NCBI GenBank assembly: GCA_017499595.2
Contig: CM039003.1
Span: 62,001 to 126,000 of the forward strand
Origin: Psilocybe cubensis
Lineage: Eukaryota
Reading direction: 5' to 3'
Length of the DNA stretch: 64,000 nucleotides
Part shown: positions 1 to 64,000 of the stretch, one piece after another
Layout of the letters: each line of letters opens with the position of its first letter
How positions within the stretch are numbered: the first letter of the stretch is position 1
Position numbers and translations under genes: made by a program
The notes under the pieces: generated by a model
Seen by the model: only the letters and a program-made list of their open reading frames with translations
Databases searched by the model: none
Told to the model about the DNA's origin: nothing

Positions 1-3000
1 ACCTGCCGTTTAGCTCCACGGTAAGTCTTTTTCTCCCATAATCAACAACATTGTCTGACCCATTCATCAATATTCAGGCGAACAATGCCCTGCTTGGTAT
101 TTCAATTCAAGGTTGTGCTTGTTTATTTGTCTCCATTCCGCTCATGTGGCTGACTCATGTTAGACGGCAACATCCCTAAAGCTCATGATTTGAACTCTGG
201 TGATGGGCAGAACTGTATGTTGGGTACATGTGGTTCAAAATGTCCCTCAGGATACGTGCAGATGACTGGTGTGTTACGAACATTGTTCCCATTTCAGTCA
301 ATTAAACAAAGGATCGCAGATGTAACTGACGGAAAGCTTGGTATATCCATATCTATTACATTCATTCTATAGACAGCGTGCTAAAAACATACAATTTGTA
401 GCCAATCCAACAAGCGGTACGTGAAACTCTTTCACTGGTGTGTCTGGTACCAAACTAACCATGTCATTAGCTTGCGGAGGAAAATCTGTTGGGCAGCCAG
501 TTTGCTGTCCTGTTAAGTGAGTTTATCTGAAGACGCATTGTATGATACAGATTATAATGTTTTGATAGTCAGCAACCGAAAGGCTGTCAGTGGAGAGGTA
601 CTGCACCATTCTGCAACGGTGTTTGTGAACGTATGTCATCAATTTGCTCCAGACATTTCTTGAATGACATAATAGTCAACAGCGGGGGAGATTTCATTGG
701 CAAGTGACTCCTGGGGTACAGGCCATAAGTGTAGCTCTGGGCACAAAGAATTTTGCTGCCAGTCTGGATTAAGCAGCGAGCAAATTGATGAAGCAACTGA
801 CTGCCAATGGTGAGATAAACTGATTTGAACTCTAAATAGATAATTTGAATCCTAATCTTCCGTGCAGGTGTACGTTTGTCTTGGAATTCTACCCTGTAGA
901 AAATTTATACTGATTTCGGCGTCATAATTTAATGGAATTTGTAGACGGTGAGATAATTCTGAATCTTCGTCACGTAAATTCTAGTCATTTATTCAGTTTA
1001 TAGGACACCAATCAAAAAAGTATGCATAAATACATCAACCTATATTTTTGTATAACTTACGCCGCTGTCGTTTTTAAGCTGTAATGATAATGTAGGTTTG
1101 ATGAAAATGACTCCCAAATAATTCCCACAACTTATTCCTACTATTAGGTCTGCCCAACCGGCACCTTTGTCAAAGACAGAGATTGTGCGTGGAATACTCT
1201 TGCGCGTGTGACTCACTTATTAATTGTCTATATTCTAGATTACGGAGATACCGGTATATTTCATGCATGTTTCATGCAAGAGAAACAGCTGTGCTGGTAA
1301 GTATAATGTTTTGACCGTTATCAAGACTTTTCAATGAGACTTTTATCAGTGCACCACCAAAAGGTGCATCGACAACTTCTCCGTTCAATCCGGTTCGCAG
1401 ATTCAAGCAATACACATTCTTTTCTTTGACATTTTCACTGAGTAGGCTGATCTATTTCCTAATCCTCCAGCCGATGGAGACCTTGATTGGGATTTACAAG
1501 ACGACCCTATTGACGAGAGTGCTCCAAATGGCGGTGATGCTGCCAATGACAACTCATTTGGATTGCTTGCACTGGATGTGGGTGTAGTGGTGTTGATACC
1601 TGAAAAAAATGACTTACTTTAATGCTAGGGACCGTCCAACCTCCTTTCAAGCGTTGGGATATCATCTGATTGGGTAATCCTGGGTTGTCAGGATAACAGT
1701 GATACTCTCCAGACAGTAACAGCTTTCTGCAGTAAGTCGGAGGATGATCCCACGTCGGGATGTTCTGCGGTTTTTGAATCAGGTGCCAAAAATACGTAGG
1801 TCCACTTTTGACAACACTCGGATAGAAAGTTGAAACCGAGTTTTTTATTTGCAAAGAATTGTCAAGATGCCTCCCGGATGCGGAGGGACGTTTGCTCGAT
1901 TGGCTCATCTTGAAATCAACCCTGATATGACAGTTCCTGACACGCACGCTGGCCGCAAACCAGAAGCGAATCCAGTCTATGAAATGCATTTTGACTACAA
2001 CTTCCACTTAATGTATGTCCCCGTTTGCAAACATACACATAATATTATCTGAAATTAGTTGGAGGTCGGAAACTCGAACAGCTGATGACGGCGAAGTTCT
2101 TCTTCGTGCTGATGTTACTACATTGCCTGGATACTGGGCCGAAATTGATACAGCTGGTGAGTCTGGAACGTGACTTCTTCCAAGTGTTTACCAAGGTCTA
2201 AGAAATAATTCAAGATCCAGGATCATCTGTAAGAAGAGATCTAGAGGAACGGTGGTTTGGTGGCTTTGATGACTGGCTCAAGCGACTTACAAAAGTCAAA
2301 TCTGATACAAGCGCTGATCTCGTGATGCAAAAGTCATTCTCTAGTGTCCTTTTCTCGGCCAGTCAGCACTGCGAGAGTGAGGACGGTACTTTGACCTTTG
2401 ATGCAAGTATATCTGTTACAGCGCAAGGAAATGCAAGGGCTCATCTAAATTACGGTCAATATCCAATTTAATGTCAATTACATGCCCTCAACTCACAATT
2501 TCACATACAGGATTTTACTTGGAGGGATCTCTTTTCCCTCTTAACGTTGATTCTGCCTATGTTTATGCGAATTCCGATGCTTCTGCTTCTCTTGGATTTG
2601 CTGTAACCGGCCGAGCCGAACTTCAGTATGACACAGGGAGAATACCATTGGTTCCGGAACTTGCATGGCCAGGAGTAAGTCTCAATCTTACTCCTAGGAT
2701 ATAGACCCCTCCTAATATGCACCGTGTCTAGTTGAAATGGCCAGGAATTAGTGAGCTTGCTTTGCAGATCTACGGATGTATTTCCTGACCTATATATACC
2801 ATCTATAGTAACGGTGGGACCTACATTTAACATCTGTAAGTTTTCTTTCGAAATTAAACGTTTCTACTCAATGATGATGTATGAAATACAAGATGGCCAG
2901 ATTATTGGTCAATTATCTTTGTCGGGAACCTTTGGAGCTACTGCGGCCTACACGCTTCCCCAAGGGTTTGTTTTATCCACAGACAAGATATGAATGGCCC

Positions 3001-5831
3001 GTGGAGTAATAATCTAATTCGTCCTTCACAGGCATGTGTCGTTTGGTCTCGTAGGCGGGACACAGACACCGGTTGATAAGGGAAGCGATACCGCTCCAGG
3101 TCAAGAGTATGGTGAGTTTGACTATCTTTGGCGGTGACTTCTAATCAATCCGACTGTATTTTTTTATTAGGGTGGACTATACAACCCACACTAGATGTCG
3201 AGCTTGGCGGATCATTAGGGTATTCATTCACTGTTAACACCCATTCGGATCAGCTTATGCACATTGATATTCCAGTGTTCATGTTATACCAGAAGCCGCA
3301 GCGGTGTTCACTGTATTCCCAGGGACACCGCTCGAAATAGGAGCACAAGGTAGTCAGTGTTCCTTGACTTGCAAACATAGCTGACTGTGGTGTGAAATAG
3401 CCACCATTACCGTTGATGGTGCTCTTGTCATGTCTTTTAATGCAAATTTACAAGGAGTTGACGCTAGCATTGACGCTCAAGTCGACTTCCTTGCTGTAAG
3501 TGCAACACTTCAACAAGTTTACTGTATCATCCCTTACCGTTTCATAGGGTGCGTCTGGATTGGGAGGCACGGTTGGTCCATTCAACTTTTTCCATCAAGA
3601 CTATAACTTGTACAGGTTCGCGACCTCCCTAATGTCATATGAAGTCAGCTCACTGTGCGTAAAACTCATAGCACTAGTATCTCATTCTCGGACTCCCCTG
3701 CTCGCCGCTCGATATCTACTCCCCGCGATTTACCAGGAAATAATAGCTTTGGATCTAGCATGGCAAAGCCATTTAGGAAGAAACGTCACGGGGGTACGGG
3801 GAGTAATTTGCAATATTTCGAGGCTCGGGAAGGTAGTCTGGAGTCTCGCGGTTTGTTCTCAGGCCTATTCGACTGCCCACAACCAAAGGAAAATAACGGA
3901 ACCAGTGGAAGTTGTGCTGACGCTCTCGCAGACAGCGTCCCTGACCCCGACCCCGATGACGGTGACGATGAACTTGAAACCCGAAGCGAAGAACATATAG
4001 GTATATTATTTTGAATATGTCAGCCGCGACCATTTTAGTTGACACAAGTCGGGCAGTCCATCTTGAACGTCGGGTCAGCGTGACAGGATGCCCGTGAGTT
4101 TAAGCCGTCTTTTCTCTTTCCTGAAAATTTCTGAGACGCTGTTGTGGAATCATAACCAGAAGTAGCCTGGGATTGACCATTAAGCCTCCCCGTAGTTCAT
4201 TTCCCAAGTTGGTCATTCTGATTCTTACTCCGTTTTTCAGCGTACCAAAATACCCTGCCAGACGGAATATGGGATTTACTCGAGCTTGATGAGTAATAAC
4301 TTTATCCCTTTTCCTGAAGACATGTCGTTCAATCCTTGCACTTAGTCTAAGCACCACCGCAGCAGACTGGGGCGCACGAAATTCTGTAGGAGGTCTTTGC
4401 TACACTCAAGACATTATTTCACTTAACCATACCCCCAGTACGCTGCTAAAACTACCAGTCGGAACGATGACGGATATGCGAAAGAGCACGTTTATGAGGT
4501 AAGCTGAGGTATTTTCTTTCCTCGACAAAGATCTTTAATCGATGTATGTGTGAACAGATGCAGGTCAGTCGGTCGTAAATATACGGCCAATGGAGGCAAA
4601 TGATGACATGATTTTTTCACTTGAAGCTTCTGACACAATTCATGACGGTTAGTGGCCCGCCAAAGTAACCCTAGAATTATTTAACCCTCTAACAAACATA
4701 TCAGGATGTTGTCGTCAAAAACATCGATTTGCGTGGCATGAGCGCATGCAACTGGCTGAAGACTTACGTTTTCAGTCCGTTTGGAACACAGGGTGTGATT
4801 CTTGCCGATGCCTTGCGTTCCATTCAGCCAACTGGAACCGATGAAATGCCAGGTGAGCGTACATTTGGTTTTTGACGGACAATATCAGGCTAAAATTAAA
4901 GGCTTAAGTTCTGTTGGGCATCGCGAATTCAGCCAAGTGAGTTACGATGGATTGAACAGAATACTGTAAATATTCAATGTCATGGCACATTTTGCTCATT
5001 TATCTAGGGAAGCGGTATGTTATTTACGCAAATCTAACGATTCCTGTGACCTCAATCGATGTGAACATGTAGTTCCTCGCTGGACAAAAGGAGTTTAGAA
5101 CACTAGCAAACATGCAAGGACCATCAAAAGATGCATCTGCAATCCTGTTCCTCTTGCGAGCAGCAGGTGTGGCAACTGATTACCTACAGGACAGAATTAT
5201 TGAGATCGAATTCAAAATTCGGGCGGATTCAGTGAGTAAACCAGGACTTTCCTCATACATCGTAAGCTCCAATACATGGTGTAGGTCCGCCAACTTTGGA
5301 TAAACTTTATCGCTGAATATGAGGCTGCTTTTCCACCTGCTCAACCTTTCGATGTTTCTACCGCTTACAAGTGCGTCTTCAAGCTTCACAGTCTACTCAC
5401 TCTCATATACTCGTTTTGCTCACAACTTGCTTGTAGAAATTGGATTGTAAGTCCAAATCTCATTTAAAGGGCACACATTACGAATATTAACACTGCTTAC
5501 TCTGAATAGAATGGACTTCTCAGTGAGTCATAGATGGCAAACTAGCCTTACATTTTGATCCTGAAAGAAGTCTCCTTACAGCTGGATTCAACTCGAGAGC
5601 CGCAACCTTCCTCGCAAATGCAAAAACTGCGTTGATCGGAAAGATTCCTCAGGGACAGACAACAGTCTCTGTTAACCTACCAATTTCAGTAAGCAATGTT
5701 CCTGCTCTATTGTGGTAGATGAACCCTTCTGATTGACAAATGAATCAGTGCCAATCAATCAAAACGATGTCGATAGATGCGACTCAGATAAACGCGCTCT
5801 CGTACACTCAAGTCACCTGGGTCTATTTCTA
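1..5831 (+). CDS. 3' part of a large multi-exon Cys-rich protein resembling the C-terminal region of fungal GH18 subgroup-C chitinase/killer-toxin-like proteins; 5' end outside window, end approximate
   Basis: Many short GT-AG introns. Spliced peptides include CQWRGTAPFCNGVCE, CSSGHKEFCC, LFPNPP, IVKMPPGCGGTFARL, EERWFGGFDDWLKRL and EHVYE-MQ-LLTQF. No GH18 catalytic motif was seen in the window. Confidence 0.6.
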
Positions 5832-6036
5832 GAAGAGAAACGCCGTAGTAGTAGTAGTTGGGAGATCGTATAAACTTTGTACTATGTAAATATGTTCCGG
5901 AACTTGTCCTCAGCTTTTTAATGCGATCACAAAGTGGTTGAATGGTCTATAAATATATACATAACATTGCTTCTAATTTCCCAGCAACCCTTTTCTTTGG
6001 GATCACAGCCCCCTCCGTTTTCATTCATCAACCACC

Positions 6037-6767
6037 ATGGTCACATACAACGAATGGGACACATCCCTGACGGAAAGAGTCACCAAACTGAATGCTTCAA
6101 TAGCAAGCCGGATATTTGAAGTGAGTGTAAAAAATCCGCACTATATTAACTTCCCGCTTCAACTCATCCGGGAGCGTTTGTATATGATTCAAGGTGGGAG
6201 GCTCGCATACACTAATCATCTTCGAGATTGGATCCGTTTTTGGAGACAACGAAATGCGGGAATTGATGGAGATCGCTGGTTCAGGCGGAGGTGACAGGGA
6301 TGCGGTCCTATATAACGCCAAACCTGGTTTATGGTCTGTGGTGGAAGGCACCGCTGGCACCGACGAAGCCCCGTTCTGCGCAACGTGGGTTTCGGACGGG
6401 CATATTGACTACGACTCGTTGCCTCAAGAACCCCTCGTCTTCCCATTGAATCTGGATGGTATAGAGTGGAGAAAGGTGCACGAAGAGTATTTTAATTCGA
6501 CGATTGGGTGTGTTCTGGCTCTTGAAGTCGTACAAGAGTTTGAAGAGGTGGGCATTGGCAATGCCTTGAGTGCATTTGCGGATCTGGGTGGTGTCGTTCC
6601 TGGAGGGTTTATTTGTAAGTTGTTCTCATTTGTTCAGCTAGAACAATCAAAACCTTATTGCGATTGTATTTTTACTGTCAGTTGGCCCACATGAAAGCGG
6701 ACATGAGGTGTATGTCCGTGTATACAGGGATCAAGTGGTTCAAATCAAGGTATGCTGGGATGGATAG
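6037..6767 (+). CDS. Hypothetical protein, about 3 exons
   Basis: ATG at 6037, GTGAGT donor at 6121, long acidic exon (ORF 6194-6694 frame), GTAAGT donor near 6615, last exon ending ...CWDG-TAG. Confidence 0.55.
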
Positions 6768-6949
6768 AAAGCTAGCGAGTTCTATACAACTCTGTACCTC
6801 ATTTCCGTCAAACATGCACTCTTAAATGGCTTTAAAGACTGCCGGCAGAGGTTGGTCTCGCTGAAAAAACATGAATTCAAAGTTACAATTTTTCTGTAGA
6901 CAAATCAGCAGCGGACAAGCGCGGTGCAGGTGTGAAGTAGATGATAAAA

Positions 6950-8100
6950 ACCTGACAAGGCAAGAAAGGAATATAGAACCCGTGGAATGAGATACTGAGA
7001 GATATAACAGTGTTTGGTCAGTACAGAGGGTCGTAGCATGGGCGCCGCGGCGCACAGGCTCATGCGTTGGCAGGGGAAGCACGCATATTTGCACCCACCT
7101 ACACCCACACTCTCACCCACAATATACCGGTGTACAATTCCATCTGTTCTGACCCGTCTGCACTGTACCGCGCCCGCATAGCCAACGAGCTGAACGTATG
7201 TATGCGCTGATATAGATCGAGATTCTGGTGTTGTGCAGGACTGGTACTCGGATGTTCGTGACAAAGACGCGGCGATGCGTCAACTCTTGCTCTTGAGGGC
7301 TTTTTGGATAACATGGAACCCATTCGCAGCAGCGAGGTGGCAGCAGATCAGGCGAGAGTCGAGCGGGAGCTCTGTTGGAATGCATGGGGTGGAGGCGGCC
7401 GCGGCGATATGCTGGAGTCTGGGGAAAGAGGCAGAGGCAAACTCGGACAAAAAACTGAGAAGAGAGAAACTCACCTATTTGAATTCCAGTAACTTCCACA
7501 GTTCTCCCTAAAAGTATACGCACTCGGCCTCGCTCCTCAACGCCCCTGCAGTCCACGCTCCACAGGCTGCAGAACATGCCTTGTAATGACCAAATCCATC
7601 AAGAAATGGTGGAGCGTATCGGACGAATTTGTAGAGACTCTGCAGGGGAGGAACGTGCGGGGGTCTGGGTCACCTATGGAAGGAGCGGAAGAGACTGCTG
7701 GAATGCGAGAGATCTCGATTGGGGAGGGTGCATGGGCGTCGATGATTCTTGTTGCTGAGTGTTGTACACGCTCTGCTTCAAGACAGATATTCTGAGTAGA
7801 AGAGAGGTTTAGCAGCGCAACGCGCAGGAACTGATGCGAGTGGTTTGGGTCGTCGATGGGAGAGTTGTTAGGCTGTGGAGAGGTGATATGAAACTGGAAG
7901 AATGTGAGTAGAATCCATAGAGAAAAGAGCCACGCACCTGTTCTTGCCCCAATTGAAAGCGGTGAGCGCGCCGTAAGTCAGGAATTCCTTCCCTAAGCCA
8001 TGACCGGGATCCTTGTCCATCCTCCAACACGTTCGCGGTTCCAGAGCGGCAAGATTTCTCATGTTCATCAATCAAAAATCGCCACTTGCCGATCATTTGT
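6950..8100 (-). pseudogene. Probable decayed gene, possibly F-box/LRR-like
   Basis: GC-rich coding-like stretch broken into short ORFs in several frames, with an intron-like GTGAGT near 7475. No continuous frame. Confidence 0.25.
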
Positions 8101-9637
8101 TTCAGTCTCCGACCCGGCAACCAACTTAGCTTTTGGACTCTGGAGCTCACCGAGTAGCCTGCACACGAAGTCAGTAAAGAATAGCTAGATACTGGGTTAG
8201 GGTTTCTTCGTGACTCGATAATTTGAGATTCAGAACGATACTAATTACCGTGAGTAATCTCCCACGTCATCTGTAAAGCTATACCACAACTCCTTTGAGA
8301 ACATAGCTAATTAAACATGTTAGCAGGGGCCTGACAATCCTGAGGAGGTTACTTTTACCCGCAGAGAAGAAAACATTCGTTTGGAATGTCCAGCCATTGC
8401 ATAAATCCATTATTACCATCCATAGGGGTAACATAGGAAAGAGAAATTGTTGTTTTGTTCAAAGTCCAAGAGATGTTAAAAAATAGCGCAATCGCCACTC
8501 CTCGTGGTCTCGCGCCTGTTCTAGTCGAATAAGATCCGCAACACGAGCTAGGCGTTTGCAGGGCGTTTAGATAGCCCTTGATGCACGGGTTCTGGACGAT
8601 GACAGGTAAAATATGAAGTCATTATACCTTTGTTGTCTAAATATTCTCAGTTGACGACGCCGGCGCACATGAATGGAGCACTCCGGGTTGAAATACTATT
8701 GGTTCAGATTGAAAAGAAGCAACCCTGCATATACACTCATCCAATAAGAAGTTTCCCATCGGAAGCGTTCGCAGGGAGAAAACTAGTAGGGAAGATAAAA
8801 GACTGGACCTGCCAATTTGAGAATGGGGGCAGATCAGGAGGCACTTGGCCAGTCCTAATTAATTGGATATACGGCGGCGATATTTACCGGTGCATTAATA
8901 ACGGTGGATCAGCGTGTTTCTCCAGGCTGAAATACTTGTGTGTGGGCGCCTAATTCTATGTAAACTTTCAATCAAAGACGTCTCACAGAGGCTTGGTTAT
9001 AATAGATATAACGAAAGACATTTCGTAAGGGATGAATGGCGTCTAAAAAAAAGCAATTGACTTCAAGTTACACCCCGTGTTCTAAAAATGAGTTGTGGGC
9101 CAAGTACTGCCCTTGTTACATCAACAGCTGTACGTACTATGAAGAAGAATATACACGCTTGGAAACTCGGAACTTTGGAGTGTTTTTTTTTCTTCTTTTG
9201 ATAGTTTAAAATATTTCCTCCGATCACTGTCCTGACCTCGCGGCGTACGTGTCAAAGTTGCCACAACGAGGTTCATTCATCACTATGAATCTCCATAGCT
9301 TTTATAGGAAATTAAATGTGTATTAGTATCATATATGGGTGGTTAAACCCCTCGTTCTCTCGTATACCCTCGGCTGCCGTGTGTCCTGTAACATCCTTGT
9401 AGAGCGTTGATTGGATTCAGATAATGTTGGCGTGAGAAATGTGCAAAGGGAACAATGGGCATCTGTGGTTTGACAGGCTGGCCTTTAGGCTGGAAGATCA
9501 CCGTCTTCTCAGGGATTGAGCCACTCGGAAACATCAGCGGTGCATATTACCTACTTTTACCTCAGATTTGTTTGGTCCTCTTTCTTCGTACTCCCCCACC
9601 CCTCTTGATTGTTAGCCATTGAAAAGTATACCAGCCA

Positions 9638-9912
9638 TGTTTGCCGACACTACGCACTCATCCAGCTACTCATATCTCACCGAATCCTACTCCTTAAATA
9701 TCCCCGAGATTATACACTCGCCCGAGACAGAGTCAGAGGAAGATATGTGGTACCCAGACATGGAGGAGCTCACCGACCATAGCATGGACCTCAACTACGA
9801 AAATAATGCGAACAATGACGAGGTTAACGAGACCGTATCTGCACACGACCTTCCAGCCTTGTCGGATGAGCAGTCGGAGGAAGGGTTCAGGGAAATGGAG
9901 CGATACGTATGA
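9638..9912 (+). CDS. Short acidic ORF or exon of unknown function
   Basis: About 90-codon D/E/S-rich ORF ending at a GTATGA donor-like site; no downstream exon identified. Confidence 0.25.
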
Positions 9913-10603
9913 CACGATTTTCCGTTGAAAATGCGAAGTGTCCGGCTTCACGATTTGGTCGCTACAAAAATAGCAAGACTAGAACTTTGATACGTACATT
10001 TATGTCAGGTTTCGTGATGAAGTACTTAGTCATTAGTACATACACCCTTGGTTGAACAACGTACTTTGGTGTGGTCGTACTGTGACCTAGGTATACATTG
10101 CTGTATCAAATGGTTTTCTTATCAATGATACAGTAATACCCGGTTTATATGAACCTATACCAAGTCCTGTTCACTTTCAAACAACTTTTGTCATTTTTTC
10201 TCAGATTTTTTTGTTTCCAACTTATCTTGGCTCCTTCTGCATCAAAATAATCTAAGTAAAGGTGCCGGAAACACCCACAGCAAGACAAAATATGCTTTGC
10301 CGTGATAGGCCGATATAAACTCAGTTAAATTTCAGATTATCTGGAAGAATTGCGCCCTTAACCATCTGTTGAAATAACTGCTTTACGGAAGACCATCTTT
10401 AGAGAGACCACCCTAGGATAATACCAACACGTACACCATTGGTTTTGATGAAACCACGACTTGACCACAGCTTTACCACGACACGAGTTTAAATTTACCA
10501 CGGTCTGTGCTAATTTTATCAGAATGTCATCCAATAGGCTGTTCGCACACTCAGAATGTAAGCACTACAACATAAAGAAAGGCCCAAAACTAGTGAGTAC
10601 AAC

Positions 10604-10789
10604 TGTAACGCGCGCCCTGAATATCCTAACATTTCAAATAGCATCGGCTGCCGCCGATGCCCTTATCATGCACAATTGTAGATAGGAGTAGGACAGTTCT
10701 TTTGTTTCGTACCTACTAGACACCAATATACGTTGGTCAGATTTAGTACGTGCGACTTGAGAATTCCAACCGTAAAGCGAGCCTTTACA
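10604..10789 (+). repeat. 5' LTR of element 1 (186 bp)
   Basis: TGTAACGCGC...GCCTTTACA; one mismatch seen versus the 3' LTR (T10677 vs C33670). Confidence 0.97.
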
Positions 10790-10876
10790 CTTTTTTAAAT
10801 CTACCATCTATATTGGCGATTAGCCAGAACCCCCAAACCGTTATCTTCACTACCCCTATTGCATCGTAACTGCGCG

Positions 10877-13774
10877 ATGGCATCCCCAGAACAATCCAAA
10901 GGGAACGACCTCCAAAAGGACGTACCTAGTGAAACCCGCATGGTGTTCAACAAAGAGACTATGACCTACGAAATGGTAAGAGCCACCCAAACAGGATCAA
11001 GTAACGAACCTGTCATGAACACCGACAAGGTGACGACGGAAACATTGAGCCAGATCGATAAGAACACCGTCGGGGAAACTGTACTACCCACTGAACCGAA
11101 TAAAGATGAGATGATTGAGGGATTGCAGAGGGAGATCGACGCACGACTGGAAACAGTATGGGAAATATACGGAGTAGATCGTATAGACAGGCAGATAGCG
11201 CTCCGTAATCGAGCCATCGATATAGTGGAGCAGGAAATGTCCCGAATTGGGGGCGTGAGCATCGAGAACTGGGGAATTGATAAATACGCGAGCGTGGTAG
11301 TGAAAACTACGTCACGAATGGCTGAGAGGTATGCAGACAGACCTCGATATCCATATATCAGCTCGATGGGCATACCTATCAGTCCCATCACTGAAATGAC
11401 TAACATACTTGAGATGCCCGTATCATCTCCACGCATTCGGCTACCCGAAAACGCGACTCTATACAAGTCGACAGCGGGAACTGGCATCAATACTAGTAAT
11501 ATTGATAGAGGTGTTGAATCTCAATCGTTAATTACTGAGCCACACGCACAGAGTATTCTACACCCAAACGTTACGCGACGAACAGAGTCGAGAGTGGCGA
11601 GGGCTGTAAACTGGAAAGATCGTGTGGCTTACCAAACGATGCGTAACGAAGCACTACGCACAACAGGACACTCTAATATTGACGACCAAGGTGTAGAGTT
11701 CGATGGTCATCGACCAAGAGAAGCACCATCCCCATCGTTAATACTAAAACAGGAAAATGTTGAGGAAGCGCCAACACACTTACCAAATGCGCCTGCTATA
11801 TTGCCTCGATCAAAACGGTCAACGGACCGAGACGAGAGCTATGCACGCGGTGGTTCATTGCCGCCACAACTTACCAATTATAGCGATTCGAGACGCGCAT
11901 CGCGAGGATACTCCATGCCAAGAGCAGTGGCAGCACGCGTGAAACCTGGAATACCAGAGGCCAATGAAGCGCACAAATCAGACATGCAGGATCGATTATC
12001 AAGATTGATTCACGAACTCTTGGGAACAAGGATAGAGTACCCTGATGGTTTCAAGTTCAATGCGAAGTTAGAAAGTGACAAGAGCACGAAATACTCTGGA
12101 TCCCCCAAATTCTCAGAGTTAGAGAATTGGCTATCGGATTTGTGCTCAAAAATGGCCGTTAGGCAACTCGGAGGTCCAAAAAATGACTTAATGCGTCGTA
12201 TGATTCTTCCGGAATACCTTGACGGAGACGCAAAGTTCTTCTACAATCACCATGTGGCCAACATAAACCGTCAGAAGAAGCATTGGACGTTTGAAGAGGT
12301 TATACTGGCCTTATACGAACGGTTTGTACACCCGACCTCGATGCAGGACGCCCGTGAGGCATTCCGAACGGCAACATTTAACCCCAAAAAAGGGGTACAG
12401 GCTTTCTATGACACGATATTGGAACACGCACAAAACATGTACAAATACCCCGACCAATATTCGATCCTGGAGGTATTTTTATCTGGCATACCCAGAGCCA
12501 TGAGATCACATCTGATAAGAAATGATGGCCTATCTCCTGAAGTAAACTCGGTGGACGAGTTTGTCGGATTAGCTAAACTCTACGAAGAGTGCCAAAAAAC
12601 CAATGCTTACTATCAACGGCATGGCCGTGACGTGAGCGGTGGATTAACAGACCGTTCTAACACAGTCAATAAACTAGCAAATAACGTTGCTAGACCACTA
12701 CGATTACGCTCGCGAGGGAAGATCATGGTCCTGCGATCCCAATTAACGGAAGCTAATAAAACAAATACAAAGGCGATTGAACCCACAGGCGCGGCCAAAA
12801 TAGTACCCAAGATGCAACCCACAACGGTAACCCAGGCAAAACCCAAGGGAAGTACCGGTAGGGCAGTTCAGTGCTATAACTGTGGCAAGGCAGGCCACTT
12901 TGCTAAAGAATGTGCTGAACCACGTAGAGAGCGGGTTCAATTAAGAGCTGCACACATGGCGGTACCTGAGGAAAATGATGATACTTTATCCAATATGGGG
13001 GACGATGAAGCTGACCCCGAAACGACTGATAACAACCATGCAGACGATGACCAGTACACAGAAGTTGAAGTGGTCGACAGCGACTGGTATGAGTCAGAAT
13101 CGCGCATTGACGATGAACAATGCCGAGCTATGACCGTGATTGCACCCAATCTCGAGCACAAGTACGTGGAGCTATTGGTACCTATAAATCCATTACAGGA
13201 TGGCACCATCGAAGACGAGACGCACGCAATGACAGAAATGCCAGAATCTCATGTAAGGGCAGAGGATCATGGTACGAAGATGAGGAAAGTCAAGCTACGC
13301 ACCTCAAGAAAGGAGCGCATGAGACCTACAGTTAAACCTGAGGACAAGGAATGTCTGGTTACCTATGTGAATGTGGCCGGAATGGACGCATGGACTTTGT
13401 GGGATTCCGGGAGTACGACTTCGGGTTTAACACCGTCATTTGCGCAGATAGCGGACATATCAGTGGACACACTAATTGATCCACATATCTTACAACTAGG
13501 GACGACAGGTAGTCGCTCGTCCATCAAGTATGGGGCCGATGTTCAGGTTAATATCGGAAATACATCCACATCCACGTACCTGGATATAATTAATATTGAC
13601 CGATATGACATGATCATCGGAACACCGTTTATGCGTAAGCATAAGGTAATTCTAGACTTTGATAAATCGGTAGTACGCATCAATGGCATGACATTACCTG
13701 CTATACGTGTCCCGAGAGACACTGATGGCCGACTGCGTCGTCAGAGAATGACGGATAAGCAAGAGGCCAACTGA
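10877..13774 (+). CDS. gag: Gag plus aspartic protease of element 1
   Basis: Capsid-like region, zinc knuckle CYNCGKAGHFAKEC, protease LWDSGS...YDMIIGTPF; ends in TGA in frame with pol. Confidence 0.93.
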   Translation: MASPEQSKGNDLQKDVPSETRMVFNKETMTYEMVRATQTGSSNEPVMNTDKVTTETLSQIDKNTVGETVLPTEPNKDEMIEGLQREIDARLETVWEIYGVDRIDRQIALRNRAIDIVEQEMSRIGGVSIENWGIDKYASVVVKTTSRMAERYADRPRYPYISSMGIPISPITEMTNILEMPVSSPRIRLPENATLYKSTAGTGINTSNIDRGVESQSLITEPHAQSILHPNVTRRTESRVARAVNWKDRVAYQTMRNEALRTTGHSNIDDQGVEFDGHRPREAPSPSLILKQENVEEAPTHLPNAPAILPRSKRSTDRDESYARGGSLPPQLTNYSDSRRASRGYSMPRAVAARVKPGIPEANEAHKSDMQDRLSRLIHELLGTRIEYPDGFKFNAKLESDKSTKYSGSPKFSELENWLSDLCSKMAVRQLGGPKNDLMRRMILPEYLDGDAKFFYNHHVANINRQKKHWTFEEVILALYERFVHPTSMQDAREAFRTATFNPKKGVQAFYDTILEHAQNMYKYPDQYSILEVFLSGIPRAMRSHLIRNDGLSPEVNSVDEFVGLAKLYEECQKTNAYYQRHGRDVSGGLTDRSNTVNKLANNVARPLRLRSRGKIMVLRSQLTEANKTNTKAIEPTGAAKIVPKMQPTTVTQAKPKGSTGRAVQCYNCGKAGHFAKECAEPRRERVQLRAAHMAVPEENDDTLSNMGDDEADPETTDNNHADDDQYTEVEVVDSDWYESESRIDDEQCRAMTVIAPNLEHKYVELLVPINPLQDGTIEDETHAMTEMPESHVRAEDHGTKMRKVKLRTSRKERMRPTVKPEDKECLVTYVNVAGMDAWTLWDSGSTTSGLTPSFAQIADISVDTLIDPHILQLGTTGSRSSIKYGADVQVNIGNTSTSTYLDIINIDRYDMIIGTPFMRKHKVILDFDKSVVRINGMTLPAIRVPRDTDGRLRRQRMTDKQEAN

Positions 13775-16168
13775 CTAACCGTGGATCATGGGCACAGTGC
13801 GAACCGAAAGCGCACAGAGGTAGAGGAAGTTGAAGATGCAGATAGACTTCGGGCAAACATAAACAGCCTACCTGAGGGGGATACAAGACTGCTTGTATCC
13901 GTGGATGAATACAAAGACCTTGGTAACAAGGAATCCAAACAGACTAAACAGCAACCCAGACCTCGGGATAATGAGCAAATCGCAAATAAGGAAGCAGACA
14001 AACCGCAGACAAAAATGACGGCGGAAAGACGCCAACCACAGAAAATTAATAAACAGAAATCAATTCAACCTGAGTATACGGGTTATGTCACTCACGACGG
14101 ACTATGGAGATGTGATTATCTCGATGATTCCATCATTGCAAATATAGACAGTGTAGAAAGTTACTGTCAGCCTACGTCATCTAAAGTGAAAACTGAGGAG
14201 TTAGTCACGGATGAAGACGATAAGATCATGATGGCCGAAACAGAGGCTGTTGATTGGACAAACCGTAAGAGATTTTGGGATAGGCCCACACCGCCACCTG
14301 AAATTGACTGGGTTTTTGACCCTCGGATGCCACAAGAGTGGAACGGTATGATGGAGTCGATGACCTCGAACTACTGGGCCAAACGATGGAGTCGGGTATC
14401 GACTACCCCTAGTGAGGTGTATAGACAACCCGAGCCATCCGAAATATCTCAACCGCACGTCATCCGGCTGGAGCCACCAGTGGTGCCAGTACAAATACAC
14501 TATGACGCATCTGAAATATCACTACAAAGTATACGTGAAGACCTCCAAAAACCAGTGAGATTAGCACGTATGGCAGCCGAACGCTACCCTGACAAGGGGA
14601 AGAAAAGGGAGGATGAATATAATAAGGATGATATACCTAAATTAAGACAGCAGTGGCACGACACTTACCAGGATGTAGTACAGGGAACTCGAAATGAACT
14701 CCCACCATTTCGTGAAGTCAATCACGAAATACACTTGATCGATGAATCAAAGAGATACACATATCATTTACCTAGATGCCCGTTGGCGTTACGCGGTGAA
14801 TTTTATAATAAGTTGAACCGCTACCTTGACGCCGGATGGTGGGAGGCAAGAGCTGCATCTCAAGCAGCACCACTAATGTGCATTCCTAAAAAAGATGGGA
14901 AGCTCAGAACTGTAGTCGATGCACGACAACGAAATGACAATACGATTAAGGACGTAACTCCACTCCCAGATCAGGAGATTATTCGTGAAGATGTCGCGCG
15001 GGCGAGATACAGGTCAAAAATTGACCTGGCTGATGCCTATGAACAAGTACGAGTGCGACCGGAAGATGTTTGGAAGACCGCATTCTCAACAATATCAGGG
15101 ACTTATGTGAGCAATGTGGTACAACAAGGAGATTGTAACGCACCCGCTACTTTTCAGCGGTTGATGACATGTATATTCCGAGACGCAATAGGAAGATTTC
15201 TACACGTCTACCTAGATGACATTTTTATATTCACCGACACAATTGAGGAGCACGAAAAAGCATTAAAATATGTTTTTGACAAACTGCGAAAAAACAAGCT
15301 ATACCTGAAATGGACCAAGTGCGAACTGTACGCAGAAAAAATAGACTGCTTGGGACATGTTATCGACGATGCGGGGATACACCCCGATGCTGACAAACTT
15401 GCTAGAATACGGGAGTGGAGAACACCCAGAAACTATAATGATATTCAGAGATTCGTGGGGCTGGTAAACTATGTTGGGGCATTCTTGCCGAACATTACCG
15501 CGTATACAGCCCCCTTGATGAACATGACACAGAATGGTGCACCGTTTTTCTGGCGGCCATTACACCAACGATGCTTCGACATGATAAAGAGAGTATGCTG
15601 TAAAACGCCGATTATACGGCCGATTAATCCTAAGGTTAACGAACCGATATGGGTGATTTGTGATGCCTCGAAGACAGGTGTTGGAGCCATGTATGGTCAG
15701 GGAACATCCTGGACAAAGTGCAGACCAGCGGGCTTCATGTCAAAGAAGTTTACTGATGCACAACAGCATTATGCAGTTCATGAGCTTGAGACGCTTGCCA
15801 TACTCGAGGCACTGATTAAATGGGAAGACAAATTAGTGGGCCAGAAGATACATATTATAACAGACCATAAAGCCCTTGAATTTTTCAAGACCCAGTCTAA
15901 TTTGTCCCACCGACAATGTAGGTGGATGGACTATATGGCGCGTTTTGACTTCGATATTACATATGTAAAAGGCGAATTTAACAAAGTTGCTGATTGTTTA
16001 TCGCGATATTATGAGAGTGACACGCCGTACGACGTACACAAAGTATACGATTACGTTCAGGCGGATGTGCGAATTGATCCCGACGGGGAAGACCTACCCA
16101 AAGAAAGGTCCCGTGAAGTCACTGAACTGCTCGTAGAAATACAAGCAATGCGTACTATTGAGCTACGT
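13775..16168 (+). CDS. pol: Pol segment 1 of element 1 (spacer, reverse transcriptase, RNase H), interrupted by element 2
   Basis: KIDLADAYEQ, QGDCNAPATFQ, VYLDD, ICDAS, ELETLAI, ITDHKAL, NKVADCLSR. Confidence 0.95.
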
Positions 16169-16769
16169 TGTAAGTTTTTCTTTTGATGTGTGCAAGAAAA
16201 CGGAGTTTCTTGAGTAAGGTGCAGACAAGTCGTCGTGCACGCAGGGTCAGATAGTGAGTACAGACGTGTATGGGCAAGTTTGGATTCGGACTGATTCTCT
16301 TCTATCTTGCGGCGGCTTCTTTACTTGCGTACTGCGATTTTAGATACAAATAACGCGATGACTTCGGAGCGGATACGATAATCCAAGCTCAACGACTGAG
16401 TACGAGTAGCTTTCGAGATTTCGAGTGAGTAAATTGACTGCCTCTATCTGGTTTACATAGCTTCTTTATATACTGTTTCTTTCTGTAAATTTTCTTTAAT
16501 AAAATTTTTCTTCCCATCCCGTCCTCGTTGGCTAAACCTCGTACCGTCCCGCTATCCGATGTGCTCCTACTTGCTCCTGCGTCTTCAGAGCATTTCTCGC
16601 GCCATCTCCTAAGTCCACTCCGCGTGACGCTTCCGGTGCCGAGCTTCCGCTGCCGCCATCCCGATCCTTGGCGTCTTGGCTTTGTTGGACTTAGCAAATT
16701 TACCGGTTCTGAGACTTGTTGTTCGTCATTCTGACACTTTCCGTGTCCACCCCGTCTCATGTCTCCACA
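16169..16769 (-). repeat. 3' LTR of element 2
   Basis: Direct repeat of 23691-24291 with no difference spotted by eye; polypurine tract GAGAGGGGG adjacent on the minus strand (16770-16778). Confidence 0.96.
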
Positions 16770-16827
16770 CCCCCTCTCGACTTTTAAATGTTGACGCCCT
16801 CGTCAACCACCCTATTTTCCCATTACC

Positions 16828-17736
16828 ATGTCCGCTCCAGTCTACCAACGAGATCACGTATTGCCGTCTACTCGTCGCACGACCGTGAAGCAGTTTCTGT
16901 CGCTCTTCGCCCCTGGATGGGTCGCTCAAATTCGTAAGGCGGTTGAGACCTTGGTCCCGAGCAATTTCGCCGGCCTTGAGGTCGAAGAGCGAGTGTTGAT
17001 CGCCCCCTCGGCTTCGGCCTTTGATGCACTGTTCCGTGAGGCATGCGCCTCCTTTGATCGGTATTCCTCGTATGTTGACACCTGCTGCCTCGACCTCCTT
17101 CGCTCCGTGCCCCCTATCACCGTGGTTGATATGCAGCAGTTGCTGGCGAACACCCAAAAGCTCCGTGAACGTTCCGAGGTCATCATCGAGCTTGGAGGCA
17201 TTCCTTTCCTGGAGGATCGAGACATCCGACTCATGTGTCTTTGTCTGGCCAAAGCTCGCGCAGGTGCTAATGCTCATGTCACCGCCTATGCCGCCGATGT
17301 GTTCTACGAGTTTCTTCAGCTTGCCACCAACGATCAGCGCCACAAGATTGAGGCGCACTATTATCGTTTTAATGACGATATCATCGACCTCCGCCGTGAA
17401 TTTGAGGAATCCCACCCTTTCGAGCTCACCGAGCGAACGCTCTCTCTTCTTCCGCGTATCCAGCGACTCCTTGACTCCCTTGGTACACCCCTCCCCGACG
17501 TTCCTGACACCGAGTCCCTCGAGACGCGCCTTCACCGATACGAGGAGATTCTTGGAGTCCTTGAGAGTCGCTTTCGTCTTGCAAAGGAACGTTACGACAG
17601 TGACGTGGCTGCTGGGTCTTCTCCCGAGCATCCTAGCGTTCATGCGCGACGGGGTTATTCTACCGAGACCGCTATAATGGTGGAGGATGTTGATTGGTGC
17701 GCAGATTTTCTGTTTATCAGATTTGTGACATGCTAA
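16828..17736 (+). CDS. Accessory ORF antisense to element 2 gag-pol, unknown function
   Basis: 302-codon ATG ORF with helical, charged, protein-like composition, lying between the pol end and the 3' LTR; possible 51-nt intron at 17697-17747. Confidence 0.65.
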   Translation: MSAPVYQRDHVLPSTRRTTVKQFLSLFAPGWVAQIRKAVETLVPSNFAGLEVEERVLIAPSASAFDALFREACASFDRYSSYVDTCCLDLLRSVPPITVVDMQQLLANTQKLRERSEVIIELGGIPFLEDRDIRLMCLCLAKARAGANAHVTAYAADVFYEFLQLATNDQRHKIEAHYYRFNDDIIDLRREFEESHPFELTERTLSLLPRIQRLLDSLGTPLPDVPDTESLETRLHRYEEILGVLESRFRLAKERYDSDVAAGSSPEHPSVHARRGYSTETAIMVEDVDWCADFLFIRFVTC

Positions 17737-17965
17737 CGAGACTGTAGATATGTTTTGAAGTATTTTTGAATGGTGTCGAACGGTTGTATCTTCTGTGTTT
17801 GTTATGGTGTAGATAGGTTTTTTCATGATTGTAAGTTGTAGTGAAAATTTAAATGTAAAAGGAAAAGAGGAGGAGAAAACTGAAATTACGTGCGTGTGTG
17901 TGAGATGAGAGCACCTAGATATTGTTTTGCTGGTGCGTTGGACCTTGTGCTCGCGCCCCGTCTGA

Positions 17966-20900
17966 TCATTGCTCCTCGTCGCCGTCTTCTTTGCCTTCCA
18001 TAGAGTCGAGAAAGGACTCGTCTTCTTCAATGAGCTTGGTGATAGGAATTGCGTGTTTGCTTCTGGGATAGTACGGAAACAGACGAAAGGCTGCGTATCG
18101 AAGGCGTGATAGAGTTCCATCCACTTCCGCCAGGATGTAGGATCCCATTTTTGTTCTTCGGACCACGACCATCGGTCCCATGTATCGGGGTTTTGTTTTG
18201 CTTCCCAGTTCCTTATCGTCTTTTGAGTTTCTCACCAAGACTAGTGCTCCAGGCTGGAAGTTAAAGTCAATCGGCGCTATTCTGTGTTCGCGTTCCTTAT
18301 TTTCGATAGCCTTCCATCGTGCTGTGACGATTTTGTCTTTTACCGTTTCCAGGTCGTCTTCCCTTTTCATGAGCATTTTGGCTCGCTGAGCAACTAAATC
18401 GGTTGTAGACATCTGGTCTCCTCCTGGTGCTAGGTAGGTGCACTCGGCTAAGTCAAATGGCAACAGGGGTTCTACACCGTGAGCTAAAAAGAATGGGGAA
18501 TACCCTGTGCTTTTCTGTATAGTCACTCGTTCTGCCCAAAATGCTGCAGGTGCTACTTCGGGCCATCGAGATTCAACCCCTTCCGCCGCTTTCATGATTG
18601 CTTCCCGTACGTCAAAGTGTCGACGTTCTATGATGCCTTGTGCTCGCGAGTTGTATGGTGAGATCTTGATATGGTGGATTCCATATTTGTCTGCCAGGTA
18701 TTCGGCCGCGGCTATGTACTGCGGTGCGTTGTCTGTGACCAGTTCCTCCAGTGCTCCCCATCTACATAAAACCTGTGTGAACAGAAATTCCCCTATTGTT
18801 CTCGCATTTTCGGCTTTGAGTTTTGCCCATTCGGGGTAGGAGGTCAGGCTACACCTCCCGTGCACAATATATCTGAAGCCTCCGGCTTTAGGCATAAGCA
18901 TAGTGTCAACGTACATTTTTCGGAAGAGCCCACGCGGCGTCGCCACTGTAGGCGGTATGCGAATCTTTGCGAGCTGACGTGTCTGACATTCGTGACAAGT
19001 GCGCAGGTACCACCTGACGTCGTCGTCCATGTGCGGCCACCAGAATCGTTCCAGCAGTCGGGTACGCACGGAGAAAAACCCCTTGTGGCCCAGGCCGTCG
19101 TGCGCCTGTCGCACGATATCCTGCCTTTTATCAATAGGTACCACAAGTTTGTGCCGCCCGTTGGCATCCTTTTTCCAGAGTTTATTGTCTTTCACAAAGA
19201 AATCAGACGCTCGGCGGATGAACCGCTTTTGTTCACCAGGATTCATGGATGATGCAAACGTCAGCGGGCTTCTGAGAAAAGATGCTATGATATCAAGTTC
19301 TTGGTCGCGTTTTTCAGCTTGTGTTGTTCTGGGAAAATTGTCCGACCACGCCAAGAGCGCCATGCCCCATACATCGTTGAGTTTATTACCGCTCGCGGTA
19401 CTTGGCAATATCTCGTTATTTGGTGAGGGCTTGGGGGGCAGATTGTAAGCGCCCATAGCGTTTATCGCTTCCACCGCAAATCCACAAGCCTCATCAATCC
19501 AGTCTTCCACGTCTTTGTCATCGTCGACCTCATTATCCCCTAAGCCACGCCTGGACAAACCGTCAGCCGCAGAGTGGTCTTTTCCGGGTACGTGCCGTAG
19601 TTCAAAGTCAAACAATTGAATACCCGCGATCCATCGATTCACAGCCGCATTAGGGACAATATCCGGGTTGTTGAGCATCCCCTTGATATACTTTGCATCC
19701 ACTTCGAGTACCAGCTTCTTCACACCGATAATGTAGACCCTTGCCTGCATAAGCGCCACGAATGCTCCAAATAGCTCAAGCTTGGCTTGTGAATATCGTT
19801 GTTCCCTGTCATTGAAGGTCCGCGATCCGTATCTGCATGGGTACAGCTTGCCGTCATCCCCCTTCTGCGAAATTATCCAGCCCACGCCTTTCCAGGATGA
19901 GTCCACGGCGAGAATAACTTCGTTTTCGGATGCGTAATCGATTGGCTTGATTGCTGTGCAGTTTTCGGCCAACATCTTCAAGGTATTCATTGCAAACAAC
20001 TGTTCCTCCTCGAAGACAAACTCACTATCTTTCTTTGTTAGCTCAACCAAGGGTTTTGCGTGCTTTGCAAAATCCTTTATAAACATTCGGATTGTTCCAA
20101 GTGTCCCCAGGAAGCCTCTCACGTCCGACACAGTTTTGCACACAGGCCAGTCACTTATTTTCTGCACCCTTGACTGCAGAGGTCGTCGGCCTTCGTAGGT
20201 GCACTCGTGACCCACAATCACCGCTGTAGGTGCGCAGAGTGTTGATTTCTTTCCCGAAAATGTGCCGCCTGCATGTCGCACTCTTTGTATAACCCTGTTG
20301 ACGTTTTGGAGATGCTCCCATACAAAGCGCCGGATGCCAGGGTTTTCGGGTATGGTTTCATATGATCCCAAGCCATCCTCATATCTCGTATTGGGCCCCT
20401 TCACAGGAATGTCGTCCACAAATGGTATGGTGACGTGCGGAATCTCATCCTGTAGTAAGAATGTAGTGTCGCCGTGTTGTATTTGCATTGAATTCGTATA
20501 ACCCATAGGTATACAGGTCAGTCTCATGGTTCCCAGGGGCGATTGAAACGTAGTGAGGTCTCTTGATTCCTTAGCTAGCTCCCTCTGATCAAATCCCACG
20601 AATAGGTCGAACATTCCGTAGCAGGCCTTTCCTCCAAACGACTCCGCATAGGGTTCTATCACCGGTGGGACCCCACTATCTTTAATGGTGACTGAGTTCA
20701 ACATTCTCAGATCATGGACTATTCTAATGGCGTTTTTGTCCTTCTTTGGGACCCAGAACCACGGAGACCGGTACGACGAGCTTGATGGTTCGATGACCCC
20801 TGATTCCAGTTTGTCTTTTAGAACCGCCACCACTTTGTCATAGATCCCTGGAGGGATTGGTATGTTTTTCTGCACCCAAGGTACGTGTTCCACTGTTGGT

Positions 20901-23386
20901 ATTACGACGGGTTCAAAGTAGTCACTCCTAAATTTCCCTTTCTCGGATTCATCCCATGCAAAGCCTGTTTCGTGCGCTTTAATCATATAGTGCACCAGTT
21001 TCTCCTCCTCTGGCCAGAGAAACCCATCCGGATTGACGTTCATAGCTTCCATTCTTTCCCGAGTGTATCGCGTTCCTGGCGCAAAATTGGGTGGGTGATG
21101 TGGTAGTGCGGGCATGCTAGATAGCGGGTCCTCGGGGATTCGTCGTGAAACCCGAAATTTTTCTGGCAGCGTTGTTGCTACTGGTTTAATGCGGTTTTCT
21201 ACCTTTTTATACGCGCATATTGCAACTTCGACAGCTTCTTGTAATATATCAGGCATATTGCCTTCCCATTTCACCTCCCACATGTCGTCGATATCGCTTT
21301 CTTCGTCTTGCGTGGGGCTATCGGTTTCGTCGCTGTCGCTTTCTTCATCATCTGTTGTCTCCACTTCTTCCAGTTCTGGTGGCTCGTCTTCGGGGCTATC
21401 TTGGTACCTGCAATGTTCTTCTACCCCAAAGAATCCCGTCAACACTTCATCGTCACTTTTAGACTCACCTCTCCTCGCATGAGTGGGCACCGTGATTTCC
21501 GCATTGGTGTTGGGGTCCTTCAACGTCAGGTGGGCTGATCCGTCTGCAAAGTGACTCATCACGGCCGTAGTGAGTGTGAGGAATGGTCTGCCCAGCAGCA
21601 TCTCGTATGGTGCGTTTTCCAGCACTTGCACTTGTAGATAGAAGTCGTAACCCCCTATGACTACCTTCATGTCATGTAGCAAACCATTCGTGTTGGCCGT
21701 TGTTGCATTAGCCGAGACCATCCTCATAAGATGATCTGATCGTAATGGTGCTCCCAGCTTCTCCCAGATGTCCTTCCTGACAGCAACAATCTGACATCCA
21801 TCGTCGAGTAGCGCTTCTGTAGTAATTTTTCCATCGAGCAGGAGGTCAATTCCCCGCAGATCTTCCACATGTTTAGCCACGATCAAACCATCTTTGCGGA
21901 CTGGAAGTGTTTTTCCACTCGCATGCAGGCCTTGGCTTGTTTTAACGTTAACATTGAAAGCCGCTCCCGTTGGCGTGACCCTTTTCGTTACGATTTTATC
22001 TTTGACTGCCTTTCGTATTTCAGGGGCAACTGCAAGGAGTTCCCTGGTGGTAAGAGTTACTGTAGCTTCCAGTCCTTTAGCCAACACAGCCTCCGTGATC
22101 GCCGTGTCTTCTATTGGTGATGAATATTTGTATTGTGGCCCCTGCTCTGGTTGCGAACTCGTGTTTGCTCCTTCGCTCGTCCTTTCCTTTTCCGCCATGC
22201 TTCTCGTGACAGGACCTGTGTGCTTCCCTCCCGAACTCACACCAAATTTTCGCCTTGTCTCGTCAATTTTCTTCTGCGTGCTCACAGCCAGGGTTTCCAG
22301 TAGTCGGAGTTCTTCCCTTTCCCTCTTTGTTGGTTCCCTTGTCTGTTCAATGGACTCCGTGTATATTTCTTCTATGTGCGCGTTTTGTGTTTCCTCGACC
22401 TGGACAACATTTGCCGAGACCGATGGCAGATTATTTGCACGCCAATTATCTATTTTCTCCTTCAAATTCTTCCCAGTGGACCCATAACTGTTTATTCTTG
22501 ACCCATCGGAAAGCGTGATTTGGTTGGAGCTGCTGTCGCGCTTACACCATCCGTTCTGCAGGTATTCTTGTAGTTTGAGGCACCTATTCATGTAGTGGGA
22601 TGGGTCGGAGCAGAACGTGCAGTCGTTTGACCTGGGCATTAGATGAGGCGGCGCCTGGCGGTTGAATCCTTCGTGCGTGCTTCCGTATCCTTGATTCATT
22701 CCTAATTTTTGCATTAACGCAAGCGTAATCCGATCCACCAGCTTGTCTTCGTCGATTCTGGGGCTAACCACTTCTTGTTTTACCGTTACCTTCTTAGGTT
22801 CTTCCACTGTTCCACCCCCACCGCCTTCTTTGGATAGCACAAATATAGCCGCATCGCATATTTCTTTCAACGTCCAGGGGTCGTCTGGGTGGTGTTGCGG
22901 ATTCTCGAGCCTGAGTTGTTCCCTTACTTCCCTCCGGAAATTGAGATGGAGGCCCTGGATGAAGTAGTTGCTTATTTCCCTGTCGGTGAGTCTTTGCTTT
23001 TTGACAAGAAAATTTGATATCTTTTTAAATTCTCTAAAGTATTCCCCGAATTTGTTTTGTGATTTCATACCCACGGTTGCGTTCTCTTCGGTGAGTATCT
23101 GTAGGTCGTGGACTGAGTATTTCCTGTCTCCAGCTGCTCCCGGGTACATTTCGACAACTTCTTTCTTAAATGTCGACCAATTTCCTTCCTGGGCTGATGG
23201 CAGGTCTTTCCACAAGTCATACTCTCCCGAAGGAATGTATCGCAATGCCCAGTCTATAATTGCTTGCTCATCGAGTTCGCAAGCCTCTCCCTGCCGGTGA
23301 ACTTCGTCTAGGAATCTAATGAGCGATTCTGGTTTGAGGTCAAATTTTGGTGCGGAGTGGTGACCGGGTGCTAGCATTTCGGGCAT
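17966..23386 (-). CDS. gag-pol: Gag-Pol polyprotein of element 2 (1806 aa, single ORF)
   Basis: CTFCSDPSHYMNRC knuckle, LLDDGCQ protease, FVDD RT, AVDSS RNase H, HDGLGH...CHEC and the integrase core; no chromodomain seen. Confidence 0.96.
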   Translation of the reverse strand: MPEMLAPGHHSAPKFDLKPESLIRFLDEVHRQGEACELDEQAIIDWALRYIPSGEYDLWKDLPSAQEGNWSTFKKEVVEMYPGAAGDRKYSVHDLQILTEENATVGMKSQNKFGEYFREFKKISNFLVKKQRLTDREISNYFIQGLHLNFRREVREQLRLENPQHHPDDPWTLKEICDAAIFVLSKEGGGGGTVEEPKKVTVKQEVVSPRIDEDKLVDRITLALMQKLGMNQGYGSTHEGFNRQAPPHLMPRSNDCTFCSDPSHYMNRCLKLQEYLQNGWCKRDSSSNQITLSDGSRINSYGSTGKNLKEKIDNWRANNLPSVSANVVQVEETQNAHIEEIYTESIEQTREPTKREREELRLLETLAVSTQKKIDETRRKFGVSSGGKHTGPVTRSMAEKERTSEGANTSSQPEQGPQYKYSSPIEDTAITEAVLAKGLEATVTLTTRELLAVAPEIRKAVKDKIVTKRVTPTGAAFNVNVKTSQGLHASGKTLPVRKDGLIVAKHVEDLRGIDLLLDGKITTEALLDDGCQIVAVRKDIWEKLGAPLRSDHLMRMVSANATTANTNGLLHDMKVVIGGYDFYLQVQVLENAPYEMLLGRPFLTLTTAVMSHFADGSAHLTLKDPNTNAEITVPTHARRGESKSDDEVLTGFFGVEEHCRYQDSPEDEPPELEEVETTDDEESDSDETDSPTQDEESDIDDMWEVKWEGNMPDILQEAVEVAICAYKKVENRIKPVATTLPEKFRVSRRIPEDPLSSMPALPHHPPNFAPGTRYTRERMEAMNVNPDGFLWPEEEKLVHYMIKAHETGFAWDESEKGKFRSDYFEPVVIPTVEHVPWVQKNIPIPPGIYDKVVAVLKDKLESGVIEPSSSSYRSPWFWVPKKDKNAIRIVHDLRMLNSVTIKDSGVPPVIEPYAESFGGKACYGMFDLFVGFDQRELAKESRDLTTFQSPLGTMRLTCIPMGYTNSMQIQHGDTTFLLQDEIPHVTIPFVDDIPVKGPNTRYEDGLGSYETIPENPGIRRFVWEHLQNVNRVIQRVRHAGGTFSGKKSTLCAPTAVIVGHECTYEGRRPLQSRVQKISDWPVCKTVSDVRGFLGTLGTIRMFIKDFAKHAKPLVELTKKDSEFVFEEEQLFAMNTLKMLAENCTAIKPIDYASENEVILAVDSSWKGVGWIISQKGDDGKLYPCRYGSRTFNDREQRYSQAKLELFGAFVALMQARVYIIGVKKLVLEVDAKYIKGMLNNPDIVPNAAVNRWIAGIQLFDFELRHVPGKDHSAADGLSRRGLGDNEVDDDKDVEDWIDEACGFAVEAINAMGAYNLPPKPSPNNEILPSTASGNKLNDVWGMALLAWSDNFPRTTQAEKRDQELDIIASFLRSPLTFASSMNPGEQKRFIRRASDFFVKDNKLWKKDANGRHKLVVPIDKRQDIVRQAHDGLGHKGFFSVRTRLLERFWWPHMDDDVRWYLRTCHECQTRQLAKIRIPPTVATPRGLFRKMYVDTMLMPKAGGFRYIVHGRCSLTSYPEWAKLKAENARTIGEFLFTQVLCRWGALEELVTDNAPQYIAAAEYLADKYGIHHIKISPYNSRAQGIIERRHFDVREAIMKAAEGVESRWPEVAPAAFWAERVTIQKSTGYSPFFLAHGVEPLLPFDLAECTYLAPGGDQMSTTDLVAQRAKMLMKREDDLETVKDKIVTARWKAIENKEREHRIAPIDFNFQPGALVLVRNSKDDKELGSKTKPRYMGPMVVVRRTKMGSYILAEVDGTLSRLRYAAFRLFPYYPRSKHAIPITKLIEEDESFLDSMEGKEDGDEEQ

Positions 23387-23670
23387 CGTTTTTCGTGGTG
23401 TTTGTTTTGCGCTATTTGAGTTCTGACTCTGATTATTGGTTCGCGATGTGGCTCGAGTAATTCTTCGGTTGCTGTTACTGTTGGTTACTATACTCCAGTC
23501 GACGGGTACAAAACGTGGCGGCGTGTATGATGAATCTGACGAGCTTGAGTTGTCTGTGTCTGAGTCTGTAGTCTCCGAGCCGAAAAATTCGTTGCACGAT
23601 CTGTAGTCCGAAATTCTTGATGCTGAGTTATCCAGTTGGCCTTAGTGTGTCTGTGCTTTCACTGGTCTGA

Positions 23671-23688
23671 CCCTCGCGGTGGGCTCCA
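23671..23688 (-). promoter_or_regulatory. tRNA primer-binding site of element 2
   Basis: Minus-strand TGGAGCCCACCGCGAGGG starts 2 nt after the 5' LTR. It is complementary to a tRNA ending ...GGUGGGCUCCA; tRNA-Thr is a guess. Confidence 0.8.
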
Positions 23689-23690
23689 GT

Positions 23691-24291
23691 TGTAAGTTTT
23701 TCTTTTGATGTGTGCAAGAAAACGGAGTTTCTTGAGTAAGGTGCAGACAAGTCGTCGTGCACGCAGGGTCAGATAGTGAGTACAGACGTGTATGGGCAAG
23801 TTTGGATTCGGACTGATTCTCTTCTATCTTGCGGCGGCTTCTTTACTTGCGTACTGCGATTTTAGATACAAATAACGCGATGACTTCGGAGCGGATACGA
23901 TAATCCAAGCTCAACGACTGAGTACGAGTAGCTTTCGAGATTTCGAGTGAGTAAATTGACTGCCTCTATCTGGTTTACATAGCTTCTTTATATACTGTTT
24001 CTTTCTGTAAATTTTCTTTAATAAAATTTTTCTTCCCATCCCGTCCTCGTTGGCTAAACCTCGTACCGTCCCGCTATCCGATGTGCTCCTACTTGCTCCT
24101 GCGTCTTCAGAGCATTTCTCGCGCCATCTCCTAAGTCCACTCCGCGTGACGCTTCCGGTGCCGAGCTTCCGCTGCCGCCATCCCGATCCTTGGCGTCTTG
24201 GCTTTGTTGGACTTAGCAAATTTACCGGTTCTGAGACTTGTTGTTCGTCATTCTGACACTTTCCGTGTCCACCCCGTCTCATGTCTCCACA
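23691..24291 (-). repeat. 5' LTR of element 2
   Basis: TG...CA termini; direct repeat of 16169-16769. Confidence 0.96.
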
Positions 24292-24295
24292 ACGT

Positions 24296-25027
24296 CGCAG
24301 CCAGCGGCTGCGCGAACGGCAGGAAGAGCGTGATGTTGAGGCACGGCTCCTCAAGGAAGGGGGGGGAGAGCCTGTTGTTCAGGACCACAAATCAAATAGT
24401 AAAAATATAACATTAGAAGAATCTATCCATCGGGATGGAACCAATGAGGAGTTACCGATCAGTACAACAGACGACTTTATGGACAATATACGCACCGGGT
24501 ACAATCAGGACAAGATGTTTTCTGAAGTACTGAACCAGCCGGAACGCTTCAATCGCTTCTCGATAAGCGATGGTATAATATGGTATAGTGCACCCGGGGA
24601 AGAAAAGGTTATTGGAGTACCTCGAGTACGTGAACTAATCACTAACCTGGTGCAGGAAGCACATAAGTGTGTCGGGCACTTTGCTACCCAAAAAACGCTG
24701 AGTTACTTGCGGCGATGGTACTGGTGGCCCCATATGGCAAAGGACGTGGAATCCTTTTGCAAGACCTGCGAAGCGTGTCAACGAGCAAAAGTTATAAATA
24801 ATAAACCAGCGGGAAAACTTCACAGTTTACCCATACCCACTAAACCCTGGGACTCAATAGGGATGGACTTTATAGGTCCATTCCCCGAGGTCAGAGGGTA
24901 TAACTATGTCTGGGTGATCATATGCCACATGACGAGTATGGTACATTTAATACCTGTTAACACAAAGATGACAGCTAATCAATTATCATGGGTGTACATG
25001 AGAGAAATTGTTCGATTACATGGCTTA
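24296..25027 (+). CDS. pol: Pol segment 2 of element 1 (integrase zinc-binding domain and start of core)
   Basis: AHKCVGH...CKTCEAC, PWDSIGMDF, EIVRLHGL; in frame with segments 1 and 3 once the insertions are removed. Confidence 0.93.
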
Positions 25028-25126
25028 CTTGTTTTAGTAGGCCACCGCGGAGCGTGGCATGACAAGTCTTTACAATTCAGCGTCACGCTTTGTAATAATA
25101 TAATATATATATAATATAATATAAAT

Positions 25127-26101
25127 ATGTCCAACTTTGACGTGGATATCGGTGCAATGGACGAAGTGATATTCAGACTCCAAGGCATAGTTAGCGACAA
25201 GATGCTACCACCAATGGCAAAGCCTGCTTCGTACGTCCACTCCATTGAGGTGAATTAATTACAAATGAGGACTGTTACAGCCGCGACAGAACGGTCAAGC
25301 AACAACCATATTTACGTACCGCCATTGCTATCACGGGACTCGGAGACATTGTGTTCAATAAGGTGATGGAAAAGCTAGAAGAAGTTTTCCTCCATTTTGC
25401 AAACAATTTTCCCGCGGACAGCGTCAGCGGCTATGACCCAGTTCTTCACAAAGACATGGGTTTCAATGTTTTCCATGCGCATAGCCAATATTTCACGAAG
25501 GTATCCGCATATCAAGACAAATCTGACAACATAGGTTTTCATCCCCTGGTCGACCCTGATAACGTGTTGGCGTCCATGGTAGGGGACAGTTTCATCCACG
25601 CAATCGATAACAAGGTACAGTTTCTTCGTCGGGAGATACTTCCTGACGGAACAGCCAGGTATGTTTAGAAAATACCAACAACACATCACAACCAAACTAA
25701 TATCATGTTTTTACAGATATTATTCTTATAATCCTGCCTCCATACAAATTGGAGACATTGTCGAGATCAGTGTTGCCTTTGTCGCATTTCCTGCCCAAGG
25801 AAACAAGTACAAATTTGTTGTTGCTCTTTGCGGAATACTTGTCTTGGACCAGGAGGCAAGAAAGGTAAGCAATGTTACATTGAACAGTCTCATAGCCATT
25901 CATAACTTCCAACAGAAAGCTGATATTCTCAGAATGCGGTCGCGCTATACTCCAGCAAAAAGACAGGTTGCTGTTTTGTGTAGGACAAAGAGGCAGCTGT
26001 ACAAAGGTCAGATTGACATTGAAGACACGCAACAGAGGATGGCATGTATGCGCTTAAATGAGGACACAGTCCACAATAGCAATACTATGTCCCAAGATTA
26101 A
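25127..26101 (+). CDS. Cargo gene A, 4 exons, hypothetical protein with OB-fold-like C-terminal pattern
   Basis: Introns ~25231-25289, 25659-25716 and 25865-25915 splice in frame; motifs VDPDNVL, DNKVQF, IQIGDIVEISVAFVAF...YKFVVALCGILVLD. Confidence 0.75.
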
Positions 26102-26246
26102 TACATATGTACATAGAAAGACAAGGATATTATAAATGTGCTGAACGAACAATCAATCCATTTGCGTGAACATTGTAAATAACAAGGAATAATTTGTCAA
26201 GTCATTTTCATGACAGAAATTATCTGAAGGTGTTAGTTGGCACCCC

Positions 26247-26426
26247 ATGGGAGAATCCTGCGTACACTGTATGCAGAATATTCCCACACTTGGCTGAATA
26301 TCGGCGAGGAAGTCCGTGGGAGAATTCTGCGTACACTGTACGCAGAATATTCCCACACTCGGCTGAATATCGGGAGAGGTTGACCGTGGGAATATTCTGC
26401 GTACACTGTACGCAGGATATTCCCAC
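26247..26426. repeat. Three tandem ~41-bp palindromes at ~70-bp period
   Basis: GTGGGAATATTCTGCGTACA-C-TGTACGCAG(A/G)ATATTCCCAC variants at 26247, 26316 and 26386 with similar linkers. Confidence 0.9.
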
Positions 26427-26507
26427 GCTCATCCGCAAGTCAAACTTACAAATTAAGACAAAAAGAATGAGGACGAGAACACAAGTTTATTTCGAACAAA
26501 AATTTGA

Positions 26508-29478
26508 CTAAGGATGGAAGAAATTACAAATATCCATTCCACAAGAGGCTTTGTGGTTGAGGGCGATGCAACCAAAAAAATCTGCCTTTCTGGATAGCAA
26601 ATACAAAACAGTTGCATGTACACGGTCATCTTTTTGCCTACATTACAGGAATTAAATTGACAAATACTAAAACTAAAGAGCACACACCTTATACCCCTTT
26701 CCCAGGATTTGATAGCTTTTTTGACACGCTTGTGTAATTGGTAAACATCTGCCGCTGTGTAGTGAAAATCTAATGCGATACCGCTGATGCGACGGACACC
26801 AAAATGCAAACAATCAAATTCATTGAGCAACAATACCCACGAATTGGCTTCAACAAAGGAAGTCTGATTTGCTTTGGGTAAAAGAGGCAAAGAATAAACC
26901 CAACAATGCCTGTCGCCAACCCGTCTAATCCCAGGAGAGAACAACTCTGGATAAGGATCGTAATCCAGCACAACGAGAACATGACCACGAGATGAACTAT
27001 ACCCAACATTTACGTTGTCCCTGATAGACTGTATCCTGCTTTGGATATGGCGGTCCATTTTCAAAGTTTGCGATGGAATGGAAAGAACAAATTTCAAGCC
27101 ACGGGAATGATATTTTGCAAGAAATTTTTGCGCGCGCTTGAGGTCGGCAGAAGGTTGCAACAGAGAGACTTGATGTCCAAAGGTAGCATTTGGATACAAG
27201 CTGTACACCTTCTCAAAGGTAACAAAATTCATGACGCCGGCTGTAGTAGAACAAAATTGAAGTTAACATTGTTTTGACACATGACATTAGGGACATACTG
27301 CTATGATACCCCAAAATGCACTCTACCACCGATTGACAAGTCGTAATCAGTTGGACAAAAGAACCTTGGCACCATAGGTTAACGACCACTCCAGTGGTAT
27401 TGTAATGTCGATGAAGAGGATGTTTCTGAAGGACGATTTTTTCCATTTTCAAAATTTTTTCCGCTGTGGTGTTGTCCGGATATTTGGGATGCGGCATGAT
27501 AGTAAATCCAATGGACATCATCCAGGAAAGAACGGGAAGAGCATATCTGTGCTCGACATACATGTCCATGTCACCCGGAATCCATATATTAGCACGATTG
27601 ATTACGAAACTTTATGTAAGTAAAGCGAGTTCTTTTATCCCCACAACCCACTGTACAAAAATATGTCCTTGCCAATTGTCCCCATCAGTAAATCATTGAT
27701 GCCATCAAAATTGCGTGATTAATACCGGTTTTTTACTTAACCGGTATGCTTGACTTAATAATTGGTTACTATCATAGAATTTCTGTTAGTTTTTGTTCCT
27801 ACCAAGGGGATATGGAAATTAAAATACTAGATATTAGCTAGGTAGATAGGTTAGCTGCCATATGGTAGAAAACAAAATTAGATACCATTACATTATGACT
27901 TTTTAATTGCAAGTTAAACATTTTGACACAGATAATCATCGCTCATAACCAAAAATTTTATAATAATGATCTTATTCAACTGATTTAAGGCCATTAATTA
28001 GTCACAATCAATTACATACCAACTGTTTTGCATGCTTTATACACCTCTAACGGCAAGTAGAGGTAAATAGAATGCTTTATTGTTATCAAAAAAAATTTAG
28101 CATGAATGACTAGCAGACTATGGTGGCATAGAATAAAGAATAATAAACATTATGTATCTAGCTATTATCTTTAATGCCACTTCAAATAACTTGTCATATT
28201 AAACTTGTTGTGCTGTTCATACTGGCCATGAATTAATAAGCAGACTGTGGGAATAACTTGCATATAGTGTATGCAAGTTATTCTCACGGTTGCCGCACTT
28301 TGCATTGAGCAACTTGAACTTCTCTGGTAATTCCTGATATATTACTGAGATGCATTGCATATACTTTAGGTAAAATACAAGTATTTTTGGCAATAATAAT
28401 TATTTTCAGTCCTAGTTTAGATGATCTTATTATATTTTACTTGCTGTGGTGTTTGTACTGGCCATGAATTAATAAGCAGGTCATGGGAATATCCTGCGCA
28501 CACTGTACGCAGGATATTCCCACGGTTACTACACTCAATTTGCATTGAGCACTGGCCACTTTGGTCAAGAGATGGTCATTTTGAATAATGTTTTCCATGC
28601 ATTGAATGTATTTTGGGGAAGAAATAATGCACTAACACTTGCAAATTATGCTTGAAATATGTTTCCACACAGCCAATTGTGTTCACAGCAACATCAAACT
28701 ATGCCAAAAAGAAATATGCGCACCAAACAAATGTTTTTGCACACAATATTGTTTCACTCTTGATGCACTTTTCAAAAATAAGAAAATTATATTTATGGGA
28801 AATATGTCCCCACTTGGGCAGCCATACACATGAGCATTCTTCCATCAGTTTTCCATACGGGATTCTCCCAGCAGATCTGGAATTCTTCAATATTTAGCAG
28901 GTATGAAAATTATAATAGACAAGTTCTTCCTTACAATTAGGCCTTATAACCTGTGCAGCTATTTTTTGTGTCTGACACAACTAAGCTTGTAGTAGACCTA
29001 AGTCATAGTAATTAATCATAACCTTGCCCAGTATCTGGCTGTGCATTCAGAACATATTAATATATATTAACTATGTTATATAAATCTAGATTAAAAAATA
29101 TTTTATACAATTGTGAGATGTAAAGTCTTGTCATGCCACGCTTTGCGTTGGACCACTAAAACAAGTAAAATGCAAAACGGTGGAACCTGAAATAACCAGG
29201 CCAGTCTTGAACTGGAGAAGACGAAACAGCAAATGTTCATTGGGTTTGAAGATAGGAGCAAATAAATTTTTGGGACGGAAGGCGCGGCGCATATAGCCCG
29301 AAACGCGGTCGTTTAGCTCCTTGCAAGTCCAAAAGAAACGGTAGAGGGTTTTCAGATCCATCTGATCCATGTACACATCGTCCATGGGAGGCGGAAAGAC
29401 TCTAAAAAATAAGTAATAACCAAATGAGATAAAACAGTGAACATACTGTTGGAAACGGGGGGATAACGCGGAAGCCAT
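26508..29478 (-). pseudogene. Cargo gene B: F-box-like N-terminus plus nucleotidyltransferase-like motif, disrupted by element 4
   Basis: MDLKTLYRFFWTCKEL; TGLVISGSTVLHF|INRANIWIPGDMDMYV is restored in frame after removing 27602-29165; QLITT...ILGYHS, MNFVT...YSLYP; GT-AG introns. Confidence 0.75.
27602..29165 (+). mobile_element. Non-coding element 4, same terminal family as element 3, opposite orientation
   Basis: About 110 bp at the 5' end matches the reverse complement of 30040-30148, and about 47 bp at the 3' end matches the reverse complement of 25028-25074. No TSD; target GA|TAA; carries the same palindromes at 28247 and 28483. Confidence 0.85.
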
Positions 29479-30148
29479 GGGTAAAACAGTGCGGAGAAAA
29501 GTGCATTGTCTATACTACGTCAATAAATATATTAACCATAAGCCGATAGACGCCCGACGTAGGGGAAGAACAAATTGGTATGCGTGAGAAACGATCATGA
29601 ATCAGAAAATCAAATTCAAATAGTACAGAATGCCCAGAACCCAAGAATGCGTAATTATTTCTATTTGAACTCTGATTGATGAAGCTACCGATATCAAGGA
29701 ACGTGTGTGCCTGCACAGTTCTATTTCCAACCTTTCAGACCCATAGTTCAAAGTGTGCATTTGTTCCATCTCTAAGTATTAGTACAATATATAAGCACGT
29801 TGGCTAGACGGTTCCACATGGTTTTAAAAATTAAACAACAACGCAAAAAAGTGAATTGAGTAGGACTATTGTTGTTGGGTATAATTAATTTTATGGAAAC
29901 GCACATTCACATTGCGATCAAAACAAATCAAAAACAACCTTTAAAGTAACAATGGTAAAAAGAAGTCGTAGAATGAATTGGAAAGGGGTTGCTTAGGGGG
30001 TCCGGTGACCGCTTAAGGAAAATACCGATAGCGGTAACAACATTGATCGCATCAATAATATTTTGATGGGGACAATTGGCGAGGACATTTTTGCTCGCTG
30101 GATTGTGGGGATAAAAGAACTCATCTTTACTTACGTAAAGACTCGTAA

Positions 30149-31066
30149 CCTTCATCAATTGTAAGCGATCGCGACTCTAAATTCACGTCTCAGTGGTGGC
30201 GCGAGCTTCACAAGCTATTAGGAGCAAAGTTGTTGATGTCCACCTCGTTTCATCCTCAAACGGATGGCCAAACTGAACGAGTAAACTGCAGCGTGGGACA
30301 GATACTACGCGCGATCATACGACCTGATCAGAAAGATTGGATTGAAAAGCTAGACATGACAGAATTTGCTATCAATGCAAGTATATCAGATACAACTGGA
30401 TACGCACCGTTTGAACTCAACGGTGGATATATGCCATCAATGTTGAGGGAAATTCGTGCTAATGACTTTGTATCAAAAGGGATACGTGCTTTTGCAGAAG
30501 CAGCACTGTACAATCTAGCCGAAGCTCATGATGCAATTATTGAGTCCAGAGTCATTCAAACAAAAATTGCTAACCGTAAACGGAGTGATGAGGCCGAGTT
30601 AAAAAAGGGATCATTAGTGTACCTATCCACTAAGAATCTCAACTTGCCCAAAAACCGTGCACGGAAACTGTGCCCCAAGTTTATTGGACCCTATAAAATT
30701 CTAGAATGTAGACCCGAGTCGTCAACATATACACTGGAATTACCCACGGCACTTACAATGCGTCGTATACATCCAACCTTCCATGTGTCATTACTAAAAC
30801 CATACTATGCATCGAGTGACGCATTGTTTCCCAATCGCGCACAACCTGAGCCATATGACTTTGGGGCGCCAGATGATCACGAATGGTTTGTCGATGAGAT
30901 TCTAGGGCATCGATGGGTCAATAAATCGCTCGAATTTGAAGTCCGATGGTCCTTAGGTGACACTACCTGGGAACCACTCACAGTATGTAAAGATTTGGAG
31001 GCTTTAGACAGATACTTACAGTTAATGGGCGTTAAGCGCCCTTCATCATTACCCAAGCGGCATTAA
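30149..31066 (+). CDS. pol: Pol segment 3 of element 1 (integrase core end, GPY motif, chromodomain)
   Basis: IVSDRD, HPQTDGQTERVN, PKFIGPY, IHPTFHVSLLK, EWFVDEILGHR...FEVRWSLGDTTWEP. Confidence 0.95.
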   Translation, partial: PSSIVSDRDSKFTSQWWRELHKLLGAKLLMSTSFHPQTDGQTERVNCSVGQILRAIIRPDQKDWIEKLDMTEFAINASISDTTGYAPFELNGGYMPSMLREIRANDFVSKGIRAFAEAALYNLAEAHDAIIESRVIQTKIANRKRSDEAELKKGSLVYLSTKNLNLPKNRARKLCPKFIGPYKILECRPESSTYTLELPTALTMRRIHPTFHVSLLKPYYASSDALFPNRAQPEPYDFGAPDDHEWFVDEILGHRWVNKSLEFEVRWSLGDTTWEPLTVCKDLEALDRYLQLMGVKRPSSLPKRH

Positions 31067-31300
31067 TGTTTGCTTGAATGTGGTGCCTGGCAATAGTTAA
31101 TATTGCAGTGATGAGATGGGAGCTTGGCGACACAGTAATTGCCTTGTTTGGAATAACTCATGTCGGGGCTCTAAATTGGGAAACTCAGGCGCCTCCATCA
31201 ATAAACAAACCTACCAAGGGGATTGAGGTGAAATTTCACCTGCACCCGTTATCTTTGATCCATCTACTCTACCATCGATTAATTTATATTGACACTCATC

Positions 31301-33553
31301 ATGCAATCGCACTTCCTTCGAGGACGACCGCAATATCACAGCAATAGAGGACATCTTGGTAGTTCTCGTGGCAACTATCACCCCGGATTGAGAGGGGGCG
31401 CACGAACGACGTACACACCGCCGTGGGCTAATAAGGGTACACCAACCTTAATACCCGGGAGGACCCCAGCTGGGGGGCCGCAGTCGCAGAATCTTAATAA
31501 TCACCCAGACGCAGGTGTGCATCACATAAATAACCTGCCAGTGCAGGACCAGAACAATAACACAGACAACATAGCATTGCCTACAGGTCAAGCAACCGTC
31601 ATCAGCGAACATTACAAGGAGTACGCTGCGACCATACGAGACTCGCTCGTCCACTATGGCATACAGGAGGGCCTGGCCGATGCAATCATAACCGAGCAAA
31701 TGTTTCTCCTTGCTACAGAACTCCTATATCGACTTCAAAACTTGGAAGCGGAGAATAAGAGACTTAACAATAATCTGGTGGCATATGGACGCATAACCAA
31801 GAGAGGAGCTACTGAAGGCATCGAGGAAAGTGATAATCGGCCCCTGAAGAAAGCAACGACAAGCGCAAATCATAGCGCTGTCACTATTAACAACATTCCC
31901 GGATCCACATTACGCGAACCGGAGATTTGTGAGCAGGTGCCAGACATGGTGTCAGGAATAACTATCCCTGGACCGCGACACCCCGCGCCAAAGCTCAAAC
32001 GCGACCCGTCGAGGGACCACCCCAATCCCATAGGGTATCGCACAGAAGATGAAGACTCAGACGATGGAGATGAAGCACCAGGGCCAGATGAGTTGTTGAA
32101 GCGTCAAGCCAACCGGCAGCTCGACTTTGACATGTACTCCGGCCGCATAGACAATGTGTGGGGAGTGGTCTTACATCCTCAACTGTCCCCACAGCGCCAT
32201 AACGCCCTGCGCAACACTCTACCACGCCATACATGGTACTCCAACCGCAGCAACTCTGTTTTCACCGGAAATACCGCGGTGGCCGCCATGCAGTGGGAAC
32301 AAACTCACGATAACGCATATAATCCATACAAGAATCCCCTGTACGCCGTAGCGCCTCGAGGAGTACCCAGAAATCCTCTGGAAGTCAAAGGCCTTATTCA
32401 AATCACGCAGGACGAGACGTACGAATCATGGGTACGAATCGAAGCCTATGTGTTATTGCGCACCTTACAGAATGCTGCCGCCATGAGTGTACCCCAAGTT
32501 CACGACCGGGCAATGCAGCATCTGGATAAGATGCCAATGGAGGATTTCACTCCGAACGTCAAAGAGGAGGACTGGAACGAAATATTGTTACCGCACGACT
32601 TTGACAGACTCCGTAACCGATACAGTGCTCACAAAAACAACCAGGGCATGGGTGTCCCCCTACCCTCGCGAGAACAATCTCTCAACGTCGACGATCTCGC
32701 GCTGTTTGTTTTGATGCACGCGAGACTGGGAAGTGTATCCCCGTTTCATGGGGTAGCGGTAAAGTTGTCGTTGGAAGTCGATCGTCGTTCGACCTTTGGA
32801 CAAGGGCTAGTGCGAATGATTGGACCCGTGGACAAAGCAGCACGACCTACCTTCACCAAACTGTTCGCTGCATTGGTTTCGCACGCCCATCGGTATCGGG
32901 AGGCTATTGATGTATATAACAATCAGCACCCGGATAGCCCATTCCACCCACAGGACGGTCCATTATATTCATTTACGAGGTCAACGCTCGGCCTAGAGGA
33001 AATCAAAAACCTCGGCGTCGAGCATGTTGTGGAAGTGTTGATTAGAAACCGCATCCCGGTGGCGTGGATTGACCACGCCTACCCGTTTGGGTACCATTAC
33101 TTGAACGCACGCATTACTCAGCCTATCCCCAACTCACATCCCCTCGCTGTGTATGACGACGAAAGACTGCGACGCCTTGATATGTTCGGCGTACCCCCTG
33201 CCATCCCCGAATGGGATGGGTGGAGACAACCGTCCGATGACGACCGACTCCGACTTTATGTTATTATGAGCCTCGAGGAGAAGGCAAATCCCAATACCCC
33301 AGGATTCAACCATTACACGTGGTTGCGCATTGGCGAACCACTGACTCAGAGATTTCTGGCTTTCCGCGATCAATCGACTATTAACACTCAGGCCACTGAG
33401 GCGCCTACAGACATGGCTTCGACAGCCATGATGCGCGATGACGACGACGAGATGGCCGATGCTCAGGAGGAGGAATCGGCTCAACGAATGGACGAGGACG
33501 TCCCGACTGAGGGAATTGCGCGACTAACGCTTAAGAAGGTTAACTCAATCTAA
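31301..33553 (+). CDS. Extra ORF3 of element 1 (about 750 aa), unknown function
   Basis: Uninterrupted sense ORF between the pol stop and the PPT/3' LTR; RG-rich N-terminus, short coiled-coil, acidic tail; no obvious signal peptide or TM segment. Confidence 0.85.
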   Translation: MQSHFLRGRPQYHSNRGHLGSSRGNYHPGLRGGARTTYTPPWANKGTPTLIPGRTPAGGPQSQNLNNHPDAGVHHINNLPVQDQNNNTDNIALPTGQATVISEHYKEYAATIRDSLVHYGIQEGLADAIITEQMFLLATELLYRLQNLEAENKRLNNNLVAYGRITKRGATEGIEESDNRPLKKATTSANHSAVTINNIPGSTLREPEICEQVPDMVSGITIPGPRHPAPKLKRDPSRDHPNPIGYRTEDEDSDDGDEAPGPDELLKRQANRQLDFDMYSGRIDNVWGVVLHPQLSPQRHNALRNTLPRHTWYSNRSNSVFTGNTAVAAMQWEQTHDNAYNPYKNPLYAVAPRGVPRNPLEVKGLIQITQDETYESWVRIEAYVLLRTLQNAAAMSVPQVHDRAMQHLDKMPMEDFTPNVKEEDWNEILLPHDFDRLRNRYSAHKNNQGMGVPLPSREQSLNVDDLALFVLMHARLGSVSPFHGVAVKLSLEVDRRSTFGQGLVRMIGPVDKAARPTFTKLFAALVSHAHRYREAIDVYNNQHPDSPFHPQDGPLYSFTRSTLGLEEIKNLGVEHVVEVLIRNRIPVAWIDHAYPFGYHYLNARITQPIPNSHPLAVYDDERLRRLDMFGVPPAIPEWDGWRQPSDDDRLRLYVIMSLEEKANPNTPGFNHYTWLRIGEPLTQRFLAFRDQSTINTQATEAPTDMASTAMMRDDDDEMADAQEEESAQRMDEDVPTEGIARLTLKKVNSI

Positions 33554-33596
33554 ACTAACACTGTTTAAGATCAGTAAATGATCTCAAGGGGGGGTG

Positions 33597-33782
33597 TGTA
33601 ACGCGCGCCCTGAATATCCTAACATTTCAAATAGCATCGGCTGCCGCCGATGCCCTTATCATGCACAATCGTAGATAGGAGTAGGACAGTTCTTTTGTTT
33701 CGTACCTACTAGACACCAATATACGTTGGTCAGATTTAGTACGTGCGACTTGAGAATTCCAACCGTAAAGCGAGCCTTTACA
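33597..33782 (+). repeat. 3' LTR of element 1
   Basis: Repeat of 10604-10789, preceded by the purine tract AAGGGGGGG. Confidence 0.97.
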
Positions 33783-33832
33783 ACAACTCTATTTCTCAAT
33801 GTTTGCTTTTTCAACGGAAAATCGTGTCATAG

Positions 33833-34869
33833 ATACGTCAATTACAACGATGACTCCGATAACCTCAACATTAACAACACCACCAGCCATGCACAATCTA
33901 GCTGGAGGAATCCGTCAACTTCTGCTGGTTCCATCGCGACATCGTCAATGCCACAGCCCATATCATCCAGATACGCGGTGCGTCTTTTTCTATCATTGAA
34001 ACCGCCAAAGATTGAATTTTCTGTGATGAACAAGATAAATCATATCGCCCCCCCTTCAAGTTTTTATGCCTACAGGTCTTACCCGGCTGCTTGGGTACTC
34101 CACCATGGCCACTGCCCGCTTCTTCTCCAGCCACAACAAGCCTTCACTTCCTTTCTTCTATGTCGCATGTTCCATCCACCTCTTCGCCAACTTCATCATC
34201 GTCATCCATGTCCGATTCCTATCACTTCAAAGGCAAAGCCAGGTCGTCGAAGGTACGTTCTCCTTCTTTATCATTCAAAGTTCATGGACCGATTCAATAT
34301 ATTACTCTTCAGGCCCCCGCGCGCATACGAGGCACCTCCGCGCACCCACGCAAAGCGCCGAAGTCGCGTTCGACTCAGAGTCGCAATGGAGAGACCCCTG
34401 CGCAAAAGAGTGCGCGGCGCAAACGTACCAGTGGGGTGCTAACCCCCTACGAAGTGGATGCTCTGCCGTCCGCAGAGTATACAGACAGGGTGGTTCGTTC
34501 AATCCTCAAAATACCGTATAATATTCCGCTAGAAGATGCGTGGCCATGGGGCCCGGACCCATGGACGATCTATAAACCAGCACAGGTATTAATGTTGGCG
34601 ATCTGCTGTTGCAATCACAAGGCAACATTTAATAAAATTGAAACGTATATTATGGGGAAGTACCCTTTGTTGGACACAACAGAGTATGGTACAGAATGGC
34701 GGGTAAGCCAGATTCTCTCCTTCGCAGAATTATACTACTGATGAGCATTTATTGTGATGAATAGAGTACGTTACGAAACTATCTCAGCGCATATCCTCAA
34801 TTCAGGAGATTGCGCCGTGAACAGAGATGTGGGGGCCCCTGGACGCTGGATGCTACTATGATCCAATAG
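33833..34869 (+). CDS. Divergent forkhead/winged-helix domain protein; 5' end unresolved
   Basis: Splicing 34703-34764 gives LMLAI...KATFNKIETYIMGKYPLL...EWRSTLRNYLSAYPQFRRLRR...GGPWTLD, matching forkhead helix/wing spacing; S/P-rich and basic region upstream. Confidence 0.7.
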
Positions 34870-36120
34870 TCATTCATGTCTTTGTTTCTTAATATATTTA
34901 TATTACATTTTCATGTTTTGAACATATAGCTTGTGCAAACGTTGACGCTTTTCGAATTTAATGAGTGGAGATGCTGCTTGATGTTACACGCATAATACAC
35001 AGTCATAGTTTGAAGCATCTGACATCGCACTTGCATCACATATCTTCCGTTTTATTCGTCCATTTCTACTCTGCAGTAACGTGTTATGTTAATTAGTATA
35101 ACGAAGGTGATGTATACCATACAATTTAACTGTGGAGGAAGTAGATGTGCATTCTAAGCCGTTCACAGCTCGATTCCTCCTTGACAGTGCCCTGAGACGC
35201 AGACAGTCTTGATCACAGCCGCAAACAAAATCTGTGTGCACTCTCCAGAATTTAAGTCGAGCCGTCTGCCAAGCATCTCATTTGTTCTGTACATGTCATC
35301 TTGCTTCAAAAGGCATTTCAAGGATCTGAATTTCCCATGATCACAGGACATTTTGATTATCTCGAAGATAACCACATTCTTATCGCACTCCGCAACATTG
35401 AACCCTTTGCGCAACGTCTATATTGCACTACCACACCACTAAAGAGTTGAACAGTGACCAGACTTATCATAATTCAGGACTTATCAACATTCAGTGGAAT
35501 TAAAGGTATTTGTGTTATAGTAAATTTTCATTGGATACTAACTACTTTTTGTATGCTGTTTGAGAGCGTCACACTCTAGGGCTGCCCCGGAGCCTCTATG
35601 ACCTGAAAGCCGATTTCTCCACCGTGCTTTCGGTGACGCGGGCGCTCTTTGATTACCAAACGCCTCTGAGAGAACCCGTCAGCCAGGCACCTCGGTGGTA
35701 CCGGCTTGATCTGCGGCCTCAGTGCGGCCCTCGATGTTTCCGCGACCCTACCTTTGCCTCTCCTTTTGTCCCGAAAGACCTCGGTCACTGGCGAGGTACT
35801 TTCCGGGTCGATTCGCGAACCTCTTCGTGGCCGTTTGACTACAGAGGCGGAATCACACCTGTGTCAGCGTACAATTCGGGTGGAATGGAATGTCAAAGGT
35901 TGTCAATATTGATCAAAGGTACGTGGTATCACATACCTATCGCTCTCTGCCGTGGATTGGTTTCTCCTCTGGGCATATCTAGAAGCGCTGGCAAGTCGCC
36001 TGATTTTGACAGTCGCAGTCAGTTGGCATGCATTTGTTCATTGGACGGTAGGATGACTCGTACCTCTTTGTCCGGGAGGGATGGTTGGCCATTCTAAAGA
36101 AATTATGCCAGACATCAGTT

Positions 36121-37300
36121 TCACTCACTGGAAATGAGAAAAGGAAATAGGTTATCATACCCTCCATCGCTTTCTACGAGCTTAGTGAGAGGCTCGACGG
36201 GGCCAACCCCGGAGCTCTCTTCGCGGTTCAAGTCCATCTGGATGGATCTTTGATAATTTATTTCTTTTTCTCTGATATAGGAGTGGAAATCGCTGGTACT
36301 ATCGCCTGAGAGGTGACTTCGACTCCCAGTGCGATAGTATGAAATCATGTGCTCAACGCCTGAAAGCGTCGGAAGCAATTGTCGTGTTCGTTTCTTATCT
36401 TCTGTGGGCACCCTAGTGTGGTTATGTGGTGCCTGTGTAGATGGATCGGTTTCGGTGAACCAGACTCCACCATGAATGAGATCGATATAACGATTTGGTT
36501 GCACATTTTCTGGCGCAGCACTCGTTGAGGACGTGGACGGATAATGCCTGAAGACGTTGATTAGTTTTTAACCCAATTCCGCGACGATAGACGCACCCAT
36601 CATCCACGTTCATTGATGGATAATTTCCAAAGTTCCCAAGAGCCAGAAATTGACGTCTGCTTGGTGACGTCTGATGGGAGGTGTGTAGACTGGTTGGACG
36701 AATTTCTGAATACGAAATCGATGGTTGAATAGCAGGGTCGGGAAAGATTGTGTATGGATTGGGACTTGACACACGTCCTTGACCTATCGTGGGGAAAAGA
36801 TCAGACGAGGAACTAAACAATGCTATTCGTCAATGCTCGGTCAGCATGAGATCGGACATAAAAAATTCAATCCTTACGATTGATGTCCTCAAAAGAATAA
36901 TGGGGAAATGGTTCTAGTGTAGGCTCCGAGGACAGTTCAAGGCTGGATGAAGAACCTGACGCTTGTTGAACATGGGAAATCGGAGACGAATGAGTGGCTG
37001 GGGTGGCAAATAGTGGGTATGAGCATCCTTCATCGGACTCGGTGGATATCGTTACTTATCATCCTCCTGTCAGCGTCGCGCGGCACAAAAAATCAGCCTC
37101 ATTTCTTACTGTTTGCGCCTTCCAGACTTGTAGAAGGATATGAATCTGATACGAAAGAAGGTTGAATGGGATCGTGGAGATTACTTGAAAACAGTGCCGC
37201 CGTGTGCTGAGAGCCGGTGGTTATATCCTGAGCGGCGGCGGTGTTGTCTGAAATGTAAGCCATGGATGATGTGTTCCCGGGTAGTATAGTATCTGAACTT
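36121..37300 (-). pseudogene. Probable decayed S/P-rich gene
   Basis: Overlapping short ORFs in shifted frames (36121-36504, 36422-36820) and stop-interrupted coding-like sequence upstream. Confidence 0.25.
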
Positions 37301-40300
37301 TCTGCAAACAGATTAAAAATCGATAAGAGATCTAGCTGAAGTACTAGTATGGAAGATGCTTGCCATTGGAGAGTCCAGAAACGAAGAGGCTCCAGTCGAG
37401 TGTGTCACAATAATCCATGATTCAAACAGGATGTACTAGTGTTTTGTTGTGCGGTAGGGCTTGGGGTAACAATGGAAGAGGGAAAGGGGGAAGGAATATT
37501 TCGACACGGTGTGAAGGCTGTATAAGATCTTGTCAAATCCTTGTGTAGAAAAAGATGTTGTAGCCTTTTAGGCAGAAAAACGTTCTGTTTCCCATGAACA
37601 CATACAATCAACGTCTTTGTGTGCTTACGGCCGCACCAATTCCCTGACGTGCCGAGTGAAATGACCTGTCAACCACCTCATGTCCTATTATCCATCACAC
37701 AAAAAGTGACTAGTGATTGGTTAATGTGTCATTTTTTCACAGGTGTATTTATAATACGAGCCACTGATTACAATGAGGTTGGTCTAGGTTCAAGCTGACT
37801 TTCTGGCCTCGGGTGTAACAGTTAGGCGGACCTTGACGACCCAGTAGTGTGGTTAAAACAAAGAGCGAGGACTCGTGTTTCTATCAGCTATCATATCACG
37901 CTACCATCCGTCTCTAGTCTAAACAGTATTGCGGTTCTGAGGGAAGGTGAGACTCGAGAGAAGCGGGAAACTAATGAGTCCGAGCCAAGGCAGCAAGAAG
38001 ACAAGTTGATTAACCAATGAGTAACCTTTTTACTTCCTACAGTTCCCTTCCGACGGCTTGTCATTTAGTGTGTGAATAATTTTATGGCTTGTCGAGAAAG
38101 ACAAGAACTTTTTTCACTATCCTAAATTCCTCTCTTGTCCAAAAGTCATGGTGGGGAGTTCTTCGTGACCAGGGAAGCCTGAAAGAAGATTGGCTTAAGT
38201 GTGCCGGGGTTGTAGTGGGTGTTGGATAGTGTCTAGTAGGACACACCGTTGCGAGACGGATCTAGTCCCTCACTGTTCCCAAAGGTTCGTGCTTAGACAT
38301 TTCCCCGGTGTGAAGCGACGCGATATGCGCCGTAATTGTATATACCGACCGACGAGACTAACTAGTGTTAGTTGTCGTCCGTCAAAAGGTACCACCAAAA
38401 AAAGAACCTTTTTCCCTATGAATACACATAATCAAATCGAAGCAACGCAGAATGAGATGTCATATCCTGATACACCAAGCACAGAAACACGCTATTGCAG
38501 CACCGGTACATACACTGCCACTCTTTTCCAGTCGCTGCGTCGAGGCCCACCGTGTTACAAAGAAAGATGCCGAAGCATGGCGGCAATTCAAGAAGTCGAT
38601 GCTGCCATGGATTTATCATACTTCACCTCAGCGCAACACACTCACAGTCCCGCCATCATAACGAACCTGAGTTCTCTGAGTGCGATGTGTGAGCTCCACT
38701 CGCCGTTGTTGGCGATTGTATGCATACCGATACATTACTGGCCACAAGAAACCCAAGTGACGTTGAAGGCGACAGAGCAAAGCACCCGATTACGGGGTTC
38801 GCATATGTGGCGGACACACGAAACAAAAAGTAACACGAGATGAAAGGGGCCGTACAACGGCTCAGACGTCGAGAACAGGGTGCACCGTAACATCAAGCTG
38901 TTGTTGCACCGTTTTGAAACTTGAACGCCACGAAATGCCAAGTTCTGTCCGGCATTTGACATCTTAAAGCCGCAGGATAGATTCCTACGTCTTTTCCAAC
39001 GCGTCATAGACGGACTTCATAAGGCGGCACAAAAGCATGAACACGCGTTCAAATGAATCGGAGACACTCCTGACTCCGCGTCCTCCCGGCGTTCGCTTCT
39101 TGCTTGTTCGTGGACTGGAGTGGCATTATGTTGAATGTACCTGGATTTAATGGGCATCATCCCTGGAAATGTTAGCGGTGGTACACTGGATGTAAAATGG
39201 TGGAAGAGGGATCAAAACGGCTGTAAAACCACTTACTTTCAACGACCCCTTTGCTATATTTCCACACCTCCACGCACACTGTACTTGCTACCCACACACA
39301 AATCATCATCACATACCTCAGTGCCTTCCTTCGACAGTAGCTGCGATCGGTCCGTTGATACTCAAGAGCTTCTACCTCGGCTTCATGTCGTCGACAACGA
39401 CATGAAGCCGAGCTGTCGTTGACTGTGCGACTGGACGAGGCGGCAATGTTGCTTTTGTATGGTCTTGTTGTTGACAGCCGAATGTCGCCGCAAGACGGGA
39501 ACGGCCGGGAACATGATTCAGGGGGCTGCAGCATCTTGGCTCCGCAATGTAATGGTTGCAAAAGTACCCACCCTGCGATGTCGTGTAATAAAATATCTGG
39601 TCCATTTGAGTGATTAGTAAAATAACTGCCCACATGGCAAATTGTCGGCATATTTCTCCCAATTTTACACGATGTAGCGAAAAACAAAAAGTTTGGATTG
39701 AGAGCCACCATATGGAGCTTGTGAGATTCATCGATAAGAGTCCCATTGTTCTCTGTGTGCAGAGATTACAGCTACCCGAAGTCCTCATATATTGTGCAGT
39801 CCTGCGCAACACGATAATCGACGCCTCTTTGAGATATTGTCAAGCTTACAAGTGAGTAGGATGGTTTATCAGATATCGCAAACGCAGTTAGACCTATCAC
39901 ACTATTACAGAAATGGCCGGCACTTCATTGTCAAGCACTGTCATTACTTTATCACCGTCACGACTATTTCCATCGCCAATTTTTGTGGTTTGCAATGTTA
40001 TCAAATACTCCAACGAGTACTTCAATCCAACATCAAGCATCAACGCATCCCTTCGTCACAACGAGCAAGAGGGGGGAAAGTAAACTTCAACGTGATACAT
40101 CCATCTTCAAGGAGTGCATGGTACTGCTCCAGGCTCAATATGAGATCCTGTAGAGACAATATCTTCACCTCGACATACCCGAATGAGGATAGAAGGTACG
40201 CAGTCCCTCTCCCCCCTCTCTTTTGTTCCAACGAGCTGGTAGTAACTGTTCAATCTCTGAAAAAAATCAGGTCGCGTGCCACCGACGCGGTAGGGGGTGA

Positions 40301-43300
40301 TTTAGAGGTGGAGAGGTACGATTGTTAGTAACATTTTATCTGGAATGAAAACTCACCAAGAGTGCGTCTTTTTGCAGAGGGTTGACGGCGAAAGATCATC
40401 CAATAATGCCATCCCCTCACACCTTTATTTAATCCAGAAAATCCATGTGCGCACTAACTCCATCATGCCGTCGCCATGTTTTCACTAAACACCAACTCAT
40501 GTATAGCTTGTTGGGTGGTTCATATTCAGCTGGACATCCATTGGGCAAGTGCTATGATCTGGGTGTGCTGGTTCTGCAGAAGATATGCATCATCATACAC
40601 CATAGAGTACATCATCGACGACAATACAATGTTTTTTTATCTCTTTCATCTCGCTTCCTTTAAGATGTTATCTGAAATTCCTCCCACCCGGTTAGTGATG
40701 GGTAATTGTGATCTTTCAACGAGAATCACATGGTTTTCCTAAAGAATCCTCGCATCATTCAAGTTTATGAGTGTCTAAATATCACAAAGTAACCCAGAGA
40801 GTGGGTGGTACCCCTCAATGCCGATGTTGAGTCTCACGTTCCTAGAGATATACATAGCTGCCTTCCTGATACCCTTGACAAATATATCGATGAATATGCC
40901 TCTCTGACCTGACTGAGTAATGTAGTCACTAATGAACATTATAATGCCCATCATGTCCAACATATCTTATTATACATTAACTTTGAATACTCTATATCCT
41001 TCAATATACATTCAAACGGCACAGTCAAACATCACTGTGAATTAAAGGGGATGTCATCACGGGCAACCATATTGTTAGGAGGTCGTTGGGCGTACAGGAG
41101 CTGACTTTTAAGGTTGAGTCAGCGGGTATACAAGAATGTATAGATAGGATAGAATATATACCCGAATCCACGGAGCTCAATGTTTACGTCTTTATTCAAC
41201 TCACGGCCTCCATGACCCGGTGAGAGGTTTGACGGAGCCGTGCATAGCCTCAAACATCGAGCTAATGCCACCTTTGCCCCAGGGACAGTTGCTGCTCAAA
41301 AACATAAATTAGTTAGCATCGGATACGTTTATGTAGTGGAGTAAAACGTACCACTAAGCTTCATGGTGATAGAAGCGAGGTGAGAGAGTGTAGCGATAGA
41401 CAGATAAGTGATATTGCTCGAGCTTGAGTGAGTCGAGCCATGGTGTGTAACGTTGATTGGATAGTTCTATGCCACAGAAGAGGGTTTACCAGCTTCAACG
41501 TTAGCATCGTTCGCGGAATTGAGTGCTGGAATTTGACTCGGGATTTCAGTATCTATAGTTAACACAACAACAAAGTCCCTTTGTCGGTAATGGCGGCAAA
41601 GGATGCTTTGTGATGAGCCACACATACTCATTGTTCCTTGATTGTACAAACTTATTGAAGCACTACAAAGAATTTCACTGGGTCTCAGCCTTCCGTATAG
41701 CGATATGTCATTCTCGGATTTACTCTAAAAGCTACTGGGCTCACCGTCGTGCCCCTTAATGCTCTTTATTTCTTTGACAGACGAAACAATCAAAACTATT
41801 TCTCACAAAGAGCCGTTTTGTATGAAACCACAAATACTATCACAATCTTTTGTGCTGATTGACAAACCCATATTATGCCATCGTCTTTTGCCTCGCTTGC
41901 GTCGATGACTCGTGGGGAAGACCACGCGGTTTTCGATCTCCGCTTGAAGACCCTTTGTCGGGCGCTCAACCAATCCCACGACATCCGTGTTTGCTGTTCT
42001 CTGGCCAAGATATCTCAAGCTCGTGCCGTAGAACATGATGGAAGGTGACAGGAACTCTCAAAGGTGTGTTTCCGTACTTTACCGGAATCTCGGACCCCCC
42101 GTGATGATTCGAATGTTGGAATTCGCTGTCTTTCCGCTTTCCCCCTTCCGACCTCACCCACCGTTGTTCATTCGTCTATCTATTCAAGCGTAGAAAGTTG
42201 AAGATTATGGCACTTGAGACCAGCTCCACAGCCCTCCACTATCTAGTAACCAAACCAAACAAGAGACTTTGCTCTTCGTAAGTGCCTCCCACTCGAATGT
42301 ATACGTCTGGAACTGACAGAAGCAGAATTGACCGATCCCTCTGTCTCCCCTCAATAACCCCTCCACAAGATTCCCATCTCACCTGTGCACCATTTGGTAA
42401 GCCTCGCATGGCACCGTTTCATCTTCCCGTCGATGCGGCTTCATTCACGCTCGGACCAATGTATATCAACGCACCGCCTCCCGCTTCCAGGTCTCTTTGC
42501 GTCGTACAGGGTGCTAGCCAACATGGGACCCGGTCCACGAGCTCGAAGTCGGTCCATTGTCGTCTTGCACGCCGGCCTCGACATCTCAGAAGTCATCGAG
42601 AAGTCCCCGCAAACCACGGTGATTTCATGTGTCATTCCGTAGGTGAAGGAACATATGCAGTAGGGTTGTGATTGAGGTCAAGCAAACGACGAAATATGGG
42701 CGGTGCAGGGGTGATGAGTCCTAGGCGCGGGGACCCTATCAAAGCACAGTGAGTCTTTCACATAAACCCACCTGATTCTCATTCCCCTGTCCCTCTATCC
42801 CTGCTTCCGCTCGGCATCAAAGTCCTCAATTTCTGGATGGATATCGCATTGGCTTGCCCATTCGAAATTCGGTTCCTACGTGCAACAGGCTCCCTGATCC
42901 TTCATGGACGAGACCAGTGACCCATCCCGTTCCCGGGCACGCTCTTACAATCATCCATGCTGATCCCAAACACCTTCAATTTATGCAGGTATATTTTGGG
43001 ATTAGCTTGGGGAAAAACGAACTCTCGGGAACGGGATATTGACACTTCTCAGTCAACCTCCTTACCGCACCTATTTCCGACCGGGTAAAAGACCATAGTG
43101 GTATTGGGTACACACTGAAACGCACGTATATGCGTTTGAAATCCATGCGTATACTATGACTTGAAGCCTTCACATTTACTCACACCATTGGAAACGGCGC
43201 GCGTGCAACGGTGCGTTGAATCTCTGCTCGTGTTCGATATTTAGCGCTTCCCCGATGTTACAACTCATGCATCATCACGTCCAATTCACACCCTCCAACC

Positions 43301-44034
43301 TTCGCTAGTCCCGTTGATGCAGAGATATATTCTCCATTGGCAGTGCTAATACAATTCTGCCCATGTTCCATTGCTAATACCGAATAGAGAGAAGACCTTC
43401 TGATTCAATGTATAGCAAATTCCATGAAATCTAACCTTAGATCCGCTCCGTGGTTTTATCATATTCTGATTGTGATAAACACCCAGAATGTGTTTATTGC
43501 ACGGTATCATTTTCCGCCTCTGCGCCATCAGTACTACAGCTACGTAAAACGAACATGTACTATTCAGAGTTAGATAAATGCAAAGTCAACTATCGGACAA
43601 TGGAGTCAAAGTTCCCTCGAGGTATTACATATATGCCGTATGTAGGAAATGTTTATAAATAAATGATCACCTATCGAACGTCCGGTCTTCCAACGCTCTG
43701 GCAAGATGAACTAGAATTAAAGTTTAAGCCTTGTTCTTCTCACGACTGAGAACTATGACTCGCAGGTAATGAGTTCTCCAGTCTGGTGCCCAAGGACAAC
43801 ACGTAACCACAGGCGTTCTGAATTCCCCGGCGGTAAATATATCATTATGAATGAGCATAGTAGTGAAATGTGCGTATTTACAAATCTGAAAGCCTATTTA
43901 TATATGCGATTGTGCAACGAGGTAAATGGAGGCTGTCATATCCAGTATCCTATATAACGAGACCAATTTCAACGAGTAATAACAGGCAGTACCCGCCTTT
44001 TCCAATACCGACTCATCAACGCATCCATACCGCC

Positions 44035-45038
44035 ATGTTTGGGAGCCCAAAAACACTCACATTCCACTACGATCAATTGGGCATAGATGCCGATATATTG
44101 ATCATGTTTGAACCGACCCATGAGCAAGCCTTGTACAAGTCTTTATTTCCAGTGACCTGGAGTAGGTTCTGTATGCTGTTGGTATATATCTGTTTCTGAT
44201 AATCTCCCTGCAGAGGCTCTCTCTTTTCCAGGGACTAGATCAGGCAGAGCCACTGTCCAATACACTGGAGATACTGCCTTGCTAGTTCCGCAGGTGCGTT
44301 TGAACGTGCTATTCTTGTAAACGTCTTCCGCCGTTGACATTGGCACCAAAGACAGACAGAGAGGGCATGATTGTTTCTACAAACGCACAACACTGCCACG
44401 TACATATTCAATAGTTAACGTTGTGGCCTACCGTCGTTACTGAATTGTATCGCAGATCGGCCAAAAATGCGTCATGGAGACCGATAGTCATGGCAAAAAT
44501 TTCCTCACCTCTGCAGAAAGTGGAATACCCGGGAATATTCAATGCCAGGTCAATACCAGCAACGCATCAGATGTCGGATTTGTAAGAGATTACACATTCC
44601 TTCAATAGCGAATCTTGTGTGTGCTAATGCTTCTACGATAGGGTGTCTTTAACGGGAATAAAGATGATGTTGAGGCGATCATAAAGTGGGATAAAGTCAG
44701 GTAGGTACAACTTCTACTGAAGCTATATGAATCTTCCTTTGATTGTTGACATGTATTTCTACATCGCTTTCAGCGTTGGAAACACCATCTCTGTTCCTTT
44801 GAACTTCAACTTGAAGATCTATACCAACTTCGGATATCAACGTCCGTTAAGATGCGATACCAACATTGCTAATCTGGCTCACCACCCCTCTGCCGTTGTT
44901 AATGTAGAAGGACAAGTCATTCAAGATGTGATGGGACTGCCTCTCGTGTTCTCCAAGGACATCAACGCTCTGACAGAATCATCCGACTGGGCTGTATCCA
45001 TCGACCTGTCTAACAGCGTCCACATTACCCCTATTTAG
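44035..45038 (+). CDS. Multi-exon hypothetical beta-rich protein
   Basis: ATG in CCGCCATG context and several GT-AG introns; exons MFGSPKTLTFHY..., ATVQYTGDTALLVPQ, IGQKCVM..., VGNTISVPLNFNLKIY, ...SVHITPI-stop. Integrity of every junction not confirmed. Confidence 0.6.
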
Positions 45039-45433
45039 ATGGTGTTTATGTGGCATTATCGATGGCTCAACGCCGGGATGTTCGTCCTGGGATGCATCTT
45101 TGTTCCTCCATATCAAAAATACCATGTTCACTCTTTGAAAATATACAATCTTGCACGTAGCAATGGCCATCAGAAGCCAATTATATTCCACGATACAGCT
45201 TACTTGTAGATTTGAGCAAAATGCGTGCAATGTAAATTTAATTTGGTGATAGAGGTTTGTTCTTCATTTCTTTCAGAGAGTGCATGCGAAGATTAAAGTG
45301 CTTTGGAGACATCGAGGAAACGCAACGTGCAAGTCAGATTGTCCGTATACAACTGTTCGCCAGAAAGTCCCACTGAAGCAGATCACGGAACAGACCTTGC
45401 TGATCCTGTCCCCTTGGGGGAGCTTGGCACGTA

Positions 45434-46816
45434 CGGGGACGGTGAGCAAAGTAACTTATTCGAGTAACTTGGCTAACTTGTCACCCGCCAAGTTAGACAC
45501 GGTAACTTGCGGTAACTATTCTCACGCTTGTGCGCCACTAACTTGTAACTTGCGGGAGTCACGTGTTCTTCACCAAACGGTTCAAGCCTTGCATCGTCAA
45601 AGTCATTTTTTCTGCCACAAAGGGCCATACAACACTGAAGATTAATTTTCCACAATATTAGATTACAGTATCAATAAAAAAGTAGCTTTGTTGAGTATGT
45701 ATATGCATGCGTGCAGTTTGTGCGCAATGAATGTTTCCTCTTGCATATGCGTGAGAACAATGCCTCGGAGAGTGGTCAATACTATCTAGTTTCCTGCCTT
45801 TATGTCGTTATGTGAGTCCTATGTATAATCAATTAGATAGATACTTGTATGCTATATACAACATCAGAAATAACTGCATAATGTAATATTCTCTGTCTCT
45901 GAAATTGAAATAAGGCTACTATCCTACTTCTTAGTTCTCTTGCTCCTTCTTTTCTCACTCTTGTCCACCACTACCCTAGCCCTGTTTTCCTGCTTGGTTG
46001 GGGCTAACTGCATGACCTAAGTCCCTTACCAGCGCACATTTCAGTCTGAATTGGAGAATACAAAGTAGTCTGATAATAAACCTTGTGTAATCTGACCTCT
46101 ACTTGTACCACCTTTGATTGTGCTTGTTTTTTGTGCCAGAAAATTGAACCAGAAACTCATGTCCGGCAATACCTACTTTGTACTGCATTGGGATTATACC
46201 CCACCAGAATTGGTGGACTAGGATAATAGACCTGGTTTCCATAAGGTCCAATACACCAGATGTAAAGAATATTGTTATGCATTATTTGGTGAGGGTTTTG
46301 GAGTTTTTTTCGGCTGAAAGAGACCAAAAAAAAATCCTTTACACGCTAAAGCTTGGTTAAATAACTGAGGGAGCAAAGATCTCCAATTAACGAGATGCAT
46401 TTAAGTGATCCGTACCCCTCTCTTGTGGATATCAATGCAAATTGGCTTGGACAAGATTGAATTTGTTGCCTCAATCTATATAACCACTTTAAAGAACACC
46501 TTAAAAGTATAAAGTAGCAGTATTAGATTAATTCTGAATATATTTGACCATATCGTGTACCGTATTCCATGATTTAACTTCGTTAGCACTCATCTCGGTT
46601 GACAATTCCCACGAAGTGAGCTTGCTAGGGTTAGAGTTAGGGTTAAAATGCTGAACTTTAGGGTTAAAATGTTGAGCTCACGTGCTCTGATCAAGTTAAC
46701 TTATTTCACACTCCGCTAACTTTGCGGCGACAAAGTAACTTGCCCTAACAAAAGTTAGAATAAGTTACTTTTGTCACAGCAAGTTAGGTGGCGCAAGTTA
46801 CTTTGTCAACCACCCG
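45434..46816. mobile_element. Non-autonomous TIR DNA element flanked by TA, with dense subterminal repeats
   Basis: TA|CGGGGACGGTGAGCAAAGTAACTT ... AAGTTACTTTGTCAACCACCCG|TA imperfect inverted ends; many (G/C)TAACTT / AAGTTA motifs at both ends; AT-rich interior. Confidence 0.65.
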
Positions 46817-48560
46817 TACGGGCCTACAGCCTTGATCCGTGTAGTACGCGTGCAATCAACCATCTAATCATTAATCAACGATGCAATAGACGGTGTTCTG
46901 ATTAGATGCGTGGTTCTAAAAATAATGGAAGGCCTTGGCTAGAAATCCGCACCAGTGACAGCTTCCACCCGTTCTGCCATACTCCATTCGTAAAATGACG
47001 AGTGATGCTTAGGCAGCAGCACCACAAGTTTGTAATTCTGCTGCCTGTCCGAACACAGCAGTGGCACTCAAACCGGTAAGGTAAAAGAACCAATTAAGAA
47101 ACAATATGTTTCTTAATCACGGACAGTATATATACAGCAGAAACGGTAGAGTAGTAAGGCAGCAAAGTATTAATGAACGATCCTCCTGATGATTGTCTCG
47201 TGCAGACCGTTGAAGAACTCGCTATGCAAGAGGGGATGTGTCCGTCCATCTGCAGAGCTCTGAAGCATGAGAGGGAGAATACCAAAACTAAAATTTGTTT
47301 GGCCCATCCAAGAGCTATAATTATGACATGGACTGGTTTGGTGTTCCAGAATAACATACCTTGAAGTTATAACCCATGAGCTAACTGTTGATCATCATTA
47401 TACATGTGAGTATGTGCTCGTCCAAAGAACTGAACCAGAATCTTACAGGAGATCCATGATTCTTCCAACACCAACGGAGGACAACGTAACTCTGCAAATG
47501 AAAGCCGATGATTATTGTCATTGCACATGCATTTCGATTCTTGGCCTCACAAGGTCTCGGGCTTCAGTGCATGATCTGGGTCATCGTCGGAGTAGGTCAG
47601 AGTCTCGATGACTACTGCGCGCAGCATGTTCCAAACACACTCCCGTCTCTATAAACCTCTGGCGTTTAATCCCCTTCCCGTTCAGCCCGACTTGTACATC
47701 TTCCTTTATTTCAAATATTGATTGCTTTGGAACTTGGAAGTCGCAGAGTACCGCTGCAGTCTACGGTATCAAGTTTGGTAGTTGAAAAAAACCTGCGAAA
47801 TATTGGTAGAATAATGTATCTGTAATCATTAAGTTATAGATGTCTGCGCAGTTTAATTATGTGTATAACTTGAACGTTATGACATTTACCGTCAAAATAT
47901 ATTGCTAGTTATTTCTCCGTATTGACAATAATCTAATTCCTAATCATTTTCATCCAAGATATGCCAAGCTCTACCAAGTCTTTTGTTGACCTCGGTTCGG
48001 AAATTGCCCAACGCCCACCACCGAAGCATTACTTGAGGAAAACGTGGGGAAATGAGAAGTAATGCAAGAGCGATACATCAGGGATTTTGGTCCAGAAATG
48101 GAATCATACAGTTACATTGCTCTCAATCAATTCAGGTTTAGACATTCGTGCCATAGAAGTGTATAACACAATGCCATACAAGAGAGGACGAAGGATAGAT
48201 AACATGTCATTCAATTTTTGTAATATACCAGTTCGTTTCCGTCTGGTCAAAATAAGGACCTCGAAGGAGTCATCACGAACTGCGTAAAGGAGAGCTTCCA
48301 CTCGGTTACGTTAAATCATTCCGTATGATACGGAGTACTGACCGTGCAACCAGAAATCATTGACCTTTGTGCTCTCCAGATTGCAAAGGTATACACCCCA
48401 AAAAATCGTATAAATACGAGGCCATCTACACCTTCATCTCTCAGCTCCTCTTTCAACAGTCAAACAGGTTTGTACTCATCTTTATTTTGCGATACATAAG
48501 TAAAATTACTCATACGACAGTACCGTTTGACGCGCAGAAGCTATTCAGAAACAAACCACA

Positions 48561-48951
48561 ATGAAGTTCACCGCCGTCCTCACCTCTGTCCTCGCCTCTG
48601 CGTCTGTCGCCATGTCCGCCACCATTGTCGGCTTTGCTGGTGCTGACTGCACTGGTGCGAGGGTTACCACCAACAACATTAACAGCCGTGTATGCCTGTC
48701 CCTCGGGAGCGGCTCTGTCAAGTCGATTAGCTACTCGGGCGTCGGAAGCTCGATCCAATTTTACGTCTCTGGCGGCGCACATGATTCGTGCACCAATGGT
48801 TCCCAGCTCACTCGTGGTGCTGGATCTGGCTGTGCCACAGCTCCTGCAGGGTAAGCAACTACTGCTCGAGATTTATATCCTTGTTATTAATTTGGTTTCC
48901 CGTTTTTTGTATATCCGCAGATTTAACTGGCAGAGCGTTGCTGTCGTTTAA
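48561..48951 (+). CDS. Small secreted cysteine-containing protein (about 106 aa, 2 exons)
   Basis: Signal-peptide-like MKFTAVLTSVLASASVAMSA; 4 Cys; G/S-rich; intron 48851-48920 gives ...APAGFNWQSVAVV-stop; TATAAA at about 48409. Confidence 0.88.
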
Positions 48952-49879
48952 GCCATCTACGTAAAATTATTGCGGTCCAGGGTTTGTACATTGATACGCA
49001 TAGTGTACAAGGATTCGTCAAAGTCCAATCCAATCATTTGACCTGTATTATGGTGTCCTTTAACTCGGTACCCCTTAGTTGTGCTCTGGTATTCTTTCGT
49101 TTTTGTTGACTTTGTGAACGGTGGGATTGGCCATCTCTACTCGAAGAAACGGCCAGTTGCCGATTTCATGAATCACATCGCTGTTTAGTTCACACGAAGA
49201 AGTTGCGAATAAGATACTATGGAATGGACTGTCTCTTCCATTTTCTTCCTCTTGAGCTAAGTAACATGTGTTCGCATCTAGGGTACCACACCTTCTCCGG
49301 GTCTCCCTTTCACTCCCTTGCATTTAGTATGCAATGTGTTTCTTGTCTGAATGGTGAAGAATTCACATCTCGTAAACTCTCTTCGTCCTCGTATGTCACC
49401 TCAGTGCATGACAGCCAGCTTGTATTCGGTAACGTCGGGCACAGGATTGTCAAGAAGCCGCTGAGCAAGGAACAACATTTCACGCTCTCTGTTTTTTCTA
49501 TAGAAAATATTGCAAAATATCTAGTAGGGAATGCTATACAACTACGTGCAGCGGTTGGCCCGCTGTCGTTCCTCTACCGGAATGCTTGGGTACAATGTTA
49601 AGGCGTAGATGATCTAGCCACTATTCGGACACGCTACAGCCCTCTGTCAAGGAAGCTATATGCAAATTATACCAAACACTATTCGGACCAGTCGACGCGG
49701 ACCTTGCAGTAGGTTCCGATGTCATAACCCATGCAATGATGAATGCCGTGAGTCCTCAGTTACAATAAGTTCAGGAAAAGTTAAAGTTGTATAAAGAGTG
49801 TTGCATCTCAGAATCCCTTGATCCAACAACACTACTACTACCATCTTCATAGCACCATCATATTTTACTTGCCTTCGAA

Positions 49880-50567
49880 ATGTCTATAGCCGCTTCCTAT
49901 GGTCTCTTCCAAATGGTCGTCCCATTCACGCAATTCTCTCTCGACTTTGAAGACCTCGTCGTCTTTACACCACGAAGCAAGTCGTCTCACAAAATACGGA
50001 TGAAGGAGATATGGTCTAACCGCAGACTCCTCCACAGTTCCTTATGGTGAAAATTGGGCATACTTAGGCCCACTCGTCCAAAACTCACATAATAATTCTG
50101 GAATACAAGTAGGCGGGTAAAATACGCAGTTTTAACCTTACTGATAAAGTCTTCCTCATCCATAGGACGGTGTGATTCTGTCGGAATTGAGAGGTAGTAC
50201 CGCTCTTGGAGATTTTTCCGACTGGGTGCCTGTTTTTATCGACGAACAACATGGGGAATTCTCGACCTGGATGGCTGTTCCTTCCAATCCAGATCGATAT
50301 GCGTCTGGTGGCCACTTGCTTGTCCTTGGAACAGAAAAACCGACTCAGGCACAGACCGTCGGTATCAAAGCCATCCGCAAAAATCTCATTGAAGAACGCC
50401 AACCGGACCGCCTCATTTGGGAACGTCGCCTACCCAACGGCGTGCTGTCCTTCTGGGATATTGGTATCCCTGATTCCTTGCACTCAACATCAGGCGCATT
50501 TGTCTCAAGATTCTCGCCTACTGCCAACAACAGTAACTTAACGGTCCCCTTGATGTTGGCGTTCTAG
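49880..50567 (+). pseudogene. Vps62-like (DUF946-type) repeat protein, probably 5'-disrupted
   Basis: Last exon DWVPVFIDE...FSTWMAVP...YASGG...KP...IKAIRKNLI...LIW resembles the Vps62-like pattern; the upstream exon has in-frame stops. Confidence 0.4.
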
Positions 50568-50766
50568 GTGGACTATAAACGTCTAGGTTTGATATGTGTT
50601 CGATGCTACATAGAAATGACCCCTATATCGACGGATATAAGTCTTTATCAGTACAAGATGAGTGGTGATGCATAGAAAACAAGAAATTTTTTCATGAATC
50701 GACTGAGACTGCTTGACTGTAAGATACACGGCCTCTTATCAGAAAACCTAGGCACCTGTCACCATG

Positions 50767-51552
50767 AGGACCCGGGAAGCTCCCCTAAGGCCTTGTCCGG
50801 GGTTTGGCGGATTTGAGGCCGAAAAAAGGCCAAATCCCTGTCCGTTTTTCGCGGATTTGAGGGCGCCGCAGGCCAACCATTGTCCGGGGCCTGCGGATTT
50901 GAGGCCGGGTCCACAGCCTGAGGTGGCCAGCGGCAGTCAGATTTTCTTTTATTTACACAAATTCATTCACATACATCCTTTATCAGTTTATCTAGTTACC
51001 AGATGAGGAATTTATGGACGGACATGACTCAGACGACGATGATGCTGATGCATCAACCCCCGTGCCGGACTTCACTTGTATACCACATCCACCACAAAGG
51101 AAATACTACCTCCACACTCATGCACGAGTTAGCGACGTTATATACAACCTTGGCTCTTGTGCACTTCATGGTGAATATCACTCAAAGAAAACTCTTAGTC
51201 CTCAGGGAGCTTTCTTGTGGAGAAAGTTTGCTAGATCAAATATTCAGAAGGCCATTGGTAAAGCCAACGAGTCACTACTCAAAATACGTATTCCTGGTAG
51301 GAAGACATTATAATTAGTACTTATCTCTTTCTCTCAATGTGTATTATGACTGCGAGACGCTTTTTAAAGCAAAATATTGTTAAAAACGACGTGGAGAAAT
51401 GTGCTGCCCCGCAGGGAGAAAATTTCTTAATTAGGAAGGACCCTGAGGAGGTCTGTCCGGTTTCGCGGATTTGAGGCCCCAAATCTCGCGGATTTGAGGG
51501 CCAAATTCGGGGTCGAGGCCGGACAAGGCCTTAGGGGAGCTTCCCGGGTCCT
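50767..51552. mobile_element. 786-bp non-autonomous TIR element with 8-bp TSD
   Basis: Perfect 34-bp TIR AGGACCCGGGAAGCTCCCCTAAGGCCTTGTCCGG; TSD TCACCATG at 50759-50766 and 51553-51560; five GCGGATTTGAGG subterminal repeats. Confidence 0.93.
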
Positions 51553-52348
51553 TCACCATGGTAAATGTCTGACAATTCTTTAATACAACGTGGGATTCCA
51601 TGTAAATTTGTTACCGAATATGTCGGATGCGAAAATGATCAAAGTTAGGGAGCCGGACCGATTAAACCTATGGTCAGTCGCTCGCATAGATAGCCCAACG
51701 CTACGTGTATGCCATGTCAGAGGCATGATCGTGAGTGTGAGGTCAAATCCAGAGAAAAAAACGAGAGATAGGGGGGAAATTCTGATCAATTCTCCCCGAT
51801 TCCTCTGAGCACCCCAAAGTTGTTGGGTTATTGAGGGTAGTAGATGATACGGTGTTGGGTTGTACACGTTTGAGTCGGTCACATTGAGTTAGGGGGTAAT
51901 GGGACACCATTTTTTGAGACTGACCTCTGCAGTTCCGTAAGCCCTGACCGGGAGCATCTAGCCCCTGATTACCACTCTTATTTCTTCCTTCAACAGCATT
52001 CATAATCGTTATTCCGGCGCAGAAATGCTTCTTCCTTAGTCTATTTTCATAGATGTACGCGCAATTCGAGAGGGGTGGTCGAAGAAGAGAAAGAAGTTGC
52101 GTATTTGGTTCTGTTGTTGTTGCCAGGTGGCTCAGCGTAAGCCGGGAAGAGCCGGGAACGTGATTCAGGGGTTCAGGCCAGCTCTAGAATTGACCAAAGA
52201 TCTTTCATGGAAGGACGATTCTTCAGTTCTATATAGGTCCAACGGAAGAAATACATGATAAAGATGTGTATTATGTACAAGTCAAATCCACACAGTCGTG
52301 TACAGAACGTCAATGAAATTGTGGTAAGATTATCACACAGAGACTCAG

Positions 52349-53682
52349 TCAGACCATCTCTAAGTTGAATGAATTGGACGTCGGTATAATATTAACCACG
52401 GGGGTTTTCTCCGCCTCGTCACTTTCAACCTGACTTGAAGAGATATTATCATCTCTAAACCTAAACGCAGTACCGAGTTGATTTTGATCCCTCGGCGACG
52501 TTTCAAAGTTAATACTGGACATGTGCGTTATAACGTTAGTTGCCGAATTATCTGTGGTGGATAAGGCAAGGCGTAGGACCATGACGGTTGGCGCGAGTCC
52601 CTAATCATAACATGTTCAGTATAGATCCCATTTCAACTCTGTACACACTTTACTTACCGACGCTAGTGTTAAGGAAGCGGATATGTAAAAACGACCTTGA
52701 GAGAGGGGTGACTCTAAATTGTCTGAATCAAATGCCGGTAGAAACGTAAGGGCGTAGAGAAAGAGGACGAGTGAATATACCGCAGATGATTCCATGATGA
52801 TAGTGACAATGTGGGTGTACCGTGATGCCAAATTACCAATGGTGCGCGAAACAGAGTGTATCCTGTATCCAATGAGGAAGGTTAATGACACTGTTGTGGC
52901 CACCAATACAAACGACAGTGTCGTTTTGACGTCTCTTGCTAAATTACTGCTTCCAGACATGAAATATGACGGAATCTGAGCCTCCAATATTACATCTGCA
53001 ATACCCAATCCTACATAGGAAATCAGCTTGATATTATATTAAGGCATATGCACACACATACCAAACTCGGTCATGAAGAACATCGATGGGACTGCGACGA
53101 CCTTCATTGATCGATCCCAAACATGGTAACATCTCCAGATCTACTGTAGGTGATCAGTAGCATCCAACATCAATTGTGGGTACCATACCAGAAGTGCATC
53201 TGCAATGACCAAGGGCAATCCTTGTATTATTTCGTCCACCACGTTAAACCACGCTGGACCTACTAAGGATGCCTCAAAAATCGGGGCCCTTGTATCTCCT
53301 TTGAAGACAAATGCCCAATTCAGGAAATACCAGTCGAGTGCGAAATCAATAAGGGAGAACAGATAGAGGATGGTGATTGTGGTCAGGACGATACGATTAC
53401 TCGTATTGGATGATGTCTTGGATACTTTGTCGTGTAAGTGACTCAGTTGTATGAAAGCTAAATGTCTTAACACTGGAGCGCATACCATAAACGAGGAGTG
53501 TTCTTCCGTAGACAATCGTATATACCCCTGGTAAATGGTACTCCTTCTTCACTAACTGATGTCTGTCGAGAGTTTACAAGCAGCTCACCCATCAGAAAAT
53601 TGTAGAGCATCGAAGAATTTAAATTTGCACTGATCGTGTAGTTTTGAATATTTGCTGGTAGCGCAGCATTGGATTGAGACAT
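52349..53682 (-). CDS. Multipass (about 7 TM) membrane protein, multi-exon
   Basis: Spliced hydrophobic helices; motifs ADALL-IWRCYHVW, IIMESSAVYS and GLAPTVMVLRLAL, which I associate with an expanded agaricomycete membrane family. Confidence 0.82.
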
Positions 53683-55233
53683 GGTAGCGAAGTGGGGGTC
53701 CCTTGCAGATTTGTAAAATCACAAACACCATTATCTAAATACCCTTGCAAGCAACCCAGGATATGAAAGTCATCAAAAGGTTGATGGTTTGCCGGTAACG
53801 CGTCTACCTGGGATTCCCTGCAATGGTGTTTGTTTCCTAAACATTGAAGCGCGTTTTAGCTGCTGAGAAACATTGCTCTAACTCGTGGAAACATCAATGA
53901 TATAGTTAGTAAGCCGCAGTCTTACAATATGTTCTGGCAAGCTAATGAATGATTACATCAACAAATTGCTTCCCACAAAGCCAAATAATGACACGAATGG
54001 CAGATGCAAACCGTTATATTCATCAACACATTTTCACGGCTGTAGGAATAATATCTGAGTTTGTATTATTGAATAATGTGATCTGGAGGCCGTATCACAG
54101 CAAGGCAGTTTCTGATCTCAATTGTTTAAGTTTTAAAGAGGTACTCACAGTGTATCCTTATCTCTCGAGCACCGACTTTACTCACATGATTTTCCGTTTC
54201 ATAACCTATAGCGTGGGCCAGTATACTGTGAATGGACCTGGAATAGGAAGACTTTCACATAAGCCACTCCCAAACAACCTGTTTATCAGCGGGGTACATC
54301 ATTACCTTTGGCGGGGAAATGGGAAGCAATGATGCATCAATACCGAGTTTATTATATATTGACTTCCTAGGTTGGGACAAGCTCAGAGGATGCCCAAGAC
54401 GGAGTTCTGCCAGCACAAATACGCTAACTTCTCAACAGTTTCGTGTTTATTTTATCGTTCGGGATCGCACAATGTCTAACAATCAACCATTTTGTTTTCC
54501 TAAATATAAGGTGTCCAAAAGCAATGTAGGTTAAAATAGTAAGAAGGGACACATATACACCTACCCAATGTCACACATCAGCTCCGGTGTCTTTATAACG
54601 ATAACAACATGATGGTAATTCTGTATCTCGCAGCCAAATCCGCTTCTTCAGAGCATCATCTCTCAAATCATGCAACATATTTCCCTACAGCCCGTGTCGA
54701 TGTCGCTCCTTGTCATGACTGAGAGCTCAATAGTTCATTGAACACCTAATTCCGGTCGTCTTTTTGTCTTCCTCGTCACAAACCTCAATTGCCCTCAACG
54801 AGCAAAGTTAATTACGTGCGTATGAGGGTGATGCAGGTCCCACAACTGCCAGTATACTTCCAATCAACCAAAACTATATTTCCGATGATGTACCTTTGAT
54901 CACATCCAATTCCCTCCAGCCATACCAGTCGTTCATGTTACCTGAGTCTCAGACTCATGGCTTAATTGCCGACTTGAAGTAGCTGTACAATTAGTATTAT
55001 TAGATTTGCCGCGTGCTGATTGTGCGTTCCGCATGTGTGGATAACGTGTACCTCATGCAGGCCGCGAGCCGAATTATAAAGCTATTTAATGGCTGACGAA
55101 TACTAGTGGCCTCCCAAGAACCATTGCACACTTGAAAACCTCATTTTACGTCAAAGATTACAGGTTAGTCCAATATTTTTTCTCATATTACCATTGTTGT
55201 ACATTCTTATATCTGTGTCTCGTTCACCACCAG

Positions 55234-55641
55234 ATGCATCTCGGAAGTTACGTGCTCGGGTACAAAATTGATAAAGAGAAATTAGCGCACACCATGGGAG
55301 AACCTGGCGCGCCATTGACCGATGAAGTGGAACTTCAAAAGATATGTCAGATACTCTACAGAATGTTGCATGATACTCGCCATCTTTACCCACTAGAAGT
55401 CGTCTTCGAGGACCGCCCGGATCGGGACCCACAGGTCGTCGTGGTCGTTATTTTGGACGATGAAGATAGCAAAGAGGAGCTTGAAGCAAAGTCGATGGAG
55501 CCGTATCAAACATTGCCAGAAGAGCTCCGTGGCTTCGAGTTTGCACTCAGCGGACCGGCCATCTTCAGAAATTGTCCCAGGCCAGTGACTGAGGAGCAAA
55601 TGGAGGAGATGCTTGAGAGAATAAAGCAGCAGAAATGGTGA
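55234..55641 (+). CDS. Hypothetical acidic protein (about 135 aa)
   Basis: ATG ORF MHLGSYVLGYKID... with protein-like composition. Confidence 0.55.
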   Translation: MHLGSYVLGYKIDKEKLAHTMGEPGAPLTDEVELQKICQILYRMLHDTRHLYPLEVVFEDRPDRDPQVVVVVILDDEDSKEELEAKSMEPYQTLPEELRGFEFALSGPAIFRNCPRPVTEEQMEEMLERIKQQKW

Positions 55642-57171
55642 AGCAACCTGCCGCATTGGATTCTACATACAGTTTGCAAGTATCAGGAATGTGGGTAACA
55701 ATAAACACCAGCTTCTCTGTAAAGTACACGTCTATCTTCTGTATGTTAGAAGAAAACGTTTTACAAATTTGAGTGCTCCATAAAGGTATTGTTTTCCGTC
55801 TTATCACACTCTGCCCAGACCCATAAGGGTCCACTGTCCATCAGCGCACAACCCATGGAATGGGAGAGGCTGACACGTATTCTTGAATGGCCTGGGAAAC
55901 ACTGCAACACATGCAACAACACTTCGTTCTTTTCCACCACGGCGTCTCGTCCTCTGGGTTATCGAAGGTCGACCATTCAAAGGAGGTAACCCTGAAAACG
56001 ATTCATCACTTCATGCGGTATGAGCCACTATGGAAAGAGTCGTTTGAACACCCGAACATGGTTGGGGGTTGTGTTTGGGGGTTCCACCACATCGATGGCG
56101 AGGTTGCTAGGTGGGTATTGACTTTTTGACCTGCAAGTGCTTTTCCCTTTAATTTTTCCCTTCTTGTATCTCCTCTACATGCAATTAGTGAACGTCTATT
56201 CTTTCCATTTCACTAGCGCATACTTTACATTCACGCCACAGGGTATGCAACCGTCTGTAACGGTGTACTCTGTTTAATGTGCATTCTTGGGAGTGCGTCC
56301 AGTGTTTGTCCAGGCAGTAAAGACCATGGGATGGGCTACTTTGTTATTTTAGCTTGTTCTGGCACAGCTCCCTCGCAGTGTACACAATCTTTCCTGCTCC
56401 TGCGTGTGTATTCTAGGACCTCCTCCCGGGTCCGTTTATATATCAAGCATTAAAACGCAGAATTGGTACTCTACTGTGACGTTCATGCGGGTGCGATTCC
56501 GACGACATTCATTCTGTGTTCGTGTCTGTATCCTCTTTTGATGTGTTCTAGGCGATTCTCCAACAGTCTGTGCCGAGGCTCTCTAGACATATCCGCTGCT
56601 GTGCATCATGGCTATTCCAACTAGACAAAGGACTGAATTGAAGGGCATCTTGATATGAAATAAGCATCAGTTGTGGATATACCCTATGGTACGCTCTCAC
56701 TTTATAGCCTTTTGGTATTTCCTTGTGTTGCATTTCACCTAATACTTCTACATCACCCATCATTATCATTCTTTTCCTTCGCGGTCAAGCATACTCGGTT
56801 GTTCCTCTCTCTCTCTTCTAGTACACTGCCAGATAGGCCTTATACTCCATATCCACCTTCTCATCTCCGGTATACGGATCGAAAAACATGATATTGTCGA
56901 GGTTCTCATTGAGGTAAAAGTTGTACGCAAGACCATGGTTTCCCTTTTGACCGAACATCACTCCCCAAAGGATGCCAAAGTCCTACCAAGCAAAACGAAA
57001 AACATGTCTAAAAAGGTGAATAAATTAAAGAAGCAAATATATAACGCACGTCTGCTAGGAGAGTGTTAACACCCCATTTGGCGACTTCAACTTTGAGGAA
57101 AAATGCATAATCATCGCCTGTCCAGTCATGATTACACGTAAGCATGTAAAATCAGATTGCTGTCAGGTCAT

Positions 57172-57740
57172 TCACTCACTATCAAAGAGTTGACCACGAT
57201 CTTTCATATTCTTCAGCCCCGACTTGACATATATCGCATCCCGAACACTTTTGGGGAGTACAAGATACCTGCAAGGTAAGAAAGCCACGTCATTAATCTG
57301 TAGCGAAGGTAACAAGAATGCAACTGGATGGGACGCACAACAAATCCTGTCTGAATCCCTGAAAGTTCGCCGCATTGTGCGTATCTCTCGCTAGAATCTC
57401 GCGGATCTCCACGTCGGAGCGGCTGACGCGGCGCAGGAACCAGTCTTGGCTCTCTGAAGCACTACGCGCCCATCCTTGCACTTGTATACCTAAGGGCGGA
57501 TGGCGCTCGTGTTATTCACGGGACTGTAATGGGAAGATGCGGACAGGGGGGTGACTTACCTGGCATACTGGTTCCCGTGAAAAGGTCAAGGAACGTGCCG
57601 CTAGCGACATTTTGTATCCTACACAACAGTAAGTATCAGTATTCCATCCATGTTATACAATTAAAAACAATCGCATACTTGGTATACCCCCCATTCCCTA
57701 CAATCCTCCACTGCCACATAGGACAGTTGTATAATTACGT
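57172..57740 (-). pseudogene. 3' fragment of an intron-containing gene, truncated upstream near 57780
   Basis: Exon-like pieces (WFLRRVSRSDVEIREILARDTH; LVLPKSVRDAIYVKSG) with GTAAGT/GTATGC donors; no start found. Confidence 0.3.
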
Positions 57741-58084
57741 ACCTTACGATATATTTAAAAATGATGAATTAACGTAACATACGGAGTGATTTACAATAAG
57801 TACTAAACTAAAAATAGCCCGTCCCCTACGGTCCAGCTGGAACGGCTAATTTAGCCCTTGCCACACGGGCCATTTATAAATAAATGGCCCCCTCGCTGGC
57901 CCATGACGGACCGTCATATTTGACCCGTCTGCGCATCACGGCAAAATTCGGAGCCGACTGCTTGCGGGAAGTACAGCCTTGCCGACACCGGCTCCGTGGT
58001 TTCCCAAAGCATTTTGCCCCGAAACTGATGACGGGAAGCAGCTTTACCGACAACGGCTCTGTGGTCTACCGACACATTTTGCTC

Positions 58085-59464
58085 CTGTAAATTAGAAACC
58101 ACAAAATACATTTATTTGTCTACGCGGGGCTATACTTTATCAATGTCTCAAGGTCATTCTCTACAATAGCTATTCCATCGTCAATCTCGCTCAAAGCATT
58201 GCTGTACAAAATTTGAGTTTGCAGTTGATTGAGGGTGAGATTCTTTAGTGTAGTAGCTTTGTTGAGGTAACTGTTATCTCCCAACCTGGTATGCTTGATT
58301 TTGTCATGAGATTGGCGAAGCTGCTGCTCTGTATAGTTCTAGAAATACAAGTCAGATGTCTTGCCAATAATAAAAGCTTAGAAACATACAAAAAGAAAAG
58401 GTGGATTGAAGTAGCTTGTCCTTTCCTTTACCTCATCATACTCAATTTCCTTAGCTGTTGGAGGGCTACCGCTTGGATAACTTCCCATGGGGTCAGGTCT
58501 ACCGTATGTCCTGAAATAGGGATTTCGAAGTAGAAGATGGCATGCCTCGGGGGGTGGGGAGTAGCGTCCACCCTTTCTCTCAGTCGATACCATAGGACGA
58601 GACTCGAGGATAATGGAATCTACAACAGATGTGTAGGAAATAATGGGAGTAATGGTGGGAACAGTGGGAGTTTCCTCCGCGGTAGGCTCATTGATCTGTA
58701 GTTCGGTGGAAGAGGAAGCCGCCGTTATGGCGGAGGAGATAGTTGCTGAAGGCTTCGGCGCAAGAAACTGCGCCGAAGATCGGGAAGTTTGCATTGCCAC
58801 GACGGATTGGGCATCCTCACTGGAGGAATCTAAATCAATGACATCTAGTAGAATTCAGAGATGCAGTCAGAGAAATTACACTTAGTAAAGTAAAGTTAAC
58901 TTGCCCAAGGGTGGGGGAGGAGGTACAAATGAAGAATCATTTACAGCAAGGTGTGTCTGTACTTCTTCAATAGGAGAGGATGAGTCTCTCTCAGAATTGG
59001 AATCTTCATATTCAGAGTATTTTCAGCAGATCCATTCAAAGGTGTTGTCAAGACATACCGAAATCTGGGGGTGGAACAAAAGAGTTATCATTTACTGCGA
59101 GGTTGACCTTTTGCTTTCCTTTGCCCTTATCATTCAAAGGTATAGTTTGTTCATCGGCAGATTCGGATCCGTTGTTGGAAGATTCATCATCTCCCGAACC
59201 GGTACCGGAGGATTTGTTGTCACCCGAACCGTCATCGGGGGAGTCATTACTTCCCGAACCATCATCGGAAGATTCATCACTTCCCGAACTCTCCTCATCG
59301 GATGTGTCTGTGGATAGGTGAGAGTCAATCATATATTATGAAAAGAACATCTTACTTGTAGCAGAAGGGGGTGATATTTCGGGAAAATTATTAGGATCAA
59401 TGGCATATATTGTGGGTGTGCTATGTTTGTGATCTGAGCTGTCTGGATTTGATTGGGTGGGCAT
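58085..59464 (-). CDS. Multi-exon low-complexity (S/D-rich) hypothetical protein; ends approximate
   Basis: GTAAGA/GTAAGT introns; S/D/G 10-aa repeats; duplicated LAVND(N/S)SFVPPP; globular C-terminus PEACHLLLRNPYFRTYGRPDP...LNQLQTQILYSNAL. Confidence 0.65.
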
Positions 59465-60005
59465 TGTAACTGCAGGGGATTTTCACTACCGCTCAGGTAG
59501 ATTGCAGTAGGATTACTTACTGATCTTCTTTGGAGGAGGCTTTTTCAGTTGGTCGAGTAAATAAGTAAGCCTGTCTAGAGAGGTGGTGTCAATGACAAGG
59601 TTATGAGGGGAAGAAGTAGGCATTCCAATCCCAATTTCAACTGGCCAGGTTGATTATATATATCGGACCCAGGTTGATTATATATCGGACCATGGCTACC
59701 GTCCCGTGAAATGTTATCGCGGAACACTGTGCTCCGTGAAATATGCTCACCTGATCGGAGCAATGCATGCCGTGTGAATGCGAACTTCGCACATTTTTGC
59801 TGTATAAGTTGTCGTGCAATCACCTGACTTATGATTGCACTTGTTTGTGTTGAAGTCCAATTTCGGACATGTTCAATTTTGGACTTCGGACTTTTTTTTT
59901 TACTTCTAACCTTGACACTTCCACTCACTCTACGCGCTTCGTCTACGCGTCTCTCCTCTCATCCACGCGACTTTCGAACCCATCACGCGACCTTCGATCT
60001 ATACC

Positions 60006-62487
60006 ATGGCTTCCACCTCCTCCGCATCCCTCAAGACCGATGTTGAACACTGGGAGAACATGGCTCGTTCCTCCATCGACGCCGGCGAGAAGATTTTTGG
60101 GTCAAGAATCGAGGTGCTGTGGACAGAACTGGTAAGTAACAGACTCCACATCACAGAAAAACATAACTTACATTGTTACACCTCAATAGGCCAAGGTGTT
60201 CCCCCTCCACACCCGCAATCCCAAAGCCTATCGGCTTTTTGACTACATCGGCCCCATCATCAACAAGGCGTGCCGCGACGGTTCTGACAACCAAGGTCGA
60301 ACTGTACGCGAATTTGTCGTCGACTTTGCGGAGCTCCGCAAACAAATGGAGAACTTCGATAAATACGCCAGAGAGAGCAAAAAGCGAAAGGAAAAAGAGG
60401 GAAAAAGTAAAACCAAGGCCAATGAGATGGAGGAGAAGGAACAGGAAAGAGAGCGCGAGAAGGAAAAGAGGAGGCAGGAGAAGGAGGAAAAAGAGAAGAA
60501 GGAGAGGGAGGAGAAAGAGAGGGAGGCAAAGCGGGAGAGGGAGAGGGAGAGGGAGAGGGAGGAGAAGGAGAGGGAAAGGCAGCAGAGAGCAAAGGAGGAA
60601 AAAGAGAAGCGGCAGAGGGAGAAGGAGGAGAAGGAAAAGCGGCAAAGGGAGAGGGAGGAGAAGGAAAAGCGGCAGAGGGAGAGGGAGGAGAAGGAGAAGA
60701 GGGAGAGGGAGAGGGAGAGGGAGAGGGAGAGGGAGGAGAGGGAGAAGAGGCAGAGGGAGAGGGAGGAGAGGGAGAGGGAGAGGGAGGAGAAGGAGAAGAG
60801 GGAGAGGCAGAGGGAGAGGGAGGAGAGGGAGAGGGAGAGGGAGAGGGAGAGGGAGGAGATGAAGACCCACCCAAAAAAACGAAGCAGGACGGAGAAAAAA
60901 TCCAAGCCGACCGTAGATTCCAGTGCGGAAGGCTCCGGAGCCGACACTATGCGCCCTTCAAAGGTCGACAAGGGCAAAGGCAAAGCCCCGCCTCCAACAG
61001 TCATCTCCTCCGGGAGTGAAAGCGAGCCGCGGGTCCGAAAATCAGCCCGAAAGACACCTGCAAAGCCGGAGACGTCTGCTCCGCCGAAGGCCAGCAGCAG
61101 CAGGAAAAAGCCTGCTTCCAAGTCGAAGTCCACCATCGGGACGGATACGGACCGAAGTGAAGATGAAGGTGAGGGTGAGGGTGAGGGTGAGGATAGCGAG
61201 GAGGAAGGAGGAGAGGACAACGAGGCTCCCCTCAAGAAGGCACGCCGTCGCTCAGAGGCTGAAGACCAGAAGAAAAACCTCGTCACCGTCACTCCTTCCT
61301 GCAAGGCCTGCCAAGCAAGGAAGAGGAGATGCAAGATGGAAAGGGGGCAAACCATCGTTGGGTTTGCCACTGAGGGATCGACTTCGATCCCTCAGTACTC
61401 TCGGGCTTGTGTCTTGTGCCGTCGCAACAAGACCAAGTGCGACTTGTTCCCGGGACGATCCGTTAAGCCGCCTGGGATGACTTTGACGACTCCAATTGTG
61501 GAGTACACGGAGATTTTGCGTGCCGAGAAGACGGCGGGATCTGATCTTCCCGGACAAGGGAAGAAGGGGGAACTTCCAGTTCCAAAGGATGTTGGGGAGT
61601 TGCTGGTGCAACTCTACGCCAAGCTGGGTGAGGTGGGTGAGGAGAATGCTGCTCTCCATAGCAGCCTTACCTCGCTCCATGCCAGAGTCACAAGTTTGAC
61701 TCAGCTTTCTGAGAGGCAGAAAGCTCAAATGGAGTCAATGGAGAAGGTGATGAAGAGTATGGAGTCGAAGTTAGGTGAAATGAGGCTAGAGGGCAAACAT
61801 GGTAAGTCTGTCCACTCTGCCAGCTACAAGTCTGCTTAACCCTCACACTCAGCATCACCTACTCCCCGGCCTCCTTCTCCTTCCCCGGCCCCTCCCTCCC
61901 CGCCTCCTGCTTCCCCAGCCCCTCCCTCCCCAGCCCCTCCCTCTCCGCCTCCTGCTTCCCCACCTCCTGCTTCCCCGGCTCCTCCTCGATTTTCTTCTCT
62001 GGCATCTTCAAATTCGCCGTCGTCTCCACCCCTGCCGCCTCCTGAGCCCATATCGCCACCACTTCAAAATCGTGAAGTTGGATCGTCGGCACCTCCATCA
62101 CCACCGGGCCCCATGTCACCACCGCGTCAAAATCGCGAAGTTGGATCAACCGCGGGATCCAACTTGCCGCCGAGTCCGGGCCATGAAGAGCCGCCGTCAC
62201 CCATGCCCCCAGCGCCAGACCACCTGCCGAAAGATGTCGAGATGGACAAGATCAATGAGGATCATAGATCCTCTGATCTGTCATCCCCTGAGCCAAGCGA
62301 TGACGAGGCACCCGCTGAGAAGGTGAAAGGGAAGGCAAAGCAAAAAGGGAAGGAAAAGGTGGACCCCAAGGTGTCCAATGCGGCGACGAGGACTCGTGCT
62401 GGAAGAAGCGGAAAGCGCAAAGCAGCTGAGGAGCCAGAGACGCTACCTTCCCCCAAAAAACCCAGAGGAAGGGCCTCCAAAAAGTAA
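60006..62487 (+). CDS. E/R/K-repeat protein with a Zn(II)2Cys6-like cysteine cluster, coiled-coil and Pro-rich tail
   Basis: Introns 60132-60189 and 61802-61852 join the ORFs in frame; [11 protein letters not shown]...[11 protein letters not shown]; basic C-terminal [11 protein letters not shown]. Confidence 0.78.
60430..60858 (+). repeat. Coding purine-rich GAGAGG/GAGAAG repeat (ER/EK tract)
   Basis: About 430 bp almost entirely A/G. Confidence 0.95.
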
Positions 62488-62800
62488 TCACAGGTTGGGT
62501 GTGTTTTTTTATGTATGTTACCTACTTTCTTTTCCTGTGCTATATTTCATTGGTCTTTTCTTCTTGTCTCTTGGGCATTCCTACTTGGTGTTTTTTTGCT
62601 TGACCAATCACTTCATTTTCTATTCTGCCTCACATAGTATATTTGCCCTATATGTCTTTATAATGTTTAATGTCCTGTATATAAAGATATTTTTCTTTTG
62701 CTCCATATGTTGGATGAACAATGAGCTTTGAGTGAAAAATAAAGAAGTTTGAGTTCTATAAAAGCAATGTTATGTTGCATTAAACTAACTAAACAACCTG

Positions 62801-64000
62801 TTATTTCTTGGCTCTAGCTTTTCTTCTTTTTTTTGCAGTCAAGCCTAAGTTATTTGCTTCCTGGAGTGCTAAGTCGTCAGAAGTTTGCTTGCGTCGGGAG
62901 GCTCTTGCCGCCGGTGGTGGAACGGGGTCATTTGCCTCCGAACTGCCAATTAATTTTTGATTTTTCTTCCTAGGCCGAGGTTGAACTTTGCGTATAGCTT
63001 TGCTAGTACCTGGCTGTTGAAGTTCAGGAGTAGGTCTTAAGGAAGAGTTTACTACTGTGGGGCTTCCATTAGTTGGGATTGTGAGTTCTTGACTATCATC
63101 CCGACGTTGTTCGGCACGAGTAACATCCCGAGGAGGATCAGCTTGAGTGTCTTCCCGATGTTCATCGGCTCGTGCTGCATCCCGAGGATTATTGGCTTGT
63201 GTGTTATCCCGTGGCTGTTCGGCCCGAATGTCATTCCGAGTGTTATCGGCCTGAGTATCATCCCGTGCACGACTTGCAGTTCCAACACCAGGGCTGTCAA
63301 CACTGATAGAATCTTGTTGAGGGTGTCCATCATGAGTATCAGAGGGATTAGATTGCTCTGAAAAACTCAAAGATGTTTGACAAGGTCTCCTACGAACTCT
63401 CCTTGAGGTAGTCAAGCGCCTTGGTGCTGGGGTTATAGGCACTGTTTGGAGACCTTCAAACAAGTTTGAAGCGTAACATGGTTCCAACAGTTCTTCATTA
63501 TCACGTGCCAATACTCTTTCAAACTTGAAAGGAATCAGTCCACGAGACTGACGCTGTCTCCAATGTCTCAGAAGAGCAGCAGTGTCATCAACGCGGAGTC
63601 TGCTCGGATCCGTGAACGGAATGGAACTTGGCCAATATTCGGGATCAATCATCTCTCCAAAATGTTTCTCCACGGAGTCCCATGGGATTCGAGATCCACT
63701 CCTATCTTTTGCCAAGGCTATAACATTTCAGCCATATGTTGAATTAATTCAATACATTACTCACCATACACTCGGTTCATATAGATTCTAATGATTGTTT
63801 TTTGTATTGCATTAGTCTCCCTCCCCTTTGAGTTGTATATAGGTGACGGAACCAATGGAAATCCATTGCTATTGAACTTCAAATCCTTTTCAAGAAAAGT
63901 GCCTGCAGGGACGGCGGGAGTTGATACTCCGTTTTCAATCTCTGAAACCTTGACAAGATATTTCACAAACGCCCTTCTGAACGACTTTAATTCATCTGGA
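62801..64000 (-). CDS. 3' part of a hypothetical protein; 5' end beyond window
   Basis: Intron near 63717-63764; IPWDSVEKH...IDPEYWP...DPSRL...LLRHWRQRQ...FKF domain; 13-aa repeats; basic tail. Confidence 0.7.

Follow-up and report, generated by a model that had tools for sequence, protein, structure and literature searches.

What split the integrase gene of a Ty3/Gypsy retrotransposon in Psilocybe cubensis, and by what means did it arrive there? The window analyzed here, 64,000 nucleotides of contig CM039003.1, holds this host LTR retrotransposon at 10604-33782 on the plus strand. Its LTRs (10604-10789 and 33597-33782) are identical at 185 of 186 sites, and recomputation agreed with the single mismatch reported in an initial, sequence-only reading. 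That reading had described a gene-carrying element inside the integrase with a smaller relative nested within it, and had proposed a rolling-circle family with Helitron2/Helentron-like ends. We find that the element belongs to a genuine multi-copy mobile family whose insertions leave the target unduplicated, and conclude that it is probably a non-autonomous, gene-carrying Helitron2/HLE2 rolling-circle transposon in a mushroom genome.

The Ty3/Gypsy integrase is interrupted between HGL and PSS by a composite non-autonomous element of 5121 bp (25028-30148, minus orientation), whose minus strand reads TTACG...CTAAAACAAG. The host frame runs as ...RLHGL to 25027 and resumes with PSSIVSDRD from 30149; Pfam places the zinc-binding Integrase_H2C2 domain in the left half (24257-25027, plus strand) and a Tf2-1 SH3 domain in the right half (30149-31066, plus strand). 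The insert is flanked by GG on one side and TAAG on the other. Public sequencing data (runs/contigs X1, X6 and X14) supplied the empty site: a contig of X6 (record 9) joins 25026 to 30148, skipping exactly 5121 bp, with a junction ambiguity of 2 nt and no target duplication. Frame, Pfam halves and exact empty site agree on the proposed insertion, and the outer insertion is missing from a contig that carries another organism label.

Within this element lies a non-coding member of the same family, 1564 bp long (27602-29165, plus strand) and inverted relative to the outer element. BLASTN aligns the inner and outer 5' ends over 108 columns at 83% (E 4.5e-23) and the 3' ends over 47 nt at 87% (E 2.8e-10); as had been read from the window, both elements start with TTACG, and both end with CTAAAACAAG. 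The inner flanks are GA and TAAA. Thirty-nine raw X14 reads join 27601 to 29166, skipping exactly 1564 bp and leaving an ambiguity of 1 nt and no target duplication. Excision of the inner element in silico restores a frame in which ...STVLHF is followed by INRAN, and the annotated protein P0003 runs unbroken across the exact insertion point. The nested insertion with homologous ends in opposite orientation, and the open frames expected on removal of either insert (RLHGL to PSSIVSDRD in the integrase), are thus confirmed. The longest ORF piece of the inner element has no Pfam match.

These empty sites bear on a cut-and-paste origin. Filled sites read T-TA-CG...CAAG-TA-A, with TA near both ends, as might be left by a DDE element of the Tc1/mariner or PIF/Harbinger kind that duplicates TA or TWA. 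Such a duplication, however, would lengthen the empty site by 1-3 nt, whereas the site observed leaves the integrase in frame and is identical to the X6 contig; 32 nt beyond the 3' repeat described below still belong to the insert, and the inverted repeats are asymmetric. Both empty sites reject a TA or TWA duplication and, since neither leaves room for one, the DDE explanation is refuted and retains next to no probability. The earlier claim that the target is not duplicated stands on two exact empty sites with 1-2 nt of ambiguity and on P0003.

Filled sites have a T at both junctions, and both empty sites have a single T. The base before this T is a purine at all five 5' junctions examined (A in two, G in three), whose flanks end in AAGG, TTGA, ACGA, CATG and TATG, and the two bases after it in the four readable sites are AA, AA, TG and TA. 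The target is therefore a purine followed by T, with a single constant T. The TAA target first proposed, preceded by any base, was rejected, as AA follows the T in just two of the four readable sites and T alone is constant.

Read depth, which when summed is no copy number by the tool's own caveat, was at least 187 over the element against about 11 in the flank in X1, at least 360 against 21.5 in X6, and about 700 against flanks of about 13-21 in X14. Loose ends with varied flanks were found in 424 reads at 25027, where agreement is 0.38, and in 261 reads at 30148, where it is 0.39. Three runs show the element at many times the depth of its flanks, and the flanks that it meets are many and different, so it is a multi-copy family; together with the two empty sites, these data bear out a repeated mobile family. 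Clusters of near-identical proteins, with 18 and 20 members, match the two carried genes, A and B, described below. X14 also contains further nested insertions (joints 30147 to 29377 and 25028 with 28787). No additional copy of either terminus was found within the 64-kb window, and no head-to-tail junction, as from a circle or tandem, was among the 15/32 joints listed. The exact 3' terminus pattern gave 0 matches in a metagenome scan, and the sole match to the 5' pattern (L001), a GC-rich sequence with long open coding stretches and only 23 letters in common, was taken as chance.

Two further observations concern variation within the family. The reads contain a second subfamily, whose common part is only the 5'-terminal 356 nt (29793-30148), with 464 loose-end reads at 29793. 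Unit comparison shows three tandem units of 69-70 bp at 26245-26443, each with a palindrome of about 40 nt; their number differs among copies (joint 26257 to 26327, 15 reads), and two stretches of the inner element, 28245-28304 and 28481-28540, hold related palindromes.

Read depth is level over the outer and inner parts of the composite, reads without the inner element number only 39 against a depth of about 700 in X14, and one cluster of 20 protein sequences begins within the inner element. From these three observations it follows that the inner insertion was probably a single event, after which the composite multiplied. This suggests that amplification acted on the composite, and that the nested arrangement here does not stem from two recent, independent insertions. 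Of the recent activity claimed for the family, its youth is supported by the near-identical host LTRs and by the absence of the insertion from the contig with another label, whereas the even depth speaks against two recent nested events here.

The ends of the two elements carry the evidence for classification. The first 14 nt of the outer element (30135-30148, minus strand) form the 5' arm of an asymmetric terminal inverted repeat, complementary at 12 of 14 positions to 25060-25073 (minus strand), rising to 13 of 14 if 25064 is read as G, as in most of the reads. The match to the reverse complement of these 14 nt starts 46 nt from the 3' end, leaving 32 nt between the subterminal copy and that end, and was equaled in 10 of 20000 shuffles. 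The same place in the inner element gives 10 of 14, equaled in 1735 of 20000 shuffles and not significant alone; one repeat pair is kept through a two-sided change, being T-A in the outer and A-T in the inner element. The outer 5' hairpin (30124-30141, minus strand; nt 8-25 of the element) has a 7-bp stem and a 4-nt loop, uses part of the 5' repeat and folds at -4.7 kcal/mol (z -1.85). Folding and alignment place the inner 5' repeat at 27602-27615 and its hairpin, with a 6-bp stem, at 27610-27625 (together 27602-27625, plus strand), nt 9-24 of that element. At the other end, a GC-rich hairpin (25041-25058, minus strand) follows the outer 3' repeat after one unpaired base, a position kept in the inner copy, where folding and alignment give the repeat at 29120-29133 and the hairpin at 29136-29151 (together 29120-29151, plus strand). 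In both copies the 3' stem is GC-rich, has one bulge and lies 1-2 nt past the repeat. The outer 3' tail, CTACTAAAACAAG (25028-25040, minus strand), has its last 11 nt identical in both copies; the 5'-terminal letter is T in both, and the 3' terminus reads CAAG. The hairpins are small and occupy the same positions in both copies, with energies within those of shuffles (z -1.85, 0.35, -0.78 and 0.65). The hairpins and asymmetric repeat anticipated from the window are indeed present in both copies, and the outer repeat stands out from shuffles, but the hairpin energies and the inner repeat fall within chance.

This architecture agrees with that published for Helitron2/Helentron ends. Helitron2 is described there as having a repeat of 8-15 bp, with the 5' copy 0-2 bp and the 3' copy about 20-50 bp from the ends (PMC3627910, PMC11417382); the present repeat is 14 nt long, its 5' copy 0 nt and its 3' copy 32 nt from the respective ends. 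A 5' hairpin that includes the repeat, a 3' hairpin after the repeat, a 5' T and the absence of target duplication also correspond. A different Helitron lineage, either Helitron1-related or proto-Helentron-like, might have gained the end-to-subend inverted repeat independently. The purine-T target is nearer the A-T insertion of Helitron1 and proto-Helentron than T-T, a 5' TT has been reported for proto-Helentron (PMC4067079), and Pleurotus HELPO2 combines a CTTG end with A-T insertion (PMC4289320). The element, however, begins with TTACG rather than TC and ends in CAAG rather than CTRR, and has the 5' hairpin and inverted repeat that Helitron1 is stated to lack (PMC3627910). Moreover, FoHeli1/2 of the Helitron2 group likewise insert beside a single ambiguous T (PMC5148889). 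We consider the other lineage unlikely and retain the Helitron2/HLE2 assignment.

No Rep/helicase domain was found by Pfam in the two full-length carried proteins or in seven pieces of ORFs from the element, these pieces yielding only a sub-threshold TPR_2 (E 0.069), nor was one found among the 16 scanned of the 21 ORFs of at least 200 aa in the window. Since it encodes no Rep/helicase, the element must be moved in trans, as had been supposed; the two metagenome scans for its termini gave nothing related. The likeness to Helitron2 could be superficial if the mobilizing enzyme were a Crypton tyrosine recombinase, a Y1 HUH protein of the IS200/IS605 kind or something unknown, given that the evidence for classification is the structure of about 60 nt at the ends of two diverged copies. 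Yet the joined ends and the target have only 1-2 nt in common, too short for site-specific recombination, and Pfam found no recombinase domain in the element ORF pieces or the carried proteins, which speaks against a Crypton. The 5' flanks differ among the five junctions, with no conserved tetranucleotide or fixed pentanucleotide 5' of the insertion such as an IS200/IS605-like element would have, and all tested end features fit the Helitron2 definition. A non-RepHel enzyme is accordingly improbable.

That the element carries genes was also correct: two fungal genes, A and B, were mapped through P0005 and P0003. Gene A (25127-26101, plus strand) has four exons, encodes about 271 aa and is uncharacterized and apparently intact, with 97-98% agreement in the long exons by tblastn with P0005. 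It occurs in every copy class seen, antisense to the element. Its relatives form 11 protein clusters with 33 members, all named from Psilocybe cubensis, as are all protein relatives found. Gene A could be a new kind of transposition protein, which would make the element autonomous: it looks intact here, is present in all copy classes seen, belongs to no Pfam family, and matches only uncharacterized Basidiomycota clusters in the protein atlas. There is, however, no sign in it of a DNA-binding fold or a nuclease; the AlphaFold model (11-sequence alignment) was unusable at a mean pLDDT of 39.7. Its antisense orientation and the movement of the 1564-bp inner member without it also count against this role, which we regard as extremely improbable.

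Gene B is divided by the inner insertion. Its 5' part (29166-29478, minus strand) contains the start codon and one intron and extends to ...STVLHF, corresponding to P0003 residues 1-89; comparison with P0003 places the exons past the insertion at 26527-27601 (minus strand). There is a 1-nt deletion at 26573 relative to most copies, 514 of 581 reads having an extra A there. The fungal family of one of the two carried genes is very large (1022 representative clusters, E up to 0.001). Pfam gave only a sub-threshold CDC48_N for P0005, P0010 and P0003 (E 0.06), and F-box-like matches in two of seven scanned relatives of gene B, both under the cut-off (E 0.018 and 0.039). "F-box-like" is a tentative rather than an established name for this mushroom family.

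For a Helitron2/HLE2 element, we infer the enzyme, a single-stranded or circular intermediate and an order of events. A RepHel protein, which joins an HUH nuclease to a Pif1-like helicase and is presumably encoded at another locus, would nick at the 5' T beside the 5' repeat and hairpin, peel one strand off and halt at a 3' signal composed of the subterminal repeat, the CTAAAACAAG tail and, between them, the GC hairpin. The strand would then be pasted between a purine and T without target duplication, probably via a circle. An ancestral copy probably received the 1564-bp relative once, in opposite orientation, within its gene B; the inversion would leave the relative's stop signal unread on the strand that is transferred, after which the 5.1-kb composite would have multiplied as a whole to tens of copies. 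A bolder proposal is a separate mushroom rolling-circle lineage that combines Helitron2-type ends with a Helitron1-like purine-T target, whole intron-bearing genes and an unusual partner, in its boldest form having no RepHel and gene A taking part; we hold it to be very unlikely.

The known picture of Helitrons is unchanged by these findings. The analysis fixes the boundaries exactly and supplies empty sites and the structure of the ends for a mushroom family of Helitron2 type that is abundant and apparently young. Its copying of two complete genes to tens of places matters when such genomes are annotated and their gene families counted, the composite illustrates the carriage of an inverted nested relative, and the single-T empty sites bear on the nick position in Helitron2-type elements. 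We met no description of Helitrons of this mushroom lineage in the literature, isolated mentions of Psilocybe with Helitron being left aside.

Helitron2-type transposons are already known in fungi, and the present family is another such. Helitron2 families are recorded in Agaricales (PMC12730594), Fusarium is described as having nested and composite elements of this group (PMC5148889), and the DUF6570 domain is named as an HLE2 marker (PMC11417382). The likeness to Helitron2 (Bao and Jurka 2013, PMC3627910) and HLE2 (HELIANO, PMC11417382) lies in the repeat, the hairpins, the 5' T, the absence of duplication and the existence of non-autonomous derivatives. Insertion between two Ts is usual there but not universal, whereas both empty sites here have one T after a purine; compared by description, the TTACG and CTAAAACAAG termini are not among the ends given in the portions available (PMC3627910, PMC11417382).

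FoHeli1 and FoHeli2 of Fusarium oxysporum, with relatives in Chaetomium, carry a hairpin at each end, and the 3' copy of their 12-nt repeat is found 38-51 nt before the terminus (PMC5148889). Their first base is ambiguous beside one T, with insertion between TNAT and A, and the inner copy here would lie between TGAT and A under an alternative boundary. In contrast to the present non-autonomous basidiomycete element with its unrelated termini, they are autonomous, belong to Ascomycota and read TCAG...ATTTT (PMC5148889). The non-autonomous Helentrons HINE/DINE-1 (PMC4067079) resemble the present family in having subterminal inverted repeats, of 13 bp in their case, with a further short inverted repeat by the 5' one, as well as a 3' stem-loop, central repeats, no target modification, a flanking T and copies in excess of their partner's number. 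They are short, non-coding animal elements with T-rich targets and a variable terminal T, whereas here there are two whole genes and one fixed T. Within Agaricales, HELPO elements of Pleurotus ostreatus have T[C/G]...CTRR or CTTG ends and A-T insertion, with no terminal inverted repeat reported in the available portion of PMC4289320. HELPO1 (helpo1.3) nevertheless carries 'captured' genes of unknown function, has non-autonomous copies commoner than long ones and, like the present element, often lies in retrotransposon-rich regions (PMC4289320).

The outer element, a 5121-bp composite insert on the minus strand (25028-30148), separates the two integrase halves of a plus-strand Ty3/Gypsy LTR retrotransposon, whose LTRs (10604-10789 and 33597-33782) agree at 185 of 186 sites and whose Pfam domains include a zinc knuckle, protease, RT and RNase H. 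The host integrase frame ends with RLHGL at 25027 and picks up with PSSIVSDRD at 30149. Within the outer element lies the inner element, of 1564 bp and on the plus strand (27602-29165). A BLASTN comparison of the two, with the self-match set aside, aligned their 5' ends over 108 columns (83%, E 4.5e-23) and their 3' ends over 47 nt (87%, E 2.8e-10), and palindromes of about 40 nt were also common to both. Each copy begins with TTACG and ends with CTAAAACAAG. These alignments bear out the sequence-only reading of a nested pair with homologous ends in opposite orientation; no further copy of either terminus occurs elsewhere in the window.

Other features of the window were recorded alongside. 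The host also contains, between RNase H and integrase, a minus-strand LTR retrotransposon (16167-24291) with a single open polyprotein frame of 1891 aa; no difference separates its 603-bp LTRs (16167-16769 and 23689-24291), and the insertion is therefore very young. A 756-aa open frame without a Pfam family, between the host integrase and 3' LTR (31283-33553), may be an extra gene of the host retroelement. The segment 60150-62490 is GC-rich (0.56) with strong AT skew; long open frames overlap one another on its two strands, and the three scanned (60190-61839, 61840-62487 and 60246-61391) matched no Pfam family.

Region 24300-31100 was compared, at a threshold of 85% likeness, with three public contig sets (X1, X6 and X7) and with public raw reads (X14). 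An X6 contig (record 9, 3525 nt) runs from 24300-25026 directly into 30148-31100, so that the 5121 bp are missing; the joint is ambiguous by 2 nt, and the contig flanks differ at 12 letters. The inner empty site is seen in 39 X14 reads with 28 different starts, which jump from 27601 to 29166 and so leave out 1564 bp, the boundary being ambiguous by 1 nt; this joint is absent from the contigs of X1, X6 and X7, and contigs drop rare forms. The two empty sites confirm that, as proposed, neither insertion duplicated its target. The annotated protein P0003 (384 aa), which matches uninterrupted gene B, is likewise unbroken across the inner insertion point, 29478-29167 encoding its residues 1-89 and 27602-27297 its residues 90-191.

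Of the first 14 nt of the outer element, 12 can pair with the stretch 46-33 nt from its 3' end; when the last 80 nt were shuffled 20000 times, only 10 shuffles reached this value. At 25064 the window has A and 728 of 760 X14 reads have G; the majority letter brings the repeat to 13 of 14. The inner repeat pairs at 10 of 14 at the corresponding place, a match that by itself does not exceed chance (1735 of 20000 shuffles). One repeat pair has changed on both sides and is still complementary, being T-A in the outer and A-T in the inner copy. In both copies part of the 5' repeat and the next bases form a hairpin of 6-7 bp, and a GC hairpin with one bulge directly follows the 3' repeat; the stems are short, and hairpin energies at both ends are not beyond those of shuffles. 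Section 9 of PMC3627910 defines Helitron2 by a 5' T, a 5' repeat set back 0-2 bp from its terminus, a 5' hairpin using that repeat, and a 3' repeat that lies 20-30 bp inside the other terminus and precedes a hairpin; an equal arrangement is described for HLE2 (PMC11417382) and HINE/DINE-1 (PMC4067079). The Helitron2/Helentron-like ends claimed earlier, with asymmetric repeat and 5' and 3' hairpins, thus fit the published arrangement. In the outer element the palindromes recur in three tandem units of 69-70 bp (26245-26443), in the inner element in two units (28245-28304 and 28481-28540), and unit number differs among copies.

The target proved simpler than the proposed insertion between N and TAA. 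The outer element lies between GG and TAAG, and the inner between GA and TAAA. T directly follows the 3' end in every readable case (outer, inner, an X7 contig and a joint between 25028 and 28787), and 424 X14 reads support this, since their match starts at 25027 and not at 25028. The two bases behind that T are AA, AA, TG and TA, so TAA is no requirement, and with AA at only two of four sites a TAA target is ruled out. Immediately 5' of the element stands a purine in all five directly read junctions, a small sample (G outer, A inner, A at the joint 30147 to 29377, G in X7 and G in X6). One T stands in each empty site, against a T at both junctions of the filled sites, which leaves two readings of the element: TTACG...CAAG inserted between R and T, or TACG...CAAGT inserted between RT and N.

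Depth inside the element far exceeds that of the flanks in X1 (about 180-650 against 10.7-13.9), X6 (360-1160 against 21.5-22.5) and X14 (540-1070 against about 12-21), but these values sum both directions and are no copy number, so the excess is taken only as many copies. In X7 the element depth is 1-9, and flank depth is 0 in six of seven bins and 1.5 in the first. Many different flanks are shown by the loose ends of 424 X14 reads at 25027 (agreement 0.38) and of 261 at 30148 (agreement 0.39). The termini are thus repeated elsewhere in public runs. Self-insertions of the family occur in X14 as joints from 30147 to 29377 (11 reads) and, on opposite strands, between 25028 and 28787 (9 reads). 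In line with many copies, gene A matches 11 protein clusters with 33 member sequences, and the truncated form of gene B constitutes a cluster of 20 members.

A second subfamily has only the 5'-terminal 356 nt (29793-30148) in common; its loose ends stand at 29793 in X1, X6 and X14 (464 reads in X14), and the depth of this bin is raised. Such a subfamily could be an autonomous partner or another non-autonomous form, and a search for the former would naturally start there. Separately, 35 nt of the inner element (28792-28826) are shared with another abundant repeat: 714 X14 reads part before 28792 into one common sequence (agreement 0.94) and 642 part behind 28826 into many (agreement 0.38), with opposite-strand joints at 28826, where one X1 contig carries on with telomere-repeat-like letters.

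X14 depth is equal, at about 700, over the outer-only and inner parts; the inner element is missing from those 39 reads only, inner-only copies are not seen in excess, and the 20-member gene B cluster begins within the inner element. These points suggest that a single insertion of the inner element was followed by multiplication of the composite. The inner copy being inverted, its 3' stop signal would lie off the strand to be transferred, so that the composite could move as a unit; composites of such a kind are discussed in PMC5148889. Against the majority of all runs, the window differs at 30 positions inside the element among 40 of the 236 rows of the table. Isolated changes with A/T in the window and G/C in the majority, mostly G-to-A and C-to-T, account for 25 of the 30, and 14 of the 25 lie at CpG, which fits decay of a methylated repeat. 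This pattern, the near-identical host LTRs and the empty X6 site point to recent activity, in agreement with the earlier claim.

Gene A (25127-26101, plus strand, four exons, about 271 aa) appears intact in the window copy. It has no Pfam family, matches only uncharacterised Basidiomycota clusters in the protein atlas, and gave an unusable AlphaFold model (pLDDT 39.7). The inner element interrupts gene B (minus strand, 29478 down to 26527), which in this copy also lacks one A behind 26573 that is present in 514 of 581 reads. In its uninterrupted form gene B belongs to a very large family (1022 representative clusters with E no higher than 0.001, 355 with E no higher than 1e-10), which suggests capture from a host gene family. 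Pfam found no Rep/helicase domain in gene A, gene B or the other ORF pieces of the element, and among the 16 of 21 window ORFs of at least 200 aa that were scanned, mobile-element domains came only from the two retrotransposons. Metagenome scans for the termini returned no related match; a 23-letter exact match to the 5' region in contig L001 (521-543) was judged chance, the contig being GC-rich with a long open coding sequence.

Every structural feature of Helitron2 that was tested is present, the TT target excepted, and that target is not universal in the group. Judged by its ends, the element is probably a Helitron2/HLE2, and it is very likely a rolling-circle element in general. Literature searches yielded no account of Helitrons in Psilocybe, isolated co-mentions aside. 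FoHeli1/2, of the Helitron2 group, insert between TNAT and A with a T ambiguity equal to that of the P. cubensis element (PMC5148889). With Helitron2 as described in PMC3627910 the P. cubensis ends share the repeat and hairpin arrangement and the 5' T. Helitron2-type elements are on record in fungi, Agaricales included (PMC5148889, PMC12730594), and gene-carrying Helitrons are known in Pleurotus (PMC4289320); the P. cubensis family is probably a further member of this already known kind.

Follow-up and report, generated by a model that had tools for sequence, protein, structure and literature searches.

LTR retrotransposons with extra genes have been described in plants, nematodes and rotifers. 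To our knowledge, hardly any of these genes has been assigned a function, and fungal examples have seldom been mentioned. One described case is CERV of Caenorhabditis elegans, which is partly encoded within the retrotransposon Cer1 and on which export of the genomic RNA reportedly depends (PMC10309623). Plant LTR retrotransposons carry extra ORFs beside gag and pol, the aORFs, described as lineage-specific and for the most part without a function so far (PMC7264820). Among fungal elements, the legend of Figure 3 in Novikova et al. 2010 (PMC2864245) names an 'additional ORF with unknown function' drawn in some Gypsy elements, and Boty/BcGypsy1 of Botrytis cinerea has an extra gene, brtn (PMC8365987).

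The window analysed here is a stretch of 64,000 nucleotides from Psilocybe cubensis (contig CM039003.1) and holds a Ty3/Gypsy element with a long extra reading frame, ORF3, downstream of pol. Cer1 is likewise a Gypsy/Ty3 retrotransposon; CERV, however, is translated from a spliced mRNA sharing exons with gag and its function has been proven genetically, whereas ORF3 is known from sequence alone, and with an animal host on one side and a fungal host on the other the likeness drawn here is one of description (PMC10309623). ORF3 resembles the plant aORFs in being a lineage-specific frame beside gag and pol without an assigned function, but these belong to another kingdom with no known homology to it, and for the ORF3 family a confidently predicted fold without match and dN/dS values are available (PMC7264820). 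The elements with an additional ORF of Novikova et al. are fungal Gypsy LTR elements as well, with lengths of up to more than 13 kb; the text of that survey names neither carrier, position nor product of the additional ORF, which may or may not belong to the ORF3 family (PMC2864245). The gene brtn, too, is an extra gene of a fungal Gypsy element, but by description it is antisense (according to a cited title) and found in an ascomycete, whereas ORF3 is a sense frame of 750 codons in a member of the Agaricales (PMC8365987). The premise of an earlier note on this DNA, that canonical chromoviruses have gag and pol only, is broadly right, although the 2010 survey had already shown an extra frame in some fungal Gypsy elements (PMC2864245).

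The host element and the position of ORF3

The host element extends from 10604 to 33782 and is flanked by a 5-bp target duplication, ACAAC, at 10599-10603 and again, identical in all five bases, at 33783-33787. All features described below are on the + strand. The 5' LTR (10604-10789; 186 nt, TG...CA) is a direct repeat 99% identical to the 3' LTR at 33597-33782. A gag-protease ORF of 991 codons from stop to stop (10799-13774) contains zf-CCHC at aa 691-706 and RVP_2 at aa 851-959. It is separated from the reverse transcriptase by an in-frame TGA (13775-13777), the position of which is kept in the window and in all seven loci having both parts. The order of the Pfam domains, gag(CCHC)-PR-RT-RNase H-IN, is the one expected of a Ty3/Gypsy LTR retrotransposon.

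pol was found in three parts, encoding RT and RNase H (13778-16164; RVT_1, RT_RNaseH), the zinc-binding part of the integrase (24292-25026; Integrase_H2C2) and the C-terminal part of the integrase with SH3_Tf2-1 (E 8.9e-16), a chromo-like end and the TAA stop (30148-31066). Chromo (PF00385) at the integrase C-terminus was sub-threshold, with an E-value of 4.4e-5 and 23.8 bits against a curated cut-off of 25.1. The window copy of pol is broken twice: a nested LTR element lies at about 16165-24291, and at about 25027-30147 the gene is interrupted by 5.1 kb of high-copy repeats. ORF3 of this copy can therefore act at most in trans. An element with neither insertion was found in DNA contigs of the runs X1-X3, in which 16164 is joined to 24292 and 25026 to 30148; by arithmetic on these joints the pol frame runs on unbroken over both of them. 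Each of these contigs carries a near-identical ORF3, differing together with its flanks from the window by 5, 9 and 21 letters.

Between the pol stop codon (31064-31066) and the polypurine tract at 33586, a sense frame without stop, as had been noticed before, spans 756 codons (31283-33553), or 750 codons plus stop from the ATG at 31301 (31301-33553). The ATG lies 234 nt downstream of the pol stop. The last 80 nt of this spacer (31067-31300) are low in G (0.12), and a G fraction of 0.10-0.20 in the 80 nt upstream of the ATG was observed in 10 of 11 sequences examined. At the other end, the ORF3 stop (33551-33553) is followed 32 nt further on by the purine run AAGGGGGGG (33586-33594), which abuts the 3' LTR at 33597. 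The tract with its junction (33586-33596) has counterparts of the form GATCTCAAGGGGGG(A/G)TGTGTAACG in the same place, 3' of ORF3 at an LTR start resembling that of the window, in loci L001 and L002, and L007 shows a similar one downstream of ORF3.

Relatives, co-inheritance and selection

ORF3 was found to have relatives in 269 protein clusters at E<=1e-3 in an exhaustive protein search, 176 of them at <=1e-10 and 60 at <=1e-30, and no Pfam family is attached to these clusters. A word-indexed protein search returned the gene model of ORF3 itself (P0002, 99%), a paralogue of 67% identity (P0003), a protein of Arthromyces matolae (P0038) and no others; the profile query A1 added nothing to this search. 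Taxon names were available for three proteins only, so that the nearest named proteins are those of Psilocybe cubensis and Arthromyces matolae; we infer that the hosts of the family are mushroom-forming fungi. In the full-text literature accessible without subscription, no description of the protein family was found.

A metagenome scan with a 9-sequence alignment found 61 loci. Complete frames of 611-991 codons, each covered by a single match, were present in ten loci and four more were open to the end of the contig, while frames in 46 of the 61 were shorter than 600 codons owing to decay or short contigs. The genomic context upstream could be read in 17 of the 61 loci, namely those whose sequence extends 2 kb or more beyond the core on the upstream side. 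The same integrase was located upstream and on the same strand in 15 of these 17; it was not seen in L017 and L044, both of them decayed copies. The distance from integrase to core was 1057-1698 nt in all 17 loci that had an upstream integrase match. Homologues of 27-38% identity occupy the same position in elements whose integrases are 59-78% identical. The question raised in the earlier note, whether homologues lie 3' of a Gypsy pol, can thus be answered with yes for nearly all informative loci, and the ORF is open in many of the related elements. In genomes of Agaricomycetes, ORF3 could serve to recognise one lineage of elements.

Trees of integrase and ORF3 had the terminal groupings WIN+(L001,L003), (L006,L013), (L009,L026) and (L011,L012) in common. 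For ORF3, dN/dS by NG86/YN00 was 0.10/0.14, 0.12/0.16 and 0.23/0.29 in three pairs, values that are rough because dS (0.87-1.46) is close to saturation. The corresponding integrase values were 0.030/0.030 and 0.028/0.039 in two pairs, the pair L006-L013 being left out because the L013 frame has a stop. dN/dS of ORF3 was thus 3-8 times that of the integrase, and the ORF3 branches were about 6-7 times longer than the integrase's on the same branches (1.61 against 0.24 for the end branch of the window). ORF3 is inherited together with the integrase of its element, is under purifying selection and changes several times faster than pol. The number of clusters, the constant position, the shared tree groupings and dN/dS values of 0.10-0.29 in all three pairs support the view, put forward earlier from the window alone, that ORF3 encodes a maintained accessory protein. 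In all likelihood, ORF3 is an element-borne, selected accessory gene of one chromodomain-type Ty3/Gypsy lineage in mushroom-forming fungi.

Architecture and predicted structure

Five segments were distinguished in the ORF3 protein, and this architecture is conserved in alignment A2. The head (aa 1-100, 31301-31600) is rich in Arg and Gly (7 R, 13 G; pI 10.9) and predicted to be disordered (pLDDT 30-40); RG-rich heads are also present in five other loci (L001, L003, L006, L007 and L013). A helical hairpin (aa 101-165, 31601-31795) is modelled with helices at 103-118, 123-129 and 135-163 (pLDDT 83-95) and is itself conserved in A2; the long, heptad-like helix 135-163 includes the segment LLYRLQNLEAENKRLNNNL. 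The linker (aa 166-255, 31796-32065), delimited by alignment, model and composition, contains the basic patch RPLKK (consensus RPxKK across the 9-sequence alignment), a conserved PG..P.P....DP strand and an acidic run. It is followed by a conserved, mainly helical core of 447 residues (aa 256-702, 32066-33406) and by an acidic tail (aa 703-750, 33407-33550; pI 4.1, D+E 14/48), predicted to be disordered, with pLDDT below 50 from aa 710. The AlphaFold2 model of the core alone reached a pLDDT of 94.3 and a pTM of 0.90, as compared to a pLDDT of 78.4 for the whole protein. The RGG-like N-terminus, the heptad segment, the basic patch and a globular-looking region of about 400 residues, all noted from the letters of the window, were in this way recovered.

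Despite the confident model of the core, no known family or fold was matched. Pfam gave nothing above threshold for ORF3 or for 36 relatives, and the best E-value of a PDB sequence profile search was 0.033, within low-complexity parts; neither search recognised an RNA-binding domain, a nuclear export signal or an enzyme motif in ORF3. For the whole model, the best E-value in Foldseek against PDB was 0.29. In BFVD, the best was 0.009 at a TM of 0.08. The core alone was without structural match in Foldseek PDB, BFVD and VIA-align, with a best Z of 3.8, at a length of 447 residues that exceeds the tool's advised size. In the ESM Atlas, whole ORF3 had no usable match and the core had only matches of low recognition (<=0.90) to unrelated bacterial clusters. 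Sequence profiles and structure searches thus returned a homologous family, but no match in Pfam, PDB or BFVD. As a large, selected protein with hundreds of related clusters and a confidently modelled domain without structural match, ORF3 is a good target for structural and functional work.

ORF3 was also considered as a Retrotransposon Gag/capsid protein and rejected as such: no Pfam family was matched, and in hhalign the family profile reached a probability of 0.1 against gag-PR of the same element. A separate observation concerns one of the 36 relatives, P0014, which has a sub-threshold match to Retrotrans_gag outside the shared core.

Possible roles of the ORF3 protein

By analogy with CERV, a favoured mechanism can be tentatively outlined, although as a whole it is less likely than not. 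ORF3 would be expressed from its own short mRNA, the start of which would be more likely to lie in the G-poor spacer between pol and ORF3 than to arise by splicing out about 9 kb. None of the sequencing runs listed as containing the stretch is recorded as RNA, which speaks neither for nor against such an mRNA. The Arg/Gly head of the protein may bind the genomic RNA of the element, and the core could act as a binding scaffold. The protein would then aid a step outside the reach of gag and pol, for instance export of the unspliced RNA from the nucleus, its protection or its packaging. The conservation pattern of the core, in which 62 positions are conserved to at least 80% and are mostly G, P, W, Y or L, fits a scaffold, the pattern by itself pointing to no particular ligand. 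In broader terms, and just as tentatively, a widespread chromovirus lineage of mushrooms might be a 'complex' retrotransposon, in which an accessory or regulatory protein of unmatched fold acts on the element's own RNA (export, protection or packaging) or disarms host silencing, as an independently gained fungal counterpart of nematode CERV and of retroviral Rev-type proteins. If ORF3 does handle RNA or counter silencing, fungal retrotransposons too would have evolved virus-like accessory regulation.

An explanation for the fast change of ORF3 could be that the protein does not serve the replication cycle but blunts host silencing, be it RNAi/quelling, DNA methylation or heterochromatin. Fast change is usual in proteins that are in conflict with the host, and it is the head and linker of ORF3 that vary most: in the pair L001-L003, dN/dS was 0.21 in the first 40% of ORF3 and 0.05 in the remainder, which adds to the long branches and to the excess of dN/dS over the integrase. 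Every dN/dS value was, however, well under 1, and no known silencing suppressor was matched in Pfam, the PDB profile search, Foldseek PDB or BFVD. Faster change is also expected of any lineage-specific, partly disordered protein, and a counter-defence role is regarded as unlikely.

The size and compactness of the core and the very high confidence of its model would also suit an enzyme of new fold, acting for example on nucleic acid or a nucleotide and needed for reverse transcription or integration. An addition of this kind has a parallel in the dUTPase acquired by fungal Gypsy elements (PMC2864245). About ten polar positions of the core are conserved (R299, N301, N318, D402, N583, H592, Y594, D619, R622 and R625), and a few of them are near-invariant, namely N318 (99%), Y594 (99%), D402 (97%), N301 (96%), H592 (95%) and D619 (89%). 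Since the conserved positions are mainly structural residues, and no enzyme family was matched by sequence profile or fold, an enzymatic core is considered quite improbable.

ORF3 occupies the position of env and has a hairpin with a heptad-like helix, features that might suggest an envelope-like or movement protein for passage between cells or hyphae. The env proteins of retroviruses and errantiviruses have a signal peptide and a membrane anchor. In ORF3, the maximal Kyte-Doolittle mean over 19 residues was 1.17, below the usual cut-off of about 1.6 for a membrane segment, and the first 30 residues were hydrophilic with an average of -1.32; the protein therefore has neither a membrane segment nor a signal-like head, as the earlier note had read from the window. 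The frame encodes a single cysteine in 756 residues, and no class I, II or III fusion-protein fold was among the listed Foldseek PDB, BFVD and VIA-align matches, which is a weak negative. Because the models and calculations give no membrane segment, ORF3 is most probably not an envelope protein, in agreement with the first reading of it as something other than a classical envelope, and a role in passage between cells is highly improbable.

That this element alone has lately taken ORF3 over from its host, or that a young copy happens to carry an open frame, could be argued from the 99% identity of the LTRs, by which an open frame alone means little, and from a GC content slightly above that of gag-pol (0.49-0.53 against 0.44-0.49), but is already contradicted by the distant homologues in the same place, the tree groupings and dN/dS described above, by a probability of about 7e-19 for a stop-free run of 756 codons at the base composition of the window, and by flanks in which neither a poly(A) tail nor a second set of repeats was read, with no sign of recent host capture; this origin is accordingly given hardly any weight. 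For annotation, it may be added that frames of the ORF3 type have been deposited as 'hypothetical proteins' of the host, two Psilocybe cubensis entries being examples.

The ORF3 frame and its host element

A stop-free frame of 756 codons runs on the plus strand from 31283 to 33553, giving 750 codons for ORF3 from the first ATG at 31301. The chance of such a run is about 7e-19 at the window's base composition. The frame opens downstream of the TAA stop of pol (integrase frame, 31064-31066, plus strand). After its own stop (33551-33553, plus strand) come 32 nt, then AAGGGGGGG, and the LTR begins at 33597. The intact sense ORF of about 750 aa, claimed by the earlier note to lie between pol and the PPT, was thus confirmed. 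ORF3 has one copy within the 64-kb window.

The element is bounded by direct repeats of 186 nt, 99% identical (LTRs at 10604-10789 and 33597-33782), and ACAAC adjoins both on the outer side. Between them lies, first, a frame for gag and protease with Pfam matches to zf-CCHC and RVP_2. After an in-frame TGA come RT, RNase H and the integrase, the last consisting of a zinc-binding part and a C-terminal part with SH3_Tf2-1. The integrase end is chromo-like, at 23.8 bits below the Pfam cut-off of 25.1. A TGG primer-binding site was absent directly after the 5' LTR (10790-10830), the first TGGCGA lying about 25 nt downstream. In the window, the stop TGA at 13775-13777, followed by CTA, stands between the frame of gag and protease and that of RT, RNase H and integrase. 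A single in-frame stop was found at the same place in the window and in all seven metagenome loci holding both parts (L001, L009, L010, L011, L013, L027 and L047), preceded in each by a conserved R[HR]R.T[DE]K motif. Judged by sequence, the arrangement resembles programmed stop-codon readthrough, the protease belonging to the upstream frame.

The pol of the window copy is interrupted at two places. A nested Gypsy-type LTR element (about 16165-24291, minus strand), its LTRs identical over 300 nt, contains a 1891-codon gag-pol frame with DUF4100, protease, RT, RNase H and integrase. Two DNA sequencing runs, X1 and X2, gave no or almost no cover of it and join across, and in a third, X3, its depth was 27.8 versus 80 for the outer element; this pattern indicates a recent insertion differing between copies or strains. 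An AT-rich block of about 5.1 kb made up of high-copy repeats (about 25027-30147, GC 0.35-0.43) lies within the integrase, and in the DNA runs it is covered 10-30 times as deeply as the outer element. Inverted repeats of terminal type occur in it (25025-25079 paired with 29114-29168, and 27602-27713 paired with 30038-30148), as do palindromic subrepeats 40-60 nt long; no Pfam family was found in its five ORFs, and it probably represents nested non-autonomous DNA transposons. The joins 16164 to 24292 and 25026 to 30148 are present in contigs of all three runs, which belong to one study, and the element without insertions therefore exists as DNA. In X1 it forms a single self-closing contig of 9775 nt. 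Differences from the window amounted to 5 letters over 30148-33782 (X1) and to 9 (X2) and 21 (X3) over 30148-33626. Counting coordinates across both insertion joints leaves the pol frame unbroken.

Relatives of ORF3 and their genomic position

A word-indexed protein search matched the database protein P0002, which is the gene model deposited for this very locus (99%, 741 aa), a 67% paralogue, one protein of Arthromyces matolae and no others. P0002 and the paralogue are both labelled hypothetical proteins of Psilocybe cubensis. P0002 lacks nine residues of ORF3 (GVHHINNLP), cut as a 27-nt intron that may be a prediction artefact; as the two are otherwise equal, the element's gene passes in the database for a hypothetical protein of the host. 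Exhaustive HMMER searching gave 269 clusters of relatives at E<=1e-3, of which 176 reach <=1e-10 and 60 reach <=1e-30, sharing residues about 270-710. None of the 36 relatives scanned contained a Pfam family above threshold; one had a sub-threshold Retrotrans_gag match outside the shared core.

Sixty-one ORF3-family loci from a metagenome-contig scan were each searched with the window's gag-PR, RT-RH, integrase and ORF3. Among the 17 loci whose contig extends 2 kb or more upstream of the core, 15 had the C-terminal part of the integrase upstream on the same strand, and homologues were thus found 3' of Gypsy pol, a position that the earlier note had proposed checking. The two exceptions, L017 and L044, are decayed copies with nothing recognisable upstream. 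From integrase end to core the distance was 1057-1698 nt in all 17 loci with an upstream integrase match, and no pol match on the strand opposite ORF3 was seen among the searched loci. In L010 and L027 the next gag comes after ORF3. The contigs of L001, L011 and L027 are self-closing; their periods, 10.2-10.6 kb, match the length of the window's element minus insertions. The pol stop and the opening of the ORF3 frame are 91-156 nt apart in seven loci versus 234 nt in the window; two longer gaps involve a stop inside the integrase frame (L013) and an apparent frame break in the ORF3 head (L024). The PPT/LTR start after ORF3 is the same as the window's in L001 and L002 and similar in L007. Identity to the window was 59-78% for integrase and 27-38% for ORF3. 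In L031 (165-2456) an RT/RNase H match passes straight into the ORF3 core, marking an internally deleted derivative. A short ORF3 fragment in L046 (2003-2449) lies next to a TPR-repeat gene of 1264 codons on the opposite strand.

Selection and protein architecture

Complete ORF3 frames of 611-991 codons, each covered by one match, were found in ten loci, and the frame was open to the contig end in four more; the remaining loci are shorter (decay or short contigs). The dN/dS values (NG86/YN00), rough because dS was 0.87-1.46, were 0.10/0.14 for L001-L003 (766 codons), 0.12/0.16 for L006-L013 (861 codons) and 0.23/0.29 for L011-L012 (977 codons). Corresponding values for the integrase C-part were 0.030/0.030 (L001-L003) and 0.028/0.039 (L011-L012). 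In each of the three pairs that were split, constraint was weaker over the first 40% of ORF3 than over the remainder (dN/dS 0.21 vs 0.05, 0.09 vs 0.065 and 0.17 vs 0.09). Quick maximum-likelihood trees of 11 elements shared the groupings of the window's element with (L001,L003), (L006,L013), (L009,L026) and (L011,L012); deeper forks differ or are weak. ORF3 branches were several times longer than integrase branches, the window's long ORF3 branch being hard to place according to the tree tool's warning. Kept position, shared groupings and low dN/dS support the maintained accessory protein proposed in the earlier note. ORF3 is an element-borne third gene, old in the element lineage, selected and fast-evolving.

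Nine full-length members align in a single architecture, in which the features read from the sequence by the earlier note were recovered. The RGG-like N-terminus is a variable, basic, Arg/Gly-rich head (aa 1-100), RG-rich also in L001, L003, L006, L007 and L013, and the heptad segment is a heptad-like helix in a modelled helical hairpin (aa 101-165). The RPLKK patch appears as RPxKK in a linker (aa 166-255) with an invariant PG..P.P....DP segment and acidic and basic runs. The globular-looking region is the core (aa 256-702), and an acidic tail follows (aa 703-750; model and composition). AlphaFold2 gave pLDDT 78.4 and pTM 0.69 for whole ORF3 (89 sequences), with aa 1-100, 166-200 and 710-750 disordered, and pLDDT 94.3 and pTM 0.90 for the core alone (108 sequences), where helices predominate with few short strands.

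Possible roles and known extra ORFs

As a tentative mechanism, ORF3 may be an accessory RNA-binding protein aiding the element's genomic RNA. Its Arg/Gly head would bind this RNA, the core would serve as a binding scaffold, and the protein would aid export, protection or packaging. The ORF3 mRNA would start in the pol-ORF3 spacer. Expression from such an mRNA is probable, as G is scarce in the 80 nt ahead of the ATG (fraction 0.10-0.20 in 10 of 11 sequences examined) and removal of an intron of about 9 kb is unusual in fungi. Counter-silencing, also named in the earlier note, is an unlikely role. For the core, Foldseek gave no PDB or BFVD match (best E 0.2; the core exceeds the tool's advised 400 residues), and 62 positions are conserved at >=80%, most of them G, P, W, Y or L and about ten polar; that ORF3 is an enzyme of a new fold is rather doubtful. 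ORF3 contains one cysteine and no hydrophobic segment, in agreement with the earlier note's view that it is not a classical envelope protein; an envelope protein was rejected on this ground, and a movement or envelope-like role is highly improbable. Recent capture is equally remote and was rejected, ORF3 being old within its element lineage. A gag copy was rejected, since the profile of the family shows no relation to the gag of the element itself.

The closest worked example for the RNA-binding mechanism, from the passages found (PMC10309623), is CERV, the accessory protein of the Gypsy element Cer1 of C. elegans. LTR retrotransposons carrying an extra ORF are a known kind: examples are plant aORFs (PMC7264820), the extra ORFs of bdelloids and the brtn gene of Botrytis Boty elements, antisense according to the title of a paper cited in PMC8365987. 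Novikova et al. 2010 (PMC2864245), who give lengths of 4.4 to over 13 kb for fungal Gypsy elements, drew some of these with an 'additional ORF with unknown function'; their text and a supplement add no detail on it, and such an ORF does not come up in the passages found from Muszewska et al. 2011. Full-text literature searches found no description of the ORF3 protein family, and the family, its breadth, selection and unmatched fold appear to be undescribed.

Elsewhere in the window, 60150-61840 has a GC of 0.55-0.57, a very strong AT skew of 0.58 and about 20 overlapping direct repeats, spaced by multiples of 3 within a 549-codon frame, and is a repetitive, probably low-complexity coding region.
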